This document shows positions 1 through 64,000 of a stretch of 64,000 nucleotides of DNA, in pieces (positions within the stretch are counted from its first letter, which is position 1; every line of letters starts with the position of its first letter). The DNA lies in the NCBI GenBank assembly GCA_039933875.1, contig JBDTNF010000250.1:1359-65358 (forward strand). Direction: 5' to 3'. A program made the translations under genes and the position numbers. The stretch is from Flavobacteriales bacterium (GTDB taxonomy: Bacteria; Bacteroidota; Bacteroidia; Flavobacteriales_F; PHOS-HE28). The notes beneath the pieces are model-generated. The model did no database searches. It saw nothing but the letters and a program-made list of their open reading frames with translations, and was not told the origin of the DNA.

Positions 1-78
1 TCATCATTGATCAGCACGGGCAGAAAGACCAACCAGCGGAGAAAGCCGCATGAACAAACCAACAAGGACCGTGTGACC

Positions 79-116
79 AGAAGCCCTCGGAAAGCCGGGG
101 GCTTCTTCTTTGTTTA
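79..116 (+). terminator. Rho-independent terminator-like hairpin
   Basis: AGAAGCCC (79-86) pairs with GGGCTTCT (99-106) and is followed by TCTTCTTTGTTT. It lies downstream of open frames entering from the left edge; one of them stops at 51-53. Confidence 0.5.
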
Positions 117-355
117 GGGTCTTCGTTGCGGTACCCAAGTAAGGGACAGAAGCGGTAGACCGGACCCTGAGGCTTTGTGAGGGGGAGGACTACAAGCGCA
201 TGGCCCGACGGCGAGTCCCTTAAGAAGCAATTCAAGATCACAGGTCCGAAACTGGTATGCCCTGCCAACCGACGCCGAAGAATGAAAACCACTGAACTTC
301 TCTTGGCATTCGGCGAGGTTCTTGGTTACTTCGGGAACGAAAACCGACTTCGACC

Positions 356-766
356 ATGAAAAGCGCTGCCCTCGCCCTACTGCTCTTCGTCACCTTGAGC
401 GCGAACAAATGCAATAACGACGCTGGCGAAATGACCTCGCTGCTCGACAAGAAGTGGGTTTTCCAAACGGTGGCCGGCCAGGCGTTGAAACTGCCCGATG
501 GCACACAACAGCCCTGGCTGCAACTGGCCGGTGATCAACTCTCAGGCTTTGGTGGCTGCAACCGGCTGATGGGCGGTTACAAGATGGATGGCACCAATTT
601 GAGCTTCACCGGTGTCGGTTCCACCAAGATGTTCTGCGAGGGTGTTCAGCCCACCGAGAGCTCCATCACCAAATTGCTTGGTCAGGTGGATAGCTTCAAG
701 ATGGACAGCGACCTGCTGAAGCTGATGGGTGGTGGGGCTGAGCTGGCGGCGCTGAAGGCGGAATAA
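356..766 (+). CDS. META-domain (HslJ-like) lipoprotein
   Basis: 136-aa ORF with a signal peptide plus Cys (LLFVTLSANKC). Contains GGCNRLMGGY and FTGVGSTKMFC motifs typical of META domains. Confidence 0.8.
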   Translation: MKSAALALLLFVTLSANKCNNDAGEMTSLLDKKWVFQTVAGQALKLPDGTQQPWLQLAGDQLSGFGGCNRLMGGYKMDGTNLSFTGVGSTKMFCEGVQPTESSITKLLGQVDSFKMDSDLLKLMGGGAELAALKAE

Positions 767-776
767 GCAGCTATTG

Positions 777-882
777 CTGCGGATCCCAGGTCGTGCTCCT
801 GTTGTCGTTCGCACGCCGCGCCAGTTCGCGTTTCCATGCGAGTTAGGCATCGTTCACTTCATCGCCTGGGTCGTTGTCATAG
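777..882. repeat. Direct repeat copy A: decayed duplicate of the rhomboid gene 3' end
   Basis: Aligns gap-free with 2096-2201 (about 87/106 identical by hand). The minus-sense translation is SYDNDPGDEVNDA*LAWKRELARR..TTWDPQQ. Confidence 0.85.
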
Positions 883-894
883 CTTCACTTTGCG

Positions 895-1200
895 ATGCCC
901 AAGCTGTACGAATACTTCGGTCTGGTCTTCCTGTTCTGGACGCACGAGCATGAACCCATGCACCTGCATGTGCAGTACGGAAGCAGCGAGAGCATCGTCG
1001 AGCTGATCGTGCAAGGCGGAAAACTCACCACGTTGAATTGGAGGTCCAAGCGGGGAAAGAGGGCGCTAGGTGCACAGGAAAGGGCAGAAGCTGAACGCTT
1101 CGTGCGCAACAAGTTCGCCGATATCGAACGCAAGTGGTTCGCTTACTTTGTGGAGCGGAAGCACATCACCCCGGAGCGCATCACCCGCCGCATCAAATGA
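895..1200 (+). CDS. DUF4160 domain protein
   Basis: 101 aa. The N-terminal motif FWTHEHEPMHLHVQYG matches the DUF4160 signature (DHxPPHFHxxYG). Confidence 0.8.
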   Translation: MPKLYEYFGLVFLFWTHEHEPMHLHVQYGSSESIVELIVQGGKLTTLNWRSKRGKRALGAQERAEAERFVRNKFADIERKWFAYFVERKHITPERITRRIK

Positions 1201-1574
1201 GCACCCCTGACCACATCCGTATCCGCAAAGCGACCCACATGGCCGACTATGTGATCCGCCTGGAGTTCACGGACGGCCGCGTGATCGACATGGACTTCCA
1301 TCCAGTGCTGAGCGACCCAACGGAGAATCCGATGGTGCGTGAATTCCTGGACATCACGCGGTTCAAGAAATTCCGCATCGCCGACAAGCAGGATCTCGTT
1401 TGGGGTGATCACGAAATGGGATTCCCGTTCGAGACGCTATACGCCGGTGATTTCCGGGTGCATTGGGATGGCAAGAAATATCCGGGACCGGCGAAGCTGA
1501 AGACAGGGCGTTCAGTGGTGCGTCGGGTGGCGGCAAGCCGCAGGGCTGGTGCGCAACGAACTCGAAAGGCATGA
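1197..1574 (+). CDS. DUF2442 domain protein
   Basis: The ATG at 1197 overlaps the upstream stop (ATGA). Shows the DUF2442 pattern YVIRLEFTDGRVIDMDF...LVWGDHEMGFPFETLY. The ORF-track start at 1134 is rejected as an upstream extension. Confidence 0.75.
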   Translation: MSTPDHIRIRKATHMADYVIRLEFTDGRVIDMDFHPVLSDPTENPMVREFLDITRFKKFRIADKQDLVWGDHEMGFPFETLYAGDFRVHWDGKKYPGPAKLKTGRSVVRRVAASRRAGAQRTRKA

Positions 1575-1652
1575 CCACGAGTGGCAGACTCGCGGCAGCG
1601 GGGGGGAGTGACTTGACTCTCCGCGCGACTGTTCGCCCGACTTGGTGCTTAC

Positions 1653-2093
1653 ATGCCCAGTGCACCGAAACAAATCGAGTTCGTGTTTGGCCAACTTCAT
1701 TCCGAGGTTGAGGATTCGAGTGAATACTGGCAATTGCTCTTGAACATAGGCGCTGATTTCTCTGTACGGATCAGGGACAGGGTGTTCTACCAAGAACCGG
1801 ATTTCCCTCTTGTTGAGTTCGCTGCTCAAGCCTTGCGTTGGAGGAGGGAACAAGAGCGCGACTTCCTATACACTTCAATGGAATCGGAAGAGAAACCATT
1901 GATCGGTTTCTATCAGATGAACGATCAATTCCGAATTTACTCCCCACATCAAGAATTCGAATCCACATCGACGATCGATAGAGACGCTCTTCTCAAAGCT
2001 GTTTCTGTGTTCACGCAAGAACTTCGCTCTAGATCAAGGTCCGAACTGGCTTTGGACCTTGATCTAGAACTTCTTTCCGAACGAGTTCTCTAA
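1653..2093 (+). CDS. Hypothetical protein (low-GC orphan)
   Basis: 146-aa ORF, visibly more AT-rich than its surroundings. I recognise no family. Confidence 0.55.
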   Translation: MPSAPKQIEFVFGQLHSEVEDSSEYWQLLLNIGADFSVRIRDRVFYQEPDFPLVEFAAQALRWRREQERDFLYTSMESEEKPLIGFYQMNDQFRIYSPHQEFESTSTIDRDALLKAVSVFTQELRSRSRSELALDLDLELLSERVL

Positions 2094-2923
2094 CGCTGCG
2101 GATCCCAAGTCGTGCTGGTGCTCCCACTAGCTCGCCGTGCCAGTTCGCGTTTCCAAGCTAGTTCGGCATCGTTAACCTCGTCGCCGGGGTCGTTGTCGTA
2201 GATGACCGGTAGTGCTGGTGGTGCATCCGGTTCCTCCTCCTCTTCTTCATCCAGGAACTTGGGGCGCGCATCCTGCACAGCGGGTGTCACATCGCGGTAG
2301 ACCCAAGCCAGCGCCACGCCGACGATGCCGCCCCACAAGTGGCTCTCCCAACTGATGCGCATCACGATGGGAAGCACACCCCACACCAGCCCACCGTAGA
2401 GGAAGGTGACCAGCAACGAGAGGGCCATCAGGGTGCGTTGCTTCCGCAGCATGCCGCTGACGAAGAGAAAGGCTGCCAGGCTGTAAACCACACCACTCGC
2501 ACCGATGTGGTAGTTGCCGCGCGCGCTGAGCCAGACCATGAAACCGCCCACAAGCCAGGAGACCAGCACGACGCGTCCAGCGATGCGCGGGTAGAAGTAC
2601 ATGAGGCACCAGCCCAGCAGCAGCACCGGCACCGAGTTGTTGAACACATGGTCGAAGTCGCCGTGCAGGAAGGGCGAGGCCAGCACACCCAGCAGGCCGC
2701 TCCATTCGCGCGGCAGGATACCGAAGCGCGCCAGCCCAAGGTCGAGGCCGTGATCCAGCAGGAACACCGACCACATCAGCACCACCGCCACGAAGGGCAA
2801 CACCGCCGCCGTGGCCATGCGCGCGCGGGGGTGTGGCGCTGCTGGAGGAACTGGAAGTGTATCGGTCACCGGACCAAGTTGCTCAATAATCGGTCCTGCG
2901 GTGGGTGGCGGACATTGTGGCAT
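2090..2923 (-). CDS. Rhomboid family intramembrane serine protease
   Basis: Multi-TM protein with HLxxN-type region FLHGDFDHVFNNS, catalytic GASGVVYSL (GxSG) and a downstream His (SWESHLWG). Start is uncertain: ATG at 2923 or 2818. The 3055 start in the ORF track is unlikely. Confidence 0.8.
   Translation of the reverse strand: MPQCPPPTAGPIIEQLGPVTDTLPVPPAAPHPRARMATAAVLPFVAVVLMWSVFLLDHGLDLGLARFGILPREWSGLLGVLASPFLHGDFDHVFNNSVPVLLLGWCLMYFYPRIAGRVVLVSWLVGGFMVWLSARGNYHIGASGVVYSLAAFLFVSGMLRKQRTLMALSLLVTFLYGGLVWGVLPIVMRISWESHLWGGIVGVALAWVYRDVTPAVQDARPKFLDEEEEEEPDAPPALPVIYDNDPGDEVNDAELAWKRELARRASGSTSTTWDPQR
2096..2201. repeat. Direct repeat copy B: functional 3' end of the rhomboid CDS
   Basis: Aligns with 777-882. 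Encodes the current rhomboid C-terminus ...IYDNDPGDEVNDAELAWKRELARRASGSTSTTWDPQR*. Confidence 0.85.
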
Positions 2924-3037
2924 TTGGCTCAAGGGGCCGTTGGCAGGAGGAGAAAGTCGGCAGTTTGCAGTAGGCAGTAGGCAAGTCGTATTGCGCCTGC
3001 TCCTGCCCCTGCGCCTTGAGCTCTGTACTTTTGGTCC

Positions 3038-3499
3038 ATGCGCTTCAGCAAACAACTACCTGTCCTGCTCATCATCGTTGCGACGGTCGGCTGCTTCGCC
3101 AAACGCGCGGAGCCTGTGCCCCAACCGAAGGTGGAACTGAGCGAACAGGACGTGACCCCACCCAGCGAACTGGCGCTACTGATGCGGCACATGGCCGCGC
3201 ATGCCGACAGTGTCAAGGCAGGTCTGGCTCGGGGCGACAAGAACCTGCCACCCTATCCCGAGGAGATCAAGACCCTCTTCACGGCCACACCCACGGCGGA
3301 CATGCACATCGACCCGATCACCTTTCCCACCTTCGGCAAGGACTACCAACAGAAGGTGGCCGCTTTGTACAGCGCCGCGAAAAAGGATCGCACATACGCC
3401 TACAACGCACTGGTGCTGAGCTGCGCCAACTGCCACGGCACACATTGCCCGGGCCCGCTGCGGCGGATCAACAAGATGTATGTGCCGGTGACGCAGTGA
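3038..3499 (+). CDS. Lipoprotein with C-terminal CXXCH (class II cytochrome c-like)
   Basis: Lipoprotein signal peptide (LLIIVATVGC), helical-looking body, and a single CANCH heme-attachment motif about 25 aa from the C-terminus. Confidence 0.6.
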   Translation: MRFSKQLPVLLIIVATVGCFAKRAEPVPQPKVELSEQDVTPPSELALLMRHMAAHADSVKAGLARGDKNLPPYPEEIKTLFTATPTADMHIDPITFPTFGKDYQQKVAALYSAAKKDRTYAYNALVLSCANCHGTHCPGPLRRINKMYVPVTQ

Positions 3500-3594
3500 C
3501 CGTTGATCGTGGTCGCTGTCGGGCATTGCCGAGCTGAACTTCCCGAACCAGCATCGATCAACGAAGTCCGACTTCCCTCACCATCTTAGCGGCC

Positions 3595-4899
3595 ATGTCC
3601 GCGATCTTCCCCGACCGTCGCACTGCGCTGCTGATCACGGTGGCCGCACTCGGCTACTTCGTGGACATCTACGACCTCGTGCTCTTCAACGTGGTGAAGC
3701 GAGAGAGCCTGGAGTTCATCCTCGGCGCCGGCAACGTGCGCATCAAGGATGTCGGCATCAACCTGTTCAACGTGCAGATGCTCGGCATGCTCACGGGCGG
3801 CATCCTCTGGGGCGTTTGGGGCGACAAGAAAGGTCGCATCACCGTGCTGTTCGGCAGCATCCTGCTCTACTCGCTGGCCAATATCGCCAATGCGTTCACC
3901 TTCGACCTGACCAGCTATGGCATCGTGCGTTTCATCGCGGGTGTGGGCCTGGCCGGTGAATTGGGTGCGGGCATCACATTGATCGCCGAGACGATGCCCC
4001 GGGAAAAACGCGGCTACGGGACGATGATCGTAGTGACCGTGGGTGCTCTGGGCGCTGTGTTCGCGTCGCTCGTTGGTGGCCATGGCGCAGCGATCTCGGC
4101 CTGGATCGAGAACGTGACCGGACATCACCTGATGAACTGGCAGGTGGCCTACGTCGTCGGTGGTGGCATGGGCATGCTCCTGCTCGCGTTGCGCGTGGGC
4201 GCCTTCGAGAGCGGCCTTTTCAAGCGCACACAGGACACCGATGTGAAGCGCGGTGACCTCCGCCTGATCTTCGCCGACCGGACGCGGTTGCTGCGCTACC
4301 TCAGCTGCATCCTCATCGGCGTACCCATCTGGTTCGTTATCGGTGTGCTCGTCAGTCTTTCGCAGGATGTCTTCGTTCCCGAGTTGGGGATCGACACCTC
4401 ATCGCTCGATGCTGATGGCCTGAAGCGGATCAACGGCACGGCGATCATGTGGGCGTACATCGGCCTGAGCATCGGCGACCTGCTCAGCGGGCTCATCAGC
4501 CAATGGCAACGCAGCCGACGCAAAGTAGTCCTCCTCTACCTCGGCATGAACCTGGTGCTCACGCTGATCTTCCTCTTCGGCCTGCGCGGCGCGACGATCC
4601 AGACCTACAACTGGATGTGCCTGCTGCTCGGCATCGGCACGGGCTACTGGGTGATCTTCGCCACCATGGCCAGTGAGCAGTTCGGGACCAACATCCGCAA
4701 CACAGTGGCCGTTACCGCGCCCAACTTCGTACGGGGCAGTGTGTGGCCCATCACCAGTGCGTTCAAGTTCCTCGTTGGTCCCATCGGGAGCGTCGGCAGT
4801 GCATTGGTCGTCGGCTTGATCTGCATCGGTGGCGCCTTCTGGGCGGTCCTTCGCACCCCTGAGACCTTCAGCAAGGACATGGATTTCGTGGAGAAGTGA
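3595..4899 (+). CDS. MFS transporter
   Basis: 434 aa with about 12 hydrophobic segments. The loop WGDKKGR after TM2 is typical of MFS motif A. Confidence 0.85.
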   Translation: MSAIFPDRRTALLITVAALGYFVDIYDLVLFNVVKRESLEFILGAGNVRIKDVGINLFNVQMLGMLTGGILWGVWGDKKGRITVLFGSILLYSLANIANAFTFDLTSYGIVRFIAGVGLAGELGAGITLIAETMPREKRGYGTMIVVTVGALGAVFASLVGGHGAAISAWIENVTGHHLMNWQVAYVVGGGMGMLLLALRVGAFESGLFKRTQDTDVKRGDLRLIFADRTRLLRYLSCILIGVPIWFVIGVLVSLSQDVFVPELGIDTSSLDADGLKRINGTAIMWAYIGLSIGDLLSGLISQWQRSRRKVVLLYLGMNLVLTLIFLFGLRGATIQTYNWMCLLLGIGTGYWVIFATMASEQFGTNIRNTVAVTAPNFVRGSVWPITSAFKFLVGPIGSVGSALVVGLICIGGAFWAVLRTPETFSKDMDFVEK

Positions 4900-4967
4900 C
4901 CGTTCCCCGGTCCACGCTTCGACCGATCACTGGCGCACGTAGTTTTAGTGGACTGAACCCGAAAGCG

Positions 4968-6148
4968 ATGGAACGCCTTATCACCGCACTTCCACTGATC
5001 ATCACCATGGGCGCCTTCTGTCAAGCGGACCTTCGCCTGACCGAAGCCGGCATATCCAACTCAACCCGCACCCGCTCCTTCGGCAGTGCTCCATCGTTAC
5101 AAGTCGGCAGCGCGCTCCAGATCAGAGCGACCATCGATAATCCCGGAACGATCTCGCACACCAGCATCACTCTCATGGTCGAAATAGCGGGACCCAGCCC
5201 AGTGAACACCTTGCTCACTGCGGCCAACCTGGATCCGGGCGAGAGCGACATACTGCTCGAACCTGTTCCCATCCCGCTACTCGCGGAGGGGCTGTACACC
5301 GCCACACTCACGCTTTCATCCGCCGAGAGTGGTTCCGAGTCGAACCTCGCGAACAACGTCCAGGTGCGCTACTTCAGCATCACTAACAACACCTGCGCCC
5401 TGGATGGGATCGGCGTGATACCCGCCGGGGCATCGTCGGTGGCTTGGATCGGCACTTCAACCTTCCCCGATGCGGAAGATGGCTTGATCCTGATGAGCTA
5501 CGTTGATCTGAAGACCGGGACCGAAGTGGAAGGCTTCGAAGCGTTGCTTGCCCCCGGAACGCAAGCCGGTGCCGAGGTACACTTCATGGTGCTCGATACA
5601 ACGGACGTCTTGAACGGGGATGTGTACAACCCGCTGCTTGAGACGACACCCAGCGCGATAACTCCTTCCGATGTGACCAACGGCACCGTCCAGATCGCCT
5701 TGGGGTCGGGGGAAGAACTCCCGCCCGGCGGATACTTCGTGGCGATCGAACTCTTCAGCCTTGGCGGTGCGCACCCGGTGTCGATCAAGGACGATGTGAG
5801 CAACGACGAGGACCCGATCGCGAGCCTCATGTACCACCCTGGGGACTTTCAGGTATACTCCAATGGGAACGCAGTGGCTGTTCGCTTGCGGATGGGCGAT
5901 GCGATCAACGGCCTTAACGACCCGGAGCCCGGGGCCCGGCTCTCGCTTTATCCGAACCCGGCGAACGATGTTCTCCGCATTACCGGCTTGGTACCGGCAG
6001 GCCCTCACTTGTTCGGATCAGCGATGCCGTCGGAAGAACCGCACTGGAAACAAGCACGACGAACGGCACCATCGATGTCTCGTCGTTGCGGCCAGGGCCA
6101 TACGTGATCCGAACGACGGGCGGCGTTGCACGCTTCATGAAGCAATAG
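4968..6148 (+). pseudogene. T9SS-secreted beta-sandwich (CARDB-like) protein, frameshifted inside its C-terminal sorting domain
   Basis: Signal peptide MERLITALPLIITMGAFCQA. Frame 0 reads ...LSLYPNPANDVLRITGLVPAGP, then turns to nonsense. The -1 frame from about 6005 reads SLVRISDAVGRTALETSTTNGTIDVSSLRPGPYVIRTTGGVARFMKQ*, which is the rest of a canonical T9SS CTD. Confidence 0.8.
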
Positions 6149-6153
6149 CCCTC

Positions 6154-7650
6154 CTACTCCTCTTCGCCTCCGCCGCTCATCACCGAGCCCAGCACGTCGC
6201 CGAAGCGAACGCCTTCCACCAAATTGTTGCGACCGATGCGGCTATGCTCCGATAGACCGTGCAACACGAACTCCATCCACAGCGGCACCTCTTCGGGCTG
6301 GAGGTATGGGTGTGAACGCGTCACCAAGTCCTTCAGTGAGGGCAGGGCGTTGAGCGCCTTGCGGTAGTCGGCATCGTTTGCTTCGAGCAACACGTCCAGC
6401 TCATGGGCATCGAACCAGGTGATGATCTCCGCATAGGGATCGGGCTTGCCGGGGCGCTGCGCGCCGGCGGCCTTGGGCTGTCGACGCGTTTTCTCCGGAT
6501 CGGGGAACAGCTCCTTGAAGACATTGCGGATCGCGACGCTCATCAAGTGGTGCGCCACTTTTTCCGGTCCCTCCTGCTCACCCTCGTAGACCAGTTCGAT
6601 CTTGCCGGTGATGGCCGGCACGACGGCGAAGAGGTCCGTGATACGGGCTACGGTCCGTTCATCACCGCTGCGCAACGCCCTTCGTTCAGCCGCACTGATC
6701 ACACTCTCCAGCGCACTGATGGTGAGCCGCGCACTCACCCCGCTCTTCGGATCGACGAACTCGCTCGCACGCGCTTCCATGGCGATCCGTTCGACCAGCA
6801 CCCGTAACAGCTCAGGCACACGCACACGCTTCGCCTGCTCCTCCGGGCTGCGCACCTCTTGCGCAGTGATCTTCATGCCCAACTCGATGTTGCCGGGATA
6901 GTGGGTGAGGATCTGCGACTGGATCCGGTCCTTCAGCGGTGTGATGATCGCGCCACGGTTGGTGTAATCCTCCGGGTTGGCGGTGAAGACGAACTGGATG
7001 TCCAGCGGGAGGCGTAGCTTGAAGCCACGGATCTGCACATCGCCTTCCTGCAGGATGTTGAACAGCGCGACCTGGATGCGCGGCTGCAGATCGGGTAGTT
7101 CATTGATGACGAAGATGCCCCTATGGCTCCGCGGGATGAGGCCGAAGTGGATCACGCGCTCATCGCTGTAGTCGAGCTTCAGGTTGGCGGCCTTGATGGG
7201 ATCGCTGTCGCCAATGAGGTCGGCCACGGTGGTGTCCGGCGTGGCCAGCTTCTCGCTGTAGCGCTGGTCCCGGTGCAGCCAGGTGATCGGTGTGTCGTCG
7301 CCGTGCTTCGCGATCAGTTCCTTGGCGTAGCGCGAGATTGGTGCGAACGGATCGTCGTTGATCTCGCTGCCTTCCACGATCGGCATCCATTCGTCGAGCA
7401 ATTGAACGAGGGCGCGCGCCATGCGGGTCTTCGCCTGTCCGCGCAGCCCGAGCAGGTTGATGCTATGCCCCGCGAGGATCGCACGTTCCAGCGCAGGGAT
7501 CACCGTGTGCTCATAACCGTGAATGCCTTCGAAGAGCGGCTTCTTCGCGCGGATGCGGGCAATGAGGTTGGCCCGCAGTTCCTCCTTCACGGTCCGGCTC
7601 TTCCAGCCGCTCTTCTGCAATTCTCCTATCGTCGTTGGTCGGGACATCAT
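6154..7650 (-). CDS. ChlI/Mg-chelatase-like AAA+ ATPase
   Basis: Walker A-like GLRGQAKT, Walker B-like GIFVINELPDL, and the ChlI-like region ALFNILQEGDVQIRG. The start is taken at the ATGATG at 7650. Confidence 0.8.
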   Translation of the reverse strand: MMSRPTTIGELQKSGWKSRTVKEELRANLIARIRAKKPLFEGIHGYEHTVIPALERAILAGHSINLLGLRGQAKTRMARALVQLLDEWMPIVEGSEINDDPFAPISRYAKELIAKHGDDTPITWLHRDQRYSEKLATPDTTVADLIGDSDPIKAANLKLDYSDERVIHFGLIPRSHRGIFVINELPDLQPRIQVALFNILQEGDVQIRGFKLRLPLDIQFVFTANPEDYTNRGAIITPLKDRIQSQILTHYPGNIELGMKITAQEVRSPEEQAKRVRVPELLRVLVERIAMEARASEFVDPKSGVSARLTISALESVISAAERRALRSGDERTVARITDLFAVVPAITGKIELVYEGEQEGPEKVAHHLMSVAIRNVFKELFPDPEKTRRQPKAAGAQRPGKPDPYAEIITWFDAHELDVLLEANDADYRKALNALPSLKDLVTRSHPYLQPEEVPLWMEFVLHGLSEHSRIGRNNLVEGVRFGDVLGSVMSGGGEEE

Positions 7651-7811
7651 TAAGCTGGATGGGTTTGGGTGCGCCTTCAGAAGCTCTACTGCGTTGACGT
7701 TGGTCGCGGCATCGTGGAAAACACCCGCGGGCGGTACGAAGTTCGGCATGCACACGGTCGAAAATGCGAACGGCACCCCAGAGGATGCCGTTCGCCTAAA
7801 TTCCGGAAGGG

Positions 7812-8813
7812 TTACTGCACGATGAGTCGCTTGGCGCCCATGCTACCGTTCGCATCGGTAATGCGCACGGTATAGGCTCCGGACGCGAGGCTTGAGATAT
7901 CGATCACTTCGCGCTGGATACCCGACACCAATGCCGGCCGTCGCTGACCGAGCACCACTTTGCCCGTGAGGTCGATCACCTCCAGCGCCAGGCTGCTTCC
8001 TGCGGCAACACCGAACACCACCTCCACACGTTCCGTGGCCGGGTTGGGCATCAGGTCCACACCGATGTCGTGGCGCATGGCTTCGGCAACGCCCACCTCA
8101 TCTTCATCCAACATCCTGGCGTAATACAGCAGCTGGCCCGGCACCTGGTAGTTCTCATAGTTCGCCAGCAATGGCTCCTTCACGCCCGGCTTGATGAACA
8201 ACTGGGTGAACGCATTGTAGTAGAACGGGAAATCCGGATCGCTGGCGAACACATCCTCGTGGTGTTGTTCCACGTCCACCATGAGCACATTGGTAAACGT
8301 GCCGTATGGCAGGATAAGCGTTCCCCACGAAGCGCCCTCCAGATCCACGGTGCCGGTGCGGGTGAACGATTCACCAGCGGAAACACCGGTGCAGGCATAG
8401 GTGTCGTTCACCACCGTTCCGAAGGTGAACGGATAAGCGAACACGGTAACCCCGTTCGTGCAGTTGAGCGTGGCCTGTGGGGCGGTGAGGCCCACCTGTT
8501 CGAACGCGGCCGCCGTGGCCTTGTAGTGGGCATAAGCACCACCACCCGCCGATTCCGAGACCGTTGTTCCTACCGGTGCCCCACCGACGGGCGTCACCCA
8601 TTGGTCCGTAACACTGGCAGTGCTGACGAGGTCGGAATGATCCCATGTCGCGTTGGCCACCCCGTTGGCCGGTGGAGTGAAGTAATCACACTGGTGCAAC
8701 AAATAACTCTCACCCGGGACGAAGGAGGAATTCCCGCTGGACAGCGTGGGCTGTGCCATGCCCACGGACGCGAGGAGGACCAGGGATAGACTGGAAGTGT
8801 AGCGTATCATCAT
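7812..8813 (-). CDS. T9SS C-terminal-domain secreted protein, function unknown
   Basis: Signal peptide MMIRYTSSLSLVLLASVGMAQ. C-terminus LMPNPATERVEV...IDISSLASGAYTVRITDANGSMGAKRLIVQ is a type A T9SS CTD. Confidence 0.8.
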   Translation of the reverse strand: MMIRYTSSLSLVLLASVGMAQPTLSSGNSSFVPGESYLLHQCDYFTPPANGVANATWDHSDLVSTASVTDQWVTPVGGAPVGTTVSESAGGGAYAHYKATAAAFEQVGLTAPQATLNCTNGVTVFAYPFTFGTVVNDTYACTGVSAGESFTRTGTVDLEGASWGTLILPYGTFTNVLMVDVEQHHEDVFASDPDFPFYYNAFTQLFIKPGVKEPLLANYENYQVPGQLLYYARMLDEDEVGVAEAMRHDIGVDLMPNPATERVEVVFGVAAGSSLALEVIDLTGKVVLGQRRPALVSGIQREVIDISSLASGAYTVRITDANGSMGAKRLIVQ

Positions 8814-8877
8814 GTTCGGTTGTTTACGCAAGAATAGCGGATCCCTGGCGCTTACGGCAGCAGCCCTGCCGGAGCGT

Positions 8878-9966
8878 TCACTTGGCCCGCGTGCTGGCGT
8901 GGTCGCGGAAAACCATGTCCGCAAGGCCTTGAAGGCCGGTGTAGAAAGCTCGACCCTGGTTGGCTTCCGTGAACTTCTCGATGAAGCGCTGCAGGTAGGG
9001 ATCACGCGCGATCATGAACGTGGTGATCGGGATCTTCGCCTTGCGCGCCCGCACAGCGGCGTCCAGTGTGCGCGCCACGATGTAGTCGTCAAGGCCAACG
9101 CTGTTCATGTAGTACTCGCCATCGCGCTTGATGCAACTCGGCTTGCCATCGGTGATCATCACGATGCGGCGGTTGCGCAATTTGCGACGACGCAGGATGT
9201 CCATGGCGAGTTCAAGACCGGCGACGGTGTTCGTGTGGAACGGCCCCACTTGCAGGTAGGGCAGGTCCTTCAAGCTCACCTGCCAGGCATCGTTGCCGAA
9301 GACGACGATATCCAAGGTGTCCTTCGGGTAGCGGCACGCGACGAGTTCGGCGAGTGCCATCGCCACCTTCTTCGCCGGTGTGATGCGGTCCTCGCCATAG
9401 AGGATCATGCTGTGGCTGATGTCCAGCATCAACACAGTGGCGCAGGCGCTTTGGTGCTCCGTTTCGATCACCTCGAGATCGTCCTCGCTCAGGCGCAGGT
9501 CATCCAATCCGTGTTGCTGGGCATTGCGGATGCTATCGCTCATGGCGATCTGCTCGATCCGGTCGCCATAGCGGAAAGTGCGTCTGTCGCTGGTCTGTTC
9601 ATCCCCCTCTCCCACCCTGCGCAAGCCGTGGTTGCCCTGATCGCTCTTCTTCAACTTGCCGAAGACCTGGTCCAACGCACGCTGGCGCAGCAACTGTTCC
9701 GCCTTGCCGGTGAGCGGTGCCTTGCCGCCCTTACGCGGAAGATCACCGATGATACCGTGCTTGCGCAGATCGTCCTCGAAGTCCTTTCGTGTGTAGTCGT
9801 CGTTGAAGAAGCCGTGCTCCTTGTTCAGTTCGTCCATCCAGTTGAGCGCCTCCTCCACATCGCCGCTGGTGTGCGTCAGCAACTCGAGGAAAAGCGGCAG
9901 CAACTTCTCGAAGTCGGTGCGCTCGTCCTTGGGCGGGATGTGTTTCGCGAAGCGTACGCCGAGCAT
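8878..9966 (-). CDS. vWA domain protein (partner of the ChlI-like ATPase)
   Basis: MIDAS motif LMLDISHSM (DxSxS), plus ITDGKPS further downstream. The start is taken at the ATG at 9966. Confidence 0.8.
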   Translation of the reverse strand: MLGVRFAKHIPPKDERTDFEKLLPLFLELLTHTSGDVEEALNWMDELNKEHGFFNDDYTRKDFEDDLRKHGIIGDLPRKGGKAPLTGKAEQLLRQRALDQVFGKLKKSDQGNHGLRRVGEGDEQTSDRRTFRYGDRIEQIAMSDSIRNAQQHGLDDLRLSEDDLEVIETEHQSACATVLMLDISHSMILYGEDRITPAKKVAMALAELVACRYPKDTLDIVVFGNDAWQVSLKDLPYLQVGPFHTNTVAGLELAMDILRRRKLRNRRIVMITDGKPSCIKRDGEYYMNSVGLDDYIVARTLDAAVRARKAKIPITTFMIARDPYLQRFIEKFTEANQGRAFYTGLQGLADMVFRDHASTRAK

Positions 9967-10094
9967 GGTCCCAAGGTAACGCGATGAACAGCCGTTGGTT
10001 CGATGCGACGGAAGGTATTCGGCGCACGCGGTCCGGCGCGTTTTCACAACTTCACGCTCGCGGCCGCCGATGGTCGCTCGCCGCACTGCCGATC

Positions 10095-10772
10095 ATGCTG
10101 AAGCTCAAATTCACCGGCCCGGAGGAGAAGATCCGCGTGGGCAGTGGCCGTCTCGAGACCCTGGGCGACGGGGTGTTCGCCATCGTCATGACGCTCCTGG
10201 TGCTCGAGCTCAGGATCCCGGAATGGGAAGGCGAGGTGACCAACGCGCAAGTCTGGGACTACATGAAGCACCTGGCACCGAGCTTCTTCTCGTTCGGGTT
10301 GAGTTTCGCGATCCTCGGCATCATGTGGTTCGCGCACCGCATGGAGCACATCTTCATCGGCGCGGTGAACCGCAAGTTGATCTGGTTGAACATGCTCTTC
10401 TACGGCTTCATCTGCCTGGTGCCCTTCAGCGCGGCGATGTTGGGTCGTTACCCCAACGTGCAACTGGTGATCCTGCTCTACGGTGCCAACCTGATCTTCG
10501 CCATCGCCTTCCTCTACTGGATCTGGAGCTATGGCACCAGCCTCCCCGACTTGCGCGAGCGCGAGGTGCCCGCCGAGTTGCGCCGGGTGATCAACGTGCT
10601 CTTCGCCCTGGCGCCCACACTCTACATCGTCGCCATCCTGCTCAGCTTCATCGAGCCGGTATGGGGATTCTACTGCTACCTGCTTACGCCCCTTCTTTAC
10701 TTCGTCCCAACGCCCATCGACAAGTACCTGCCCGCGAAGAGCAATGGCACAGGAAGCGTGACGAACCGTTGA
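10095..10772 (+). CDS. TMEM175/DUF1211 family potassium channel-like protein
   Basis: Signature RLETLGDGVFAIVMTLLVLEL followed by about 6 TM segments. Confidence 0.8.
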   Translation: MLKLKFTGPEEKIRVGSGRLETLGDGVFAIVMTLLVLELRIPEWEGEVTNAQVWDYMKHLAPSFFSFGLSFAILGIMWFAHRMEHIFIGAVNRKLIWLNMLFYGFICLVPFSAAMLGRYPNVQLVILLYGANLIFAIAFLYWIWSYGTSLPDLREREVPAELRRVINVLFALAPTLYIVAILLSFIEPVWGFYCYLLTPLLYFVPTPIDKYLPAKSNGTGSVTNR

Positions 10773-10852
10773 CCTTGCCGCTGGCCCGGACCTTGAGCGG
10801 GTGGCACCTTGGCTATCTTGGCCGACCCTTGTTGCTAACCCCTCTCTACCCG

Positions 10853-13087
10853 ATGCGTACTTCCCTGCTGGCCACCGGTGTGGCCCTTGTGCTTAGCCTT
10901 GGTTCGAGCGCCCAGAAACAGCTCACCAACCGCGAGATCTGGTACACTCCCACCTTCAGCGCCGAAAGCGTGGGTGGACTGGCCAGCATGAAGGACGGCC
11001 TGCATTACACCACATTGGAAGCCGAGGCGGATGAGGCGGTGATCAACCAGTACGCGTACCGGACCGGGGAGAAAGTGGCCACGCTCGTGCGCGGCGGTGC
11101 GCTGGTGGCACCCGGCAGCAAGACCCCGTTGGAAATGGACGGGTACAGCTTCAGCGGTGATGAGAAGAAGATGATGATCGAGACCGGCAGCGACCCGATC
11201 TACCGCTACAGCTATTTCGCCTACAACTATGTGTTCGACCGTGCCAGCAAGAAACTCGCCCCGCTCAGCGATGTGACCAAGCCGAAGCAGCGCCTGGCCA
11301 CCTTCAGTCCCGACGGCAGCCGCGCGGCCTTCGTGCGCGACAACAACCTCTACGTGGTGGACCTGGCCACCATGGCCGAGACGCAGGTGACCACGGATGG
11401 CCTGTGGAACAAGGTGCTCAACGGTGCGACCGATTGGGTGTATGAAGAGGAATTCGCCCTGGTGCAGGGCTACCAGTGGAGCCCGAACGGGACCAAGTTG
11501 TTGTACCTCCGCAGTGACGAGAGCGACGTGCGCGAATTCGATGTGATCAAGTACGAGGAGAACCTCTACCCCAGCGAATACCGCTTCAAATACCCCAAGG
11601 CTGGCGAAGCGAACAGCACGGTCTCGCTGCACGTATACACCATCGCGACGAAGACGACCACCGCAGTGCCACTGGGTACGGACGGTGAAGTATACCTGCC
11701 CCGCTTCGGCTGGACCGCCAACGACAACGTGCTCTGGTTCATGCGCATGAACCGCCTGCAGAACGAGAAGGTGATCGCGACCGTGCAATTACCTCCTGAT
11801 GGGGCCATGGCGAAGCTCACCGCCACGGAGATCTACCGCGAAACGAGCAAGACGTATGTGGAGGTGACGGATGACCTGTTCTTCCAGGCGGACGGGAGCG
11901 GCTTTGTCCTTACCAGCGAGCGCGACGGATGGAACCACATCTACTGGTGCCCGATCCCCCCATGGACGGAATCCGCAAAAACGATGGGCACGGTGCGCGC
12001 GCTCACCAGTGGTACCTGGGATGTGGTCGCGGTGAAGGGCATCGACGAGAAGGGCAAGCGCGTGATCTTCAGCGCGTCGAAGGTCGCACCGGAAAGCCAG
12101 GAGATCTGGGCCGTGGGATTGAACGGCAAGGGGATGATCCAGCTCTCCCCCGTCGGTGGATACAGCGATGCGGAGTTCAGCACGGGCTTCCGCTACTTCA
12201 TCAATACGCGCAGCACGCAGAACACCCCGCCGGTGGTGACGCTGCACGATGGCAACGGGAAGTTGGTGAAGGAGTTGAAGAACAACGACCGCCTGAAGCG
12301 CGCCGCGGCGGACTATGGCATCGTTCCGAAGGAGTTCTTCACGTTCAAGACCGAGGGCGGGGTTGAACTGCATGGCTGGATGATGAAGCCGCCCGGCTTC
12401 CAAAGCCGCCAGCAGTACCCCGTGTTCATGACGCAGTATAGCGGCCCCAACAGCAACGAAGTGCTGGACCGGTGGGACGGACGCGACCACATGTGGCACA
12501 GCTTGCTGGCGCAGAAAGGCTACGTCGTTGTGTGCGTCGATCCGCGCGGCACCGGCCACCGTGGACGCGACTTCCGGCACATCACCTATGGCCAGTTGGG
12601 CAAGTACGAGACCGAGGACCAGATCTCCGCAGCGAAGTGGCTCGCGAAGCAGCCCTATGTGGATGGCACACGCATCGGCATCCAGGGCTGGAGCTATGGC
12701 GCGTACATGAGCAGCCTCTGCATCACCAAGGGCGCCGACGTGTTCAAGGCCGCCATCGCCGTGGCACCCGTGACCAACTGGCGCTACTACGATACCATCT
12801 ACACCGAGCGCTACATGGGCCTTCCCAAGGACAACGGCAGCGGCTACGACGACAACAGCCCCGTGAGCCACGTGGCCGAACTCAAGGGCAAGTACCTCTT
12901 GATCCATGGCCTGGCCGACGATAATGTGCACTTCCAGAACAGCGCCGAAATGGTGCTGGCCCTGGTGAAAGCGAACAAGCCCTTCGAACAGTTCACCTAT
13001 CCGGACAAGAACCACGGGATCTACGGCGGCACCACGCGCATGCACCTGTTCGAGATGATGACCAACTGGCTGGTGGAGAATCTCTGA
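10853..13087 (+). CDS. Dipeptidyl-peptidase IV (S9B family serine peptidase)
   Basis: Signal peptide, beta-propeller half with DWVYEEEF, and a catalytic domain with GWSYGAY (GxSxG), DDNVH and NHGI. It is embedded in the 1030-aa ORF 9995-13087. Confidence 0.9.
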   Translation: MRTSLLATGVALVLSLGSSAQKQLTNREIWYTPTFSAESVGGLASMKDGLHYTTLEAEADEAVINQYAYRTGEKVATLVRGGALVAPGSKTPLEMDGYSFSGDEKKMMIETGSDPIYRYSYFAYNYVFDRASKKLAPLSDVTKPKQRLATFSPDGSRAAFVRDNNLYVVDLATMAETQVTTDGLWNKVLNGATDWVYEEEFALVQGYQWSPNGTKLLYLRSDESDVREFDVIKYEENLYPSEYRFKYPKAGEANSTVSLHVYTIATKTTTAVPLGTDGEVYLPRFGWTANDNVLWFMRMNRLQNEKVIATVQLPPDGAMAKLTATEIYRETSKTYVEVTDDLFFQADGSGFVLTSERDGWNHIYWCPIPPWTESAKTMGTVRALTSGTWDVVAVKGIDEKGKRVIFSASKVAPESQEIWAVGLNGKGMIQLSPVGGYSDAEFSTGFRYFINTRSTQNTPPVVTLHDGNGKLVKELKNNDRLKRAAADYGIVPKEFFTFKTEGGVELHGWMMKPPGFQSRQQYPVFMTQYSGPNSNEVLDRWDGRDHMWHSLLAQKGYVVVCVDPRGTGHRGRDFRHITYGQLGKYETEDQISAAKWLAKQPYVDGTRIGIQGWSYGAYMSSLCITKGADVFKAAIAVAPVTNWRYYDTIYTERYMGLPKDNGSGYDDNSPVSHVAELKGKYLLIHGLADDNVHFQNSAEMVLALVKANKPFEQFTYPDKNHGIYGGTTRMHLFEMMTNWLVENL

Positions 13088-13245
13088 GACTATCAAATGG
13101 AGAATGATGAATGACCAAGTGGGTAGGGTCCCCAACCCCTCACTTCATCATTCTTCATTGAGTGTTGGCTATTGTTCATTCCGCTAGGCCACTTTTCTAT
13201 CTTGGCGCGCCTCCGTCGTCCAACCCCTTACCGAAAACCCTTGCG

Positions 13246-15093
13246 ATGAGCTCCACCGCGACCGCACCTGCGAACACGAAGCATCCCAGAGGCCTCTACC
13301 TGCTCTTCTTCACCGAGATGTGGGAACGCTTCGGCTTCTACTTGATGCTGGGCATCCTTTACCTGTACATGACCGACGGTCTGAAGGGTGGCCTGGGCTT
13401 CGGTGATGGACAGGCGAACGACATCTACGGGACGTACATCGCGCTGGTCTATCTCACCCCGTTCATCGGCGGGTTGCTGGCCGATCGCATCTTTGGGTAC
13501 CGCAAGACCATCATCGCCGGTGGGCTGCTCATGGCCTCGGGCTATCTCACCCTGGCGATGCCCGGTCCTACGGCTTTCGCCATCGCCCTGTTCCTGATCA
13601 TCATTGGGAACGGCCTCTTCAAGCCGAACATCAGTACCCTTCTCGGCAACCTCTACAACAAGCCGGAGTACGCCCGCCTGAAGGACAAGGGCTACAACAT
13701 CTTCTACATGGGCATCAACATCGGTGCCTTCGTCTGCAACTTCGTTGCTGCGTGGTTGCGCAATGAATACGGTTGGGGCTATGCCTTCGCTGCGGCGGGT
13801 GTCGGCATGCTCCTCGGGGTCGGCATTTTCATCAGCGGTAGCAAGGGCCTGGCCGAAGCGGACCAGATGAAGGCCGCGCAGAAGGAGGACATGCCGATGA
13901 GCCGCATCGTAGGGACCATCTTCATACCCGCCATCGCCTTCGCGATCCTGGGCTTCTTCGCCGGCCGTATCCTCGGTATGGAGAACATCTTCGGCAGCAC
14001 GAGCAACGATACCTTCCTGTTCGCCTGCATACCGGTCCTCTGGTTCTACCTGAGCACTTACCTGAAGAGCAGCAACGAGGACAAGAAACCATTGGGCTCG
14101 CTGCTTTACATCTATGTCGTTGTGATCGTGTTCTGGGCCATCTTCCACCAGAACGGCAATGTGCTCACCAACTGGGCCGAGCGCAATACGTGGCGCCCGA
14201 TCCCCGAGAACGCCGTGGGCTTCGCCCGGGCCACGGGCATGTTGCAGGAGGTGGATGACATCCCGGCCGAAGTAGCCACCAAGGCGACAAAGGATGGCGA
14301 CACCTACAGTGTACGTTTCGAAGGCCTCCACCGCGCGAAAGCCGATTCGATCGCTGCTGTGCTCGGTCAGGCCTCGGTGATGAAGACCGACTCCCTCGCG
14401 GCGGACACCGGTGCCGTGTTCGCAGCAACGATGCCTATCGCCACACGGGCCGAGGGCAAGATGCTGGCGGAACAGGTGCAGGCGCAGGGCCTGGTGAAGA
14501 AGTTGACCTACAACAAATACCTGGAGACCTTGCCGCGCGAGAAGTGGCCGACGGAAAAGGAGCCCGCCAAATTGATCAGCACCGAGTTGTTCCAATCGTT
14601 GAACCCGTTCTTCGTTGTGCTGCTCACGCCGCTGGTCATCGGCATCTTCTCGTTCCTCGGAAGCCGCGGCAAGGAGCCCAGCACTCCCGCCAAGATCGCC
14701 TTTGGCCTCCTCATCACCGGGCTCAGCACCTTGGTGATGATCGCCGCGGTGAGCGCCAGCGGCAACGCCGAACACAAGGTGAGCGCCATGTGGCTGGTCG
14801 GCACCTATGCCGTGATCACCTTCGGCGAACTCTGCCTGAGCCCGATGGGCCTCTCGCTGGTGAGCAAGTTGAGCCCTGCACGCCTCACCGCAGTGATGAT
14901 GGGCGGCTGGTTCCTCAGCACATCGATCGGGAACAAACTCGCCGGTGTTCTCGGCCATATGGGCAGTGACAGCGCCAACAAGAGCCTGGTGTTCTACATC
15001 AACTGCACCGGGGCCATGATCTGCGCGTTCCTGCTCTTCATCGCGGTGAAGCGTATCGCCGCTGTGCTGAAGGAGAAGACCGGGCACTATTGA
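13246..15093 (+). CDS. POT/PTR2 family peptide:proton symporter with a large inserted hydrophilic domain
   Basis: ExxERFxYY-type motif FTEMWERFGFYLM and FKPNISTLLG. A hydrophilic insert of about 150 aa lies between late TM segments. Confidence 0.9.
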   Translation: MSSTATAPANTKHPRGLYLLFFTEMWERFGFYLMLGILYLYMTDGLKGGLGFGDGQANDIYGTYIALVYLTPFIGGLLADRIFGYRKTIIAGGLLMASGYLTLAMPGPTAFAIALFLIIIGNGLFKPNISTLLGNLYNKPEYARLKDKGYNIFYMGINIGAFVCNFVAAWLRNEYGWGYAFAAAGVGMLLGVGIFISGSKGLAEADQMKAAQKEDMPMSRIVGTIFIPAIAFAILGFFAGRILGMENIFGSTSNDTFLFACIPVLWFYLSTYLKSSNEDKKPLGSLLYIYVVVIVFWAIFHQNGNVLTNWAERNTWRPIPENAVGFARATGMLQEVDDIPAEVATKATKDGDTYSVRFEGLHRAKADSIAAVLGQASVMKTDSLAADTGAVFAATMPIATRAEGKMLAEQVQAQGLVKKLTYNKYLETLPREKWPTEKEPAKLISTELFQSLNPFFVVLLTPLVIGIFSFLGSRGKEPSTPAKIAFGLLITGLSTLVMIAAVSASGNAEHKVSAMWLVGTYAVITFGELCLSPMGLSLVSKLSPARLTAVMMGGWFLSTSIGNKLAGVLGHMGSDSANKSLVFYINCTGAMICAFLLFIAVKRIAAVLKEKTGHY

Positions 15094-15136
15094 TGTGACA
15101 AGGTCGAACCCCTAACCATCCGTAAGCCACATCGCC

Positions 15137-16612
15137 ATGCAGACCCTCGCCGAGATCCGCGACTTCAAGGGCAAGTACCCGAAGCAGCTCTGGTACCTCT
15201 TCGGTACCGAGATGTGGGAACGGTTCTGTTTCTACGGTATGCGGGGCATGCTCACTGTGTTCATGGTGAGCAACTTGGGGCTGGACGACAAGGCAGCGAA
15301 CCTGCAATACGGGGCCATCCAGGCCTTCGTGTACGCGTTCACCTTCATCGGTGGCGTGTTCGCGGACAAGATCCTCGGCTTCCAGAAGTCGCTGTTCTGG
15401 GGCGCGCTCCTGATGATCGCCGGTGGCTTCATCATCGCGTCCGCGCCGACGGAACTCTTCTACATCGGCATCTCCTTCTCCATCATCGGCACGGGTTTCT
15501 TCAAGCCGAACATCTCCACCATGGTAGGCCAACTCTACCATGAAGGTGATCATCGGCGTGATGCCGGCTTCGGGCTGTTCTATGCGGGCATCAACCTCGG
15601 CGCACTGCTGGGCGGCATGCTGATGGTGTGGGTGGGCAAAGCCTATTCCTGGCGGCTCGCCTTCGCCCTGGTGGGGATCGTGATGATCATCAGCCTGATC
15701 AACTTCGCCTGGAGAAGGGCCTCCTTCGGCCCGATCGGGCTCTCGCCGCTGCATCCCGACATGCCGAAGTCGCGCAGGCGTTTCTATGAGATCGCCACGT
15801 ACGTCGGTTCCTTGATCGCGATCCCGTTGATCCTGATCATGGTGACCAAGACCGAGTACACGGACCTGTTCATGTATATCATCGGTCCGGTGACCCTGGT
15901 CTACCTCGGCTGGGAGATGCGCAAGTTCAATGTCCAGGAGAACAAACGTCTGCTGGCCGCCCTGGTCTTCATCCTCTTCTCCATCCTCTTCTGGGCCTTC
16001 TTCGAGCAGAGCGGTGGCTCGTTGAGCCTCTTCGCCCTCAACAACCTGAAAGCGGACTTCTTCGGGCTCGCGATCGACCCGAACGTCGTGAACAACTCTG
16101 CGAACTCCCTGTTCGTGATCATCTTCAGCGCTCCGCTGGGACTACTGTGGGTGTGGCTGAGCGCGCGGAAGATGGAACCCAACTCGGTGGTGAAGTTCGG
16201 CCTGGGGTTCCTCCTGCTCGCATTGGCGTTCTTCGTTTTCTACGCCTGCATCTTCTTCGCCGATGCCGATGGGATCACCTCGCTGGAACTCTTCACGCTG
16301 GCCTACTTCGTCATCACATTTGGTGAACTGTGCCTTTCCCCGATCGGGCTTTCGCTGATGACGAAGCTTTCACCGGTCCCCATCCAGGGCCTGATGATGG
16401 GCATGTGGTTCCTGGCCAGCGCTTACGGCCAATATGTGGCCGGCCTGCTCGGCGCGGGGATGTCCTCGGCCGATCCGGAAGCCACTCCGTTGATGAAGCT
16501 GCATGCGTACACCGCGGGCTATTCGCAACTGGCCATCTACGCGTTGGTCGCCGGTGTCGTGCTTATCGCCATCTCGCCCCTGGTCCGTAAACTCATGCGG
16601 GGTGTCCACTGA
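15137..16612 (+). CDS. POT/PTR2 family peptide:proton symporter
   Basis: GTEMWERFCFYGM and FKPNISTMVG motifs. 491 aa, with no insert. Confidence 0.9.
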   Translation: MQTLAEIRDFKGKYPKQLWYLFGTEMWERFCFYGMRGMLTVFMVSNLGLDDKAANLQYGAIQAFVYAFTFIGGVFADKILGFQKSLFWGALLMIAGGFIIASAPTELFYIGISFSIIGTGFFKPNISTMVGQLYHEGDHRRDAGFGLFYAGINLGALLGGMLMVWVGKAYSWRLAFALVGIVMIISLINFAWRRASFGPIGLSPLHPDMPKSRRRFYEIATYVGSLIAIPLILIMVTKTEYTDLFMYIIGPVTLVYLGWEMRKFNVQENKRLLAALVFILFSILFWAFFEQSGGSLSLFALNNLKADFFGLAIDPNVVNNSANSLFVIIFSAPLGLLWVWLSARKMEPNSVVKFGLGFLLLALAFFVFYACIFFADADGITSLELFTLAYFVITFGELCLSPIGLSLMTKLSPVPIQGLMMGMWFLASAYGQYVAGLLGAGMSSADPEATPLMKLHAYTAGYSQLAIYALVAGVVLIAISPLVRKLMRGVH

Positions 16613-16658
16613 CCGCCCGGCACGATCATTGCTGAACCGCCAGAAGACTCCGTTCCCC

Positions 16659-17225
16659 ATGCGCACCTTCCTCTTCTCCCTCGCGATCGTTCCATCGCTC
16701 CTGTTCGCTCAAACACCTGCCAAAGCACCTGAGAAGGGGATCAAGTGGGTGACCATCGAGGAAGCCCAGACCTTGGCGAAGAAGGCTCCCAAGCCGATCC
16801 TGGTGGATGTGCACACGAGTTGGTGCGGCCCCTGCAAGATGCTCGAGGCGAAGACCTTCAGCGACCCCCGCCTGGCCGACTACGTGAACAAGCATTTCTA
16901 TCCGGTGAACTTCAACGCAGAGGGTGGTGACCCGGTGACCTTCAAAGGCCAGGTGCTGACGAACCCCGATTTCAACCCGGCGAACGTCGCGGGCCGCAAC
17001 GGCACACACCAACTGACCATGGCCATCGCGAACGTGCAGGGGCGCATCGCATACCCCACGGTGGTCTACATGGACAGCGACCTGAACGTGCTCGCTCCTG
17101 TGCAAGGCTACCTGACGCCCGTCCAGATGGAACCCATCCTCGCTTACTTCGGCGAAGGACACTACAAGACGCAGGACTACCAGACCTTCATGAGCGGCTT
17201 CAAGGGTCATTGGTCGGCTCCTTGA
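16659..17225 (+). CDS. Secreted thioredoxin-fold protein
   Basis: Signal peptide MRTFLFSLAIVPSLLFAQ and a WCGPC active site. Confidence 0.85.
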   Translation: MRTFLFSLAIVPSLLFAQTPAKAPEKGIKWVTIEEAQTLAKKAPKPILVDVHTSWCGPCKMLEAKTFSDPRLADYVNKHFYPVNFNAEGGDPVTFKGQVLTNPDFNPANVAGRNGTHQLTMAIANVQGRIAYPTVVYMDSDLNVLAPVQGYLTPVQMEPILAYFGEGHYKTQDYQTFMSGFKGHWSAP

Positions 17226-17243
17226 TCGTTCTTACATCGCTTT

Positions 17244-17269
17244 GAAAGCCCCGCCAACGCGGGGCTTTC
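17244..17269 (+). terminator. Hairpin terminator candidate
   Basis: GAAAGCCCCGC CAAC GCGGGGCTTTC is a perfect 11-bp stem, 19 nt after the thioredoxin-like stop. Confidence 0.55.
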
Positions 17270-17359
17270 GCGCTAATTGGAACTTCCGGATCGCGCGCTT
17301 CCTTCTTTGCTACCTTAGCGACCGTTCCCACAAAAACACCCTCTATTCCTGTAGTTGCG

Positions 17360-18649
17360 ATGAGCGAAAAGGCGCAGATCATCCTGGATGGCAAGACGTA
17401 TGAATTCCCGATCGTAACGGGCAGCGAGGGCGAGAAGGCCATCGATATCAGCAAACTGCGCGACGATAGCGGCTACATCACGCTGGACTTCGGGTACAAG
17501 AACACCGGCGCCACGAAAAGCGCCATTACGTTCCTCGATGGTGAGCAGGGGATCCTGCACTACCGCGGTTACCCGATCGAGCAACTCGCCGAGAAAAGCA
17601 CGTTCCTGGAGGTGAGCTACCTGCTGCTGAACGGCGAACTGCCGAACCGGAAGGAATTGGACGAGTTCGAGGGGAACATCCGTTACCACTCGCTGGTACA
17701 CGAGAACATGAAGCACTTCTTCGAGTTCTTCCCGAGCAATGCCCACCCCATGGGCATCCTCTCGGCGATGATCAACTCGTTGAGCACCTTCTACCCGCGC
17801 AGCCAGGACCCACACCGCCCGATGAAGGAGCGGGAGCGCACCATCCACCGCTTGATCGCGAAGATGCCCACGCTGGCGGCGATCAGCTACAAGAACAACC
17901 TCGGGCATCCCTACATGTACCCGAACAACAAGCTGGGGTACGTCGAGAACTTCCTCTACATGATGTTCGGCATGCCGACCGAAGCCTACGTCGGCGATCC
18001 GGTGGTGGCCGATGCTTTGAACAAGTTGCTGATCCTGCACGCGGACCATGAGCAGAACTGCAGCGCCAGCACCGTACGTATGGTGGGCAGCAGCCAGGCC
18101 AACCTGTACAGCGCCGTGAGCGCGGGTATCGCCGCCCTGTGGGGGCCCCTGCACGGTGGTGCCAACCAGGAAGTGATCGAAATGCTGGAGACCATCCGCA
18201 ACGACGGCGGCGACATCCAGAAATGGGTGGACAAGGCCAAGGACAAGAGCGACCCCTTCCGCCTGTTCGGGTTCGGCCACCGCGTGTACAAGAACTTCGA
18301 CCCGCGTGCCACGATCATCAAGAAGAGCTGCGATGATGTGCTGAAGAAGATGGGCGTGAACGATCCCGTCCTGGACATCGCCCGTCGCCTTGAGGAGATC
18401 GCCCTGAAGGACGACTACTTCATCAGCCGCCAGTTGTACCCCAACGTGGACTTCTACAGCGGGATCATCTACCGCGCCATCGGCATCCCCACGCGCATGT
18501 TCACGGTGATGTTCGCCCTTGGCCGCCTGCCGGGTTGGATCGCGCAGTGGAAGGAGATGGTGGAGAACAAGGAACCCATCGGCCGGCCACGCCAGATCTA
18601 CACGGGCGCCACGAAACGCGACTATGTGGCGTTGAAAGACCGCAGCTGA
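17360..18649 (+). CDS. gltA: Citrate synthase
   Basis: 429 aa with conserved citrate synthase blocks (LHADHEQNCSASTVR, GPLHGGANQ, GFGHRVYK). Confidence 0.95.
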   Translation: MSEKAQIILDGKTYEFPIVTGSEGEKAIDISKLRDDSGYITLDFGYKNTGATKSAITFLDGEQGILHYRGYPIEQLAEKSTFLEVSYLLLNGELPNRKELDEFEGNIRYHSLVHENMKHFFEFFPSNAHPMGILSAMINSLSTFYPRSQDPHRPMKERERTIHRLIAKMPTLAAISYKNNLGHPYMYPNNKLGYVENFLYMMFGMPTEAYVGDPVVADALNKLLILHADHEQNCSASTVRMVGSSQANLYSAVSAGIAALWGPLHGGANQEVIEMLETIRNDGGDIQKWVDKAKDKSDPFRLFGFGHRVYKNFDPRATIIKKSCDDVLKKMGVNDPVLDIARRLEEIALKDDYFISRQLYPNVDFYSGIIYRAIGIPTRMFTVMFALGRLPGWIAQWKEMVENKEPIGRPRQIYTGATKRDYVALKDRS

Positions 18650-18739
18650 TCGCGCATCACCATCCACAACGCGGATGTACTTTCGCCGCCACATCCACTA
18701 CGAAGCTCAACGCCTTCGCCGGGCTACGGCGCTCACAGC

Positions 18740-18964
18740 ATGAAGAAGAAGCTCATCGGTCTCGCGCTCTGGTTGATCGCCTTGCTGATCCCCTTCAAGT
18801 ACGCAATCCTGGACACCGACGAGGTGGTGCTGGAGAACGGCCGTGCTGACAACATCACCGGGCTGCTCGCCTTCGTGGCCACGGTTGTGCTGCTGTTCGT
18901 AGGCTACTTCATTTTCGATTCGGCCGGATCCAAGCCGGCCCAGGACGACGGACACGGACACTAA
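18740..18964 (+). CDS. Small two-TM membrane protein, hypothetical
   Basis: 74-aa ORF with two hydrophobic helices, GC3-rich, in the spacer between gltA and usp. Confidence 0.5.
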   Translation: MKKKLIGLALWLIALLIPFKYAILDTDEVVLENGRADNITGLLAFVATVVLLFVGYFIFDSAGSKPAQDDGHGH

Positions 18965-18992
18965 GGCGCCACCTGAAGGCGCGCCCTTCACC

Positions 18993-19808
18993 ATGGCCCA
19001 CGTCCTGCTTCCCACCGACTTCAGCGATAACGCGCTGAACGCATCCCTTTTCGCGCTTCGCCTCTTCGGTGACAAAGGCAACACCTTCACCGCGGTGCAC
19101 AGCTACGCGCCTGCCCTGAACGTGGAGGCCGAGGCATTCCTCGTGGAGACGGCCGCTTCCGTTGCCATGGAACAGACCGGGGCCTTCACTGAGCGGATCA
19201 AGACCGCTCTGCCCGGGCGGAAACCTGTGCTGGAGAGCGCCTGCGGGCCGGGCTCGCTTTCAGCAGTGATCCGCGACGCGCGAACCGGTGAGCCCGACCT
19301 CGTGGTGATGGGAACACAGGGCTCCAGTGGGCTGAAAGCGACCCTGATGGGCAACCATACGGTGGAGGTGATCCGCCATACGGACCTGGCGGTGCTGGCC
19401 GTGCCGGAACAGGCGCGCTACCGCATCCCGAAACGCATTGTGCTCGCCGATGATGGAGGACCGGTGGACAAAGCCATGCTCAAAGTGCTGCTGGACATCG
19501 CCCGCTGGTCGCGCTCCGAGGTGATGATCGTGGGGACGACCGATGAGGAGACCAACAGCGAACACGGGTCCACCGCCACGGCCTATGACCTGCTGCTGGG
19601 CGGCATTCCGCATACGCACCAGTACTTGAGCGGGGAGAACGTGCATGACGCGCTGAACGATCTGGCGGATCAAAGCGACGCCGACCTGGTGGCCCTTCCG
19701 CACCGCCCGCGCGGATCGTTCCAGCACTTGTTCCAGAACAGCCCTGCCACGAAGCTGGTGATGCACACCCACGTCCCCATGTTGGTGCTCCGTCCCCCGA
19801 ACGGGTGA
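18993..19808 (+). CDS. Universal stress protein (tandem UspA domains)
   Basis: Two Usp-like halves, each ending in a G-x2-G-x9-G(S/T)-type block (VMGTQGSSGLKATLMGNHT). Confidence 0.8.
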   Translation: MAHVLLPTDFSDNALNASLFALRLFGDKGNTFTAVHSYAPALNVEAEAFLVETAASVAMEQTGAFTERIKTALPGRKPVLESACGPGSLSAVIRDARTGEPDLVVMGTQGSSGLKATLMGNHTVEVIRHTDLAVLAVPEQARYRIPKRIVLADDGGPVDKAMLKVLLDIARWSRSEVMIVGTTDEETNSEHGSTATAYDLLLGGIPHTHQYLSGENVHDALNDLADQSDADLVALPHRPRGSFQHLFQNSPATKLVMHTHVPMLVLRPPNG

Positions 19809-19814
19809 ACGTGA

Positions 19815-20762
19815 TCAGATCTGCTTGGGCTTCTTCGGGGTGTGCAGCGTGAACACCCTTGAGATGTTGAACCCGTAGTGGATCTGCCCCTCCGACCAAC
19901 TGTTGGTGGTCTCGGTGATGAAGGCACGTTCGAACATACCCGTGCTATTGGTGAAGTGCAGCTGGAAAACGTGCCCGCCGGTCTCGATATCGAAACCGAT
20001 GGAGAGCGAATTCTTGAACCCGGCGTTCGGGTCGGCCGCTAATTCCGCCGCCGTTGGCTCGAGCAACTGGCCGGGAAGGACGTAGAAGTACTCGGCGTTC
20101 AAGGACACGCGCTTGCTCAATTTGATGCGGCCCGAGAGCCCCACATTGTACACATCGTTCTTCTCATCGACGGTCGTCACCAGGTTCCGGTGTACCAGGC
20201 CGGGGGTGAGTTGCAGGGTGAGGCTCTCCGTGAATTTCCGCCCCACCACCAACTGGAAGGAATAGCTCATCCGGTTGCTGAAGTAATAGGTCTTCGACTC
20301 GTCGGGCCAGTAATCCGACTGCTGGGTGGTGTTCACCGCTGACGATGCGACGAACGCTGCGGTGACCGGCATGCCGCAGCCCTCCTGGCACTGGCGCAGG
20401 AACTTGTACTTCACGAAACCATCCACGGTCTTCTGGTAACTGCTCCGCCCGATGCCGATCATCACCCGGTCGGTCAAGCCGTAGTCGAGACCGAGCCGGA
20501 TGGTCGCCTGGTCCAGGCCGAAAAAATTGCTCACCCCCTCCTCCAACGTGCCGAACCGGTGGCCGATCTTGAAGTCGAGCACGCCGTGCGCAGTGTTCTC
20601 CACGCTGTGCCCATTGATGACACGGGTGGTCTTGAAGCTCGCCGTGGTGTATACCGGGACCGTGTCCTCCCCGCCCAACAGTTTCAACAGGTCCTCATCC
20701 TGCGCGAACGCGGACACCGAAAGCAACGGGACGGATAGTACCAGGAGGGTCGTTCGCAGCAT
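19815..20762 (-). CDS. DUF5777-like outer-membrane beta-barrel protein
   Basis: Signal peptide, alternating beta-strand pattern and a C-terminal aromatic-rich strand. The N-terminal DEDLLKLLGGED...TTRVINGHSVE is typical of this family. Confidence 0.65.
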   Translation of the reverse strand: MLRTTLLVLSVPLLSVSAFAQDEDLLKLLGGEDTVPVYTTASFKTTRVINGHSVENTAHGVLDFKIGHRFGTLEEGVSNFFGLDQATIRLGLDYGLTDRVMIGIGRSSYQKTVDGFVKYKFLRQCQEGCGMPVTAAFVASSAVNTTQQSDYWPDESKTYYFSNRMSYSFQLVVGRKFTESLTLQLTPGLVHRNLVTTVDEKNDVYNVGLSGRIKLSKRVSLNAEYFYVLPGQLLEPTAAELAADPNAGFKNSLSIGFDIETGGHVFQLHFTNSTGMFERAFITETTNSWSEGQIHYGFNISRVFTLHTPKKPKQI

Positions 20763-20774
20763 ACGGTCGGGTTC

Positions 20775-21329
20775 TTACATCTTGGTGTAATCCAAGCGCA
20801 CCTTCACCTGGACCTCTTCGGCGATACTCTTGCGCACCACACTCGGGATCGTGATGCCATGGTCCTCGGGCTTCACAGTGAAGTCACTGCTCGCCTTGAT
20901 GCCACCCGCCGCGTCCACGACCAGAGTGCCCTTGGCCTTCACCGGCTTCATAACTCCGTGGATCGTGAGTTCGCCTTCCACCAGCACCTCATAGGTACCG
21001 GCCGTCTTCAACTGCTCGGCCGTCACTCCGGTCATCTTCCCCTTGAAGGAGGCCTTGGGAAAGGTGTTGCTCTCCATGTAGTTCTCGTTGAAGTGCTCCT
21101 GCAACAGCGCCTTCTCGAACTCAAAGGCCTTGATGAGGACATCGAACTGGATGGCCCCACTGGTGGCGTCGAACACACTGGTCACCTTGTTGTTTTCACC
21201 TACGATGAGTTCCACCGGGGTTTCCGAGGTGAAGGTGATGTGGCCGGTGCGCGTGGCATAGCGGTCCTGGGCGATGGTGGCGAGCGGCAGCAAGGCTGCG
21301 ACGGCGATGATCGTTCTCACGGTGTTCAT
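20775..21329 (-). CDS. YceI family periplasmic protein
   Basis: Signal peptide. Contains HITFTSETPVE...FDVLIKAFEF...GELTIHGVMKPV, characteristic of YceI lipid/isoprenoid-binding barrels. Confidence 0.85.
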   Translation of the reverse strand: MNTVRTIIAVAALLPLATIAQDRYATRTGHITFTSETPVELIVGENNKVTSVFDATSGAIQFDVLIKAFEFEKALLQEHFNENYMESNTFPKASFKGKMTGVTAEQLKTAGTYEVLVEGELTIHGVMKPVKAKGTLVVDAAGGIKASSDFTVKPEDHGITIPSVVRKSIAEEVQVKVRLDYTKM

Positions 21330-21364
21330 GTCGGTTGTTTTTCTTCTGTCGGTATAGGCAAGGA

Positions 21365-21790
21365 TCATTCCACAGCGGCACAACGCTGCAACAGCACATC
21401 CATGAGCAGGCCTGTGCAGATGCCCTTGATGCTTACGGTGTCCCCCGCTTTCCAATCCCCGGGCACATCCTCCGAAGCGAATTCGCACACGACCCCGGCC
21501 AACGCATCGCCGGTCTCAAGCACCACGTTCACCTTGCCCTTGTCGCCCTGGTCGATGGCGCGGATCGTTCCGTTCACCTGGATGGCCTGCTCCGTGGCCC
21601 CAACGAACCGGACGGTGGCGGCGCCCTCGTTCTCCTGGAACGCTTTCAGCAGATCGACGGCCTCGATCGTCTCCTTGGCGGCTAACGCTTCGGCGCCTTG
21701 CACCGGCCTGTTGTATTCCGTCCAGCCATAGAGCCCGCCACCAATGACGGCAACGAGAACGACGATGGCGATGATGGTCCTTGTTCGCAT
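21365..21790 (-). CDS. Membrane-anchored OB-fold protein (tRNA_anti-like family)
   Basis: N-terminal TM, then YNRP...AVDLLKAFQENEGAATVRFVG...VVCEF...SIKGICTG...DVLLQRCA, matching the tRNA_anti-like pattern. Confidence 0.75.
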   Translation of the reverse strand: MRTRTIIAIVVLVAVIGGGLYGWTEYNRPVQGAEALAAKETIEAVDLLKAFQENEGAATVRFVGATEQAIQVNGTIRAIDQGDKGKVNVVLETGDALAGVVCEFASEDVPGDWKAGDTVSIKGICTGLLMDVLLQRCAAVE

Positions 21791-21795
21791 GGTGT

Positions 21796-22164
21796 TCAAT
21801 TCTCCGGGTAACCAGCAGCGACCCACAACTCCAGTTGCTGCAACTCACAGGATGGCAACGGTCCGCTCGTGGGCATGCCGATCGCTCCCGGGCTGTACCG
21901 TACCGAGGGAAGGAAGGGGCCATCGTTCACGATCTTCGCCACAATACCGCTGTACGTCGTGAAGTCACCCGCCCCGTCGCCGCCCGGCACGTGGCAGCCC
22001 GGTGTCGCGCATTTCGCTTGGACGATGGGTAAAATGGTGCCGGAGTAGGTGATGTTCGTGGTATCGCAGAACGAGTTCGGGTAGAGTTCTTCCTCGTTAT
22101 CGTAGTAGCAGCCGTTCGAGAACAGCAGTGTGCCGAGCATCAAGACCAGGAGGATGGAACGCAT
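21796..22164 (-). CDS. Lipoprotein with one PSCyt1-like (Planctomycete cytochrome c-like) domain, CX4CH variant
   Basis: Lipobox LLFSNGC, then ILPIVQAKCATPGCH...IGMPTSGPLPSCELQQLELWVAAGYPEN. Only the last 122 codons of ORF 21796-22743 look coding. Confidence 0.7.
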   Translation of the reverse strand: MRSILLVLMLGTLLFSNGCYYDNEEELYPNSFCDTTNITYSGTILPIVQAKCATPGCHVPGGDGAGDFTTYSGIVAKIVNDGPFLPSVRYSPGAIGMPTSGPLPSCELQQLELWVAAGYPEN

Positions 22165-22169
22165 CGGCT

Positions 22170-22928
22170 TCAATTGTTCGGTGCGCTGGCCTCGATCCAG
22201 ATGAGGAATTGCTGGATCCGGCAATCCGGCAGCATCGAGCCGCTCGGCGGCATCGCGATCCCACTGGGGTCGTGCTGTATCGAGAGCGCAAGGCGTCCGT
22301 CCATGGCCACACTGTTGAGTACCGCCCACGAAGTGAGGTCGAGCCCACCCTGGGGTGTGGCCCCGCTGTGGCAACCCTGACAGCGCTGTTGGATGAGCGG
22401 GACGATGGTACCGGAGTAAGTAACGTTGGACGTGTCGCACACCGACCCCACACAACTGTTGTTCTGCGCACCCTGTTGGATCCAAAGGCCGATCAGGTCG
22501 ATCTGGTCGTCGGTGAGGGGTGGCTGGGGCGGCTGCGGCATGATATCGTCCGGGTCGGTCTCGTTTATGGCCTCCCAAAGATCGCCGTCCTGAACGATGC
22601 CGCTGTTCATCAGGCTGGAATAATCGGTGATCTGGATCTCGTCGTTGTCGTCCGTGGCGGTGTTGTGGCAGCCGGGCACCGCGCAGTTGCTGATCAACAG
22701 CGGCAGGATCTCCTGCTCGAAGAAGACGATGTTCGTGTCGCACACCACCTCCTCCTCCCCGCCACCACCGGTACCCGGATCGAACGGCGGATCGATCGGG
22801 GCGATCGGGGGTTCGTGCTTGCAGCTGGAAAGACCCAGCACCAGCGCCAGGGCCGCCAACAGGGCCACCAGGCTGGGGACCAGCACATCACCTGCGCCCT
22901 CCTTCATCAACTTGTGCTTGGTCCCCAT
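22170..22928 (-). CDS. Lipoprotein with two PSCyt1-like domains (CX4CH and CXXCH)
   Basis: Lipobox VLGLSSC. Domain 1 is ILPLLISNCAVPGCH...IMPQPPQPPLTDDQIDLIGLWIQQGAQNN. Domain 2 is IVPLIQQRCQGCHSGATPQGGLDL...IAMPPSGSMLPDCRIQQFLIWIEASAPNN. Confidence 0.75.
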   Translation of the reverse strand: MGTKHKLMKEGAGDVLVPSLVALLAALALVLGLSSCKHEPPIAPIDPPFDPGTGGGGEEEVVCDTNIVFFEQEILPLLISNCAVPGCHNTATDDNDEIQITDYSSLMNSGIVQDGDLWEAINETDPDDIMPQPPQPPLTDDQIDLIGLWIQQGAQNNSCVGSVCDTSNVTYSGTIVPLIQQRCQGCHSGATPQGGLDLTSWAVLNSVAMDGRLALSIQHDPSGIAMPPSGSMLPDCRIQQFLIWIEASAPNN

Positions 22929-23064
22929 CTGTCGTGTTCCATTCCCATCGCTCGGGTTCTGAGCCGATCGGCGGGTACAAACCAAATTCCGCAGGAGGGC
23001 GTTCGCACGGTCCATCCCGACGAACCGGGATGATCCGGGGATGGAGCGGGAAGGACCCACGAGC

Positions 23065-23265
23065 CTAGCGCGTTTTGACATCGCGTGCATGTCCCATGCT
23101 CGTCCTCCGCAGTTCCACCAAACCGCTCAGCAGCACAATGGCATTGAGGCTGTTGTGGTAGCGTGGCGCATGGTTCAGTTCCATGATCCGCCCGAGGAGG
23201 CGTTCGGGCTCCGTGTCGAGCAACAACTCAAGGTCCTGTGGGTCGAGGGTGAGCAACTGGTCCAT
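23065..23265 (-). CDS. Hypothetical small protein (66 aa)
   Basis: ATG-initiated, GC3-rich ORF on the same strand between the LytTR regulator and the cytochrome-like genes. I recognise no family. Confidence 0.35.
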   Translation of the reverse strand: MDQLLTLDPQDLELLLDTEPERLLGRIMELNHAPRYHNSLNAIVLLSGLVELRRTSMGHARDVKTR

Positions 23266-23373
23266 TTCGTCGGGGTTCTAGGATGTCACACCCCGAAGCT
23301 GGCGCGCGCCCACCCGTGCGCATAACGCACGGTGATGGAACAGGAAACGGGTTGGATGGAGCGGTATCCGCGG

Positions 23374-24129
23374 CTACCGGCCCGCGAGCCAGCGCTTGAA
23401 CTCAGCTGAACGCTCGCTGCTTACGATCGCATCATCGCCGTATGGTGGATCAAGCACCACCTTCACCCGGCTCTTGCTGTAGGCGAGCAGTTCCTTGATG
23501 CTGTCCAGTTGCACGATCAACTGGCGGTTGAGCCGGATGAACTTCTCTGGATCCAGCTGTAGTTCGAGCTTGTCCAGGCTTTCCTCCAGCGGCAGGTCAC
23601 GGCCTTCGCGTGTGCGCAGGAAGGTGTTCTTCATCAACGAATGGATGTACGCTATGCCGTCCGGTTCGACCACGCGGAAGTGATCGCCGTAGCGGATCAG
23701 GAAGCGCTTGATCGGTGCGGAAGGTCGCGCGGGTTGCGCGTTGGCTGCCGGGAGGTGCGCATGATCACGCACCACGCCACCCTTCTTCGCGCGCTCGATC
23801 GCCTGGGCCAGGTCCTCCTTCTTTATCGGCTTCAGCAGGTAGTCCAATGCGTTCACCCGGAAAGCCTGTAGCGCATGCTCGTCGTATGCCGTGGTGAACA
23901 CCACCGGGCAGCCCACCTCCACCTGCTTGAACACTTCGAAACTGTCGCCATCCGCCAGGCGCACATCGAACAATGCAAGGTCCGGAACGGGGTTGGCGCG
24001 GAACCACTCGACCGCCCCGGAGACCGTCGGGATGTCAGCCACCACCTGGATGTCCGGATCGATGCCGACCAGCATCTTACGCAACCGCGAAACCGCGGCC
24101 GGTTCATCCTCGATGATCAGTACATTCAT
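23374..24129 (-). CDS. LytR/AlgR family response regulator (REC + LytTR DNA-binding domain)
   Basis: REC domain with MNVLIIEDE and phospho-acceptor LALFDVRLADGDS. The C-terminal LytTR pattern is FLIRYGDHFRVV...IAYI... Confidence 0.9.
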   Translation of the reverse strand: MNVLIIEDEPAAVSRLRKMLVGIDPDIQVVADIPTVSGAVEWFRANPVPDLALFDVRLADGDSFEVFKQVEVGCPVVFTTAYDEHALQAFRVNALDYLLKPIKKEDLAQAIERAKKGGVVRDHAHLPAANAQPARPSAPIKRFLIRYGDHFRVVEPDGIAYIHSLMKNTFLRTREGRDLPLEESLDKLELQLDPEKFIRLNRQLIVQLDSIKELLAYSKSRVKVVLDPPYGDDAIVSSERSAEFKRWLAGR

Positions 24130-24132
24130 GGT

Positions 24133-26928
24133 CTAGGGATCGATCAAAGGTATCCGGACGCTGAAGGTGTCACTGGTCTTTTCCACCAGGATGGGACGTG
24201 TGGTGAGCGCCTTGTAGCGTTTCACGATACTCTCCAGACCGAATCCCGTGGAACGCGGCGGTGAAAGTCGCGGACGCAGCGGGTTCTGGACGATCACGGT
24301 ATCATGCCCGGCGGTGATCGAGATCAAGAACGGCTGGCCCTTCCCGATCACGTTGTGCTTCATCGCGTTCTCCACGAGCAGTTGCAGCGTAAGGGGCATG
24401 ATACCGCGCGATCGTTCCTTTCCGCCCACGTGGACCTCGATGGTGATCGCCTCACCGAAGCGACGCTGTTCCAAGGCGAAGTAGTTCGCCACCAGGTCCA
24501 GTTCCTCCTCCAGGGTGATACGCTCCTTATCGCGTACAAGCAGGATGTTGCGGAAGAAGACGCTCAATTGCTCCACATGCTCCACGGCTTTGGCCGGTTC
24601 GGATTCGATCAGCTCCACCAAGGCGTTGAAGCTGTTGAACAGGAAATGGGGATCGACCTGGCTGCGCAGGACCTCCAGTTGGAACCGGACCTGTTCCTGT
24701 TCCATCCGCTCGCGGTAACGCAGACGGCGGTCGTGGCCGCGCAGGAGCCAGAAGACGGTGACGAAGACCAGCACCGCGCCGAGGGCAACTACCCAGGGCC
24801 AGCGCCACCATGGCGCATCCACGGTGATATCCAGCGCGGCCCAATCATCGGAAACGGGTGCTTCACCGGTGAACGCACGGATCTCGAAGCGGTAGTCGCC
24901 CGGAGGCAGCGCCGAAAAACTCACTTCCCGGTCACGCGTCCGGATCACACGGTCATCGAGCCCGCGCAAACGGTACTCGAAACGCACCGCTCCCGGATCG
25001 GCATAGTGCAACCCGGTGAACTGTATGGTGATGTCGTTCCGGTCGTGCGATGTGCGCAGCGCCTGATCCACCCGATAGGACGCGTTGTCCACCAATGCAC
25101 CGATGATCACGGCCGGGATCCGCGGGTCGAAGTGGGCGGCCGTGGGCTGCATGCGTACAAGCCCCTTGTTGCAGGCGAGCCAGAGCGCACCGCCCCGATC
25201 GTTGCACAGCGCGTTCAACTGCGCCTTCATCCCCTCGAGCCCGAAGCGGGCGGTCAGGTCGGTCCACATACCGCTGGTCGGGTCAACGGATGAAACACCC
25301 GTACTGCCGAACGCGAGCAGATGACCGTTGCTGTTCCCCAGCGAGAAAAGTTCACCGTCGAACGGTGGAAGTCCCACAGCCAAGCACCGGGCGGAGTCTT
25401 CCTCAAAGCGACAGAAACCGGTCCCCGGACCAGCGGCCCAGGCCTTGCCGTTGGCATCGTGCACGAGCGAATAGAAGGTGCCCTTGCCTTTCGCACCGCC
25501 TCCCGCGCCCCCCCAGCGCATCACGCCATGGCCATCGGTCGCGATCAATACCCCGTTCTCATGCGGTAGCACATCGATGACAAAGCCGGACTCCCTGGAT
25601 AGCGCGGTGAAGATCCCATCCCGGTAGCGCGTGATGCCTTCGAGCGTGGCGAACCAGACCGCATCACCACGAGCACGAACGGAGAGTACGTTGTTGTTCC
25701 CAAGACCATCGGCGGTGGTGTAGTGGGCCACCTTGCCGTTGGCGAACAAGGCATACACCCCTGAACCGAAGGTGGCGGCCCAAACGGTGCCATCGTCCGC
25801 AGCCGCCAACGACACGATCTTCGTGGTCGGATCGACCTCCAGGGAGGAACGTGTGACCTTGAGTTCCTCGGCGAAGGCGGCGACGTGATTGAAGAGGCCC
25901 TTTGGTGTGGCGAACCAGATGCGATCGTGTGCGTCGCTGCACAGCGCGGTGATCACGCGCAGATCCAATCCCTCGTGCTCGGGAACAAAGAGGATGGCAG
26001 GATCGGCGCGGTGCAAGAGTTCGGTCCCATCGCACCACCAAACGGCGCCTTCGTGATCGAGCAACAGATCGTCGATGGCGCTCGGGCGTCCCTCAACCGG
26101 ACGTTGTGAGGCATAGCTGCCGCGGGAGGGTCCACGATCAACCATGATTACGCCGTGATCCTGCGTCCCCAACCACACCAGGTCCCCCACCACCTGAATG
26201 CTCCGTATGGGGCCACTCGCCCATTTCGGGTCAAGTATCTCCAGGCTCTCCCTGCCCTTACCCGGCTTCCAACGAAATGCGCCGCTGCGATCGGTACCTG
26301 CCCAAACACTTCCGTCGGGTGTGGCAGTGATCGCGAGCACCAGGTTGTCCGGTGCACCCTGCGTCTCACCGAAAACCTCCAACACACCACTGGTCGAACA
26401 GAAGGCCAGGCCCTGATCGGTGGCCACCGCAACATGGCCATCCGCGGTCACGCAAAGATCATTGACATGCGCATCGGGAAGGTCACTGATCGCCGTGGAG
26501 CGTCCGTTCTCCAACACCAGCACACCCTTGCCATACGTCCCGATCCAGATCCGCCCTGCGTTGTCCTCCACCAGGGCGCGCACCGGGTCCGTGCGCAGCA
26601 GCGTGTCCTTCCACAGTGTATCGCAGCCCAATGCATCGCAACGGACGAGCACTCCCGTCGTCAATGCTGCGATGACACCGCGTCCGGAAGCGCACATCGC
26701 TTGAACGCCGCTGTTCTCCGTTCGCAGCATGACATCCACGTGCTCCCCGTCGGTCCGAAGCAGGCCCAGGTCGCTTCCCACCCAGATCAGCCCGAACGAA
26801 TCCTGAACGAGTTGGCCGATGGCGGGACGCTGCTGCCCAGGTCGCACTTCGAGAACCCGGGTGTAAGGGAATTGTGCCAGCGCCAGTTGAGCGAGGACGA
26901 TGCTGAGCGTGAGCAACAGTGCCCTCAT
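24133..26928 (-). CDS. Sensor histidine kinase: periplasmic beta-propeller (Reg_prop/Y_Y_Y-like) + TM + LytS-type His_kinase/HATPase
   Basis: Signal peptide, about 640 aa of repeated WxGT/WFAT propeller-like blocks, a Y_Y_Y-like segment (RFEYRLRGLDD...GDYRFEIRA), the TM WPWVVALGAVLVFVTVFWLL, then QVDPHFLFNSFNAL and an ATPase domain. Confidence 0.85.
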   Translation of the reverse strand: MRALLLTLSIVLAQLALAQFPYTRVLEVRPGQQRPAIGQLVQDSFGLIWVGSDLGLLRTDGEHVDVMLRTENSGVQAMCASGRGVIAALTTGVLVRCDALGCDTLWKDTLLRTDPVRALVEDNAGRIWIGTYGKGVLVLENGRSTAISDLPDAHVNDLCVTADGHVAVATDQGLAFCSTSGVLEVFGETQGAPDNLVLAITATPDGSVWAGTDRSGAFRWKPGKGRESLEILDPKWASGPIRSIQVVGDLVWLGTQDHGVIMVDRGPSRGSYASQRPVEGRPSAIDDLLLDHEGAVWWCDGTELLHRADPAILFVPEHEGLDLRVITALCSDAHDRIWFATPKGLFNHVAAFAEELKVTRSSLEVDPTTKIVSLAAADDGTVWAATFGSGVYALFANGKVAHYTTADGLGNNNVLSVRARGDAVWFATLEGITRYRDGIFTALSRESGFVIDVLPHENGVLIATDGHGVMRWGGAGGGAKGKGTFYSLVHDANGKAWAAGPGTGFCRFEEDSARCLAVGLPPFDGELFSLGNSNGHLLAFGSTGVSSVDPTSGMWTDLTARFGLEGMKAQLNALCNDRGGALWLACNKGLVRMQPTAAHFDPRIPAVIIGALVDNASYRVDQALRTSHDRNDITIQFTGLHYADPGAVRFEYRLRGLDDRVIRTRDREVSFSALPPGDYRFEIRAFTGEAPVSDDWAALDITVDAPWWRWPWVVALGAVLVFVTVFWLLRGHDRRLRYRERMEQEQVRFQLEVLRSQVDPHFLFNSFNALVELIESEPAKAVEHVEQLSVFFRNILLVRDKERITLEEELDLVANYFALEQRRFGEAITIEVHVGGKERSRGIMPLTLQLLVENAMKHNVIGKGQPFLISITAGHDTVIVQNPLRPRLSPPRSTGFGLESIVKRYKALTTRPILVEKTSDTFSVRIPLIDP

Positions 26929-26930
26929 GC

Positions 26931-27488
26931 TCAGTTCGATGGTGCCGGTTTGAAAAGCAGATCGACCTTCACCTGCACCACTGCGGCGATCTTCTGTTGC
27001 ACGATGCCCGGGATATGGATACCGTGCTCGTCAAGCACGACGTCGAAGGCCGATGTCACACGGATACCCTCGGCCGTGACGATCACATCGCACGGTATGA
27101 TCCGCTCACGCGGTTGTCCCTTCACGGTGAGCGTTCCTTTGGCGCGCACCTTATAGGTGCCGGGTACCGCGAGATCCACCGCCTCGATGATCCGCCCTTG
27201 GAAGACCGTGTTGGGCCATGTGTTCGAGTCCAGATAGGTCTCGTTGAAGTGCTCCATCTGCAGCGGACCATTGAAGCCAATGAAGGCCGCCGTGGGGACC
27301 CGGATCGCGAAACCGCGTGCGTTCCGATCGAGCACACCAGCTGTCGCCTCGTTCTGCGCCTTGATCACTTCCATCGGGGCATCGCTGATGAACGAGACCA
27401 CGGATCGCTGCACGCGGAAGAGCACGCGCTCCTGCGCCGCACCCGCTAATGTTGATACGACCAGGATAATGGAATAAAGGATGCGCAT
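26931..27488 (-). CDS. YceI-like periplasmic protein (first gene of the TCS operon)
   Basis: Signal peptide MRILYSIILVVSTLAGAAQ. YceI-like blocks are VSFISDAPMEVI...FNETYLDSNTWPN..F.G...GTLTVKGQPRE. Its stop lies 2 nt before the kinase start. Confidence 0.75.
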   Translation of the reverse strand: MRILYSIILVVSTLAGAAQERVLFRVQRSVVSFISDAPMEVIKAQNEATAGVLDRNARGFAIRVPTAAFIGFNGPLQMEHFNETYLDSNTWPNTVFQGRIIEAVDLAVPGTYKVRAKGTLTVKGQPRERIIPCDVIVTAEGIRVTSAFDVVLDEHGIHIPGIVQQKIAAVVQVKVDLLFKPAPSN

Positions 27489-27532
27489 GATCGGGCCATG
27501 AACGAAGCCCGTGCCGAAGTTAGCGGCTCGCG

Positions 27533-28675
27533 CTAGTGCACCACCACGAATGGCCGCACACTCGGTGCACCATTGACCACGAGTACCAAATGGTACACAC
27601 CCGATGGCAACCCGCTTACCTCGACGGTCGACCCAGCGCTCACCAGGGGCGGCAACAGCACGACGCGACCTGTCACATCGCAGACCCGCGCCAAAGCCCG
27701 GCCCGGAACATCCGACAGAACGATCCGGTCGTTGGCGATCGTCGGGGACAGGGACCATTCCAGCGCGCTTCGTTCAGCGATGGACGTCGAAAGGCAACTG
27801 TATTCCGTCTGCACCCGCGTGCTGCTCCCCAAACTGTCCAATACGGCCACTATGGCTTGCGGATCACCCTTCAGGTAATGGTCCAGCCAGAGGCCCGCGA
27901 AGTCGTTCATCACATTGTGTTGTTCTTCGCGTGAAATGGTCAGGTCCGGTCCGCAGGTCAATTCGCCGAACGAGCAATTGAAGTTGCTTTCGGCGAAGTA
28001 GCAATGGCCGCCGCCGAGGATGTTCACGAAGGCCCGGCAGGGTACCGTCAGTGCATCATAGATCGGCCCTTGGTGGTCAGCGATCGGCGCCACACAGTCC
28101 TCGCTCGCTGCGAACACCATCGTGGGCACAAGCACATTGGCCGCAGCCGCGATGGCGCTGGGATCGGTCTCCGCCGGGGCGAAACTGACCACCGCCTGGA
28201 TGCTCGCATTACCCGCTGCACCAAGGACACTGGCACCACCGCCCATGCTGTGCCCCATGAGGGCACTTGCCGCTGCGACATGACCGAAGAAGGGCGATGC
28301 GCCATCAACGTTCGCCGCCTGAAGGGCTTGGGCCACATAGGCCAGATCGGCGCCGAAGGCCGCGTGGTCCGGGGCGAAGCCACCTTCCGTCGTCGGCAGG
28401 GCGACGATATAGCCTTTCGGCACGAAGTAGTTCCAGAAGTTGGCATACGAACCAACGCCCATCACGAACCCATGGCCGACCACCAGCACCGGGAACTCCC
28501 CAGTGGCGACGGCCACATCGCCACCTGCTGCGACACCGGGATAGTAGAGGTCGGTGGTGATCGTACGGTTCCGCGTCGCGTCGAAGAAGTCGATGGTGCG
28601 ATCGCCGATCACGTAGGGCTGCGCCTGTGAAGCGATGGCCAGGACCAGGGAGGGGAATAGGAAGAGTTGTCGCAT
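27533..28675 (-). CDS. Cutinase/polyesterase-lipase-like alpha/beta hydrolase with T9SS C-terminal domain
   Basis: Signal peptide; nucleophile elbow MGHSMGGGAS; Asp in FAASEDCVAP; His in LGGGHCYF. The layout matches actinobacterial cutinases. The C-terminal ~80 aa (LSPTIANDRIVL...VSGLPSGVYHLVLVVNG...) is a T9SS CTD. Confidence 0.8.
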   Translation of the reverse strand: MRQLFLFPSLVLAIASQAQPYVIGDRTIDFFDATRNRTITTDLYYPGVAAGGDVAVATGEFPVLVVGHGFVMGVGSYANFWNYFVPKGYIVALPTTEGGFAPDHAAFGADLAYVAQALQAANVDGASPFFGHVAAASALMGHSMGGGASVLGAAGNASIQAVVSFAPAETDPSAIAAAANVLVPTMVFAASEDCVAPIADHQGPIYDALTVPCRAFVNILGGGHCYFAESNFNCSFGELTCGPDLTISREEQHNVMNDFAGLWLDHYLKGDPQAIVAVLDSLGSSTRVQTEYSCLSTSIAERSALEWSLSPTIANDRIVLSDVPGRALARVCDVTGRVVLLPPLVSAGSTVEVSGLPSGVYHLVLVVNGAPSVRPFVVVH

Positions 28676-28813
28676 AGGGCGATGGTTGAGTTGTTGGAAC
28701 AACAACCGGGGACCGTTTCAGTTCGACCCCAAATTAGTCCGCGCCCCACAGGCGCGCTTTCACCGGTCGGCACGAAGCCACGTCGAGCACTCGGCTATAT
28801 TTGCCGCCCGTTC

Positions 28814-28903
28814 GGAGAGGTGCCAGAGTGGTCGAATGGGTCTGTCTCGAAAACAGAAGTACTCGCAAGGGTACCGGGGGTTCGAATCCCTCCCTCTCCG
28901 CCA
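28814..28903 (+). tRNA. tRNA-Ser (anticodon CGA), CCA encoded
   Basis: Acceptor GGAGAGG/CCTCTCC; anticodon arm TCTGT-CTCGAAA-ACAGA; long variable arm GTACTCGCAAGGGTAC; T-loop GGGGGTTCGAATCCCTC; then G-CCA. Confidence 0.9.
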
Positions 28904-28944
28904 ACCGAAAGCCACCCACAAGGTGGCTTTCCCATACCCGCACC

Positions 28945-29436
28945 ATGCCCACCGAAGCACAGGTCCTCGCCCATGTGATGGACCGCACCCGCCAGTACAC
29001 ACTCTCCTATTTCGACCGACTGAAGGACCAGGACCTTCATCGCCGGTTCGTGTGTGAAGGCAAGGAGTTGAACACCGCGTTCTGGCTGATCGCCCACCTC
29101 ACCACCACGGAGAACGGCTTGTTGCTCATGGCCACCGGCGGGCCGTTCAACAAGTTCAGTTGGGCGAAGCACTTCAACGTGGGCAGCACGGGGCTGCCTC
29201 CCGCGGAATGCCCTCCCTTCGCGGAGGTCTTCGAGATGCTCAATGCGGTACACGCGAAGGCCATCGCGCATGTGGCCACCCTTTCGGCCGAAGCGTTGGA
29301 AGCACCCAACGTCACCGGTTTCGCCTCCTTTGGCACCACGGTGCGCGATGTGATCACGCACGCCATCCGCCACGAGGGCTCGCACTGCGGCCACCTCGGC
29401 TGGTTGTGCAAGCTCTACGGGATCAAGACCGTGTAA
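28945..29436 (+). CDS. DinB family protein
   Basis: 163 aa with the His triad pattern (WLIAHLTTTE ... HAIRHEGSHCGHLG) typical of DinB/YfiT-like four-helix bundles. The ORF-track start at 28801 overlaps the tRNA and is rejected. Confidence 0.7.
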   Translation: MPTEAQVLAHVMDRTRQYTLSYFDRLKDQDLHRRFVCEGKELNTAFWLIAHLTTTENGLLLMATGGPFNKFSWAKHFNVGSTGLPPAECPPFAEVFEMLNAVHAKAIAHVATLSAEALEAPNVTGFASFGTTVRDVITHAIRHEGSHCGHLGWLCKLYGIKTV

Positions 29437-29442
29437 GCTGGC

Positions 29443-30744
29443 TCAGTGCCAGAGCAGCCAGAACGTGGCGATGCCGCCGAGGTAGCCGAGCAAGGCCGGG
29501 AAGGTCATCTTCCGCAGGTACCAGATGAAATCGATGTCGACGATGCCCATGGCGGCGACGCCGGCGGCGGACCCGATGATGAGCAAGCTGCCACCCGTGC
29601 CCGCGCAAAGAGCGAGCAATTCCCAGAAGATGTGATCCTGCGGGAACTGGGTCATGGGGTACATGCCCATGGCCGCAGCCACGAGCGGCACATTGTCCAC
29701 GATGGACGAGAGCAGGCCGATGGCGCTGTTGATGAGGTACACATCGCCCAACATGCGATCAAGGCCGTGCGCGAGCAGGGTGAGGTGGCCCGCTACTTCC
29801 AATCCGGCCACGGAAACCAGGATCCCGAAGAAAAAGAGCACCGTCGACATGTCGATCCGCCGGAGCACGGCGCTCACCATCAGTTCGCTGCGCTCGCTGT
29901 CACCGTGGCGCACATGGACCACCTCCGTGACGATCCAGAGCACACCAAGCCCCAGCATGATGCCCATGAACGGTGGCAGATGAGCGAATGTCTTGAACAC
30001 CGGCACGAAGAGCAGGGCAGCCACACCGATGGCGAAGATCAGGTTCCGTTCGAACGCGGTCAGGCGCGATGCAGGCCCGACCAGGTCCTTGGCGACATCC
30101 GGTCGCTGCACATTACCCTTCAGGGAGCGGCCGATCCAGAGCAGCGGCAACAGCAGGCACACGAGGCTTGGAACAAGCAATTTGAGGATGATGTTCCCCG
30201 TGGTGACCCGTCCACCGATCCACAACATGATCGTGGTCACATCGCCGATGGGCGACCACGCACCACCCGCATTGGCCGCGATGACGACCATCCCGGTGAA
30301 GATCAACAGCGTTGGCTTGTCATCGATCAACTTGCGCAGCAAGGCGCACATCACGATCGCCGTGGTGAGGTTGTCCAGCACTGCCGAGAGAAAGAACGCG
30401 GTGATGCTCACGATCCACAGCAGTGTGGTCTTCTTCGTGGCGGTGATGCGCGAAGTGATGATATGGAAGCCATCGTGCGCATCGATCAGTTCCACCACCG
30501 TCATGGCGCCCATCAGGAAGAACAGGATGCTCGCGATCCCCCCAAGGTGTTCCAGGAGCGCATGATCGATCGCCTCGGTGGTCCCCGCCGCCCCCGGCAG
30601 GATGCTGTCACGCCCGACCACCAGGATGGTCCACACCAGCACACCGGTGAGGATGGCGGTCGCCGCCTTGTTCACCTTCAGCGGGTGCTCAAGTGCGATG
30701 GCCGTGTAGCCCAACACAAAAACGATGGCCATGAGCGCGAACAT
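29443..30744 (-). CDS. nhaD: NhaD/ArsB-type Na+/H+ antiporter
   Basis: 433 aa, polytopic. The N-terminus ALEHPLKVNKAATAILTGVLVW and the internal repeat architecture are typical of NhaD. Confidence 0.8.
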   Translation of the reverse strand: MFALMAIVFVLGYTAIALEHPLKVNKAATAILTGVLVWTILVVGRDSILPGAAGTTEAIDHALLEHLGGIASILFFLMGAMTVVELIDAHDGFHIITSRITATKKTTLLWIVSITAFFLSAVLDNLTTAIVMCALLRKLIDDKPTLLIFTGMVVIAANAGGAWSPIGDVTTIMLWIGGRVTTGNIILKLLVPSLVCLLLPLLWIGRSLKGNVQRPDVAKDLVGPASRLTAFERNLIFAIGVAALLFVPVFKTFAHLPPFMGIMLGLGVLWIVTEVVHVRHGDSERSELMVSAVLRRIDMSTVLFFFGILVSVAGLEVAGHLTLLAHGLDRMLGDVYLINSAIGLLSSIVDNVPLVAAAMGMYPMTQFPQDHIFWELLALCAGTGGSLLIIGSAAGVAAMGIVDIDFIWYLRKMTFPALLGYLGGIATFWLLWH

Positions 30745-30790
30745 GCAACGGATATCGTGGGCAAGGATACGGAGCGGTTAAACTTGTTCC

Positions 30791-31801
30791 ATGGTAGCAC
30801 CGCGCAGCAACATCCGTTTGCAAGCCATCGTGCTCCTTGTCGGCACGGTGCTGCTGGCCGTCAAATTCATCGCCTGGCGGCTCACGCACAGCAACACCAT
30901 CCTCAGCGATGCGCTGGAGAGCATCGTGAACGTGGTGGCCGGTGCCTTCGCGCTCTACAGCCTGGTGCTCGCAGCCAAGCCGCGGGATCGCGGACATCCT
31001 TACGGCCATGGCAAGGTGGAGTTCATCTCCGCCGGGATCGAGGGCGGGTTGGTGGTCCTCGCTGGCGCGGTGATCATCTGGCGCGCGGTGCAGGCGCTTC
31101 TCGAGCATCAGCACCTGCACGACCTGGATACCGGCATCGCCCTGGTGGCGGTCGCCGGGGCGCTCAACCTGGTGATGGGCCTCACCCTGCGCAACCGCGG
31201 AAAGAAGGCGCATTCGATCACCATGGAAGCCAGCGGTGCGCACCTGTTGAGCGATGCGTGGAGCACGGTGGCGATGGTGTGCGGATTGGTGCTCATCCGC
31301 CTCACCGGGCTGCTCTGGCTCGACCAGTTCTTCGCCATCCTCTTCGCGCTGTACATCATCGTGGTCGGGTTGCGCGTCTTCCGCCGGTCGGTGGCCGGCA
31401 TCATGGACGAGGCCGACGTCGAACAAGCCGCACGTGTGATCACCACGCTCGAACAGCACCGCCTGCCGCAGTGGGTGGACGTGCACAACTTCCGCATGAT
31501 CAAGTACGGCGCGGTGCTGCACATCGATTGCCATGTGACGCTTCCCTGGTACTACTCATTGGAGCAGGCGCACCATGAGATCGCCGCGATCGAGCAGCTG
31601 GTGAACCGGTCACACGACCAGGTCGTGGAACTCTTCATCCACATGGACCCCTGCGTGCCCACCAGCTGCGCGATCTGCCAGCTGGCCGGATGTCCTGAGC
31701 GCAAACACCCCTTCACCCATAATGTGGTCTGGACCCCGGACACCGTGCTCGGCAACATCAAGCACGGCGCGGTCACGAGGGATCAGCGACAGGAGCAGTA
31801 G
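30791..31801 (+). CDS. Cation diffusion facilitator (CDF) family transporter
   Basis: HSNTILSDALESIVN (TM2 metal site), HLLSDAWSTV (TM5 HxxxD), and a C-terminal cytoplasmic domain rich in His and Cys. Confidence 0.85.
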   Translation: MVAPRSNIRLQAIVLLVGTVLLAVKFIAWRLTHSNTILSDALESIVNVVAGAFALYSLVLAAKPRDRGHPYGHGKVEFISAGIEGGLVVLAGAVIIWRAVQALLEHQHLHDLDTGIALVAVAGALNLVMGLTLRNRGKKAHSITMEASGAHLLSDAWSTVAMVCGLVLIRLTGLLWLDQFFAILFALYIIVVGLRVFRRSVAGIMDEADVEQAARVITTLEQHRLPQWVDVHNFRMIKYGAVLHIDCHVTLPWYYSLEQAHHEIAAIEQLVNRSHDQVVELFIHMDPCVPTSCAICQLAGCPERKHPFTHNVVWTPDTVLGNIKHGAVTRDQRQEQ

Positions 31802-31815
31802 GCCGGCCCCAAAGC

Positions 31816-31842
31816 AAAAAGCCCCTCGCGGGGCTCTTTGTT
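31816..31842. terminator. Bidirectional hairpin terminator between the CDF gene and tRNA-His
   Basis: AAAAA-GCCCC-TCGC-GGGGC-TCTTTGTT has an A-run on one side and a T-run on the other. Confidence 0.6.
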
Positions 31843-31846
31843 CTCG

Positions 31847-31921
31847 GGTGGAAGACCGGGCTTGAACCGGCGACCTTCGGAATCACAATCCGACGCTCTA
31901 ACCAACTGAGCTACATCCACC
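31847..31921 (-). tRNA. tRNA-His (anticodon GUG) with genome-encoded G-1; CCA not encoded
   Basis: The reverse complement is G-GTGGATG-TA-GCTCAGTTGGTTAGAGC-G-TCGGA-TTGTGAT-TCCGA-AGGTC-GCCGG-TTCAAGC-CCGGT-CTTCCAC-C. G-1 pairs with C73, and there is one U:U at 6:67. Confidence 0.85.
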
Positions 31922-32024
31922 ATTTCCGTCCGCCGAAGCGAACGGGCGGCAAATATAGGATGAGCACGGCGAGCATGATCAGCTGCCGTCCTGCGCGGGT
32001 CGTGCTGCGTACTTTGCGCCAAGC

Positions 32025-33230
32025 ATGACGCTCGCTTCCGCCGCCCCCCTTCTCCGCCCTGCGGAGGGCCGGACAGGGCCTCATGTACTCTTCCTCCCCA
32101 AATGGTATCCGGGGCGGAACGACCCCCAGTTGGGTGACTTCCTGCGGAAGCAGGCCCTCGCGGTGGCCGCGGACATACCGGTGAGCGTGCTATACATCGC
32201 TCCGGTGGCCGATGCGGATGCCGAGGAACTGACCGAACGTGATGGGGCCTGGGAACTGCGCTGCTACTACAAAGCCAGCACCCATGGCCTGCGGATCTGG
32301 CGCAAGGCGGTGAACTTGCGCCTCTACTGGCGGGCCGCGATGCGCGGATGGGAGCGGCTCGTGCGCGAACGCGGCCTGCCGGACCTCATCCACGCTTACA
32401 TCCTGGTGCGACCGGCCATGGTGGCCTGGCGGATGAAGCGGCGGTATGGCATTCCCTACATCGTGAGCGAACAGAGCAGCGAATACCTCGACGGCACTTA
32501 TGAAGGCAAGGGCCCGCTCTTCAAGGCGTTGAGCCGCCTGCTCTTCAAGCGCTCGGCCGGGGTCACCGCCGTTTCGGCATGGCTGGGCGATGCCTTGGTG
32601 AAGCACCGCCTGTGCACGAGCTACACCGTGGTGCCCAACGTGGTACCCGGGCTCGAACGCCCGCTTCCGCCGCGCGGACCAGCAGGACACTTCCTGGTGG
32701 TGGCCGACCTGGTCGACAAGACCAAGAACGTGAGCGGTGTGATACGCGCGCTGGCACAGGCGCGACAGCGCGATGCACGTGTCCAACTCACCGTGGTAGG
32801 CGACGGACCGGATCGGCGGGCGTTGGAGGACCTCTCCCGTGCGGAGGGCGTCAGCGAAGCGGTCCGCTTCCTCGGACGAATGCCCAACAACGCGGTATTG
32901 GACCATGTGGCTGAAGCATCGGCCATGATCGTGAACAGCAACGTCGAAACCTTCAGCGTCGTGACCGGCGAGGCGCTGGCACAAGGCAAACCGGTGATCG
33001 CCACACGTTGCGGCGGACCCATCGCGTTCATCACACCAGCCAACGGAATATTGATCGAACCGAAGGATACCGACGCCTTGCGCGATGCCATGCTGGACAT
33101 GACCACCGGCATCGGTCGTTACGAGGCCGCAGCCATCCGGGCCGACCTGAGCGATCGGTTCAGCCCCCAGCGCATCGCCCGGCTCTTCGGTGGTGTATAC
33201 CAGAACGCCCTGCGACATGTCAAGCGCTGA
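32025..33230 (+). CDS. Glycosyltransferase family 4
   Basis: GT-B fold C-terminal half with the EX7E-like region NSNVETFSVVTGEALAQGKPVIATRCGG. Confidence 0.85.
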   Translation: MTLASAAPLLRPAEGRTGPHVLFLPKWYPGRNDPQLGDFLRKQALAVAADIPVSVLYIAPVADADAEELTERDGAWELRCYYKASTHGLRIWRKAVNLRLYWRAAMRGWERLVRERGLPDLIHAYILVRPAMVAWRMKRRYGIPYIVSEQSSEYLDGTYEGKGPLFKALSRLLFKRSAGVTAVSAWLGDALVKHRLCTSYTVVPNVVPGLERPLPPRGPAGHFLVVADLVDKTKNVSGVIRALAQARQRDARVQLTVVGDGPDRRALEDLSRAEGVSEAVRFLGRMPNNAVLDHVAEASAMIVNSNVETFSVVTGEALAQGKPVIATRCGGPIAFITPANGILIEPKDTDALRDAMLDMTTGIGRYEAAAIRADLSDRFSPQRIARLFGGVYQNALRHVKR

Positions 33231-34872
33231 AACAGGAACGTTGCGCGTGGGCGTGTTGTGTGATCAACAGCGCATCCCGCGCTGGCAGGCCGAGGCGGTG
33301 ACGCGCTTGTTCGCTGTGGCCGGTGTGCACCCCCTGGTGTGGATCGCCCTGGAGGATGGGGCCGCACGACCTGCCGCCTTGAAACAAAAGACGCCCGTTG
33401 CCACCGGGATCTTCGCGCAGGTCACCAAATGGCTTCCGAAACCACTGAACCCCGCAGCGCTGTTCGAGCAGGACCCAGCGCCGCTGTTCGGTACGCTGCG
33501 AACGATCGTCGTGCCTGCTTCCCCCGGCCTCGGTGCGTTCGATCCCGAGGCGATCGCCACGCTGGCCCCTCTTCAATTGGATCTTGTGCTGGCCTTGTCG
33601 TCCTTCCGTCCCGAGGCTGCCGAACTCGGGCATCCGCGCCTGGGTGTCTGGAGCTTCCATCCCACCCTTTCCGGCGATGCGATCGATGAGGAACTGTTCA
33701 GCGACACCGAACATGCCGCCGTGCAACTGATCCGCTACGATGCCACAGGCGATGTGCGTGTGCTGCGCGAAGGACGCTTCGCCAACACAGCGATCGACGC
33801 ACCGGTCAACGAGGTGCTGATGCGCTGCGCGCTCTGGCCAGCCCAGGTGGCCATGGAAGTGATCGCTGGTCGGGAAGAAGCCGCTCGTGGTTCCGCCGCC
33901 GCCCTGGCCCCGGAGAGCGCACCGCAAAGTGCGCTCGCATCCGCCGCTGCGGTCTGGCGGGGCTGGCGCAGGAAGTTGTTCCGCCAACGCCCCGAACTGG
34001 CCCTGGAATGGAATATCGGTGTGCTGCACCAGCCGATCAGCGCATTGCTGGAGGAAGGAGCGAGCATGAACGTGCGTTGGCTGCCACCGCCTTCGGCAGG
34101 CCGAACGCGCAGTGAACCGTTCGGCTACACGACGGAGGACGGACAGCTGAACGTGCTCTACCGTAAGCACTCGGTAACCACTGGACAAAGCAGCATCGCA
34201 CGCCTGCGCCCCAAAGCGGACAATGTCCTGAAGCGTTCGCGACCCATGTTGGAAGGTGCGGGCATCACCGGCTATCCGTACGTGGTGGAGCACGAGGGTG
34301 CCGTGCATGTGGTGGTGACACACACCACCGGCACCGACCTCTACCGCTTGAATACCACCAATGATGGGCTTGATCACCTGGTTTCGCTGGTCGCAGAGCC
34401 GTTGCATGCACCCACGCTTTTCCAGGTGGAGGGCCGATGGTGGCTCTTCGCCACCGATCCCGCCCTGCCTGACATCGCCCTGCTCGCCTTCCATGCGAAC
34501 GATCTTCAGGGACCCTACACCGCACATGCGCTCAACCCGCTGAAGATGGACGTAACCTCTTCGCGCCCGGCCGGCACGCCCTTCCAGCGCGATGGTGTGT
34601 GGTGGAGGCCGGCGTTGGACGCCTCGCGACCCGACACGTCAGCCGTGGTGCTGAACCGCATCGTCATACTCACCCCGGACCTTTACGTGGAAGAGACCGT
34701 GCGGCGCATCGAAGCTTTCCGTGGCACCACCTACGGGCGCGGATTGCGCACCCTCTGCGCCATGGGCCCCATCACCCTGGTGGATGGCTTACGCTCCCCG
34801 ATCGTATCAGCGGATAAGGCGACCACGAGCCGCAGCAAAAAGCGAAGCGGTTCCTCAAGCAAGCGCAAATGA
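33217..34872 (+). CDS. Hypothetical two-domain protein (formyltransferase-like N-terminal half + beta-propeller-like C-terminal half)
   Basis: The ATG at 33217 overlaps the GT4 stop. The N-terminal half has LDLVLALSSFRP...GVWSFHPTL, reminiscent of Formyl_trans_N (HxSLLP region). The C-terminal half is repetitive and beta-rich. The product call is tentative. Confidence 0.5.
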   Translation: MSSAETGTLRVGVLCDQQRIPRWQAEAVTRLFAVAGVHPLVWIALEDGAARPAALKQKTPVATGIFAQVTKWLPKPLNPAALFEQDPAPLFGTLRTIVVPASPGLGAFDPEAIATLAPLQLDLVLALSSFRPEAAELGHPRLGVWSFHPTLSGDAIDEELFSDTEHAAVQLIRYDATGDVRVLREGRFANTAIDAPVNEVLMRCALWPAQVAMEVIAGREEAARGSAAALAPESAPQSALASAAAVWRGWRRKLFRQRPELALEWNIGVLHQPISALLEEGASMNVRWLPPPSAGRTRSEPFGYTTEDGQLNVLYRKHSVTTGQSSIARLRPKADNVLKRSRPMLEGAGITGYPYVVEHEGAVHVVVTHTTGTDLYRLNTTNDGLDHLVSLVAEPLHAPTLFQVEGRWWLFATDPALPDIALLAFHANDLQGPYTAHALNPLKMDVTSSRPAGTPFQRDGVWWRPALDASRPDTSAVVLNRIVILTPDLYVEETVRRIEAFRGTTYGRGLRTLCAMGPITLVDGLRSPIVSADKATTSRSKKRSGSSSKRK

Positions 34873-36134
34873 TCCGTCCTGTTGCCGGCACGGTCGTTTC
34901 GCGTGTGGCCATCGTGGCCATGAACCTGCTGGTGGTGGTGGTGGCGGGCCGCGCGCTCGGCACCACCGGACTTGGGACGATCAGCTTGTTGGTGCTCGGC
35001 ATCACGTTCATCCTTGTGCTGAACAATGTGGTGGGCGGTGGCGGCATCGTTTACCTGCTTCCCCGCCACGGCGCCGCCGCGTTGCGCTGGCCCTCGTACG
35101 CCTGGGCGCTCGGCACTGCGGCTGTTGCGCGGTTGGTGCTGCATCGGTGGCAACTGGTGCCCGAAGGTCTTGCGGACCACACGGTGGCCCTCGCCTTTCT
35201 GCAAGCGATCATCGGCATACACCTCGCGATCCTGCTTGGGCGCGAACGCATCGGCGTGCACAACGCGCTCCTCGTATTCCAGGCCGCAGCATTGCTCCTG
35301 GTCTTCGCCGTGCTGGTGCGGCACGATACGGCCGATGTGATGGACTATGTGCTTGCCGCCTACGCCGCGCACGGCGCCACGGCATTGCTCAGCACCATCG
35401 CCAGCATCCGCCACACAGCCGATCGCCGCGCCATCGCGCCCACCGGTCATCCCGTCGTCGATCTGTTCCGGCAGGGCGCCATCGCACAAGCCGCCAACGG
35501 CATGCAATTGCTCAACTACCGGCTGGCCTACTACCTCATCAAACGCTCCATCGGCATTCCAGCGGTGGGCATCTATTCGGTCACGAGCCAACTGGCCGAG
35601 AGCACCTGGCTGGTGCCGAAGAGCCTGGGCCTAGTGCTTTACGCGCGCATGAGCAATACCGAAGGCATGGAACGCCAGCGCGACCTGACGCTCGCCGTGC
35701 TGAAGGTGGCGCTTGCCGTGGCATTGCTCTTCACGGTGGTGCTGGTGCTGCTGCCCGATGCGCTGTACCAGCTGGTGTTCGGGCCTGAAGTGACCGGCAT
35801 CGCGAAGCTGGTGCTGCTACTTGCCCCCGGCTTGTTGGCCATGGCCGCCTCGCAGGCCCTAAGCCACTACCTGAGCGGCACCGGCCGGGTGTGGCACAAT
35901 GCCATCGGTTCGGGCCTCGGTGCGGTGGCCACGTTGGCCCTCGGTTTTTCGCTCATCCCCAAGTACGGCCTGCCCGGCGCGGCCATCACAGCCTCCATCG
36001 CTTACTGCACCAGCACCCTCTACCAGGTGGTCGTGTTCCATCGCCTCACCGGTGCGCGCCTGCGCCACTTCGTGCCGAACGCCGCGGATGTTGACCGCCT
36101 GCGCACCTTGTGGAACCGGTTGGTGGGGCGGTGA
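34869..36134 (+). CDS. Polysaccharide/oligosaccharide flippase (Wzx/MOP superfamily)
   Basis: 421 aa with about 12 TM segments. It overlaps the upstream stop by 4 nt and sits in a glycan-locus context. Confidence 0.75.
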   Translation: MIRPVAGTVVSRVAIVAMNLLVVVVAGRALGTTGLGTISLLVLGITFILVLNNVVGGGGIVYLLPRHGAAALRWPSYAWALGTAAVARLVLHRWQLVPEGLADHTVALAFLQAIIGIHLAILLGRERIGVHNALLVFQAAALLLVFAVLVRHDTADVMDYVLAAYAAHGATALLSTIASIRHTADRRAIAPTGHPVVDLFRQGAIAQAANGMQLLNYRLAYYLIKRSIGIPAVGIYSVTSQLAESTWLVPKSLGLVLYARMSNTEGMERQRDLTLAVLKVALAVALLFTVVLVLLPDALYQLVFGPEVTGIAKLVLLLAPGLLAMAASQALSHYLSGTGRVWHNAIGSGLGAVATLALGFSLIPKYGLPGAAITASIAYCTSTLYQVVVFHRLTGARLRHFVPNAADVDRLRTLWNRLVGR

Positions 36135-36166
36135 GCACTGGCTACCACATGGTAGCGAGGTCGCGC

Positions 36167-37657
36167 TCAATCCTTCACGAAGCGGCCAAGCACACGCCCC
36201 CCTCGTCCTGTGCCTGTCGAGGGATCGAGGGCGCGCAGCACGTAGCTGCCCGGTGCCAACGCACCGATGGACAACACCGCTTCGTCGCGGCCCATGGTCG
36301 GGGCGCGCAGCACCTCGCGGCCTTGGAGATCGGTAACTGCCAGGGTGCGCACATCGCCAAGGGGACCCACATGCAAGGTGCCCGTCGCGGGCACGGGCCA
36401 TAGGTTGATGGTCGGTTCGCTGGCTCGCTCCGGCGCGCCCGTGGCGAAATCCGGCCCATAGAGCCGCGTTACGAAGCGCTGGTCCGGGTCGTCGGTGGTG
36501 CCATCGTCGTAACCATGGTACTCACCCCAGATGTAGCACATGCTGTCGTTGGTGAACATGATGTCCTGGATCCCGGCATATGCTGATCCCTGATAGAAGT
36601 GAGGACCGCAACCACCTGATGCGAAGTAGTCATCGAGCAGGGTGCCGTTCGTGTCCACCAAGCAGATGTGGCCGCGCGCAAGGCCATCGACATCCTGGAA
36701 GGTTCCAGCGATGATCAATCGCCCCGCATCCAATTGCGTAATGGAACCCGGGGCCCCAAGCGCCCAAGGGTTGACCAGCGGTGGTGTGATCCCAAAGCGC
36801 AAATGGTTGTTGAAGGAGGGGTCCAGACCCCCATCGGGCATGAAGCGAACAAGCTGTAGCGTATCAGGGCCACTGGCCTCCTTGAAAAGCCCGGCTGCAT
36901 AACAACGCCCGTCAGCAAGCGGCAGAAAGGCGGCGGTACCGCCCCAATTCGCGCCGGTGTAGAACGTGGTATCCAGCGAACCATCGGCATGCACCCTGAA
37001 GATGTTGCTGGTGGCATGCCCATCGAACTGGCTCATCGCGCCCGAACAAATGAATTTTCCATCAGGCAATTGTTCGAACCAATTGACGGCGCCATCGCCC
37101 CCGTGCGGTGCGCGGGTGGTGTCCAGGTAGCCCGTGTTTGTGAACCAGATCAGATTATAGAAGCCCACCCAGTTGCTATCGGGATAGTTCACTTGGTGCG
37201 ACCCTCCCATAAGGATGCGACCATCGGGATATACATGGTACTCGCCGACCTGAAGCGGTGTGAAGTAAGGGATCTGAACTGTGCCGAGATGGTACCCTGA
37301 ATCGTTCGTTCCATCCAAAAACACGCGGCGCACTACATAGTTCGAAGCAATATAGAAGCGGTCATTCCAAGGCGTGATCATTCCATTACCCAATTGGCTG
37401 TAGCTGAACGTCGGATCCCAGCTGCCATCTGCGTTGAGCCGGGCGATGCCGGTATATTCCAATGGTTCCGCACCTGGAAAACCGATCTGCCCCGCAATGA
37501 TCACTTTGCCATCGGGCTGCGGAAAGATCGAGTTCACGTACCAATTATCGAAATGGGCCCGGAAGGTGGGGTCCAATGCGAATGGGACCTGGCCTGCGGC
37601 CGGAAGGATCGCAATGAGCATGAAACCTAACGCCCACTGTGCACCCGATGAACTCAT
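36167..37657 (-). CDS. Delta-60-repeat beta-propeller protein with T9SS C-terminal domain
   Basis: Recurrent DGS.D..F motifs (LDPTF, DGSWDPTF, DGSLDTTF, DGGLDPSF). C-terminal CTD is INLWPVPATGTLHV...LSIGALAPGSYVLRA. Confidence 0.8.
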   Translation of the reverse strand: MSSSGAQWALGFMLIAILPAAGQVPFALDPTFRAHFDNWYVNSIFPQPDGKVIIAGQIGFPGAEPLEYTGIARLNADGSWDPTFSYSQLGNGMITPWNDRFYIASNYVVRRVFLDGTNDSGYHLGTVQIPYFTPLQVGEYHVYPDGRILMGGSHQVNYPDSNWVGFYNLIWFTNTGYLDTTRAPHGGDGAVNWFEQLPDGKFICSGAMSQFDGHATSNIFRVHADGSLDTTFYTGANWGGTAAFLPLADGRCYAAGLFKEASGPDTLQLVRFMPDGGLDPSFNNHLRFGITPPLVNPWALGAPGSITQLDAGRLIIAGTFQDVDGLARGHICLVDTNGTLLDDYFASGGCGPHFYQGSAYAGIQDIMFTNDSMCYIWGEYHGYDDGTTDDPDQRFVTRLYGPDFATGAPERASEPTINLWPVPATGTLHVGPLGDVRTLAVTDLQGREVLRAPTMGRDEAVLSIGALAPGSYVLRALDPSTGTGRGGRVLGRFVKD

Positions 37658-37795
37658 TGTTGCACGATGAGTTGCTGAACCTTGGACGACATGGTGAAAG
37701 AGTGGTGCTTACAGAGAGCGATGAAGATAGGCCGGAAGCATTGAGGCGATGGCTTGAGACCCCATCCCGCCCGATCTCCCGAAATTCGTCCCGAC

Positions 37796-38275
37796 ATGGA
37801 GCTGGTAGCAGGCATACGCAGGGGCGGGTTCTGGAGCACGATCGTGCTTTACGGGCTGGCGCTTGCGGCGCTGGTATCGGTATTGAAGTATGTGCAGTAC
37901 CACTATTGGATCCGCGACCTAACGATGGAGATCTACGTCGGGGTGGTAGCCGTGCTGTTCACCGCGCTGGGCATCTGGGTGGGTACCAAACTCCTGGCCG
38001 GTAAGAAGCAACATTTGGCGGAGCAGCCCGTGGTGCCCGCTGGCCTGCCCCACGCGCCGAACGGGGTGGCCATCCGATCGCTGGGCATCAGCGAGCGGGA
38101 GTTGGAGGTGTTGCGCCTGATCGCCCAAGGGCATTCCAACCAGGAGATCGCCGATGCGCTCTTCATCTCGCTGCCCACGGTGAAGTCCCATTCGTCGAGC
38201 TTGTTCAGCAAGCTGCAGGTGCGCAGGCGCACGGAGGCGGTACACAAGGCCAAGGCGGTCGGCATCCTGGGTTGA
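37796..38275 (+). CDS. Membrane-anchored LuxR-family HTH regulator
   Basis: Two N-terminal TM helices, then [35 protein letters not shown]. Confidence 0.85.
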
Positions 38276-38390
38276 AACCGGTCATCCGTAGGGATGGATC
38301 GGCGCCCGACGCGTGTGATCCATACCAAAGGATGATGCGCAAGCCCACCGCATTGCGTTGGTTTGGCCCCACTAACGAACACCAACACCC

Positions 38391-38930
38391 ATGAGAAGAA
38401 TAGTCCTCACGTACGGCCTCATCGCCGGGATCATCGTGTGTGCCATGATGTGGCTGACCCTGTCCGGCGGGGACCACGACTTCGACAGCGGGATGTGGGT
38501 CGGGTACACGACCATGGTGATCGCCCTGGCCACCATCTTCTTCGCGGTGAAGACCCATCGCGACAAGCACCTGGGCGGCTCCATCACCTTCGGCAAAGCT
38601 TTCGTGATGGGGCTGTGCATCACGCTTATCGCCTCCACGATGTATGTGGCCTCGTGGCTGGTGCTCAGCGCCACCTCGGACCAGGACTATATGCAGCAGT
38701 ACTACGAGCATACCAAGGCCGAGCTCGAAAGCAGCACACGCACGCCTGCCCAAGTGGAGGCCGAACTGCAGGATATGCGCGACTTCCAGGAGCTCTACAA
38801 GAACCCCGTTGTGAAGGTCGGGTTCACGTACCTGGAGATCCTGCCCATGGGCCTGTTCATTAGCTTGCTGTGCGCGGCCCTGCTGAAGCGCAGCGCTCCG
38901 GCCTTTCCCAACGACCCCGCCCGACCATGA
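38391..38930 (+). CDS. DUF4199 family membrane protein
   Basis: Starts MRRIVLTYGLIAGIIV...; four TM segments with F.KAF..G motifs typical of DUF4199. Confidence 0.75.
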   Translation: MRRIVLTYGLIAGIIVCAMMWLTLSGGDHDFDSGMWVGYTTMVIALATIFFAVKTHRDKHLGGSITFGKAFVMGLCITLIASTMYVASWLVLSATSDQDYMQQYYEHTKAELESSTRTPAQVEAELQDMRDFQELYKNPVVKVGFTYLEILPMGLFISLLCAALLKRSAPAFPNDPARP

Positions 38931-39424
38931 GAACATCGATCCTCCTACTGTGCGCGGTGGCTGCCACCGCCTTTACCGCAGGCCGCATCTCGGTGCCGGA
39001 CGCACCTGCCGATGAGCCCCGCGCCACGGGCATCGGCGGCGTCTTCTTCAAAAGCAAGGACCCCGCGGCCTTGCGCGCCTGGTACAACAAGCACCTGGGC
39101 ATGCCGGTGAACGAGTACGGCGCCGTGTTCGAGTTCGGCGATGCCGACGCCGACGGCCGCGGCTACCTGCAATGGAGCCCCTTCGGCGCGCGCACGAAGT
39201 ATTTCGCACCGAGCCCCAAAGACTTCATGATCAACTACCGGGTGGTACACCTCGAAGAGCTGATGAAGCGGATGCGCGCGGATGGCGTGGTGTTCACGGA
39301 CAGCATCGAACGCGTGGAGTACGGCGCCTTTGTTCACGCCATGGATCCCGACAGCAACAAGCTGGAACTCTGGGAACCGGTGGACAGTGTCTATGGGAAG
39401 ATGGGCGGCGAGACGATCAAGTGA
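38927..39424 (+). CDS. VOC (glyoxalase/bleomycin-resistance) family protein, secreted
   Basis: The ATG at 38927 overlaps the upstream stop (ATGA). Has a signal peptide. GIGGVFFKSKDP...AWYNKHLGM and FVHAMDPDSNKLELWEP are VOC-fold blocks. Confidence 0.75.
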   Translation: MRTSILLLCAVAATAFTAGRISVPDAPADEPRATGIGGVFFKSKDPAALRAWYNKHLGMPVNEYGAVFEFGDADADGRGYLQWSPFGARTKYFAPSPKDFMINYRVVHLEELMKRMRADGVVFTDSIERVEYGAFVHAMDPDSNKLELWEPVDSVYGKMGGETIK

Positions 39425-39450
39425 GGGGCATGGCGCGCGTTGCGGGAGCA

Positions 39451-39473
39451 GGGTCCTCGAAAACGAGAGACCC
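39451..39473. terminator. Hairpin between convergent VOC and radical-SAM genes
   Basis: GGGTCCTCG-AAAA-CGAGAGACCC forms a stem with one bulge. Confidence 0.4.
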
Positions 39474-39499
39474 GGCGGAGGTTCTGTTGCGCTGTAAGG

Positions 39500-40531
39500 T
39501 CATGCGGTCGCCCTACCCAACGCCACCTGCTCGCTGGTTCGCGTGCAATGGTCGAACCAATCGACCAGGTCGGTGCGCGGTTGCAATCCAGCCAACGCGT
39601 TGCCGATCAATGCCTGGTACGCGGCAAGGCCGTGTTGCTTGTAGTGCATGATGCCATCGGTCGTCAGCCCATCGATGTGCGCGATCGTGAACCGGTCGTG
39701 GAAGTCGTAGGCGATCGGCTTGAGCGCCCCCGTGTCGGTGATCACCAGCGGGTTCACCAGATCGGCCAGCGGTCTGTGGTGGTAGGGTAGCACATCACAG
39801 CTCCCCAATAGCCCGGTGTAGGCCTCGCCCTGCTGCCAAAGGCCCTGGGCGGGCGCGAGATCGCAATGCACCTTCGCCTGATCGGCGAGTTCCTCACGCA
39901 GTGCCAGCGCTACGAGATACAGGCGTGCGAGGTCCGTGGCCGTGTAGCTCGCGAAGCCCGCCATGGTGCGCGCCCGGCCCGCCATGGCCACCGGCCTTAT
40001 CTGCAAGGCCCTTGCGCCAAGGGCTACGAGGTGGTCGGCCAGTTCGGGCAGTTCGGGCAAGGCGTCGCGCGTGAGCGAGATGGCCGCCGCCACGGGCCGC
40101 CCTTGCGCGGCAAGCCGCGCGACCGCCGCACTGGCCTGCGCGAACGCGCCGACGCGCCCCCGGATATGATCGTGCGTGGTGGCAAGTCCATCGAAACTCA
40201 CGGCCATGCCATCAAGCAATTCCAGCGTGGCATCCATGCGCGCGGTGGCGAGCAGGCCGTTGGTGACCATGGTGATGCGATAGCCCAAGTCCCTGGCACG
40301 CTCCACCACATTGCGCAGCGGCTTGTACACGAGGGGTTCGCCACCGGAGAGGCTGATCACCTGGTACCCTTCGGCGCGGAGCAGGGCCAGCGCATCGCCC
40401 AGCACCACCGGATCGAGCGCGGCTTTTTCGCGCAACCCCGACTCCGAATAGCAGTGGAGGCAGGCCAGGTTGCACAACCGCGTCGGGTGCAGGTGGATGA
40501 TACGGTCGGGCAGGAAGCCCGACCGCATCAT
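39500..40531 (-). CDS. Radical SAM enzyme (MoaA/PqqE-like core, no obvious SPASM/twitch cysteine cluster)
   Basis: CX3CX2C at the N-terminus (HPTRLCNLACLHCY) and a GGEPL SAM-binding motif. 343 aa. The start is taken at the ATGATG at 40531; the longer ORF-track N-terminus overlaps the upstream gene. Confidence 0.85.
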   Translation of the reverse strand: MMRSGFLPDRIIHLHPTRLCNLACLHCYSESGLREKAALDPVVLGDALALLRAEGYQVISLSGGEPLVYKPLRNVVERARDLGYRITMVTNGLLATARMDATLELLDGMAVSFDGLATTHDHIRGRVGAFAQASAAVARLAAQGRPVAAAISLTRDALPELPELADHLVALGARALQIRPVAMAGRARTMAGFASYTATDLARLYLVALALREELADQAKVHCDLAPAQGLWQQGEAYTGLLGSCDVLPYHHRPLADLVNPLVITDTGALKPIAYDFHDRFTIAHIDGLTTDGIMHYKQHGLAAYQALIGNALAGLQPRTDLVDWFDHCTRTSEQVALGRATA

Positions 40532-40553
40532 CACGTTCGCTGCATGGGCGGGT

Positions 40554-40880
40554 TCAGAAGCCGCCGCCGCCATTGATGCCCTCTTGGATACCGTCCACCT
40601 GGAAAGCGACCCGCACACGGAAGCGGTCCCAATCGATGATCCCGTAGGGGAACACCTCCCACTTGGTGATGCCATGGTGGTGCTTGAAATCGAGCTTCGG
40701 CCACTTATCGGTGAAGTAATCGATGCAGATACCGTAGATGCATGGATTGAACTTGCCGATGGAAAGGCCATCGATCACCACGCGATCGGCGAGGCCCTTG
40801 ATCGCCGCATCGCTCAATTTGAAATTGGCCAGCCGCTTCGACATGCGGTCCGCCAGATCCTTGCTGCTTACTGTTGACAT
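40554..40880 (-). CDS. Hypothetical 108-aa protein ending in GINGGGGF, candidate substrate or partner of the radical SAM enzyme
   Basis: ATG at 40880 preceded by an A-rich leader (AAAAACCCAAAACAAC). GC3-rich. Its stop is 22 nt upstream of the rSAM start. I recognise no family. Confidence 0.6.
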   Translation of the reverse strand: MSTVSSKDLADRMSKRLANFKLSDAAIKGLADRVVIDGLSIGKFNPCIYGICIDYFTDKWPKLDFKHHHGITKWEVFPYGIIDWDRFRVRVAFQVDGIQEGINGGGGF

Positions 40881-40898
40881 GTTGTTTTGGGTTTTTAA

Positions 40899-40928
40899 GG
40901 TGACACCCTTGGCCAAGGCTTTATCACC
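40899..40928 (-). promoter_or_regulatory. 5'-leader hairpin/palindrome upstream of the small-protein/rSAM unit
   Basis: GGTGA...TCACC arms flank the perfect 12-nt palindrome CCTTGGCCAAGG, 18 nt upstream of the ATG. Its role as an operator or an RNA hairpin is unknown. Confidence 0.35.
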
Positions 40929-41244
40929 ACACGAACCACGGCATCACCACCGGCCGCTGAAATACCCGATCCATGGTAATTTCAAGGGGTATCCAGGTGC
41001 ATACCGCTATTTCCTACCCAATGCACGGTAGTGGAGCGCACCCGCAGCAGGGCCTGTGCCAACGAAAGAGCCTTTGGTAATAGTTCAGGTATGCCGATCA
41101 AGAGATCCGCAGGAGCGGAGGCCCAACTTTGGTGTTGTGAGGCCCACAAACCTTCAACCCTTCGCCGGGTCTTCGCCTCGCGACCGCTGCGGTTCCGCGG
41201 GTACGTCGGGGTCTCCGCCGTGCGGCGGAAGACCCTGCCAGGCT

Positions 41245-41826
41245 TCACTTCCTCCGCAGCCACCCCAGCACGCGATCGCTACCGATGCGCCAACGATCGC
41301 CGACGCGATCAAGGTCCAAGGTATTGCGCGTGCTGCCGGTGTTCTGCTGCATCACCTCCACTTCCCCATCCCCCACCCGGCTGATGATGGCGACATGGCC
41401 GAACGGATTTCCGCGCCAGCCATCGAACACCACCAGATCATCGACCTCCGGCATGGAAGCGCTTCCGTTGGTGAATTGGAGCAGCGCGAGATCGGCGTTC
41501 AGCGTTCCATCAACGATGGTTGTATCGAAGAAGTCCTTCGCGTTGCCGTACGAGTTGGGCATGCGGTGCTGGAACCGTTCGAAGTAGTAGCGCTTCACGA
41601 ACTCGACGCATTGATACTTGAGCCCAATGTTGTAGCCATCGACGATGCTGCGACCACTGTTACCGGAGAATCCGCCGTTGCAATAGACCACCACGCCGTT
41701 CAGCGAATCCAGCGGATCGCCATGCACATGATGCGCGACCTCAACAACGCCGCGTGTGATGAGCAGGTATCCACCCGCAACAAGCACCGCCGCCACGAGC
41801 ACGACCAACAGCAGGCGCTTTCTCAT
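41245..41826 (-). CDS. CHAP domain protein (amidase/peptidase), N-terminally membrane-anchored
   Basis: N-terminal TM. Catalytic Cys context YQCVEFVKRYY and His context FGHVAIISRV. Confidence 0.8.
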   Translation of the reverse strand: MRKRLLLVVLVAAVLVAGGYLLITRGVVEVAHHVHGDPLDSLNGVVVYCNGGFSGNSGRSIVDGYNIGLKYQCVEFVKRYYFERFQHRMPNSYGNAKDFFDTTIVDGTLNADLALLQFTNGSASMPEVDDLVVFDGWRGNPFGHVAIISRVGDGEVEVMQQNTGSTRNTLDLDRVGDRWRIGSDRVLGWLRRK

Positions 41827-41854
41827 GTGGCGGATCGTTGCGATGCCCGATGCC

Positions 41855-42577
41855 CTACCCTAACCCCATCACATCGGCCACGCCCACCGGTCGTGCCTTG
41901 GTGAAGCCTTCGCCATAGGTGGTGCCGAGGTAGCGCCCGAACTGCCGTGCGCGGCCTTCGAGGTAGGGCATGAAATCCTCCCGTGCGATGGGGCTTGTGG
42001 GCTCGGTGCTCGCGGGATCGTGGAACTGCGACGCGAAGCAGCGCAGTGCTTCCATCTTCTTCGGCCAGTAAGCGGTGATGTCGATGATCAGATCGGGTTC
42101 GATCCAATTGTCCTGGATGGTGTGCAACACGGTGGTGGGGCGCCAGGCTTCCTGCGCAGCACCGTCGTCCATGGTGACCACGCGGCGCAAGCCGCTGAGG
42201 AAACACGCCTCGGCCACAAGGGCAGCACCACGGCCGTGATCGGGATGGCGGTCGCGGACCGCATTCGTGATGACCACTCTGGGGCGGTGGCGGCGCACCA
42301 CTTCAACGACCTTCAGCAGGCTGGCTTCATCCATGCGGAAGAACCCATCGGGCAAACCGAGTTGGTACCGGAAAGCGGCGCCCAGCACCTGCATGGCCGC
42401 CTCGGCTTCGCGCTTTCTTATCTCCGGCGTGCCGCGCGTGCCCAGTTCACCGGCGGTGAGTTCGACCAAGCCCACACTGTGGCCCAACGCGCGGTGGTGC
42501 AGCACGGTGCCGGCCATGCTGATCTCCACATCATCGGGATGCGCAGTGATGCAGAGGATGTCGACAGGCTGGATCAT
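41855..42577 (-). CDS. bshB1: Bacillithiol biosynthesis deacetylase BshB1 (PIG-L/LmbE family)
   Basis: ILCITAHPDDVE, ELTAGELGTRG and DRHPDHG motifs. Confidence 0.85.
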   Translation of the reverse strand: MIQPVDILCITAHPDDVEISMAGTVLHHRALGHSVGLVELTAGELGTRGTPEIRKREAEAAMQVLGAAFRYQLGLPDGFFRMDEASLLKVVEVVRRHRPRVVITNAVRDRHPDHGRGAALVAEACFLSGLRRVVTMDDGAAQEAWRPTTVLHTIQDNWIEPDLIIDITAYWPKKMEALRCFASQFHDPASTEPTSPIAREDFMPYLEGRARQFGRYLGTTYGEGFTKARPVGVADVMGLG

Positions 42578-43167
42578 TTGCCCTCCAACCAGCCCACGAT
42601 GGCCTCATCGCCCGGCTCCACGGCGGAACCCACCGACTTCACCAGATGGCCTTCCTCATCGATGAGGAATTTGTGGAAGTTCCATTTCACGGTGGCGTCC
42701 ATCGCACCGTTCTCGCTCTTGCTGGTGAGCCACTTGTAGATGGGGGCCACACCATCGCCTTTCACCTCCACCTTCGCCATCATCGGGAAGGTGACCCCGT
42801 AGTTCTTCTGGCAGAAGGTCTCGATCTCTGCCTCGGTACCGGGCTCCTGCCCACCGAACTGGTTGCACGGGAAGCCGAGGATCACCAGGCCCTTGTCCTT
42901 GTATAGCTCATACAACTCCTCGAGTTGCTTGTACTGCGGGGTGAAGCCGCATTCGCTGGCGGTGTTCACCACGATCACTTTGTGGCCCTTGTAGCGATCC
43001 ATCTTCACGAGCTCGCCATGGATATCGGTGGCGCTCAGGTCATGGAAGGACATGGTGGGTGGTGTTTGGGGTCGGTCGGCTGAAGTGGGGCCGGGCGCCA
43101 CCTGCACGGCATTGAAACAAGAGAGCAGGAGGAACAGCGGGAGCAGGAGGACGTTCGTGGTGCGCAT
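42574..43167 (-). CDS. Glutathione peroxidase family protein with N-terminal signal/lipoprotein sequence
   Basis: VNTASECGFT (peroxidatic Cys), FPCNQFGGQEP and WNFHKFLI. Overlaps the bshB1 start by 4 nt. Confidence 0.9.
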   Translation of the reverse strand: MRTTNVLLLPLFLLLSCFNAVQVAPGPTSADRPQTPPTMSFHDLSATDIHGELVKMDRYKGHKVIVVNTASECGFTPQYKQLEELYELYKDKGLVILGFPCNQFGGQEPGTEAEIETFCQKNYGVTFPMMAKVEVKGDGVAPIYKWLTSKSENGAMDATVKWNFHKFLIDEEGHLVKSVGSAVEPGDEAIVGWLEGK

Positions 43168-43276
43168 GGGCGAAAGAACGTACGAAGGTCCGGAATGTTC
43201 ACGATCGCACCGCGATCGACGGTCCGGGGCTGATGCTACCTTTAGCGGCCTTTCGCGTAGGAAAGGCACCAAGCCC

Positions 43277-44104
43277 ATGATCCGCGTCGTATCCCCGCTC
43301 CTTTTTTTCGTCCTTACACTCCCCTCGTTCGCGCAAAAACGGGTGGTGCAGCTGGCGGACGCCGATCTGTTCCTGCGCAACCCCGACCTGAGCCTGGACC
43401 GTGGTGCGATCGCCGGCATGCAGGCGGCCGGCCTCCAGCAGGAAACGATCGATGCGGTGATGAAGGGTAGTGACGCGAAGAACTGGCCGGTGGGCCTGCG
43501 GACCGATAGCGCAATGCACCGGAACCACCTGACCGTACGCAACTATGCCGCGGTGTTGATCTGCGAATACAACAACGGTTCGGAGAACATGAGCATCGTT
43601 TCGGTGGCCTCCAACGACAACCACCACATGCCCGAGGAATTGCGCAGCCCGGAGGACATCTACTTCGTGGTGCGCGCCGGCGGTGTCGCCAAGGTGCAGA
43701 TAGACGTGCGCCCCACGCCGAGCATGGGACCGAGTTACAAGCGCATGGACATGGCGCGCATCCTGGATCCCGAGAAGATCTATGCCACCTACAACCTGGG
43801 TCGCGATACCACCGCCCTGGGGGTGCTCGCACGCCGTGGCATGAGCAAGCCGGAGATCGATGCGGTGGTGTTCCGCAGTACCGAACGCAACTGGCCCGAC
43901 GGCATCGCGAGTTTCGAGAAGCGCTACCCACGCCTGGCCGACTTCAAGAAATACAAGGCCTACCAGGCCGCCCGCTGGAACGACCTCGTCCTGTTGGTGA
44001 TCCCCGCTGCGGAGAACCAGAAGATGCCCCAGGCGCTCCGTCCATTCATCGACATCTATATGGTGTTCGCTGTGGATGCCGTGCAGGTGAAGGAGAAGAA
44101 GTAG
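43277..44104 (+). CDS. Secreted hypothetical protein with an internal tandem duplication
   Basis: Signal peptide MIRVVSPLLFFVLTLPSFAQ. Two halves of about 95 aa share EIDAV...NWP.G...MP..LR...IY.VF. Confidence 0.65.
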   Translation: MIRVVSPLLFFVLTLPSFAQKRVVQLADADLFLRNPDLSLDRGAIAGMQAAGLQQETIDAVMKGSDAKNWPVGLRTDSAMHRNHLTVRNYAAVLICEYNNGSENMSIVSVASNDNHHMPEELRSPEDIYFVVRAGGVAKVQIDVRPTPSMGPSYKRMDMARILDPEKIYATYNLGRDTTALGVLARRGMSKPEIDAVVFRSTERNWPDGIASFEKRYPRLADFKKYKAYQAARWNDLVLLVIPAAENQKMPQALRPFIDIYMVFAVDAVQVKEKK

Positions 44105-44232
44105 GTACCGCGAACGCGCTTCTCGTTTACGCCTGCCTGCCCTGAGCAACTCCGCAGGGTGTGCTCCGCAGGGCGCAGAGCGACCGAGGAGTCGAAGGGC
44201 AGTTGCTATCCTGGCGCCTCTACCTTCGCGGC

Positions 44233-44901
44233 GTGAAACCTGGGGAGATCGCGCACTTGCTCCGATTGGAGGTCGCTTTGGACCTGCGGCAACGCGCCGC
44301 ATGGGGTGGCATGCTGTTGTACGTGGTCAGCGCGGTGTACGTGTGCTACCTGGCGGTGAAAGGCGGCTTGAGCGTGGCCACGTGGAACGCGTTGTTCTGG
44401 ATCATCCTGCTGTTCGCGGCCTTCAATGCGCTGGCGCGTTCGTTCCAACGTGAGGATGCCGGGCGGCACCTCTACCTCTATACGCTTGCCGATCCGCGCA
44501 GCGTGGTGCTGGCCCGGGCGCTTTACAACGCCGCCACCATGGTGCTGCTCAGCCTGCTCAGCCTCCTGTTCTATGCGCTCTTCCTGGGCAGCGGAGCCTT
44601 GGAAGGTGCCAACGTGGGCCAGTTCCTGCTGGCCGTGGTGCTGGGAGGGATCGGCTTCGCGGCGGTGCTCACGCTCATCTCGGCCATCGCGGCGCGCGCT
44701 GGCAACGGGCTTGGCCTGATGGCCATCCTTGGCTTCCCGATCGTGCTGCCCATGCTGCTGGCGGTGGTGCGCGCCAGCAAACTCGCGCTTGACGGTGTGG
44801 CCTGGAGCGTGAACAGCACCTACTTCGGTGGTTTGGTACTGCTGGACGTGATCACCGTCACCTTGGCCTGGTTGCTGTTCCCGTACCTTTGGCGCGATTA
44901 G
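44233..44901 (+). CDS. ccmB: Heme exporter permease CcmB
   Basis: Six-TM protein with FxxExxxG-type block SFQREDAGRHL, in a ccm context. The start is uncertain: GTG at 44233 or GTG at 44161. Confidence 0.75.
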   Translation: MKPGEIAHLLRLEVALDLRQRAAWGGMLLYVVSAVYVCYLAVKGGLSVATWNALFWIILLFAAFNALARSFQREDAGRHLYLYTLADPRSVVLARALYNAATMVLLSLLSLLFYALFLGSGALEGANVGQFLLAVVLGGIGFAAVLTLISAIAARAGNGLGLMAILGFPIVLPMLLAVVRASKLALDGVAWSVNSTYFGGLVLLDVITVTLAWLLFPYLWRD

Positions 44902-45053
44902 TCAATGGCAGGCCGGAACGCGCTCCCCCCTTCGACTCCGCTCAGGGCGAGCGCTATTGATCCGGCACGTGCTGAGCATTGGCGAAGCGATACTCCGCAA
45001 GGCGCGAAGCGGCTACGGAGTCGAAGCATGGGCCCAACGTCCGTTATAATCCG

Positions 45054-46082
45054 ATGAAACACTGGTGGTGGAAGGTTCTGGCGGTGGGTTTGCTCCTGTT
45101 CGCATCCATTGCCGCACTGCGTGTTCCACTTCTGCCCGCGCTGGTGCATGTGTCACCGGACCGGATCGCGCCGGGGCCTGCCGAGATCACTGTAACGGGG
45201 TACAACACACACTTCACGGACAAGGGTGCGTTGGCGGTGTGGATCGAGAACGGCCAGGGCAAGTGGTGCGCTTCGACCGTGACGCCGATCGACGACACCC
45301 ATCTGCGCATCACCGGACTGGACATACCTAACGGACTGAAGGAGAACTTGAGCACATTGGCGCTCTTCAGCGGCACGGATGGCTTGTTGCGGATGCCACA
45401 GGCACTTTGGACCGAGGGCACCGGGAACGGTGATGTAGCCGAGCGTGCGTCGTGCGTTCCGGGTGATACACGGAGCGGTCACTTCTTCGCCTTCCCCAAC
45501 CGCAGCATCCTCTACGAGAGCATCCGCAACCTGCACTTCCACGTGCCGATGTGGTTCGCGATGATCACGCTCATGGGCATCTCGGTGGTGTTCAGCATCA
45601 TGACACTTTCTTCGAATTCATTGGAGCATGACCGCAGCGCGGAGATGGCTGCACGCGTGGGGCTGGTGTTCTGCGCACTGGGCCTTGTTACGGGTGCCAC
45701 CTGGGCGCGGGGCACCTGGGGCGCGTTCTGGACTAACGATGTGAAGCTGAACGGCGCTGCCGTTACGGCATTGATCTACCTCGCCTACCTCGTACTGCGC
45801 GGTTCAGTGCAGGATGCATACAAGCGCGCCCGGCTGTCGGCGATCTACAACATCTTCGCGTTCGTGCTGCTGGTGCTGTTCCTCTTCGTGGTGCCGCGCC
45901 TCAACGCGGTGGACAGCCTGCATCCCGGCAACGGCGGCAACAGCGGCTTCAATGACCTGGACCTGGACAACCGGCTGCGCGCGATCTTCTACCCTGCTGT
46001 GCTTGGCTGGATCCTGCTGGGCGTATGGATGTTCAACCTGCGGGTGCGTGCCGCGCGCCTCGCCGATCAACTGGACCGATGA
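45054..46082 (+). CDS. ccmC: CcmC-type heme handling protein with N-terminal beta-sandwich extension
   Basis: WWD-type motif WGAFWTNDVKLNGA. Flanking His residues lie in NLHFHVPMW and DSLHPGNGG. An extra soluble segment of about 150 aa follows the first TM. Confidence 0.8.
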   Translation: MKHWWWKVLAVGLLLFASIAALRVPLLPALVHVSPDRIAPGPAEITVTGYNTHFTDKGALAVWIENGQGKWCASTVTPIDDTHLRITGLDIPNGLKENLSTLALFSGTDGLLRMPQALWTEGTGNGDVAERASCVPGDTRSGHFFAFPNRSILYESIRNLHFHVPMWFAMITLMGISVVFSIMTLSSNSLEHDRSAEMAARVGLVFCALGLVTGATWARGTWGAFWTNDVKLNGAAVTALIYLAYLVLRGSVQDAYKRARLSAIYNIFAFVLLVLFLFVVPRLNAVDSLHPGNGGNSGFNDLDLDNRLRAIFYPAVLGWILLGVWMFNLRVRAARLADQLDR

Positions 46083-46291
46083 GAACACTCGCCTTCCTCT
46101 CTTTGCTGCTCCTCGCGATGAGCGCCCACGCACAGAACGCCGCGCCGAGCTGGCTGGAGAACACGCTCTACGGCAATGGCAAACTGAACACGGTGCTCAT
46201 CGTGGTGTCGGTCATCATCGTCGGCATCGGCTTCTGGATGTTCACCATGGACCGGCGCATCAAGCGGATGGAGGAGCGCATGAAGAAATAA
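46079..46291 (+). CDS. ccmD: CcmD-like small membrane protein
   Basis: 70 aa. ATGA overlap with ccmC, one internal TM and a basic tail RRIKRMEERMKK. Positioned between ccmC and ccmE. Confidence 0.6.
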   Translation: MRTLAFLSLLLLAMSAHAQNAAPSWLENTLYGNGKLNTVLIVVSVIIVGIGFWMFTMDRRIKRMEERMKK

Positions 46292-46299
46292 GACCGACC

Positions 46300-46689
46300 A
46301 TGAAACGCAGTCACATCATCGCCATCGTCATCATCGCCGTTGCCATCGGGATGTTGGTGGGTTCGCTTTACGATAGCAGCACCTACGCCGATCTGGACCA
46401 AGCCCTGGAGCATCCCGGCAAGGAATACCACGTGGTGGGTGTGCTCGATCGTTCGCAGGAGATCATCTACGAACCGAGCCTCAACGCGAGCCTCACCACC
46501 TTCACGATGAAGGACCTGGAAGGCCGCTCGTGCAAAGTGCTCCTGGCCAAGGCCAAGCCGCAGGACCTCGAACGTAGCGAGCGCGTGGTGCTCATCGGCA
46601 AGGCGAACGCGAACGGCGAGTTCGAAGCGCGGGACATGCTGATGAAATGCCCGAGCAAGTACAACGAGGAGAACAAGATCACGGGATGA
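46300..46689 (+). CDS. ccmE: Heme chaperone CcmE, cysteine (CXXXY) variant
   Basis: N-terminal TM plus OB-fold. The C-terminal LMKCPSKYNEE aligns with canonical LAKHDENY, so Cys replaces the heme-binding His. Confidence 0.8.
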   Translation: MKRSHIIAIVIIAVAIGMLVGSLYDSSTYADLDQALEHPGKEYHVVGVLDRSQEIIYEPSLNASLTTFTMKDLEGRSCKVLLAKAKPQDLERSERVVLIGKANANGEFEARDMLMKCPSKYNEENKITG

Positions 46690-46720
46690 CGTCAGGTCGT
46701 CGATCGCGTTCCGCAGTCGT

Positions 46721-46746
46721 TGTAACGTCGACCCATTGGGTCGACC
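46721..46746. repeat. Palindromic repeat copy 1 (TGTAAC-GTCGACCCATTGGGTCGAC-C)
   Basis: Perfect 9+1+9 palindrome, 26 nt upstream of the ccmF ATG. 23/26 identical to 60508-60533. Confidence 0.8.
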
Positions 46747-46771
46747 AGGATCAATAGAGCAGGACCAGGAG

Positions 46772-49579
46772 ATGGACAGCGGAACGATCAACTACATCGG
46801 CGAGCACCTTTGGGCGGGTACGTTGGGGCATGTCCTCACGATCGTCTCGTTGGTCGCTTCGGCCCTGGCCACGCTGGCCTTCTTCCTTGGTGCATTGCGC
46901 AGGAACGGGGAATGGACGGCGCTGGGTCGCCTCGCCTTCCGCATGCACAGCGTCGCGGTGGTGGGCATCGTTGTCACGCTGTTCACGATGCTTTTCAACC
47001 ACTGGTTCGAGTACGACTATGTGTGGAAGCACAGCAACCTCCAGATGCCCATGCGGTACATCGCGAGCTGCTTCTGGGAAGGCCAGGAGGGATCGTTCCT
47101 CTTGTGGACCTTCTGGCACATGGTGCTCGGCAATATCCTCATCTACCGCGCGAAGGAGTGGGAGCCGCATGTGATGACGATCGTGGCGCTGGTGCAGGTC
47201 TGCCTGGCCACCATGCTGCTGGGGATGTATGTGGGCGATGTGCGCGTGGGCAGCAGCCCGTTCCTTTTGATCCGTGAATTGCCAGAGAACCTTGGCCTGC
47301 CGTGGACCGGCATGGCGAGTTACCTCACCGCCATCCCGCAATTCGCCGATGGCCGCGGCCTGAACCCTTTGTTGCAGAACTACTGGATGGTGATCCATCC
47401 GCCCACATTGTTCCTTGGTTTCGCGAGCACATTGGTGCCGTTCGCCTACGCTATCGCCGGTCTCTGGCGTGGCGACAAGCGCGGTTGGATGGCACCGGCT
47501 CTTTCCTGGACCTTCTTCGGCGTGATGATCCTCGGCACGGGTGTGCTCATGGGCGGTGCTTGGGCCTACGAGGCGTTGAGCTTCGGCGGCTTCTGGGCCT
47601 GGGATCCGGTGGAGAACGCATCGCTCGTTCCATGGTTGACGCTCGTGGGCACGGGCCACCTCCTGCTGGTGAACAAGCGCAAGGAGACATCGCTCTTCAG
47701 CGCGTTCCTGCTCGCCATCCTCACCTTCATCCTGGTCCTCTACTCCACCTTCCTCACGCGCAGCGGTGTGCTCGGCGATACCAGCGTACACAGCTTCACC
47801 GGCGATGGCATGCTTCCGGGGTTGCTGTTGTTCCTGCTCTTCTTCGTCGGGCTCAGTGTGATGATGTTGCTACCCGACAAGGGCGGTCGCCGCTTTTATG
47901 CGCTGATCAGTGTGGCACTGCTGGCGATCGGGATCTCGTTGGAGATCCAAGTGCAGGCGATCCTCCTTTTCGGGGCGATCTCCGTCGGCATGATCATCGT
48001 CGCCTACCGCAAAGGCTTCGCACACGCCGATGCGGAGGAATCGCTGTGGTCGCGTGAATTCTGGTTGTTCATCGCTTCATTGGTCCTCTTGCTCAGCGCC
48101 ATACAGATCACCTTCACCACGAGCATACCGGTCTTCAACCTGCTGCTCGAACCCTTCGGTCAAGCGTTCACGTGGCTGGGCGAAAAGACCGGCAGCGCGT
48201 TCATCACCGGTCTTGCCGCTGCCAAACTGGCCCCACCGGTCCAGGCCATCGCGCACTTCAACAAATGGCAGGTGCCCTTCGCCTTCGTGGTCACCATCCT
48301 CGTCGCCTTCACGCAATACCTGCGCTGGAAGGACAGCGACATGAAGAAATTCCGGCAGCAACTGCTGCTCTCCGTGGTGATCGCCGGCCTGGCAACGGTC
48401 GCGGCCGTGCTCTGGCTGAAGTACACCTGGAGCGACATGACGCTGGTCGCGCTTTTCTTCTCCACGTCGTTCGCCGCAGTGGCCAACGCCGCTTACATCG
48501 GCAAGGTGCTCAAAGGCAGCTTGAAGAGCGCCGGTCCTTCCGTCGCGCACACGGGCTTCGCGCTCGTCTTGCTGGGTGCGCTCATCAGCACCAGCCGCAA
48601 GGATGAGGTGAGCCGAAATTCGAAGGGCATGGACCTGCGCCTGCTCAACGAGGAGTTCAACAACAGTTCGGATATCCTGCTCTTCAAGGGCGATACGGTG
48701 CGCATGGGCGACCATTACGTGGAGTACCACGGCAAGCGCAAGGACGGGGTGAACCTGCACTACGGCATGGATTACTTCGCGGCCGTGCCGCAGGATTATC
48801 GTACCGGCGACACGGTGCGCGTGGGCGAAACGCTCTTCATCGCGCGCGACGATCACAAGGCGGGTACCCTATTCCTTTCCGACCAGCCCGATCACTGGCA
48901 GCCGCTGGAACAATACACACGGCGCCAGCTCTGGCACGCGCACGATTGGACCGCAACACACCCGGGAGAGCGTGTGTTCCAACTGGATCCACTCGTGCAG
49001 ATCAACCCGCGTTTCGGGAACGTCGCGGAGCCCAGCACCAAACACTGGCCCGGGCACGACCTCTACACGCACGTACGCTACGCCGATCTCGTCATGGCCA
49101 GCGACACCGCCGACGATGACTGGATGCCCGATCGCCTGTACGACAAGCAGGTCGGCGACACCATCGTGACACCGACCAGCGTGGTGATGATCGACAGCGT
49201 GTACACCGTGAGCGACAGTGTGACCCGGAAGATGCTCGGTGAGAACTACATCGTGTACGCGGCGAAACTCAGGATCCGCGACCTGTACCGACCCGACCGC
49301 TGGTTCGAGGCGCGCCCCGTGCTCATCTATTCGAACGGCCAACCGGTCGCCGGCAAAGCCGCCGAAGTGGAAGCGTTGCGCATCAAGTACAGCCTGGCCA
49401 CCGTGGATGGTGACAAGGTGGGTATCAATGTGGCGGAATCGGAGTTCGTGGTGATGCAGGCGATCGTATTCCCGGGCATCAATGTGCTATGGATCGGCTG
49501 CGTGCTGATGTTCCTGGGCACCTTCATGGCCGTGCGCCAGCGCGTGAAGCAGGGTCACCTTCCTACAGGGAAGGCATAA
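46772..49579 (+). CDS. ccmF: Cytochrome c heme lyase CcmF (long form)
   Basis: WGGFWAWDPVENASLVPWL (WWD domain), conserved His residues and about 15 TM segments. A periplasmic C-terminal region of about 300 aa precedes the last TM. Confidence 0.9.
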   Translation: MDSGTINYIGEHLWAGTLGHVLTIVSLVASALATLAFFLGALRRNGEWTALGRLAFRMHSVAVVGIVVTLFTMLFNHWFEYDYVWKHSNLQMPMRYIASCFWEGQEGSFLLWTFWHMVLGNILIYRAKEWEPHVMTIVALVQVCLATMLLGMYVGDVRVGSSPFLLIRELPENLGLPWTGMASYLTAIPQFADGRGLNPLLQNYWMVIHPPTLFLGFASTLVPFAYAIAGLWRGDKRGWMAPALSWTFFGVMILGTGVLMGGAWAYEALSFGGFWAWDPVENASLVPWLTLVGTGHLLLVNKRKETSLFSAFLLAILTFILVLYSTFLTRSGVLGDTSVHSFTGDGMLPGLLLFLLFFVGLSVMMLLPDKGGRRFYALISVALLAIGISLEIQVQAILLFGAISVGMIIVAYRKGFAHADAEESLWSREFWLFIASLVLLLSAIQITFTTSIPVFNLLLEPFGQAFTWLGEKTGSAFITGLAAAKLAPPVQAIAHFNKWQVPFAFVVTILVAFTQYLRWKDSDMKKFRQQLLLSVVIAGLATVAAVLWLKYTWSDMTLVALFFSTSFAAVANAAYIGKVLKGSLKSAGPSVAHTGFALVLLGALISTSRKDEVSRNSKGMDLRLLNEEFNNSSDILLFKGDTVRMGDHYVEYHGKRKDGVNLHYGMDYFAAVPQDYRTGDTVRVGETLFIARDDHKAGTLFLSDQPDHWQPLEQYTRRQLWHAHDWTATHPGERVFQLDPLVQINPRFGNVAEPSTKHWPGHDLYTHVRYADLVMASDTADDDWMPDRLYDKQVGDTIVTPTSVVMIDSVYTVSDSVTRKMLGENYIVYAAKLRIRDLYRPDRWFEARPVLIYSNGQPVAGKAAEVEALRIKYSLATVDGDKVGINVAESEFVVMQAIVFPGINVLWIGCVLMFLGTFMAVRQRVKQGHLPTGKA

Positions 49580-49680
49580 AGAGCAGCGGGAGTTCCCGCC
49601 TGACACACTTCCGGCTGCCCACCGGCGTTCAATGCCTCCGCGTCCATGAACTTCCACGGTGCTGACATGTACTGCCCTGC

Positions 49681-51294
49681 ATGAACACTCCGTCCGCCTC
49701 CCACCGACCCGGGGGATCGAACTCCCGTTGGGCCATGATCCTCGTGATCTTCATCGGCCTCACCGCCGTCTCCACCCTGGTGGTCATGTCGTTCACCGCT
49801 CCCGGCCCGGTCCTTCCGACGGATCTCTCGGAGGTGTGGCGCACGTTGACCATACCGGTCGAACTGGTACCGGCTTCTGTGGACAGTGTTCGGACGAACG
49901 ACTACGACGCTCTTCGGGAAGTGCTGGAAATGAACGAGAAGTTCCGCGGATCGCTGCCGACCTCGTTCAAGGCAGGGCAAGTTGAACGGGGGCCCTTGCT
50001 CAACCGCATCATCGAAAAAGAGGACGGGTACCGGATCACGACGGAGCAGCGATCGATGATGGCGACGCCGAGCATCTCGGGGAACCGCCTCTTCGTGCCG
50101 GGCGGCTTCGGGTCCAAGGTCTACTACGCCTTCGACCTTGAGACGCATAAACCGCTCTGGACGGCGAACCTTGATGACGATGGTCCTTCACCGGCGGCCT
50201 GCACGGATTCGCTCATCGTGTTCAACACTGAATCGTGCACCATGTTCGTCCTCGACCAACTCACGGGCAAGATGCTCTGGTCGCGCTGGCTTGGCGATCC
50301 GCTGATGTCGACCCCGATGGTCGCGCAGGGCCGCGTGTTCACCTCCTATCCGAAAGGGATCCAGTCCCATGACAATGGACCATCGGTTCCGAACACGATG
50401 GCCCCCTCTCATCCCTTCGTGTGTTTCGACCTGCGCCAAGGCACCATCCTCTGGCAGGTCTGGCTCGATGGCGATGTCCTGTCGACGGCGGTGGCCGATG
50501 AGGGATCCATCTACCTGACAACGTTCCCGGGGACCTTGTACAAACTGGACCAACAGACGGGCACGATCCAGGCCGCGATGGGCATGCGAGCCACCTCGGT
50601 CCCTGCTATCATGGGCGAGGAGATCTTCGTGACAAAACGTGCGGACAAGGATAGCACGGTCATGGAGTCGATCGCCGTGCTGGATCGGAGCACGCTGGGC
50701 TTTCTCAGGGAGTTCCGCGCGCGGAAAGCCGTCTACCTGGACCATCGCGTTCAATCCAAGTCGCGCTACAAGTCCTCTGCGCTCGCCTACGACGCAGGCA
50801 ATGGGTTCGCGGATGGTGCACCCGCCTCCTCCGGGGCCTTCCAGGCGGAAAGGAACATCGGGGCCTCGAACGTTTCCTCGCTGCAAGCCTTCATGGGATC
50901 GACGATCATCCCGTTCGACGGTTCGCTCTACACGCTCATGGGCGATTCGCTCTTCTGCCTGGAGCCCGCGCTCGGCGATGTTCGCTGGTCGCTGAAGATC
51001 ACCGCCGACATGCACGCGGAAGGGGGCACCGCCGCGACCGCCCCGATCGTCTGCGATGCCTATGTGGTGACCGCCACCATTACTGGCCGTGTCATCGTAT
51101 GCGATCGCCGCAGCGGACAGGTGAAACTGGACCTCGCGGCAGGCGGTCCGGTACGGTACGCCCCGATCATGGTCAAGGGTAAATTGTACGTGCCGACCAC
51201 CGACGGTGAACTCGTCTGCCTCGACACCAAGGATGCAGCGCTCGATGGATGGCCCATGCTTATGCGATCGGCCGATCATTTCTGCGCGCGCTGA
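49681..51294 (+). CDS. PQQ-like (BamB-type) beta-propeller repeat protein, membrane-anchored
   Basis: N-terminal TM. Repeated blocks of the type G..LW...L.....S.P.V..G.V are present (GKMLWSRWLGDPLMSTPMVAQGRVF; GTILWQVWLDGDVLSTAVADEGSIY). Confidence 0.7.
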   Translation: MNTPSASHRPGGSNSRWAMILVIFIGLTAVSTLVVMSFTAPGPVLPTDLSEVWRTLTIPVELVPASVDSVRTNDYDALREVLEMNEKFRGSLPTSFKAGQVERGPLLNRIIEKEDGYRITTEQRSMMATPSISGNRLFVPGGFGSKVYYAFDLETHKPLWTANLDDDGPSPAACTDSLIVFNTESCTMFVLDQLTGKMLWSRWLGDPLMSTPMVAQGRVFTSYPKGIQSHDNGPSVPNTMAPSHPFVCFDLRQGTILWQVWLDGDVLSTAVADEGSIYLTTFPGTLYKLDQQTGTIQAAMGMRATSVPAIMGEEIFVTKRADKDSTVMESIAVLDRSTLGFLREFRARKAVYLDHRVQSKSRYKSSALAYDAGNGFADGAPASSGAFQAERNIGASNVSSLQAFMGSTIIPFDGSLYTLMGDSLFCLEPALGDVRWSLKITADMHAEGGTAATAPIVCDAYVVTATITGRVIVCDRRSGQVKLDLAAGGPVRYAPIMVKGKLYVPTTDGELVCLDTKDAALDGWPMLMRSADHFCAR

Positions 51295-51363
51295 GCAAGG
51301 GGTCCTTCATGCCTGACCGGACAATTCGGACCTTCGCACCCTATCCGCACGGATAGGCTCACG

Positions 51364-52149
51364 ATGCGAACCCCCACCGTCCTCCTGATCGGCACAGGCC
51401 GCATGGCCTATCACCTGGGTCATGCCATGGTGAAGGCCGGTGTGACCGTGGTCGGTGTGGCCGGACGCAACAGCGAACGACTCGCCGATCTCGCCCGTTT
51501 CCTGGATCGACCCTCCTTCCGCCTAGGTCATGCGCTGCCGGAAGCTGAGTTGATCCTTGTGGCGACAAGCGATGATTCCATCGCCGAGGTCGCTGGTGCG
51601 TTGGCCGTCGCGAACACCGTCGTTGCCCATACGGCCGGGGCCATGGCCTTGGACACGTTGGCTCCCCACGCACATCGCGGCGTCATCTGGCCCATCCAGA
51701 GCCTCAGCCACGGCGCGCCCGCCGACCTGAAAGACGTGCCCCTGGTGGTGGACAGCAACAGCGACCCGGCGCGCGATGTGATGCTGCGCCTGGCGCGTGC
51801 CATCTCGGACAGTGTCTATGAACTGCCGCATGAACAGCGCGAATTATTGCATCTCGCCGCCGTGCTCACGAGCAATTTCCCCGTGTTCCTGGTGGGTGAG
51901 GCGCAACGGCTTTTGAGACAACAGAAACTCCCCCCCGACCTGTTGATGCCGCTCTGGCGCTCCACCGCGAACAAGGTGAGCACCATCGGCCCGGAGGGAT
52001 CGCTCACCGGCCCCGCCCGGCGCGGCGATGCGACAACCATACAGCGACACCTCGATCTCTTAACGGCGGAACCCGATCTTCGCCGCGCCTACGCGTTGCT
52101 CAGTGACATGATCCTGCGCGCGCACGGCCACAGGAACGATGGACGGTAA
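51364..52149 (+). CDS. Rossmann-fold/DUF2520 domain protein
   Basis: N-terminal LLIGTGRMAYHLG dinucleotide-binding motif. The C-terminal half has LTGPARRGD, typical of DUF2520. Confidence 0.7.
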   Translation: MRTPTVLLIGTGRMAYHLGHAMVKAGVTVVGVAGRNSERLADLARFLDRPSFRLGHALPEAELILVATSDDSIAEVAGALAVANTVVAHTAGAMALDTLAPHAHRGVIWPIQSLSHGAPADLKDVPLVVDSNSDPARDVMLRLARAISDSVYELPHEQRELLHLAAVLTSNFPVFLVGEAQRLLRQQKLPPDLLMPLWRSTANKVSTIGPEGSLTGPARRGDATTIQRHLDLLTAEPDLRRAYALLSDMILRAHGHRNDGR

Positions 52150-52666
52150 GACCTACAAAGAGCGACTGGCCGGGCTGGACACCTTCCTCTTCGATGTGGA
52201 TGGTGTTTTCACGGACAACAAGGTGCTGCTGTTCCCCGGCCTCGACCCGGTGCGCACGTTCAACAGCCGCGATGCGTATGTGATCCAGCACGCTGTGAAG
52301 GAAGGCCTGCGCATCGTCATCCTCACCGGAGGCAGGAGCGCGGGTGTGGAGGAGTCCTTCGGGCGGTTGGGTGTGAAGGAGTTCTTCTATCACGTTTATG
52401 ACAAGAGCGCCAAACTCGATGAGTTGATCGCCAACACCGGTCTCATCCCGGCGCGCACGGCCTACATGGGCGACGACATCCCCGACCTGCGCGTGATGCA
52501 ACGCGTCGGCTTCCCCTGCTGCCCGGCCGATGCCGCAGAGGAGGTCAAGGCGATCAGCGCGTTCGTGAGCAGGCAGCCCGGTGGCGGTGGCTGCGTGCGC
52601 GACCTGCTCGAACAGGTGATGAAGGTGCAGGGGAAGTGGCTCACCGAAGGCGCACACACCTGGTAA
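52139..52666 (+). CDS. kdsC: KDO 8-phosphate phosphatase (HAD-IIIA)
   Basis: FDVDGVFTD (DxD nucleophile motif), ILTGG and YMGDDIPD. Confidence 0.85.
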   Translation: MDGKTYKERLAGLDTFLFDVDGVFTDNKVLLFPGLDPVRTFNSRDAYVIQHAVKEGLRIVILTGGRSAGVEESFGRLGVKEFFYHVYDKSAKLDELIANTGLIPARTAYMGDDIPDLRVMQRVGFPCCPADAAEEVKAISAFVSRQPGGGGCVRDLLEQVMKVQGKWLTEGAHTW

Positions 52667-52667
52667 C

Positions 52668-53699
52668 ATGCGCGACCTGCTCCGCCTCACCCGCCCGGTC
52701 AACCTGTTGATCATCGTTGCCACCATGCTCCTGATGCGCTACGGCGTGATCGGGGGGAACCTCGAACGCGGCTTGAACGACTTGATCGGGCAGGCCGGAA
52801 CGGAAGTGCAGCGCGACCAGCTCTCGCTACCCGATCATTTCGGTCCGCAGATGCCCCTGTACCTCTTCGTGTTGCTGGTGTTGAGCACCGTGCTCATCGC
52901 TGCGGCGGGGAACATGATCAACGACTATTTCGACACGCGCATCGACCGCATCAACAAACCGGACCAGGTGATCGTGGGGCGCACCGTGAAACGGCGCGTG
53001 GCGATGACGGGACATATGGTGCTCAGCGGTCTCGGACTGATCATCGGGATGTTCGTGGCGTGGCGCTCGGGCATGTTGAAGTGGGCCCTCATCCCCGCGT
53101 TCTCCATCGGGGCGCTGTGGATGTATAGCACCTCGCTGAAGCGACGATTGATCATCGGGAACGTGACGGTGGCGTTGCTCACGGCATTGGTGCCGCTCAC
53201 CGTGGGGCTTTACGAGATCCCCTTGATGAAACAGGCCTTCACCGCGGACCCGATCGTGGTCGGGGTCCCTGGCGACGCATTCTACGGTATGGAGATCCCG
53301 TACCGTGTGTTCTGGTACTGGTTCCTCGCCTTCACCGGGTTCGCCTTCCTGAGCACGCTGCTGCGCGAGTTGCAGAAGGACATGGCCGATGTGAAAGGCG
53401 ACGAGGCACACGGCTGTCGCACCATCCCCATCGTCTGGGGCATGAAATGGGCGAGGACCCTCGCACTGCTGCACACCGGCGTGATCATCGTGCTGTTGCT
53501 TGGGCTGAGAAAATTCATCCTGCACGACACCCTCTCGTTCTGGTACATCGGCATCGGGATCATCGCCCCCTTGCTGGTATCGGCCGGGTTCACCTGGTCG
53601 GCGACCGCGCGCGCTGAGTTCGTACGTGCCGGTAACGTGCTGAAGCTGGCGATGGTGGCTGCGATCTGCTTCGCGGCGGTGATCCGCTTCCTGCCATGA
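52668..53699 (+). CDS. UbiA-family prenyltransferase
   Basis: NMINDYFDTRIDRIN (NDxxDxxxD), a second Asp-rich region KDMADVKGD, and about 8-9 TM segments. Confidence 0.85.
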   Translation: MRDLLRLTRPVNLLIIVATMLLMRYGVIGGNLERGLNDLIGQAGTEVQRDQLSLPDHFGPQMPLYLFVLLVLSTVLIAAAGNMINDYFDTRIDRINKPDQVIVGRTVKRRVAMTGHMVLSGLGLIIGMFVAWRSGMLKWALIPAFSIGALWMYSTSLKRRLIIGNVTVALLTALVPLTVGLYEIPLMKQAFTADPIVVGVPGDAFYGMEIPYRVFWYWFLAFTGFAFLSTLLRELQKDMADVKGDEAHGCRTIPIVWGMKWARTLALLHTGVIIVLLLGLRKFILHDTLSFWYIGIGIIAPLLVSAGFTWSATARAEFVRAGNVLKLAMVAAICFAAVIRFLP

Positions 53700-54295
53700 G
53701 CGCACCACTCCCCTGGCGCTTGGTGCTCGCCTCGGCATCACCGCGAAGACGCCAGCTGCTGCAAGGCCTGGACCTGCCGGTGGAGATCACCAGTGTCGAT
53801 GTGGATGAGACCCCACCACCGGGCATGCCCGATGACCAGGTGGCCGAGTACCTCGCACGGAAGAAGGCCGATGCATGGACAGGCACACTCGCACCCGATC
53901 AAGTGTTGGTCACCGCCGACACCACGGTGCTCATCGATGAGCATCTCTTGAACAAGCCCCTCGATGATGCCGACGCGCGCCGCATGCTCGCCTTGCTGGC
54001 CGGGCGTGAACACCGGGTCATCACCGGGGTATGCCTGCGCACGACCACAACAACGAAGAGCTTCGCCGATATCGCCCTCGTGCGTTTCCGCGCGTTGAGC
54101 GCGGAGGAGATCGCCTACTACGTCGATCGCCACAAGCCGCTCGACAAGGCAGGCGCCTATGGTGTGCAGGACTGGATCGGCTATACGGGAGTGGAACGCA
54201 TTGTCGGGAGCTTCTATACCGTGATGGGCCTGCCCATGCATCGGGTCTATGAAGAGCTCCGATCGTTGACACCTGCTTTTCACGGTACTTTGTAA
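53696..54295 (+). CDS. maf: Maf family nucleoside triphosphate pyrophosphatase
   Basis: LVLASASPRRRQLL, ADTTV and KAGAYGVQD motifs. Confidence 0.9.
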   Translation: MSAPLPWRLVLASASPRRRQLLQGLDLPVEITSVDVDETPPPGMPDDQVAEYLARKKADAWTGTLAPDQVLVTADTTVLIDEHLLNKPLDDADARRMLALLAGREHRVITGVCLRTTTTTKSFADIALVRFRALSAEEIAYYVDRHKPLDKAGAYGVQDWIGYTGVERIVGSFYTVMGLPMHRVYEELRSLTPAFHGTL

Positions 54296-54337
54296 CATCA
54301 AGGCCGATCGGCCGTCCCATCTTTAAAGTGTTGCACT

Positions 54338-55078
54338 ATGTCGCGTCGCCTCATACCCTGCCTGCTCCTCACCAGCCTTCTGCTGTCCGTTGACTCCTCG
54401 GCCCAATCGCAACTTCCTGGCCCGAAAAAGGCCTACGTCACCACCAGCGGCGAATGGATCTTCTCGCTGCCCATTCTTGACGTCAACGACAACAGCGAGG
54501 GCGGCGTGGTGCGCTTCTCACCGGTCTTCAACGGACAGACCATGCTCAACTACGATCTCAGCGAGCACTTCGGGCTGTACACCGGCCTTTCCATCCGCAA
54601 CCAGGGCTTCATCTACAAAGTCCCCGATGTGGATGTCCGCTACAAATTCCGCACATATAACGTGGGCGTCCCTGTAGGCTTCAAGGTGGGGTCGATGAAC
54701 AAGACACTGGTCTTTCTCGGGTACGAACTCGAACTCCCCTTCAACTACAAGGAGAAACGTTTCGAAGGCGATCACAAAGAGGACAAGTTCAATGTGTGGT
54801 TCAGCGATCGGAACTCAATGTTCTACCAGTCGGTGTTCCTCGGATTCCAAGGTCCGGGAAGCGCGACGATCACGGTGCGCTACTACCTCACGAACTTCCA
54901 CAACCAGGATTTCACCGAGACCAAGGACGGCGTCACCACCAAGCCCTATGATGGCCTGAACGCGAACATCGTGGCGGTGTCGCTGGGCTACGGACTGTTC
55001 GATGTGCGCAAGCGGATGCCCATGCCTCACCACTCCGGGTCCGAGACCCTGACCAAGACAGCTTGGGACGGGCGATGA
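54338..55078 (+). CDS. Outer-membrane beta-barrel protein, hypothetical
   Basis: Signal peptide with amphipathic beta-strand periodicity through most of its length. Confidence 0.6.
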   Translation: MSRRLIPCLLLTSLLLSVDSSAQSQLPGPKKAYVTTSGEWIFSLPILDVNDNSEGGVVRFSPVFNGQTMLNYDLSEHFGLYTGLSIRNQGFIYKVPDVDVRYKFRTYNVGVPVGFKVGSMNKTLVFLGYELELPFNYKEKRFEGDHKEDKFNVWFSDRNSMFYQSVFLGFQGPGSATITVRYYLTNFHNQDFTETKDGVTTKPYDGLNANIVAVSLGYGLFDVRKRMPMPHHSGSETLTKTAWDGR

Positions 55079-55126
55079 GTTGATGACTCTCCTTCGGGAG
55101 ATCGGCTCGTCCAGTGGATCGGACGT

Positions 55127-57520
55127 TCAGCGGATCAAGGTCACATGACCGCGCCGATCCTCGTTGCTCCCCTCGGTCGATCGGATGCGCAGCAACCAGG
55201 CGTAAACACCGGGAGGCACATCGCGGCCACCGGCGGTGCCATCCCAAGGCGCACCCTTCTGGTCCGTGCTGTACAGCACCTGGCCCCAGCGATCGAAGAT
55301 GTTCAATTCGAAATTCTTCGGCGCACCCACTGATGTGAACACGCCCCACACATCGTTGTAGCCATCGCCGTTCGGCGTGAACGCGTTCGGGGCATAAAGG
55401 GCGAAGGGATCCTCTACGCACACGGTGCTCTCCGTGCTATCCGTGCAACCCAGATCGTTGTACACCACCAACCGCACCGGGTAGCAATCCACATCGGGAT
55501 AGGTGAACCGCGGTGAGAACTCAGTGGAGGTGCTGTCGTCGGGATCACCGAAGTGCCACAGCACGTACTGGGCGTCCTGCGATGAATTGATGAAGACGAT
55601 CGTCGGTTCCTTGATCGTGGTGACCGCCGGCATCGCCTCGAAGATCGCCACAGGCGAAGGGAGGGCATCCACAGCGTCCACGAGGGTGAAGCTGCCGCTG
55701 CAACCTCCCTCATCGGTGATGGTGAGCGTCACATCGAACGCGCCACCGGTGGTATAGCAGTGCACGATGATCGAATCCTCTGCGGCCGTGCCACCGTCAC
55801 CGAGATCCCAACTGCGCACGCCGCTCAAGGGAGTGAGGTCGGTGAACGTGACGCAATGTGGAGAACAGCCCAACGTGTCGTCGAGCATGAACGCGGGCAG
55901 CAGGGCTTGTCCCACGGTAACCGTCGTCTCTCCAGCAGTGCTCACGCAACCGTTGGCATCCGTTGCGGTGACCGTGTACACCGTGGTCACATTGGGTGCG
56001 ACATCCGGGCCTTCAGGCGTCCATGTGAACGTGTAGTCCGGGACACCACCTGAGGCCTCGGCGGTAAGTGTGGTAACCTGCCCAGCACAAACCGGCACAT
56101 CCGCCTGCGGAACGACGAGCACGGGAAGCGGCTCGGTGATGATCACTTCGATCGCGTCGGTGCATTGCTGGCTGTCGCTGACGGTGCAGGTGTAGGTGCC
56201 GGCGGCAAGGCCGTTGGCCGTGGAACTGTTGCCGCCTGATGGCGCCCAGATGTAGTTCAGCGGTGGTTCTCCACCGAACGCGGTCACGTGGGCGGTGCCA
56301 TCGCTGAGACCGGCACAGCTGACATCGGTGTGCGTCTCGGTAAGCGCCGGTGCCTGGGCGTTCTGTTCCAGTACCGCGGTCGCGGTAGCTGCGCACGCGT
56401 TCGCTCCACTCACCGTCACAGTGTACGTTCCAGGGCCAAGGCCACTGATGCTGGCGATCGTCTCTCCACCGGGATCCCACAGGTACGTAACGGGGCCGTT
56501 GTTGCCTGTCACGATGGCGTTCACCCAGCCATCGTCGCCCGCGCACGAAGGATCGGTGGTGAGCATTTCAACCCCCAGCACCGAAACAGGTACTATGACG
56601 GCCGCTGGGGCATTGCACGGACCGGTGATCGTGAGTGAGACCTGGTACGCACCGGTAGCTGGATACGTGTGGGTCGGGCTTGCGAGGTTGCTCGTGTTCG
56701 CCGCGCCGGAACCCGGATCGCCGAAATCCCATGTGCTGTTCTGGCAGGGCAGCGATGTATTGGTGAACGTCACCGTGTTACCGGTACAACTCGTCGTGAA
56801 CGATGGAACGTTGGGTGGTGCGTTGCCGATGAATATGTCATCGACGCCGATCCCATCGTAGCCATTGCACACCGTGCCCGAGCCGAAAATGAACCGGAAC
56901 TTCACGCTGGGTTCGCCTGCAAGATCGTTCATGCAATGCGCGGCGTTCACCCATCCCTGACTGCCCTGCCCGCCCGAGCAGGAACCGACCGACGGACCCA
57001 CGCGACCGGACCAGCCGGCTTTCGGTGTGGCCATGTTCAGGGCGGTGATGCTGCCCGTGTTGAACCAGTTCGCGTTAAGGCAATCCGTGGGGTCGCCGTA
57101 GCCGCCTACGTTGTACCACGTGGCACCCTGGTCCAGCGAATACTGGAAGCCAAGGCCATCGTACTGGCGCTCACATTCCCAGAACAGTTTGAACGAGACC
57201 CAGGGGTAAGCCAGCGCGGAGAAGTCGAAGCAGGGGCTTTGCAACCAGCTCTGTTCGCCATCGCCGTAGCTCGTCCCGGACAGCCCACCGACGCACCAGG
57301 CCTTGCTACCGCCACCCGCCGCATTGATCAAGGGGTGGGCAGGCGCACCCCACGCCCAGTCGTTGGCGACACCACCGCTCGTCCAAGCCGCTGCGGCCTC
57401 GAAGCCTTCCACATAGGGGAAGGTGTTCAGGGTGACCCCGCACTGGGCCTGCACCATGAAGCACGTCAATGCCAGTGGCAGGGGCACCAGGCCTCTGGAC
57501 CAGCGAAAAGGAGCGGACAT
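55127..57520 (-). CDS. Large adhesin-like protein (MAM/lectin-like N-domain, PKD and SprB-type repeats) with type B T9SS (gliding-motility) C-terminal domain
   Basis: PKD block FGDPGSGAAN...THTYPATGAYQVSLTITG and repeats of the type G.V.A.V.GG..P..Y.W. C-terminus is YAPNAFTPNGDGYNDVWGVF...GVYAWLLRIRS. Confidence 0.85.
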   Translation of the reverse strand: MSAPFRWSRGLVPLPLALTCFMVQAQCGVTLNTFPYVEGFEAAAAWTSGGVANDWAWGAPAHPLINAAGGGSKAWCVGGLSGTSYGDGEQSWLQSPCFDFSALAYPWVSFKLFWECERQYDGLGFQYSLDQGATWYNVGGYGDPTDCLNANWFNTGSITALNMATPKAGWSGRVGPSVGSCSGGQGSQGWVNAAHCMNDLAGEPSVKFRFIFGSGTVCNGYDGIGVDDIFIGNAPPNVPSFTTSCTGNTVTFTNTSLPCQNSTWDFGDPGSGAANTSNLASPTHTYPATGAYQVSLTITGPCNAPAAVIVPVSVLGVEMLTTDPSCAGDDGWVNAIVTGNNGPVTYLWDPGGETIASISGLGPGTYTVTVSGANACAATATAVLEQNAQAPALTETHTDVSCAGLSDGTAHVTAFGGEPPLNYIWAPSGGNSSTANGLAAGTYTCTVSDSQQCTDAIEVIITEPLPVLVVPQADVPVCAGQVTTLTAEASGGVPDYTFTWTPEGPDVAPNVTTVYTVTATDANGCVSTAGETTVTVGQALLPAFMLDDTLGCSPHCVTFTDLTPLSGVRSWDLGDGGTAAEDSIIVHCYTTGGAFDVTLTITDEGGCSGSFTLVDAVDALPSPVAIFEAMPAVTTIKEPTIVFINSSQDAQYVLWHFGDPDDSTSTEFSPRFTYPDVDCYPVRLVVYNDLGCTDSTESTVCVEDPFALYAPNAFTPNGDGYNDVWGVFTSVGAPKNFELNIFDRWGQVLYSTDQKGAPWDGTAGGRDVPPGVYAWLLRIRSTEGSNEDRRGHVTLIR

Positions 57521-57660
57521 CGGTAGTAAGGACGTTCTTCGGGGCGCAAAGGTCGCACGATCAGGCTGAAAGGACCTCCATTCCCGGTCAGGATAGTGTC
57601 AAGCCGGTGCATCGTTCGCCCGGCAACCTCTACTTTCAGCGCCCACCAAGAATACGAGCA

Positions 57661-58017
57661 ATGGGAACCGTGGATATGACACAGCTGATCCTGAGCGCCC
57701 TCGGGCTTCTGCCCAACATCTTCCTGGCTTATGTGGGCATTCACTACGTTTCCCGGCGACCGGGTCCCGATAGTGCCATGCTCGCGACAGGGACGTGCCT
57801 GCTCTTGCTCCTGGGCATGTTCAACTTGGTCTATTGGCAGTTGATCATGCCCGCACGGGGCTTTTCGAATTCACTGATCCCCCAGGAAGTGATGAGCGCC
57901 GTGATCACCATGTCGTACTTCGTCGCTGAAACGCTCATCGGGATCGGGTTGCTCCTGCTGGTCAAGAAGGAACTGCGACGCTCAAAAGAGTCGTCCTTCG
58001 GCCCTCCCATGGTCTGA
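57661..58017 (+). CDS. Small membrane protein, hypothetical
   Basis: 118 aa with 3-4 TM segments. The start is taken at ATG 57661 within ORF 57469-58017. Confidence 0.5.
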   Translation: MGTVDMTQLILSALGLLPNIFLAYVGIHYVSRRPGPDSAMLATGTCLLLLLGMFNLVYWQLIMPARGFSNSLIPQEVMSAVITMSYFVAETLIGIGLLLLVKKELRRSKESSFGPPMV

Positions 58018-58087
58018 AACTGCGCATCCGTTCCTTCGTGAATTGCCGCCCACTTCAACTTTCTTGAACCACCACTGAACAGATCCC

Positions 58088-58930
58088 ATGGAACGCGCTT
58101 ACTTCCTGCACGACGGCAAACAGCAATACGGGCCTTACACACTGGCCGAACTCAAGGCGAACCCACCGGCGAATGTGAGGAGCGTGTGGTACGAAGGTCT
58201 GAGCGATTGGACCGCTGTGAGCAATGTCGAAGAACTGCGGGACGTGTTCAGCGCACCACCTCCGCCACAGCCAACGTCACCACCCCAACCGCCGCCACCC
58301 GGACAAGTACCACCTGCGGCAGCACCCGCAGCCCCGACCGCCACACCCGTGGGTTCGTTCGATGGCAACGAAGCGAAAAAACTCGCCGCCGAGATCGACC
58401 ACTACTACAACCGGATGGTCTCGACGTTCATCGTCTTCATCTCCATCGTGGTGGGCGTGGGCCTGCTTTGTGCGATGATGCTCTCAGCGGATAGCGAGGA
58501 AGCGGCCGCAGGAACCGGGGTGATGGGGATCATTGCGGCACTGGTGTTCCTCGTGCTGCACATCATCAACCTGTGCAAGCTGCACTACCGCAACTGGATG
58601 GTCGTCATCCGGATGACAGGATTCCGGGACCACAACGCGGAGCAGGCCGTCGGCTTCCTCTTCATCCCCTTGTTCAATCTGTACTGGGCGTTCCAATCGT
58701 ACCAGTTGCTTTCCCAATTGATCCACCGAGTGATGGCCGACCCACGGTACGCCGCAGGCCGTGCGCCGAACACCGGCACCGCCACCGCTTACTGCATCCT
58801 CAACATCTGTGCGATCATCCCCTACCTCGGCTCGTGCATCGGCATCGTGAACATCTTCCTCTGGTTCACGGTGCACAACGAGAACCGCAGGGCGACCACC
58901 TTCATCCTGCGCACTCAGGCGGCGAGCTGA
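58088..58930 (+). CDS. GYF_2 (DUF4339) domain protein with Pro-rich linker and C-terminal membrane domain
   Basis: N-terminal YFLHDGKQQYGPYTLAELK...VWYEGLSDWTAV, then a PPPPQPTSPPQPPPPGQVPP linker, then about 4 TM segments. Confidence 0.75.
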   Translation: MERAYFLHDGKQQYGPYTLAELKANPPANVRSVWYEGLSDWTAVSNVEELRDVFSAPPPPQPTSPPQPPPPGQVPPAAAPAAPTATPVGSFDGNEAKKLAAEIDHYYNRMVSTFIVFISIVVGVGLLCAMMLSADSEEAAAGTGVMGIIAALVFLVLHIINLCKLHYRNWMVVIRMTGFRDHNAEQAVGFLFIPLFNLYWAFQSYQLLSQLIHRVMADPRYAAGRAPNTGTATAYCILNICAIIPYLGSCIGIVNIFLWFTVHNENRRATTFILRTQAAS

Positions 58931-59713
58931 TCACTGCTTCTTCGCGCGCTCCCAGTAGGCGTCCATCTCCGCAAGCGTCATGCTGCCGAGCTCCTTGCCG
59001 TCCTTGCGCGATTCGCGTTCGAGGTATTGGAAGCGCTGGATGAATTTGCGGTTGGTGCGTTCGAGGGCCTCGTCCGGGTCGATGTTCAGGAAGCGCGCGT
59101 AGTTCACGATGCTGAAGAGCAGGTCGCCCAGTTCGTCGGCTTGTTTCGGTGAAGCGGTGTCTACCTCGTGCTTCAGTTCGCGCAGCTCCTCGTGCACCTT
59201 CTCCAACACCTGGTCGCGGTTGTCCCAATCGAAGCCCACACCACGCGCCTTGTCCTGGATGCGAATGGCCTTGACCATGCTCGGCAACCCGCGCGGCACG
59301 CCTTCCAGCACGCTCTTCTCTCCCACGGTCCCGTCCTTGGCTTTCTCGGCCAGCTTGATCTTCTCCCAGTTGGCCTTCACCTCCTCTTCGTCCTTCACTT
59401 TCACATCGCCATAAATGTGCGGGTGGCGGTGGATGAGTTTCTCGCAGATCCCGTTCAGCACGTCGGTGATATCGAACGCGCCTTTCTCCTGTCCGATGCG
59501 CGCATAGAAGACCATGTGCAGCAGTAGATCGCCGAGTTCCTTCTTCACACCGTCCAGGTCACCTTCCAGGATCGAATCGCCCAGCTCATAGGTCTCCTCG
59601 ATCGTCAACGGGCGCAAGGTCTCCAGGGTCTGCTTTTTGTCCCACGGGCATTGCTCGCGCAACTCGTCCATGATCTTCAACAGGCGTAGGAAGGCGGTGG
59701 CGCGGGGATCCAT
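58931..59713 (-). CDS. mazG: Nucleoside triphosphate pyrophosphohydrolase MazG
   Basis: Two MazG EExxE repeats (IEETYELGDSI; ELGDLLFSIVN). The start is taken at ATG 59713. Confidence 0.9.
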   Translation of the reverse strand: MDPRATAFLRLLKIMDELREQCPWDKKQTLETLRPLTIEETYELGDSILEGDLDGVKKELGDLLLHMVFYARIGQEKGAFDITDVLNGICEKLIHRHPHIYGDVKVKDEEEVKANWEKIKLAEKAKDGTVGEKSVLEGVPRGLPSMVKAIRIQDKARGVGFDWDNRDQVLEKVHEELRELKHEVDTASPKQADELGDLLFSIVNYARFLNIDPDEALERTNRKFIQRFQYLERESRKDGKELGSMTLAEMDAYWERAKKQ

Positions 59714-59808
59714 GGAGGGACTGGGAAAGGATGCAAATGTGCGCAGTGCGATCCAGTGAAGCGAACAACGCGGTAACACACATGGTTAACTTCACACCCC
59801 CAACAAGA

Positions 59809-60459
59809 ATGAACATGAGCAGGATCGCGATCCTTGGAAGCGGCATGGCGGGCCAGGTGCTCGCCAGCGGTTTCCTCAAGCACGGCCATTCGGTGACAAT
59901 AGGCACACGCAATCCCGCGAAGCTGGAGGACTGGCTGGACAAGAACCCGGGCGGGACCGTGTCAGGCCCTACGGAAGCAGCGGCCGGGGCGGATATCATC
60001 GTGCTGGTGACCAAGGGCTCGGGCGCAGAGGAAATGCTCACGCTGGCCAAGGCGGAGAACCTGCGCGGCAAGGTCATCATCGATGTGACCAATCCCATCG
60101 CGGACGCACCGCCGGACCATGGGGTGCTCAAGTATTTCACCACGCTTGACGATAGTTTGATGGAGCGGTTGCAGCGCGCCTTCCCCAGCGCCCGTTTCGT
60201 GAAGGCGTTCAACAGCGTGGGCAACGCGTACATGGTCGATCCGGACTTCGGTGGGATCAAGCCGACGATGTTCATCTGTGGCAACGATGCGGCGGCGAAG
60301 ACCGAAGTGACAGCGATCCTGGAGAGTTTCGGCTGGGAGGCCGAGGACATGGGCGGCGTTGAAGGCGCGCGCGCGATCGAGCCACTGTGCATGCTCTGGT
60401 GCATCCCGGGCTTCGCACGGAACCAGTGGACGCATGCCTTCAAGCTGCTGAAGAAGTAA
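59809..60459 (+). CDS. NADPH-dependent F420 reductase-like NAD(P)-binding oxidoreductase
   Basis: IAILGSGMAGQVLA Rossmann motif. About 215 aa, in the Npd/ProC-like family. Confidence 0.75.
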   Translation: MNMSRIAILGSGMAGQVLASGFLKHGHSVTIGTRNPAKLEDWLDKNPGGTVSGPTEAAAGADIIVLVTKGSGAEEMLTLAKAENLRGKVIIDVTNPIADAPPDHGVLKYFTTLDDSLMERLQRAFPSARFVKAFNSVGNAYMVDPDFGGIKPTMFICGNDAAAKTEVTAILESFGWEAEDMGGVEGARAIEPLCMLWCIPGFARNQWTHAFKLLKK

Positions 60460-60507
60460 GGGTAACCCCGGCTCAAAGTCCGGGCCGACACCCTCGTGAA
60501 GCGCACC

Positions 60508-60533
60508 TGTACAGTCGACCCACTGGGTCGACC
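60508..60533. repeat. Palindromic repeat copy 2 (TGTACA-GTCGACCCACTGGGTCGAC-C) plus an extra half-site
   Basis: The same 9+1+9 palindrome as 46721-46746, followed directly by a further ...GTCGACCCATTGA half-site. It ends 36 nt upstream of the osmC ATG. Confidence 0.8.
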
Positions 60534-60568
60534 CATTGATCCGCAACAAGAAAAACCAAAAGAGCATC

Positions 60569-61009
60569 ATGGCCATCACACGAAGAGCGACAGCGAACTG
60601 GAAAGGAAGCGGCAAGGAAGGAAGCGGAACGGTGACCACAACAAGCGGAGCCCTGAAGGACGTACCCCATTCGTTCCACACCCGTTTCGTGAGTGAGGAC
60701 GGTAAGGCGGGTACCAACCCCGAGGAACTGGTCGCTGCTGCGCACGCGAGCTGCTTCACGATGAAGTTGAGTTTCGTCCTGAACGCAGCAGGCCTTACCG
60801 GCACCGACCTCACCGCGACATCTGAAGTGACGCTGGATAAAGTGGGTGATGGCAATGGTGTGGTCGGCATCAACCTCGTCGTAAAGGGAAGCGTGCCTGG
60901 TGCGAGCGCTGCGGATTTCCAGCGCTATGCGGAGGATGCGAAGGCCAATTGCCCCATCAGCCAGTTGCTGAGGAGCGTGCCCATCACGCTGACGGCGACG
61001 TTGGTTTGA
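60569..61009 (+). CDS. osmC: OsmC family peroxiredoxin
   Basis: TNPEELVAAAHASCF and AKANCPIS, the two conserved Cys contexts. Confidence 0.9.
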   Translation: MAITRRATANWKGSGKEGSGTVTTTSGALKDVPHSFHTRFVSEDGKAGTNPEELVAAAHASCFTMKLSFVLNAAGLTGTDLTATSEVTLDKVGDGNGVVGINLVVKGSVPGASAADFQRYAEDAKANCPISQLLRSVPITLTATLV

Positions 61010-61072
61010 CCGCATAGCCGACCTGTCCATACTTCGGGCGGAGGCCCCGCGTTATCTTGCCCGACTTCCGGA

Positions 61073-63595
61073 ATGCGTCGTCTCCTGCCCCTTCTTTTCG
61101 CCCTGCTGCAAAGCGTCCTTGGCATCGCACAAGCCACGGCCACGGTGAAGGGCGTGGTGCGCGATGACCAGGGCACCACGCTTCCCATGGCCAACGTGAC
61201 GGTGGTGGGTGCCACCACCGGTGTGGTCTGCGACAACTACGGTGCGTACACCTTGACAGTGCCTGCGGGCCAGCGCATCGTGGTGCGTTTCAGCTTCTCG
61301 GGGCTAGATCCCCGCGAGGAGAACCTGCAACTGGAAGAAGGTGAGACACGCACATTGAACGTGGGCCTGAAGATGCGCACCCTGAACCCCTTCGAAGTAC
61401 AGGGTCGTCAGCAGCAGCGCGAAACAGGCCTCGAACGGATCGACCCGCGGTTGGCTGCGTTCTCCCCCACCCCCCAAGGTGGCATCGAAGCACTGCTCGT
61501 GGGCCAGTTGGGGGTGGTGATGCGCAACGAACTGAGCAGCGGCTACAGCGTGCGTGGCGGCAACTTCGACGAGAACCTGGTGTATGTGAACGACATCGAG
61601 GTCTACCGTCCCTTTCTCGTGCGTGCCGGGCAACAGGAGGGCCTGAGCTTCCCGAACCCGGACATGATCGACCGCCTGCAGTTCAGCGCCGGGGGCTTTG
61701 AAGCGCGTTACGGCGACAAGATGAGCAGCGTGCTCGATATCCATTACAAACGGCCGCGGGCGTTCGCGGGTACCGCCATGGCCAGCTTGCTCGGCGCTTC
61801 CGTCCACATCGAGAACACGATGGCCCATATGCGGCTGCGGCAGACCACCGGATTCCGCTACCGCACGAACCAGGTGGTGTTAAGCGGGCTGGATACCCAG
61901 GGCGAATACCGCCCCGTGTACACCGACCTGCAGAGCTATTGGACCTACGACCTCAGCGACAAGGTGGAACTCGGCTTCCTGGGTCTTTACTCAACCAACC
62001 GCTACAACGTAGTGCCGCAAAGCCGCGAGACGGAGTTCGGCCCCTTCAACCAGGCGCTGCGCTTCACCGTCTATTTCGATGGCCAGGAAAAGACGGAGTT
62101 CGAAACGTATTTCGGTGCGCTGAGCGTGAACGTGAAAGCCAATAGGAACCTGCTGCTGAAGTTCAACGGCAGTGCCTACCGCACGTTCGAACGTGAAGGC
62201 TTCGATATCCAGGGCCAGTACTTCCTGGATGAGTTGGAGCGCGACCCGGGTAGTGACCAGTTCGGCGAAGTGGTTCGCAACCTCGGCATCGGGACCTCCC
62301 TGGACCATGCGCGCAACGACCTCAACGCAACGGTGTTCACCATAGCGCACAAGGGTTACCTGCAACTACCCGGAAGCTATTTGCAATGGGGCGTGGATGC
62401 CAAGCAGGAGACGATCCACGACAAACTCAGTGAATGGACCCTGGTGGATAGTGCGGACTACAGCATACCGCTGAACCTGGGCGAGGATGTGGGTCTGAGC
62501 TACGCGCTGAAGAGCAAGTTGGACATGGAGAGCATCCGCGCCAGCGCCTACGTGCAGAACACCTGGCGCTGGGAAAAAGGCAACGATCGCTGGTGGACCT
62601 TGATCGCCGGGGTGCGCAGCCAGTACTGGACCTATAACGACCAGACCGTGACGAGTCCGCGCGCGCGCCTCACCTTCCACCCGGGTTGGAAGAGCGTGAA
62701 CGCCGAAGGCGATACGCTGGACCGCGACTACAGCTTCTGGATCGCCACGGGCCTCTACTACCAGCCACCGTTCTACCGCGAGGTGCGCAAGCTCGATGGC
62801 ACCTTGAACCCCGACATCAGGGCGCAACGCAGCATCCACTTCCTCCTGGGCATGGACCGCTGGTTCGAGATCTGGGAACGGCCCTTCAAATTCACCACCG
62901 AGGCGTACTACAAGTACATGGATGACCTGATCCCTTACGAAGTGGACAACATCCGCATCCGCTACTACGGCACCAACAACGCGAAGGGCTACGCGGCGGG
63001 AGTCGACCTGAAACTCGCGGGCCAGTTCATCGATGGCGTGGATAGCTGGATCGGGGCAAGCGTGATGCAGACCCGGGAGGACCTCACCGACGACTTCTAC
63101 TACAACCGCTACAATGCGGAAGGCCAGTTGATCCAGCCGGGCTACACCTTCGACCAGGTCGCGGTGGATAGCACGCGCATCGAACCGGGCTACATCCCAC
63201 GCCCCACGGACCAGCGCGTGAACGTGGCCATGTTCTTCCAGGACGAGATGCCGCGCTGGCCCACTTTCAAGGTGCACCTGAACCTCGTCTTCGGTACTGG
63301 CCTGCCCTTCGGTCCGCCCAACGAAAACCGCTACGCCGACACGTTACGCACCACCCTCTACCGCCGTGTGGACATCGGTTTCAGCAAGCAATTCCTTGGC
63401 GCGGATGGTCAGGAGAAGACCGGCTGGCTGAGGCATATCGACAACCTCTGGCTCACCTTCGAGGTGTTCAACCTGCTGAACATCGACAACACCGTGGACC
63501 ATACCTGGGTGACCGATGTGAACGGGAACTACTACTCCATCCCGGACTATCTCACCCCCAGACGATTCAACTTGAAGTTGATCGCGTGGTTCTAA
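61073..63595 (+). CDS. TonB-dependent receptor with N-terminal carboxypeptidase-regulatory-like domain
   Basis: Signal peptide, GVVRDDQGTTLPMANVTV (CarbopepD_reg-like), a plug region, a long barrel and a terminal ...KLIAWF. Confidence 0.85.
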   Translation: MRRLLPLLFALLQSVLGIAQATATVKGVVRDDQGTTLPMANVTVVGATTGVVCDNYGAYTLTVPAGQRIVVRFSFSGLDPREENLQLEEGETRTLNVGLKMRTLNPFEVQGRQQQRETGLERIDPRLAAFSPTPQGGIEALLVGQLGVVMRNELSSGYSVRGGNFDENLVYVNDIEVYRPFLVRAGQQEGLSFPNPDMIDRLQFSAGGFEARYGDKMSSVLDIHYKRPRAFAGTAMASLLGASVHIENTMAHMRLRQTTGFRYRTNQVVLSGLDTQGEYRPVYTDLQSYWTYDLSDKVELGFLGLYSTNRYNVVPQSRETEFGPFNQALRFTVYFDGQEKTEFETYFGALSVNVKANRNLLLKFNGSAYRTFEREGFDIQGQYFLDELERDPGSDQFGEVVRNLGIGTSLDHARNDLNATVFTIAHKGYLQLPGSYLQWGVDAKQETIHDKLSEWTLVDSADYSIPLNLGEDVGLSYALKSKLDMESIRASAYVQNTWRWEKGNDRWWTLIAGVRSQYWTYNDQTVTSPRARLTFHPGWKSVNAEGDTLDRDYSFWIATGLYYQPPFYREVRKLDGTLNPDIRAQRSIHFLLGMDRWFEIWERPFKFTTEAYYKYMDDLIPYEVDNIRIRYYGTNNAKGYAAGVDLKLAGQFIDGVDSWIGASVMQTREDLTDDFYYNRYNAEGQLIQPGYTFDQVAVDSTRIEPGYIPRPTDQRVNVAMFFQDEMPRWPTFKVHLNLVFGTGLPFGPPNENRYADTLRTTLYRRVDIGFSKQFLGADGQEKTGWLRHIDNLWLTFEVFNLLNIDNTVDHTWVTDVNGNYYSIPDYLTPRRFNLKLIAWF

Positions 63596-63689
63596 TGAGT
63601 GTGCGATAAACTGAACCCAGCGATGTCGGTTTCATTGACGCGGAGAATTGCATAGGTTTCAGGTCCGCATTCTATCAACTCCCATCCTC

Positions 63690-64000
63690 ATGCTTACCCC
63701 TGCCAAGTATTCCAAGCTCCAAGCAGCGATCAAGGTCTACTGCAAGACCTACCTGCACGGTAAGTACACTGACTTGGATGAATCTGGTACTCGATTGATG
63801 ATCAATTCGTTCTTGACCAATGTTCTTGGGTTTGTCCCGATCGAAGAGGTCAAGACCGAATACATGATTAGGGGCACCTATGCGGATTACGTTATTCAGT
63901 TAGGTGGCAAGCGTCACTTCTTAGTTGAAGTAAAGGCCCTTTCCATTGCACTTTCTCAGAAACACCTGAGGCAAGCCACACACTATGGAGCGGATGAGGG
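63690..64000 (+). CDS. HsdR_N-like (type I restriction enzyme R N-terminal domain family) protein, partial at window edge
   Basis: My own translation from ATG 63690 is MLTPAKYSKLQAAIKVYCKTYLHGKYTDLDESGTRLMINSFLTNVLGF...YADYVIQLGGKRHFLVEVKAL...QATHYGADE. The ES.TR / DY.. / EVK / Q...Y pattern fits the PD-(D/E)xK HSDR_N family. The region is low-GC and the ORF has no stop before the edge. Confidence 0.6.
   Translation, partial: MLTPAKYSKLQAAIKVYCKTYLHGKYTDLDESGTRLMINSFLTNVLGFVPIEEVKTEYMIRGTYADYVIQLGGKRHFLVEVKALSIALSQKHLRQATHYGADE

Follow-up and report, generated by a model that had tools for sequence, protein, structure and literature searches.

The DhiTA toxin-antitoxin pair is known from Dickeya dadantii 3937, in which growth inhibition by the toxin, its neutralisation by the antitoxin and repression of the pair's own promoter by the complex were demonstrated (PMC8198452). 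In Thermus, plasmids persist better with a homologous pair (PMC12724237). A long-standing question is how toxin-antitoxin genes come to enter chromosomes when no transposase or integrase is involved. Other addiction-type pairs lacking such enzymes, namely restriction-modification systems, insert with long target duplication (Nobusato et al. 2000, Gene 259:99; PMC2853133): direct repeats of tens to hundreds of bases flank the insert, related genomes hold the empty site, and the repeats often span the stop or start codon, keeping the target gene whole. The mechanism of this duplication is unknown (PMC2853133). [quoted passage not shown] 2009; PMC5361080); incoming homologous DNA brings a new end together with cargo, the old end is pushed downstream, repeated rounds give arrays, and orphan immunity genes accumulate. 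Finally, integrase-borne islands and cis-mobilisable elements leave direct repeats at the 3' ends of genes.

Here we describe a locus that shares traits with all of these. It lies in a 64,000-nt stretch of DNA from a Flavobacteriales bacterium (the window), where positions 883-2089 are foreign cargo between a rhomboid gene and a convergent META-domain gene, and the 3' end of the rhomboid gene is present twice. The features are as follows:

356..766, plus strand: META-domain gene, the conserved left neighbour (PF03724, E=1e-20)
771..882, minus strand: copy A, the displaced and detached rhomboid 3' end (36 codons and TAG stop at 771-773)
883..894, plus strand: left-junction spacer from copy A to the DUF4160 start codon (12 nt)
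895..1200, plus strand: DUF4160 gene, putative DhiT-type toxin, 101 aa (PF13711, 32.4 bits, cut-off 23)
1197..1574, plus strand: DUF2442 gene, putative DhiA-type antitoxin, 125 aa (PF10387, 31.3 bits, cut-off 23.9)
1575..1652, no strand: spacer between the toxin-antitoxin pair and DUF7878 (78 nt), missing in relative L016
1653..2093, plus strand: DUF7878 gene, 146 aa, of lower GC (PF25297, E=1e-24)
2028..2068, plus strand: hairpin within the 3' end of DUF7878, its 18-bp stem perfect and its loop 5 nt long (folding z=-6.27)
2090..2818, minus strand: target gene, rhomboid-family intramembrane protease, 242 aa (PF01694, E=1.5e-15; product recorded as P0009)
2090..2201, minus strand: copy B, the working rhomboid 3' end (last 36 codons and TAG), continuous with the rhomboid reading frame

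The duplication of the rhomboid 3' end is real. In the gap-free alignment returned by the repeat finder, copy A (771-882) and copy B (2090-2201) are identical at 91 of 112 positions (81%), with a longest identical run of 17 nt, and BLAST gave 88/107 (776-882 against 2095-2201). For the inner segments (777-882 and 2096-2201), about 87 identities over a gap-free 106 nt had been counted by hand in the original prediction, and the exact figure, again without gaps, is 87/106. When copy A was slid position by position along either strand of the whole 64-kb window, the mean score was 29/112 (sd 4.9); the similarity is thus far above chance, the next-best match reaching only 50/112. Both translations agreed with the earlier reading: copy B is the present end of the gene, while copy A is a stop-interrupted duplicate of it, with one in-frame TAA at 843-845 and its TAG stop placed as in copy B. 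Copy A lies 4 nt from the META stop. In rhomboid orientation, copy B is followed by the cargo and then by copy A, i.e. the working end, the cargo and the older end stand in the order typical of rhs-type displacement, and the two ends have diverged in the manner of orthologues from different lineages, each under purifying selection. Chance similarity or an assembly artefact can be dismissed as an explanation. Against chance stands the gap between 91/112 for copy B and the next-best score; against an artefact, both junctions are spanned, without differences, by independent Logan contigs, which derive from three runs within one rhizosphere study (1-966, 831-1055, 1819-2363 and 1982-2315 of the window), and the same structure is found in L016, L108 and L109, which come from other samples.

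The structure is an insertion, as originally predicted. The META and rhomboid genes are directly convergent, with gaps of about 10-50 nt, in eight sampled relatives, namely L018/L019 and six of eight family-level genomes (L001, L002, L005-L008), all of which have a single copy of the repeat. These empty-site relatives are not of the same species but stand at 59-76% protein identity; in L018/L019, the gap measures 47 nt and the rhomboid protein is 76% identical. The flanks are syntenic core genes. The closest sampled relative, represented by L016, L108 and L109 (rhomboid 81-83% identical), carries the toxin-antitoxin pair but not DUF7878; its left junction, of 12 nt, is that of the window, and its duplication measures 107 nt. 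The left spacers of the window and L016 are homologous (10/12 nt), copy A begins at the same Tyr codon in both, and the DUF2442 stop of L016 lies 5 nt from its rhomboid stop. Further away, in L020-L023 (rhomboid 61% identical in amino acids), the pair occupies this site too, but no duplication accompanies it. DUF7878 is absent at the locus in L016, L108/L109 and L020-L023, and it appears to be a later addition present only in the lineage of the window. The idea of a single three-gene cassette consequently had to be given up: the pair is shared with the closest sampled relative, DUF7878 is found only in the window. Taken as a whole, the site presents an allelic series, consisting of empty sites, the pair without duplication, the pair with duplication, and the pair with an extra gene.

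As for the cargo, the content between the copies had been described as lying on the opposite strand and including a low-GC ORF. We found three plus-strand genes there and confirmed the drop in GC (0.455-0.49 over 1700-2100, against 0.56-0.65 in the surroundings). Like Dickeya DhiTA (PMC8198452), the first two genes are arranged with DUF4160 first and DUF2442 second on the same strand, they overlap by a few bases (the DUF2442 start and the DUF4160 stop share ATGA), and their products are similar in size to the Dickeya proteins; the DUF2442 product is full length against its homologues. By its domain matches and gene order, the pair belongs to the DhiTA type II toxin-antitoxin family. Unlike in Dickeya, the toxin start of the window lies only 12 nt from a displaced gene end, which leaves no room for the usual autoregulated promoter region. 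A sigma-70 promoter scan of copy A, which does not cover Bacteroidota promoters, returned none. The third gene was originally taken for an orphan, but it matches Pfam DUF7878; its TAA stop overlaps the TAG stop of the rhomboid gene. Homologues of DUF7878 follow large polymorphic-toxin-like genes; in L010-L013, one of them, P0002, overlaps a TIG/YD-shell (weak) gene of 1305 aa at the 3' end of the latter. No toxin domain was identified. The window copy stands alone and is probably an orphan immunity gene of a polymorphic-toxin system. No record of the DUF7878 protein of the window itself was found elsewhere.

The predicted lack of a recombinase held. No integrase or integrase relic is present within the 1.2-kb insert, all three genes of which were identified, and no recombinase domain was detected in the ten ORFs of >=220 aa that were scanned as far as 18.7 kb; to the left of META, the window extends for 355 nt. 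A tRNA, tmRNA or other RNA gene as target was rejected, as there is none at the window locus, the only tRNA genes of the window being located at 28.8 and 31.8 kb. Derivation from an integron (attC), which does apply to other loci, was rejected here as well, with neither an Rfam match nor a multi-copy element. Could the locus still be a remnant of a site-specific integrative element similar to cis-mobilisable ones, with its integrase lost or acting in trans and the copies representing attL and attR? The position at a gene 3' end between direct repeats is shared with many integrase-borne islands. Nevertheless, we consider such an origin very unlikely: apart from the missing integrase, the locus differs from these islands and from integron cassettes in lacking an identical, conserved core, a tRNA, an attC site and a multi-copy repeat; in a distant lineage (L020-L023), the cassette sits at this position unaccompanied by a repeat; and related cassettes are found at unrelated genes between repeats of variable length (see below). 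The original prediction of an element integrating site-specifically is weakened slightly further by the contigs (depth ~5), in which no circle or empty-site junction was seen.

The two copies differ mostly at synonymous positions. Between copies A and B of the window, 11 synonymous and 7 non-synonymous codon differences were counted, and of the latter, four fall into one variable patch and one is the nonsense codon; the differences are 3-periodic (p=7e-4). From this bias it follows that both copies evolved as working gene ends, in line with the earlier suggestion that one of them is a replacement end. The window copies differ as if one had come from another lineage.

The proposal that the trio might recur at 3' ends of other genes was followed up for DUF4160/DUF2442, and the same scar was indeed present at unrelated genes. 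A flanking same-strand repeat was detected at 29 of 74 testable DUF4160 loci (15 of 55 clusters in the dereplicated survey), compared with 8 of 210 control positions in the window and at unrelated loci (about 4%) and 2 of 20 shifted positions in the same DUF4160 loci. Around DUF4160/DUF2442 cassettes at unrelated genes, the repeats measure 22 to 361 nt. Several of them stem from the ends of unrelated housekeeping genes, duplicated and again biased to synonymous differences, such as the methylmalonyl-CoA mutase end in L027 (27 synonymous versus 3 non-synonymous differences, both copies intact) and the aldehyde dehydrogenase end in L034 (5 versus 1); for the L024 repeat, the periodicity has p=1e-5. 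In L024-L026, five mutase-end pieces separate DhiTA, a PIN toxin-antitoxin pair and Fic, which looks like the pattern of sequential displacement, comparable to the arrays at rhs and type VI loci. Part of the survey signal comes from integron-like arrays and not from target duplications, and DhiTA pairs also occur in such arrays (L083, L095, L101). No tRNA or tmRNA was found in a scan of 16 other repeat-bearing loci, and no Rfam RNA in a scan of 13. Since the scars flank cassettes at unrelated genes and vary so widely in length, they argue for recombination anchored in the host gene rather than for an integrase acting in trans, which had been left as an option in the original prediction.

The best explanation, to which we give about even credence, is that recombination anchored in the rhomboid gene brought in the cargo along with a foreign gene end and displaced the resident end. 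The cargo, having no recombinase of its own, would have entered by host recombination. The incoming DNA would have consisted of cargo joined to another lineage's version of the last 36 rhomboid codons; the imported version would have become the working end (copy B), while the resident end (copy A) would have been pushed beyond the cargo, next to META, where its decay has begun with one nonsense codon. The joining itself would have been one-sided, by homology-facilitated illegitimate recombination, and the addictive toxin-antitoxin pair would then oppose loss by recombination between the copies. Such an outcome would be tolerated because both flanking genes remain whole. A crossover is hinted at by the rhomboid gene of the window, the first 190 codons of which are nearer to L016 and the last 60 nearer to L017, though the sequences are ~20% diverged. 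The direction, i.e. which copy came in, is read from about 21 sites and one relative. Copy A is 82% identical to the working end of L017, close to its 81% identity to copy B, and its variable patch NDNRS resembles HDNRS of the L017 end. No donor possessing both the rhomboid gene and DUF7878 was found.

Several observations count against this import. The left junction is common to the window and L016, so that an illegitimate joint formed once would have to be as old as the ancestor they share (flank dS about 0.6-0.8), and an orphan copy of that age would be expected to show much more decay than is seen in copy A. The explanation thus requires extra steps, namely gene conversion between the copies, followed by replacement of copy B when DUF7878 arrived. 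Such conversion is suggested by L016, whose copies are identical at 103 of 107 positions (96%). Furthermore, experiments yield homology-facilitated illegitimate recombination only rarely, and its usual result is a deletion of recipient DNA, not a duplication.

The same observations bear on a possible, though rather less probable, alternative, that of a true long target duplication, in which ~106 nt of resident DNA were copied when the pair entered the ancestor of the window and L016. The copies would have been identical at birth, and the present pattern would have arisen by later gene conversion and allele replacement from relatives. The common junction is readily accommodated in this way, and so are the four differences between the L016 copies, which are confined to one 10-nt patch as if by conversion. 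In addition, DUF2442 has diverged between the window and L016 as much as the flanks have (dS 0.79 against 0.58-0.80), and the repeat spans the stop codon and leaves the target whole, as in the restriction-modification cases (PMC2853133). The locus also agrees with those cases in the length of its repeats (above 30 bp), in the single copy found at the empty sites of relatives and in carrying no mobile-element gene in or beside the insert. However, copies in published restriction-modification insertions are near-identical (for example 417/423 and 47/47), whereas those of the window are only 81% identical and strongly biased to synonymous differences, with the orphan almost intact; one neutral branch should yield mostly non-synonymous changes and indels. 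The L027 copies, intact on both sides, speak against it in the same way, and none of the 29 repeat pairs of the survey is 100% identical. Finally, pS of DUF4160 between the window and L016 is 0.73 (54 sites), compared with 0.43 for the flanks. A cassette inherited as a whole and strictly vertically after the window and L016 lineages parted would accordingly fit DUF2442 but not DUF4160.

A further alternative is a circle driven by recA. The two copies would recombine and release a circle made of the cassette and one hybrid gene end, which, after transfer, could re-enter a new host through one crossover at the matching gene end; the left junction common to the window and L016 would in that case be part of the element, acquired independently in each. 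This would account for xenologous copies and the missing recombinase, as well as for the combination of the same junction with host-type tails in each genome: both window copies have a 6-nt deletion, also found in L017 and L018, while both L016 copies are of ancestral type. At synonymous sites, the DUF4160 genes of the window, L016 and L021 are all equally far apart, which also speaks for the circle. We nonetheless judge the circle to be quite improbable. Copies of 81% identity with no identical run above 17 nt are a poor RecA substrate, cells losing the toxin-antitoxin pair should be killed, and each different target gene needs a new capture event. Excision and circular junctions, proposed earlier as something to look for, were sought in the read data at contig level, and no circle, excision or empty-site junction was seen in the three runs, which, at a depth of ~5 and with contigs only, is weak negative evidence.

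Returning to recombination anchored in the rhomboid gene as the preferred explanation, the locus is best read, by analogy, as a new variant of a known phenomenon, resembling both the target duplication of restriction-modification systems and rhs-type displacement. It would differ from the former in its cargo, a DhiTA toxin-antitoxin pair, and from the latter in that the anchor is a housekeeping gene, the old and new ends are equivalent in function, and the cargo is not a toxin tip with an immunity gene. Gene-end copies that differ mainly at synonymous positions provide a measurable signature, separating the import of a foreign gene end from duplication on the spot. Since the scar recurs at unrelated housekeeping genes and forms arrays, an enzyme-free recombination route for addiction genes is directly testable, and the scar pattern links such genes to restriction-modification, rhs and type VI secretion loci. 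One can speculate further that DhiTA pairs, perhaps addiction modules generally, are self-sufficient mobile units that enter gene ends and persist by killing the cells that lose them, their entry leaving long, variable duplications or imported gene ends. We regard this broader reading as unlikely. If it were true, it would parallel the life cycle proposed for restriction-modification systems, and displaced gene ends would constitute a general, datable fossil record of module invasions. Insertion of the module might even be triggered by the toxin, whose activity could cause the necessary breaks or recombination, as could the stress that follows antitoxin loss.

Some minor observations concern the inserted genes and spacers. 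The AlphaFold model of DUF4160 is confident (pLDDT 91.6), with five strands and a long helix, and H19, P21, H23, H25, Y5 and Y7 are invariant in the family. A search of the PDB with this model gave no match with E below 0.35, and a role of DUF4160 as a small HUH-type nuclease or recombinase was dismissed as unsupported, the model showing no recombinase fold. Profile matches of DUF4160 to ankyrin repeats were discarded as spurious motif matches. In the spacer at 1575-1652, no significant fold was detected (z=-0.38), and nothing convincing was found when it was read for a relic of a third repeat copy. The strong stem at 2028-2068, by contrast in folding score, may act as a two-way terminator between the convergent DUF7878 and rhomboid genes.

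The 3' end of the rhomboid-family gene is present twice in the window, and the two copies bracket a DUF4160/DUF2442 pair and a third gene, all three on the opposite strand:

771-882, minus strand: copy A, the rhomboid stretch of copy B again, interrupted by one nonsense codon (TAA, 843-845), its stop codon still in position
895-1200, plus strand: DUF4160 (Pfam domain), DhiTA toxin gene
1197-1574, plus strand: DUF2442 (Pfam domain), DhiTA antitoxin gene, with an ATGA overlap with DUF4160
1653-2093, plus strand: DUF7878 (Pfam DUF7878, E=1e-24)
2090-2201, minus strand: copy B, the last 36 codons and TAG stop of the rhomboid-family gene
2090-2818, minus strand: rhomboid-family gene (Pfam PF01694)

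A repeat search of the window aligned the two copies without gaps at 91 of 112 identical positions, and the hand count of the original prediction for narrower 106-nt segments (87 identical) was reproduced. When copy A was slid over both strands of the whole window, 29 positions matched on average (sd 4.9), and the next-best placement reached 50 against the 91/112 of copy B. The repeat is thus above background, the comparison set beforehand as its refuting test. The stop codons of copy A and of the META gene, the left neighbour, are 4 nt apart. Both junctions are crossed with zero differences by independently assembled contigs from three runs of one rhizosphere study (contig-level, about five-fold depth), which rules out an assembly artefact. 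The rhomboid protein tail (window 2202-2260, and in relatives) is conserved and cytoplasmic, reading GD.VN.AEL.WKRKLA....GNVSTTWD after an acidic run. Despite its strong conservation across the family, the tail of this clade is what becomes duplicated.

Judging from sequence, the DUF4160/DUF2442 pair belongs to the DhiTA type II toxin-antitoxin family. Toxicity and neutralisation were demonstrated for DhiTA of Dickeya dadantii (PMC8198452), a homologous pair improved plasmid persistence in Thermus (PMC12724237), and the family is among the listed effector domains of Menshen systems (PMC12065111). For DUF4160, a sheet-plus-helix fold is confidently predicted, and no PDB relative was found for it. 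The third gene had been described as an orphan, which its Pfam match contradicts; its lower GC, also noticed originally, is real (0.455-0.49 versus 0.56-0.65 around). Homologues of DUF7878 are about 50% identical, and one of them overlaps, in four contigs, a 1305-aa TIG/YD-shell gene at its 3' end. Immunity genes that follow polymorphic toxins are arranged in this way, which suggests that DUF7878 in the window is probably an orphan immunity gene. The cargo is ordinary, consisting of a known toxin-antitoxin family and this probable immunity gene. Within the last DUF7878 codons lies a hairpin (2028-2068, folding z=-6.3) with a perfectly paired 18-bp stem and a loop of 5 nt, followed by a T-rich stretch and flanked on both sides by GAACTTC; it may serve as a two-way terminator for the convergent genes.

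Empty sites, which the original prediction had proposed to look for, were found in relatives, none of them from the window's own species: rhomboid and META genes are directly convergent in six of eight family-level Flavobacteriales genomes (10-50 nt gap) and in loci L018 and L019 (47-nt gap, rhomboid 76% identical to that of the window). In L016, the closest sampled relative (rhomboid 81-83% identical; L108 and L109 are 99.8% identical to L016), the order is rhomboid, DUF2442, DUF4160, second rhomboid-end copy and META, and DUF7878 is absent from the locus. The window and L016 agree in the Tyr codon that opens the orphan copy and in the 12-nt spacer preceding the toxin gene, from which a single origin of this junction can be inferred. 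In the distant loci L020-L023 (rhomboid 61% identical), the pair occupies the same site without any rhomboid-end duplication; the gaps are 23 nt to META and 8 nt to the rhomboid stop. The presence of the pair without DUF7878 in these other lineages indicates that DUF7878 was a separate, later addition in the window lineage. In L016, L108 and L109, the toxin gene carries a 7-nt deletion after about codon 19 (L016 approximately 7337-7393) and is called as an 80-82-aa product. As the antitoxin gene of L016 is intact, the toxin seems to decay before the antitoxin in this lineage. In L017, another relative (rhomboid 79% identical), the 127 nt past the rhomboid stop (1631-1757) are not META and have lower GC; this may be another insert at the same site, and the contig stops there.

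Between the window copies, 11 codons differ synonymously and 7 non-synonymously; of these 7, one is the nonsense codon and four cluster in a single variable patch. The differences also have a period of 3 (p=7e-4), and the pattern indicates that both copies were working gene ends; an orphan drifting freely after on-the-spot duplication should show mostly protein-altering changes and indels. Copy A is 82% identical to the working end of L017 and 81% to copy B, and at sites where the copies differ L017 agrees about twice as often with copy A. This is the pattern that import of one end from a lineage at about 19% divergence would leave, with the other end still in use until recently. In L016, the copies agree at 103 of 107 positions, with all four differences within one 10-nt patch, which suggests gene conversion between them or a much closer donor. 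Tail type goes with the genome rather than with the copy: a 6-nt deletion is common to both window copies, L017 and L018, and both L016 copies have the ancestral form. The main rival to import is a genuine duplication of the target in the common ancestor, with conversion and allele replacement afterwards. The window rhomboid is nearer L016 over 190 codons and nearer L017 over the last 60. Window and L016 have a synonymous divergence of 0.58-0.80 in the flanks and 0.79 in DUF2442, and DUF4160 is saturated. The pS of DUF4160 (window 958-1200 versus L016 7088-7330) is 0.73 (54 sites), far above both the flanking genes (0.41-0.49, about 700 sites) and DUF2442 (0.49), hinting that part of the cassette was exchanged. 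From these observations, the site has undergone more than one recombination event.

The scar recurs elsewhere. Searching metagenomes with a DUF4160 alignment yielded 80 loci; of 74 testable ones, a set that also takes in the window, L016, L021, L024 and L025, 29 carried a same-strand repeat, one copy lying no more than 500 nt ahead of the toxin gene and its partner just past the pair (22-361 nt, 72-96% identity, no pair identical). The same test was positive at 4/110 window positions, 4/100 in unrelated loci and 2/20 shifted positions. After dereplication, repeats remained in 15 of 55 clusters, 11 of them at least 50 nt long. One group stands apart (L083, L095, L097, L099, L101 and L105, from gut or rumen metagenomes), in which a DhiTA cassette of 91-99% nucleotide identity with differing flanks is accompanied at each locus by a 70-120-nt element in four or five copies; it looks like an integron-like cassette array. 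The remaining repeats are ends of neighbouring genes (methylmalonyl-CoA mutase, TypA/BipA, aldehyde dehydrogenase, DUF5916, type IX secretion cargo protein), so the pair is flanked elsewhere by duplicated ends of unrelated genes, a recurrence the original prediction had asked about for the three genes together. Where the gene end is conserved, differences are biased to synonymous ones (27 versus 3 in L027, both copies intact; p=1e-5 in L024; 5 versus 1 in L034). In L024-L026, DhiTA, a DUF2281-PIN toxin-antitoxin pair and a Fic gene are separated by five methylmalonyl-CoA mutase 3'-end pieces in a row:

3685-3969: mutase 3'-end piece
4633-4923: mutase 3'-end piece
4947-4979: mutase 3'-end piece
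5693-5728: mutase 3'-end piece
6547-6638: mutase 3'-end piece

By sequence, these loci hold an array in which displaced gene ends accompany addiction and defence modules, and the scar is thus not specific to DhiTA. L024 and L026 contain the full 1172-aa mutase gene; upstream of the cassette in L025 there is only a 275-aa C-terminal piece (3144-3971) that follows a CHAT-domain gene, indicating a rearrangement beside the cassette.

As for the mode of entry, the repeat-bracketed insert without a recombinase was confirmed. All three inserted genes were identified, none being a dedicated mobility enzyme; no recombinase domain was found in ten large ORFs scanned to 18.7 kb; and the locus, flanked by core genes in conserved synteny, has neither a tRNA nor an attC site nor a member of any other RNA family. 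That target genes and repeat lengths vary so much speaks against a site-specific recombinase. Of the original interpretation, insertion with a replacement end is supported, and a site-specific element mobilised in trans is not. The best-supported route is recombination anchored in the host gene; a recA-driven circle cycle is a further, less favoured rival. Host-gene-anchored recombination would import the cargo with a foreign gene end and leave the resident end behind. A second joint inside that redundant end would be one of few harmless outcomes, as only 4-47 nt lie between the two stop codons, which would explain why duplications are seen. Addictive cargo would then resist deletion by recombination between the copies. 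This logic resembles rhs C-terminal displacement and type VI secretion sequential displacement, for which homology-facilitated illegitimate recombination was proposed (PMC5361080). The closest published parallel comes from restriction-modification systems, whose insertion with long target duplication (Nobusato 2000; Furuta 2010, PMC2853133) has in common with the window long variable repeats spanning stop codons, no mobility genes, empty sites in relatives and an obscure mechanism. However, published restriction-modification copies are near-identical, whereas those of the window are xenologue-like. No description of such insertion for toxin-antitoxin pairs was found in the literature searched, and this mode of entry makes the colonisation of chromosomes by addiction modules accessible to testing.

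Finally, a 2437-nt contig from six samples (L107) has identical 27-nt ends (1-27 and 2411-2437) and contains a DUF4160/DUF2442 pair (toxin 77% identical to that of the window) and, convergent with it, a type IX secretion cargo gene. A circle, a tandem repeat or an assembly interrupted at a repeat could each account for this contig.

Follow-up and report, generated by a model that had tools for sequence, protein, structure and literature searches.

Which task could two cytochrome-c-like lipoproteins, a membrane-anchored OB-fold protein, a YceI-family protein and an outer-membrane barrel share in the envelope of a Flavobacteriales bacterium? The question is raised by positions 19815-22928 of the window, i.e. 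the whole 64,000-nucleotide stretch of DNA that was analysed. Both the ORF listing and the sequence place five consecutive minus-strand genes there (g1 to g5, in the order of transcription), separated by 5, 5, 35 and 12 nt, with exactly the coordinates given in an earlier note, and no terminator-like site was found on the minus strand inside the cluster. These five genes are a real operon and, since most of the 80 loci compared from other genomes have them next to one another, their clustering is far above chance. The anatomy described in the earlier note was also right according to Pfam and the sequence, as was the presence of an export signal on every product: lipoboxes in g1 (LGLSSC) and g2 (LFSNGC), an anchor in g3, and signal peptides in g4 (ending AQ/D) and g5 (ending FAQ/D), all assigned by reading the sequence, without a predictor. 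The one soft coordinate among the five genes is the start of g1, for which a public gene call (P0121, 281 aa) takes an ATG located 29 codons upstream; the start at 22928 is favoured because conserved repeats and a promoter-like box, described below, fall between the two.

The redox character of the set depends primarily on g1 and g2. With 252 aa and two PSCyt1-type domains, g1 (22170-22928, on the minus strand as are all the features below) appears to be a di-haem c-type cytochrome lipoprotein: it matches Pfam PSCyt1 (PF07635) with 31 bits for a cut-off of 22, and its motifs are CAVPGCH (CX4CH) in domain 1 and CQGCH in domain 2. As for g2 (21796-22164, 122 aa, motif CATPGCH), a putative mono-haem cytochrome c lipoprotein, all Pfam cytochrome models failed and no other family matched, the assignment coming from its likeness to domain 2 of g1 (40% identity, E = 6e-22). 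At least one CXXCH or CX4CH motif is present in all but five (several of them truncated) of the 133 g1/g2-type ORFs called in the loci, and the Met-Pro of the distal ligand is kept in 183 of 185 domain copies, these copies having been chosen for their C-Xn-CH motif. CXXCH and CX4CH alternate at one and the same site among g2 orthologues, and the CX4CH of g1 domain 1 and of g2 aligns with CXXCH in orthologues. The g1 profile matches cytochrome c6 (3dr0; E = 5.5e-4) with CXXCH, His and axial Met in register, and the AF2 model of g1 is all-helical (pLDDT 76); many of the Foldseek matches to this model are cytochromes c6/c551, all weak (E 3-10, TM about 0.4 on the target). The Cys-Cys spacer of g1 domain 1 homologues comprises 4 residues in 86 cases, 5 in 17, 8 in 12 and 2 in 3, a variability that is unusual for haem c sites. 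Judging from their motifs and conserved ligands, g1 and g2 probably carry covalently attached haem.

Concerning the three other products, g3 (21365-21790, 141 aa) carries a single hydrophobic membrane anchor at its N-terminus, contains the conserved cysteines C102 and C125, and matches the tRNA_anti-like OB family PF12869 over residues 1-137 (57.8 bits, cut-off 23.5, 1.2e-15). The periplasmic g4 (20775-21329, 184 aa) belongs to the YceI lipocalins (PF04264; 64.6 bits, cut-off 23.7, 1.7e-17), and no PDB relative of it was found by sequence. Finally, g5 (19815-20762, 315 aa) is a DUF5777 outer-membrane beta-barrel (PF19089; 311.7 bits, 3.9e-93), with a conserved N-terminal segment (F43, K44, R47 and E55) before the first strand. 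Its AF2 model has 12 strands at moderate confidence (pLDDT 66), and a Foldseek search retrieved FapF, NanC, KdgM and OmpG at E values of 1e-7 to 1e-5, and also COG4313, so that the model resembles generic small porins only.

The earlier note had suggested examining the conservation of this gene order across Bacteroidota, and the outcome was clearly positive. The loci compared were the closest 80 of 588 relatives, of which 70, spread over five Bacteroidota orders, were informative, and the resulting figures are thus biased towards close kin: the exact order g1-g5 occurs in 37 of the 70, at least one cytochrome gene lies beside the barrel in 66, and YceI (g4) adjoins the barrel in 57. Spread over Flavobacteriales, Saprospiraceae, Chitinophagaceae, Cytophagales and Bacteroidales, the five-gene set is widely and strongly co-conserved in Bacteroidota. 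Some loci lack g3, which was found in 56 of the 80, and some likewise lack g4. An unbiased clustering of all neighbours in the 80 loci revealed no further recurrent gene beyond the module.

The four cytochrome-free loci of the 70 belong to Dyadobacter, Xanthocytophaga and an uncultured Cytophagales. Just upstream of the barrel, the three annotated loci of these four encode a Tat-exported Rieske 2Fe-2S lipoprotein. Altogether, a Rieske lipoprotein directly precedes the barrel in loci L059, L067, L070 and L077, of which only L077 has a cytochrome gene too, and Flectobacillus possesses both Rieske and a cytochrome. That a Rieske protein takes the place of the cytochromes in some lineages argues for a redox function of the module. 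The redox reading put forward in the earlier note has thus gained support from the conserved haem ligands, the likeness of the g1 profile to cytochrome c6 and this substitution.

The five-gene extent turned out to be too small, since the system also includes a triad of YceI, sensor kinase and LytTR regulator, as well as a promoter that carries LytTR-type repeats. The first gene of the triad encodes a second YceI-family periplasmic protein, YceI2 (26931-27482, 183 aa; Pfam YceI 25.2 bits, cut-off 23.7), whose stop codon is 2 nt from the start of a sensor histidine kinase of 931 aa (24133-26928). This kinase consists of a periplasmic beta-propeller (Reg_prop), a Y_Y_Y domain, a transmembrane segment and a His_kinase domain (PF06580), and 3 nt past its stop begins a response regulator of 251 aa (23374-24129) with receiver (Response_reg) and LytTR DNA-binding domains. 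The kinase is kept with the module in 25 loci and the regulator in 29, and wherever a locus has both the kinase and upstream flank sequence, the kinase start adjoins a YceI gene. YceI2, kinase and regulator remain joined to one another and linked to the module, both in loci with the triad upstream of g1 and in loci with it downstream of g5. A small ORF of 66 aa (23065-23265), situated between the regulator gene and the promoter of the operon, was identified by tblastn at the same position in 8 loci, all within the Flavobacteriales lineage, with 38-52% identity and E values down to 3e-14; neither a signal peptide nor a Pfam family was recognised in it.

Upstream of g1 are three tandem 11-bp repeats, CCCGCTCCATC, CCCGGATCATC and CCCGGTTCGTC (23019-23050), which are located 91 nt upstream of the g1 start and represent a putative binding site for the LytTR regulator. 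At LytTR sites of the AgrA/ComE type, a direct repeat of about 9-11 bp recurs at intervals of roughly 21 bp upstream of the target operon, an architecture with which these repeats agree. The repeat pair pattern occurs once in the window for 0.02 occurrences expected, and in 26 of the 80 loci the first gene of the module is preceded by a relaxed version of the pair, with about 31 matches vs. about 2 expected (~15-fold enrichment). An inverted copy of the repeat at 23008-23019 could make the site a hairpin instead of a binding site. The sequence aatTTGGTTTG (22978-22988), which precedes the g1 ATG by about 50 nt, is a tentative candidate for a Bacteroidota -7 promoter box (cf. TAnnTTTG), and related loci have TAnnTTTG-like boxes about as far below their repeats. 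A sigma-70 scan gave no match, as is expected in Bacteroidota.

A literature search yielded no paper naming DUF5777 or this gene set, nor any experiment on one of its members. The earlier note's statement that no function had been described for this combination thus holds for the exact gene set, but not for the pairing of YceI with a haem protein, which has been described twice (PMC9113575, PMC8981238). The first case is BcnA-LcoA(-PsrA) of Burkholderia and other Proteobacteria (YceI-YceJ in E. coli), in which the genes for a secreted or periplasmic YceI lipocalin and for a haem protein are firmly tied to each other, as in the present Bacteroidota module, and the lipocalin takes part in lipid peroxyl-radical detoxification (PMC9113575). 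Ubiquinone-8 is a ligand of YceI-family proteins (PMC9113575), and BcnA has a high affinity for menaquinone (PMC5350466); in the model proposed for BcnA-LcoA, whose expression is stress-inducible, the lipocalin-bound quinone quenches lipid radicals and is re-reduced by the haem protein (PMC9113575). With its signal peptide and its place in the YceI family, g4 resembles BcnA, the likeness being at family level. The two systems differ in the partner, which is an inner-membrane di-haem cytochrome b561 in BcnA-LcoA vs. two c-type cytochrome lipoproteins or a Rieske protein here, and in the outer-membrane barrel, the anchored OB-fold protein and the dedicated YceI-kinase-LytTR sensor that the module adds.

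Our leading proposal, to which we give somewhat less than an even chance, is a two-operon envelope redox system whose most likely role would be the quenching of lipid radicals or lipophilic oxidants of the envelope, a function also suggested for BcnA-LcoA. YceI2, the propeller kinase and the LytTR regulator, which make up the regulatory operon, would sense a lipophilic signal in the periplasm, and the regulator would turn on the five-gene operon via the direct repeats upstream of g1. The products of g1-g5 would then constitute a redox relay from the periplasm to the outer membrane, in which g1 (two haems) and g2 (one haem) may trade electrons with the respiratory chain and pass them to a lipophilic quinone-like molecule held by the g4 YceI, likely menaquinone in Bacteroidota, thereby redox-cycling this ligand. 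The g5 barrel would let the carrier, or the carrier's target, reach the outer membrane or the outside, and g3 might be the docking point at the inner membrane. Several observations count against this proposal: the variable spacer of g1 domain 1, the weak Foldseek matches of g1, the moderate confidence of the g5 model, the many invariant Arg and Lys residues of g5, more in keeping with an anion channel than with the passage of lipids, and, as to the likeness to BcnA-LcoA, the fact that no cytochrome b561 was among the recurrent neighbours in the 80 loci.

An alternative, which we consider unlikely, is an electron conduit across the outer membrane, in which a surface-flipped g2 would receive electrons from g1 via a YceI-carried quinone or the barrel and serve an extracellular acceptor, donor or enzyme, as Cbp2D may do for LPMOs or as in extracellular electron transfer. 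The weak match of the g1 profile to the Geobacter cytochrome c PccH (4rlr; E = 0.007 in a library of solved structures) agrees with it, as does the acidic N-terminus of mature g2 (C-Y-Y-D-N-E-E-E-L-Y-P), kept in 62 orthologues and in distant variants, while that of g1 (C-K-H-E-P, one acidic residue) differs and suggests another location. In the export signal of Bacteroidota surface lipoproteins, a polar residue or Lys precedes two acidic residues at positions +4/+5 relative to the lipidated Cys (PMC5080379); the acidic residues of g2 are at +4 and +6 to +8, not at +4/+5 after K or S, and the fit is inexact. Moreover, no extracellular redox enzyme or carbohydrate-binding module was linked to the module in the 80 loci, and most hosts are aerobic Bacteroidota of sludge and freshwater. 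MtrCAB, PioAB and the Geobacter Pcc systems likewise encode an outer-membrane barrel with periplasmic and lipoprotein cytochromes c, and, as in these porin-cytochrome conduits, one of the module cytochromes could have a surface location. These conduits thread deca- or multi-haem cytochromes through 20- to 26-stranded barrels; the present module is not of the MtrCAB type, having one- and two-haem motifs, an integral lipocalin and a 315-aa barrel of 12 modelled strands, which leaves too little room to enclose a cytochrome in the manner of MtrB.

The second described pairing, Cbp2D/Cbp2E (X158 + X183/X132), also bears on the conduit, since Cbp2D of Cellvibrio japonicus unites outside the cell a YceI-like quinone/polyisoprenoid-binding domain with small mono-haem c-type cytochrome domains (PMC8981238). 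Cbp2D also has a DUF1587 domain (PMC8981238) and, with several domains including a CBM2 on one secreted polypeptide, is associated with the breakdown of cellulose and chitin. The module, composed of separate genes and with no carbohydrate-binding module in Pfam scans of g1-g5, is not a Cbp2D/E-type protein, and the CjX183 structure was not retrieved in the g1 profile search.

Uptake of a lipophilic nutrient or cofactor (quinone, isoprenoid or porphyrin), with import by the barrel, chaperoning by YceI and release or trapping through a change of its redox state by the cytochromes, seems to us distinctly unlikely. YceI proteins are carriers of hydrophobic molecules, the never-broken core consists of the barrel, YceI and a small redox protein, the tie between a YceI-type protein and the sensor kinase suggests a lipophilic small-molecule signal, and Foldseek places the barrel among substrate-specific small channels (NanC, KdgM, COG4313). 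Yet lipid import normally operates without redox proteins, the conserved residues of the barrel are mostly charged, and the 80 loci showed no conserved inner-membrane transporter, TonB-dependent receptor or ABC system close to the module.

Very unlikely in our view is metal redox chemistry, be it periplasmic Fe(III) reduction or Cu(I)/Cu(II) handling, with the barrel as a metal channel. The several invariant His, Asp and Glu of the barrel are in keeping with it, as is the context in Dyadobacter, limited to two loci, where the barrel-YceI-Rieske set is flanked by an OmpR-type two-component system on one side and an RND efflux pump on the other. A YceI gene, which may or may not belong to this module, is also up-regulated in iron-limited Riemerella (PMC5429918). 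Against the metal reading, no metal-binding family (CopC, P19, cupredoxin, FTR1) was linked in the 80 loci, and the Cys pair of the barrel is not conserved beyond close relatives. Hardly plausible, finally, is a generic envelope-stress or outer-membrane maintenance set whose lipoproteins would be non-redox structural or binding proteins with vestigial haem motifs and disulfide-forming Cys pairs, as the variable spacer of g1 domain 1, the failed Pfam models of g2 and the non-significant fold search of g1 might suggest, given the near-universal motifs and Met-Pro, the interchange of CXXCH and CX4CH, the ligands aligned with cytochrome c6 and the replacement of the cytochromes by Rieske.

Returning to the redox reading that we favour, its cytochrome domains have a counterpart in the planctomycete cytochrome C family PSCyt1, with which they share the consensus C-x-x-C-H ... 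M-P ... W-I-x-x-G-A, in addition to g1 passing the family threshold. To our knowledge, PSCyt1 occurs otherwise in very large planctomycete proteins, as fusions to PSD1/DUF1549/DUF1553, all of them uncharacterised. In contrast to them, the module domains make up small lipoproteins by themselves, show CX4-8CH variants and have an additional pair of Cys resembling a disulfide. Among distant members of the barrel family (39-45% identity), PSCyt1-type mono-haem lipoproteins are still encoded beside the barrel, and a CXXCH-Reeler-DUF5777 fusion is present on two independent contigs.

Five genes of the window (g1 to g5, the module) and three regulatory genes upstream of them, which complete the system, most likely form a co-regulated envelope redox module. 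As claimed in the earlier note, positions 19815-22928 hold five consecutive minus-strand genes spaced by 5, 5, 35 and 12 nt, a layout seen in both the ORF table and the sequence. The predicted di-haem cytochrome g1 (22170-22928) matches PSCyt1 ('Planctomycete cytochrome C') in Pfam with 31 bits vs. a cut-off of 22, while g2 (21796-22164), the mono-haem one, has no Pfam match and contains a single copy of the g1-type domain; g3 (21365-21790) is a tRNA_anti-like OB-fold protein (PF12869, 1.2e-15), g4 (20775-21329) a YceI protein (1.7e-17) and g5 (19815-20762) a DUF5777 barrel (3.9e-93). Since g2 shares 40% identity with the second domain of g1 (E=6e-22) and 29% with the first, g1 is a tandem of the domain present once in g2. 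The claim that every product is exported also held when the sequences were read: g1 and g2 carry lipoboxes (LGLSSC and LFSNGC, respectively), g3 one N-terminal hydrophobic anchor, and g4 and g5 cleavable signal peptides. A CcmE-like haem chaperone was considered for g3, given its anchored OB fold. CcmE binds haem through a His, which has no counterpart in g3, a protein without any histidine and with only cysteines conserved, and this reading was therefore dropped.

A scan of the minus strand found no terminator-like sites within the g1-g5 cluster. A tandem-Usp gene on the plus strand (18993-19808) is convergent with g5, and the 6 nt between the two stops leave no room for separate terminators. 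The gene cluster is genuine, its lower end is well defined, and upward it reaches 27482. The extent proposed at first thus stands as a five-gene core and not as the whole unit, since three upstream genes of the same strand belong to it: a receiver-LytTR regulator (23374-24129) directly upstream of the module, a 931-aa kinase (24133-26928) with a Reg_prop propeller, Y_Y_Y and PF06580, and a second YceI gene, YceI2 (26931-27482).

Conservation of the gene order across Bacteroidota was analysed by scanning one genome per species, which gave 588 stretches encoding DUF5777 relatives. The best 80 of these 588 were fetched and compared with the five window proteins by tblastn and phmmer, 70 of them having enough upstream DNA. 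The exact order g1-g2-g3-g4-g5 recurs in 37 of these 70 loci, the remainder mostly showing a permuted order or one missing gene; at least one cytochrome gene adjoins the barrel in 66 and YceI does so in 57, percentages that describe the near family only, the 80 loci being the nearest relatives among the 588. The taxa represented are Flavobacteriales, Saprospiraceae/Lewinellaceae, Chitinophagaceae, Cyclobacteriaceae and other Cytophagales, and Bacteroidales. When all neighbouring ORFs of the 80 loci were clustered without bias, the following families recurred and no others: DUF5777 (76 loci), YceI (68), the cytochrome (66), the OB protein (56), the LytTR regulator (29), the propeller kinase (25) and a Rieske protein (5). 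The nearest homologues indicate that the host is an uncultured Flavobacteriales bacterium. On a wider scale, g5 matches more than 8000 proteins (90% clustering) and 1851 clusters at 50% identity (E<=1e-3), and PSCyt1-type mono-haem lipoproteins are still found directly beside distant barrel relatives of 39-45% identity.

Judging from their sequences, g1 and g2 are very probably real c-type cytochromes. Among 185 domain copies taken from the loci by the C-Xn-CH motif and then aligned, a selection that fixes the Cys, Cys and His, Met-Pro occurs ~40 residues after the motif in 183, and a C-terminal W-I-x-x-G-A helix and an extra Cys pair are conserved. CXXCH or CX4CH is absent from only 5 of the 133 g1/g2-type ORFs called in the loci, several of the five being truncated. 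A profile of 30 g1 homologues matched cytochrome c6 structures (3dr0, E=5.5e-4), with CXXCH aligned on the haem motif and 'aMP' on the axial Met region, as well as Geobacter PccH (4rlr, E=0.007). This search told more about g1 than Foldseek with its two-domain AF2 model (all-helical, pLDDT 76), whose matches were not significant (E 3-10), many of them being cytochromes c6 and c551.

The second domain of g1 has CXXCH in 116 of 118 homologues. In the first (about 22665-22685 in the window; homologous proteins P0121-P0240), the motif is CX4CH in 86, CX5CH in 17, CX8CH in 12 and CXXCH in 3, so that the spacer varies at one homologous site with constant Cys, His and Met ligands. Cytochromes c3 also have CX3CH and CX4CH sites; a variable Cys-Cys spacer at one haem c site is unusual and offers a natural experiment on haem-attachment specificity. 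For g2, the motif follows lineage, being mostly CXXCH in Saprospiraceae and mostly CX4CH in Flavobacteriales.

The redox partner of the barrel is itself exchanged in some relatives. A Rieske 2Fe-2S lipoprotein of 146-167 aa, with a twin-arginine-type signal, lies directly upstream of DUF5777-YceI in loci L067 and L070 (Dyadobacter), L077 (Flectobacillus) and L059 (Xanthocytophaga); it replaces the cytochromes in L059, L067 and L070, and in L077 a g1-like di-haem gene is also present after YceI. On two independent metagenome contigs (L081, 959-2329; L082, 540-1910), the protein P0297 has a CXXCH motif and a Reeler domain joined to the N-terminus of the barrel. Two mono-haem cytochrome genes precede this fusion, and no YceI was found in the flanks of these short contigs. 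Eukaryotic Reeler domains occur with cytochrome b561 (FRRS1). The Rieske swap and the P0297 fusion point to one constant feature, a barrel accompanied by a small electron-transfer protein of the periplasm and, in most cases, by YceI, and this pairing is the strongest sequence-level argument for redox chemistry by the module. In Dyadobacter psychrotolerans (L067, 10001-14359), a single 1452-aa ORF combining an RND pump (complete ACR_tran, residues 5-1034) and a C-terminal OEP domain adjoins Rieske-DUF5777-YceI, downstream of an OmpR-type two-component system. A copper or RND link to the module was set aside, this context being limited to Dyadobacter.

The AF2 model of g5, built with 15 homologues, is of moderate confidence (pLDDT 66, pTM 0.64) and shows 12 strands. 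Its Foldseek matches (FapF, NanC, KdgM, OmpG and the COG4313 channel; E 1e-7 to 1e-5, TM about 0.45) are outer-membrane barrels of 12 to 14 strands, no single family being favoured, and a solved-structure library searched with the barrel profile, YceI and the OB protein gave no usable match. Among 75 sequences, Arg/Lys (R47, R69, R89, R106, K111, K118, K176, R212, K214, R218, R302), His (H68, H191, H264) and acidic residues (E55, D84, D114, D258, E260) predominate at the invariant positions, a conservation partly due to the peptide patterns by which the loci were fetched. A conserved segment ahead of the first strand (F43 K44 R47 E55) could be a plug. A redox-active CX3C in a periplasmic barrel turn was ruled out, since the QCxxGC motif is present in close relatives and its cysteines are not conserved more widely in the 75 sequences.

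The regulatory triad has 2 nt between YceI2 and the kinase and 3 nt between the kinase and the regulator. In the 25 loci with a called kinase cluster, kinase and regulator overlap or stand a few tens of nt apart, the exceptions being L071 and L076 with about 300-400 nt; wherever the flank upstream of the kinase is present, the end of a YceI gene coincides with the kinase start or lies next to it. The triad precedes g1 in Flavobacteriales, Saprospiraceae and Adhaeribacter, and follows g5 in Chitinophagaceae (L054, L066, L076, L078); that the genes stay linked despite rearrangement speaks for a functional connection.

Three tandem 11-bp repeats, CCCGCTCCATC, CCCGGATCATC and CCCGGTTCGTC, are found at 23019-23050, 91 nt upstream of the g1 start, short imperfect direct repeats that a generic repeat finder missed. 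LytTR regulators such as AgrA and ComE classically bind direct repeats of ~9-11 bp set in a 21-bp register. The two-repeat pattern in this register occurs once in the window vs. 0.02 expected, and 26 of the 80 loci have a relaxed form, CCGNTTCR-N12-14-CCGNTTCR, on the coding strand shortly before their first module gene, with about 31 matching pairs vs. about 2 expected from the background rate. It is usually 90-110 nt before the ORF, some such loci being without the regulator in the fetched DNA, and a TAnnTTTG-like box follows 35-50 nt downstream of the repeats. We infer that the LytTR regulator drives the five-gene operon through this putative site. Some kinases rely on periplasmic binding proteins, and by this analogy YceI2 would be the ligand-binding co-sensor of the kinase; if correct, lipophilic signals would be perceived through a co-sensor of a new type. 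The window also has an inverted copy of the half-site (23008-23019) just downstream of the direct repeats, which could pair with 23026-23048 in a 12-bp hairpin (loop of 6 nt) and might also act as a terminator for the upstream operon; this alternative reading concerns the window site only, not the AT-rich loci.

A sigma-70 promoter scan, unsuited to Bacteroidota, found none, and Rfam gave no RNA element at 19300-28000. An autoregulatory repeat 5' of YceI2 is plausible in L024 and L028 and was not found in the window. A 66-aa minus-strand ORF (23065-23265), which separates the LytTR regulator from the operon promoter, is kept at the same position in eight Flavobacteriales loci with 38-52% protein identity. 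Lacking both a signal peptide and a Pfam family, it could be a ninth gene of the system.

The literature search returned no paper mentioning DUF5777, nothing functional on PSCyt1/PF07635 or tRNA_anti-like/PF12869 in this context, no study linking YceI with cytochromes c in Bacteroidota and none of this module. We know of no experimental data at all on DUF5777 or the PSCyt1 domain. Attachment of Zobellia to brown algae induces YceI genes. That no function had been described for the combination, as stated earlier, is right for the exact gene set and wrong for the pairing of YceI with a haem protein, which has been described twice. The Burkholderia YceI lipocalin BcnA and the adjacent cytochrome b561 LcoA guard against membrane lipid peroxidation, genes of this type being linked or fused across Proteobacteria; the authors proposed quenching of peroxyl radicals by the lipocalin-bound quinone, which the cytochrome re-reduces (PMC9113575). 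Menaquinone and tocopherol are high-affinity ligands of BcnA (PMC5350466), and Cellvibrio Cbp2D combines a ubiquinone-8-binding YceI-like domain with c-type cytochrome domains (PMC8981238). The module belongs to no characterised system: it lacks the b561 that defines BcnA-LcoA, and it differs from MtrCAB-type porin-cytochrome conduits in barrel size and haem number, which rule out such a conduit. It would be of the lipocalin plus haem-protein kind of envelope redox system, and plausibly works like BcnA-LcoA.

As a specific mechanism, a sensor-switched cytochrome-YceI-barrel relay is put forward tentatively. The kinase, aided by YceI2, would detect a periplasmic cue, either a lipophilic molecule or a damage signal, and the LytTR regulator would then activate g1-g5. 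The cytochrome lipoproteins would take electrons from the respiratory cytochrome c pool, or give them back to it, and reduce or oxidise a quinone-like molecule carried by the g4 YceI, for which, or for whose target, the barrel would give passage to the outer membrane or the exterior. The sole protein of the set with a transmembrane rather than a lipid anchor, g3, may dock the system at the inner membrane, home of the quinones. The likeliest role would be envelope protection against lipophilic oxidants and lipid radicals.

Other readings place the proteins or their substrate differently. In one, g2 is at the cell surface and the set provides a conduit across the outer membrane: 62 orthologues and also distant variants keep the mature N-terminus of g2, C-Y-Y-D-N-E-E-E-L-Y-P, which is similar to the acidic lipoprotein export signal, although the fit is inexact. 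It is conceivable, if improbable, that the locus encodes a minimal outer-membrane electron conduit of aerobic Bacteroidota on a principle unlike MtrCAB, with a periplasmic di-haem and a surface mono-haem cytochrome, a YceI-shuttled quinone and the DUF5777 barrel. The quinone held in YceI would then pass through, or alongside, the 12-stranded barrel, with no haem wire in a large porin; the switching kinase would take the second YceI protein as its ligand receptor, and the variable CXnCH sites (n = 2, 4, 5, 8) would be matured by the system II machinery of the phylum. Alternatively, the module could be an uptake route for a lipophilic nutrient. Metal redox handling would have its context in Dyadobacter only. 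Vestigial haem motifs in the lipoproteins are hard to reconcile with the interchange of canonical and expanded motifs at one site with all ligands kept, which argues for a functional haem site and not decay.

Few bacterial proteins of uncertain function are as widespread as YceI proteins, and the locus joins YceI, DUF5777 and PSCyt1 in one regulated unit, suggesting a test of whether cytochromes redox-cycle a lipocalin-bound quinone at the outer membrane. If true, the relay would show how Bacteroidota protect or wire an outer membrane that has no respiratory chain of its own, would carry the BcnA-LcoA idea outside the Proteobacteria, its redox partners here being of wholly other kinds, and would give the large DUF5777 barrel family a first function.

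Several neighbouring genes were also recorded. Directly upstream of YceI2, the minus strand encodes a 390-aa secreted alpha/beta hydrolase of the PETase/dienelactone-hydrolase type (27533-28705; PF12740, 2e-19), with a C-terminal extension without Pfam match, which is syntenic in five related loci. In L083, a YceI-DoxX-MarR cluster (2425-3577), another pairing of YceI with a membrane redox-associated family, lies on the opposite strand about 3.5 kb from a distant DUF5777-cytochrome locus. In L084, a futalosine-pathway menaquinone gene (4200-5027, opposite strand; PF02621 VitK2_biosynth) is found about 1.6 kb upstream of a cytochrome-DUF5777-YceI-kinase cluster, a single case that may be coincidence. 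Finally, tRNA-Ser (CGA; 28814-28903, plus strand) and tRNA-His (GTG; 31846-31920, minus strand) are located a few kb upstream of the system.
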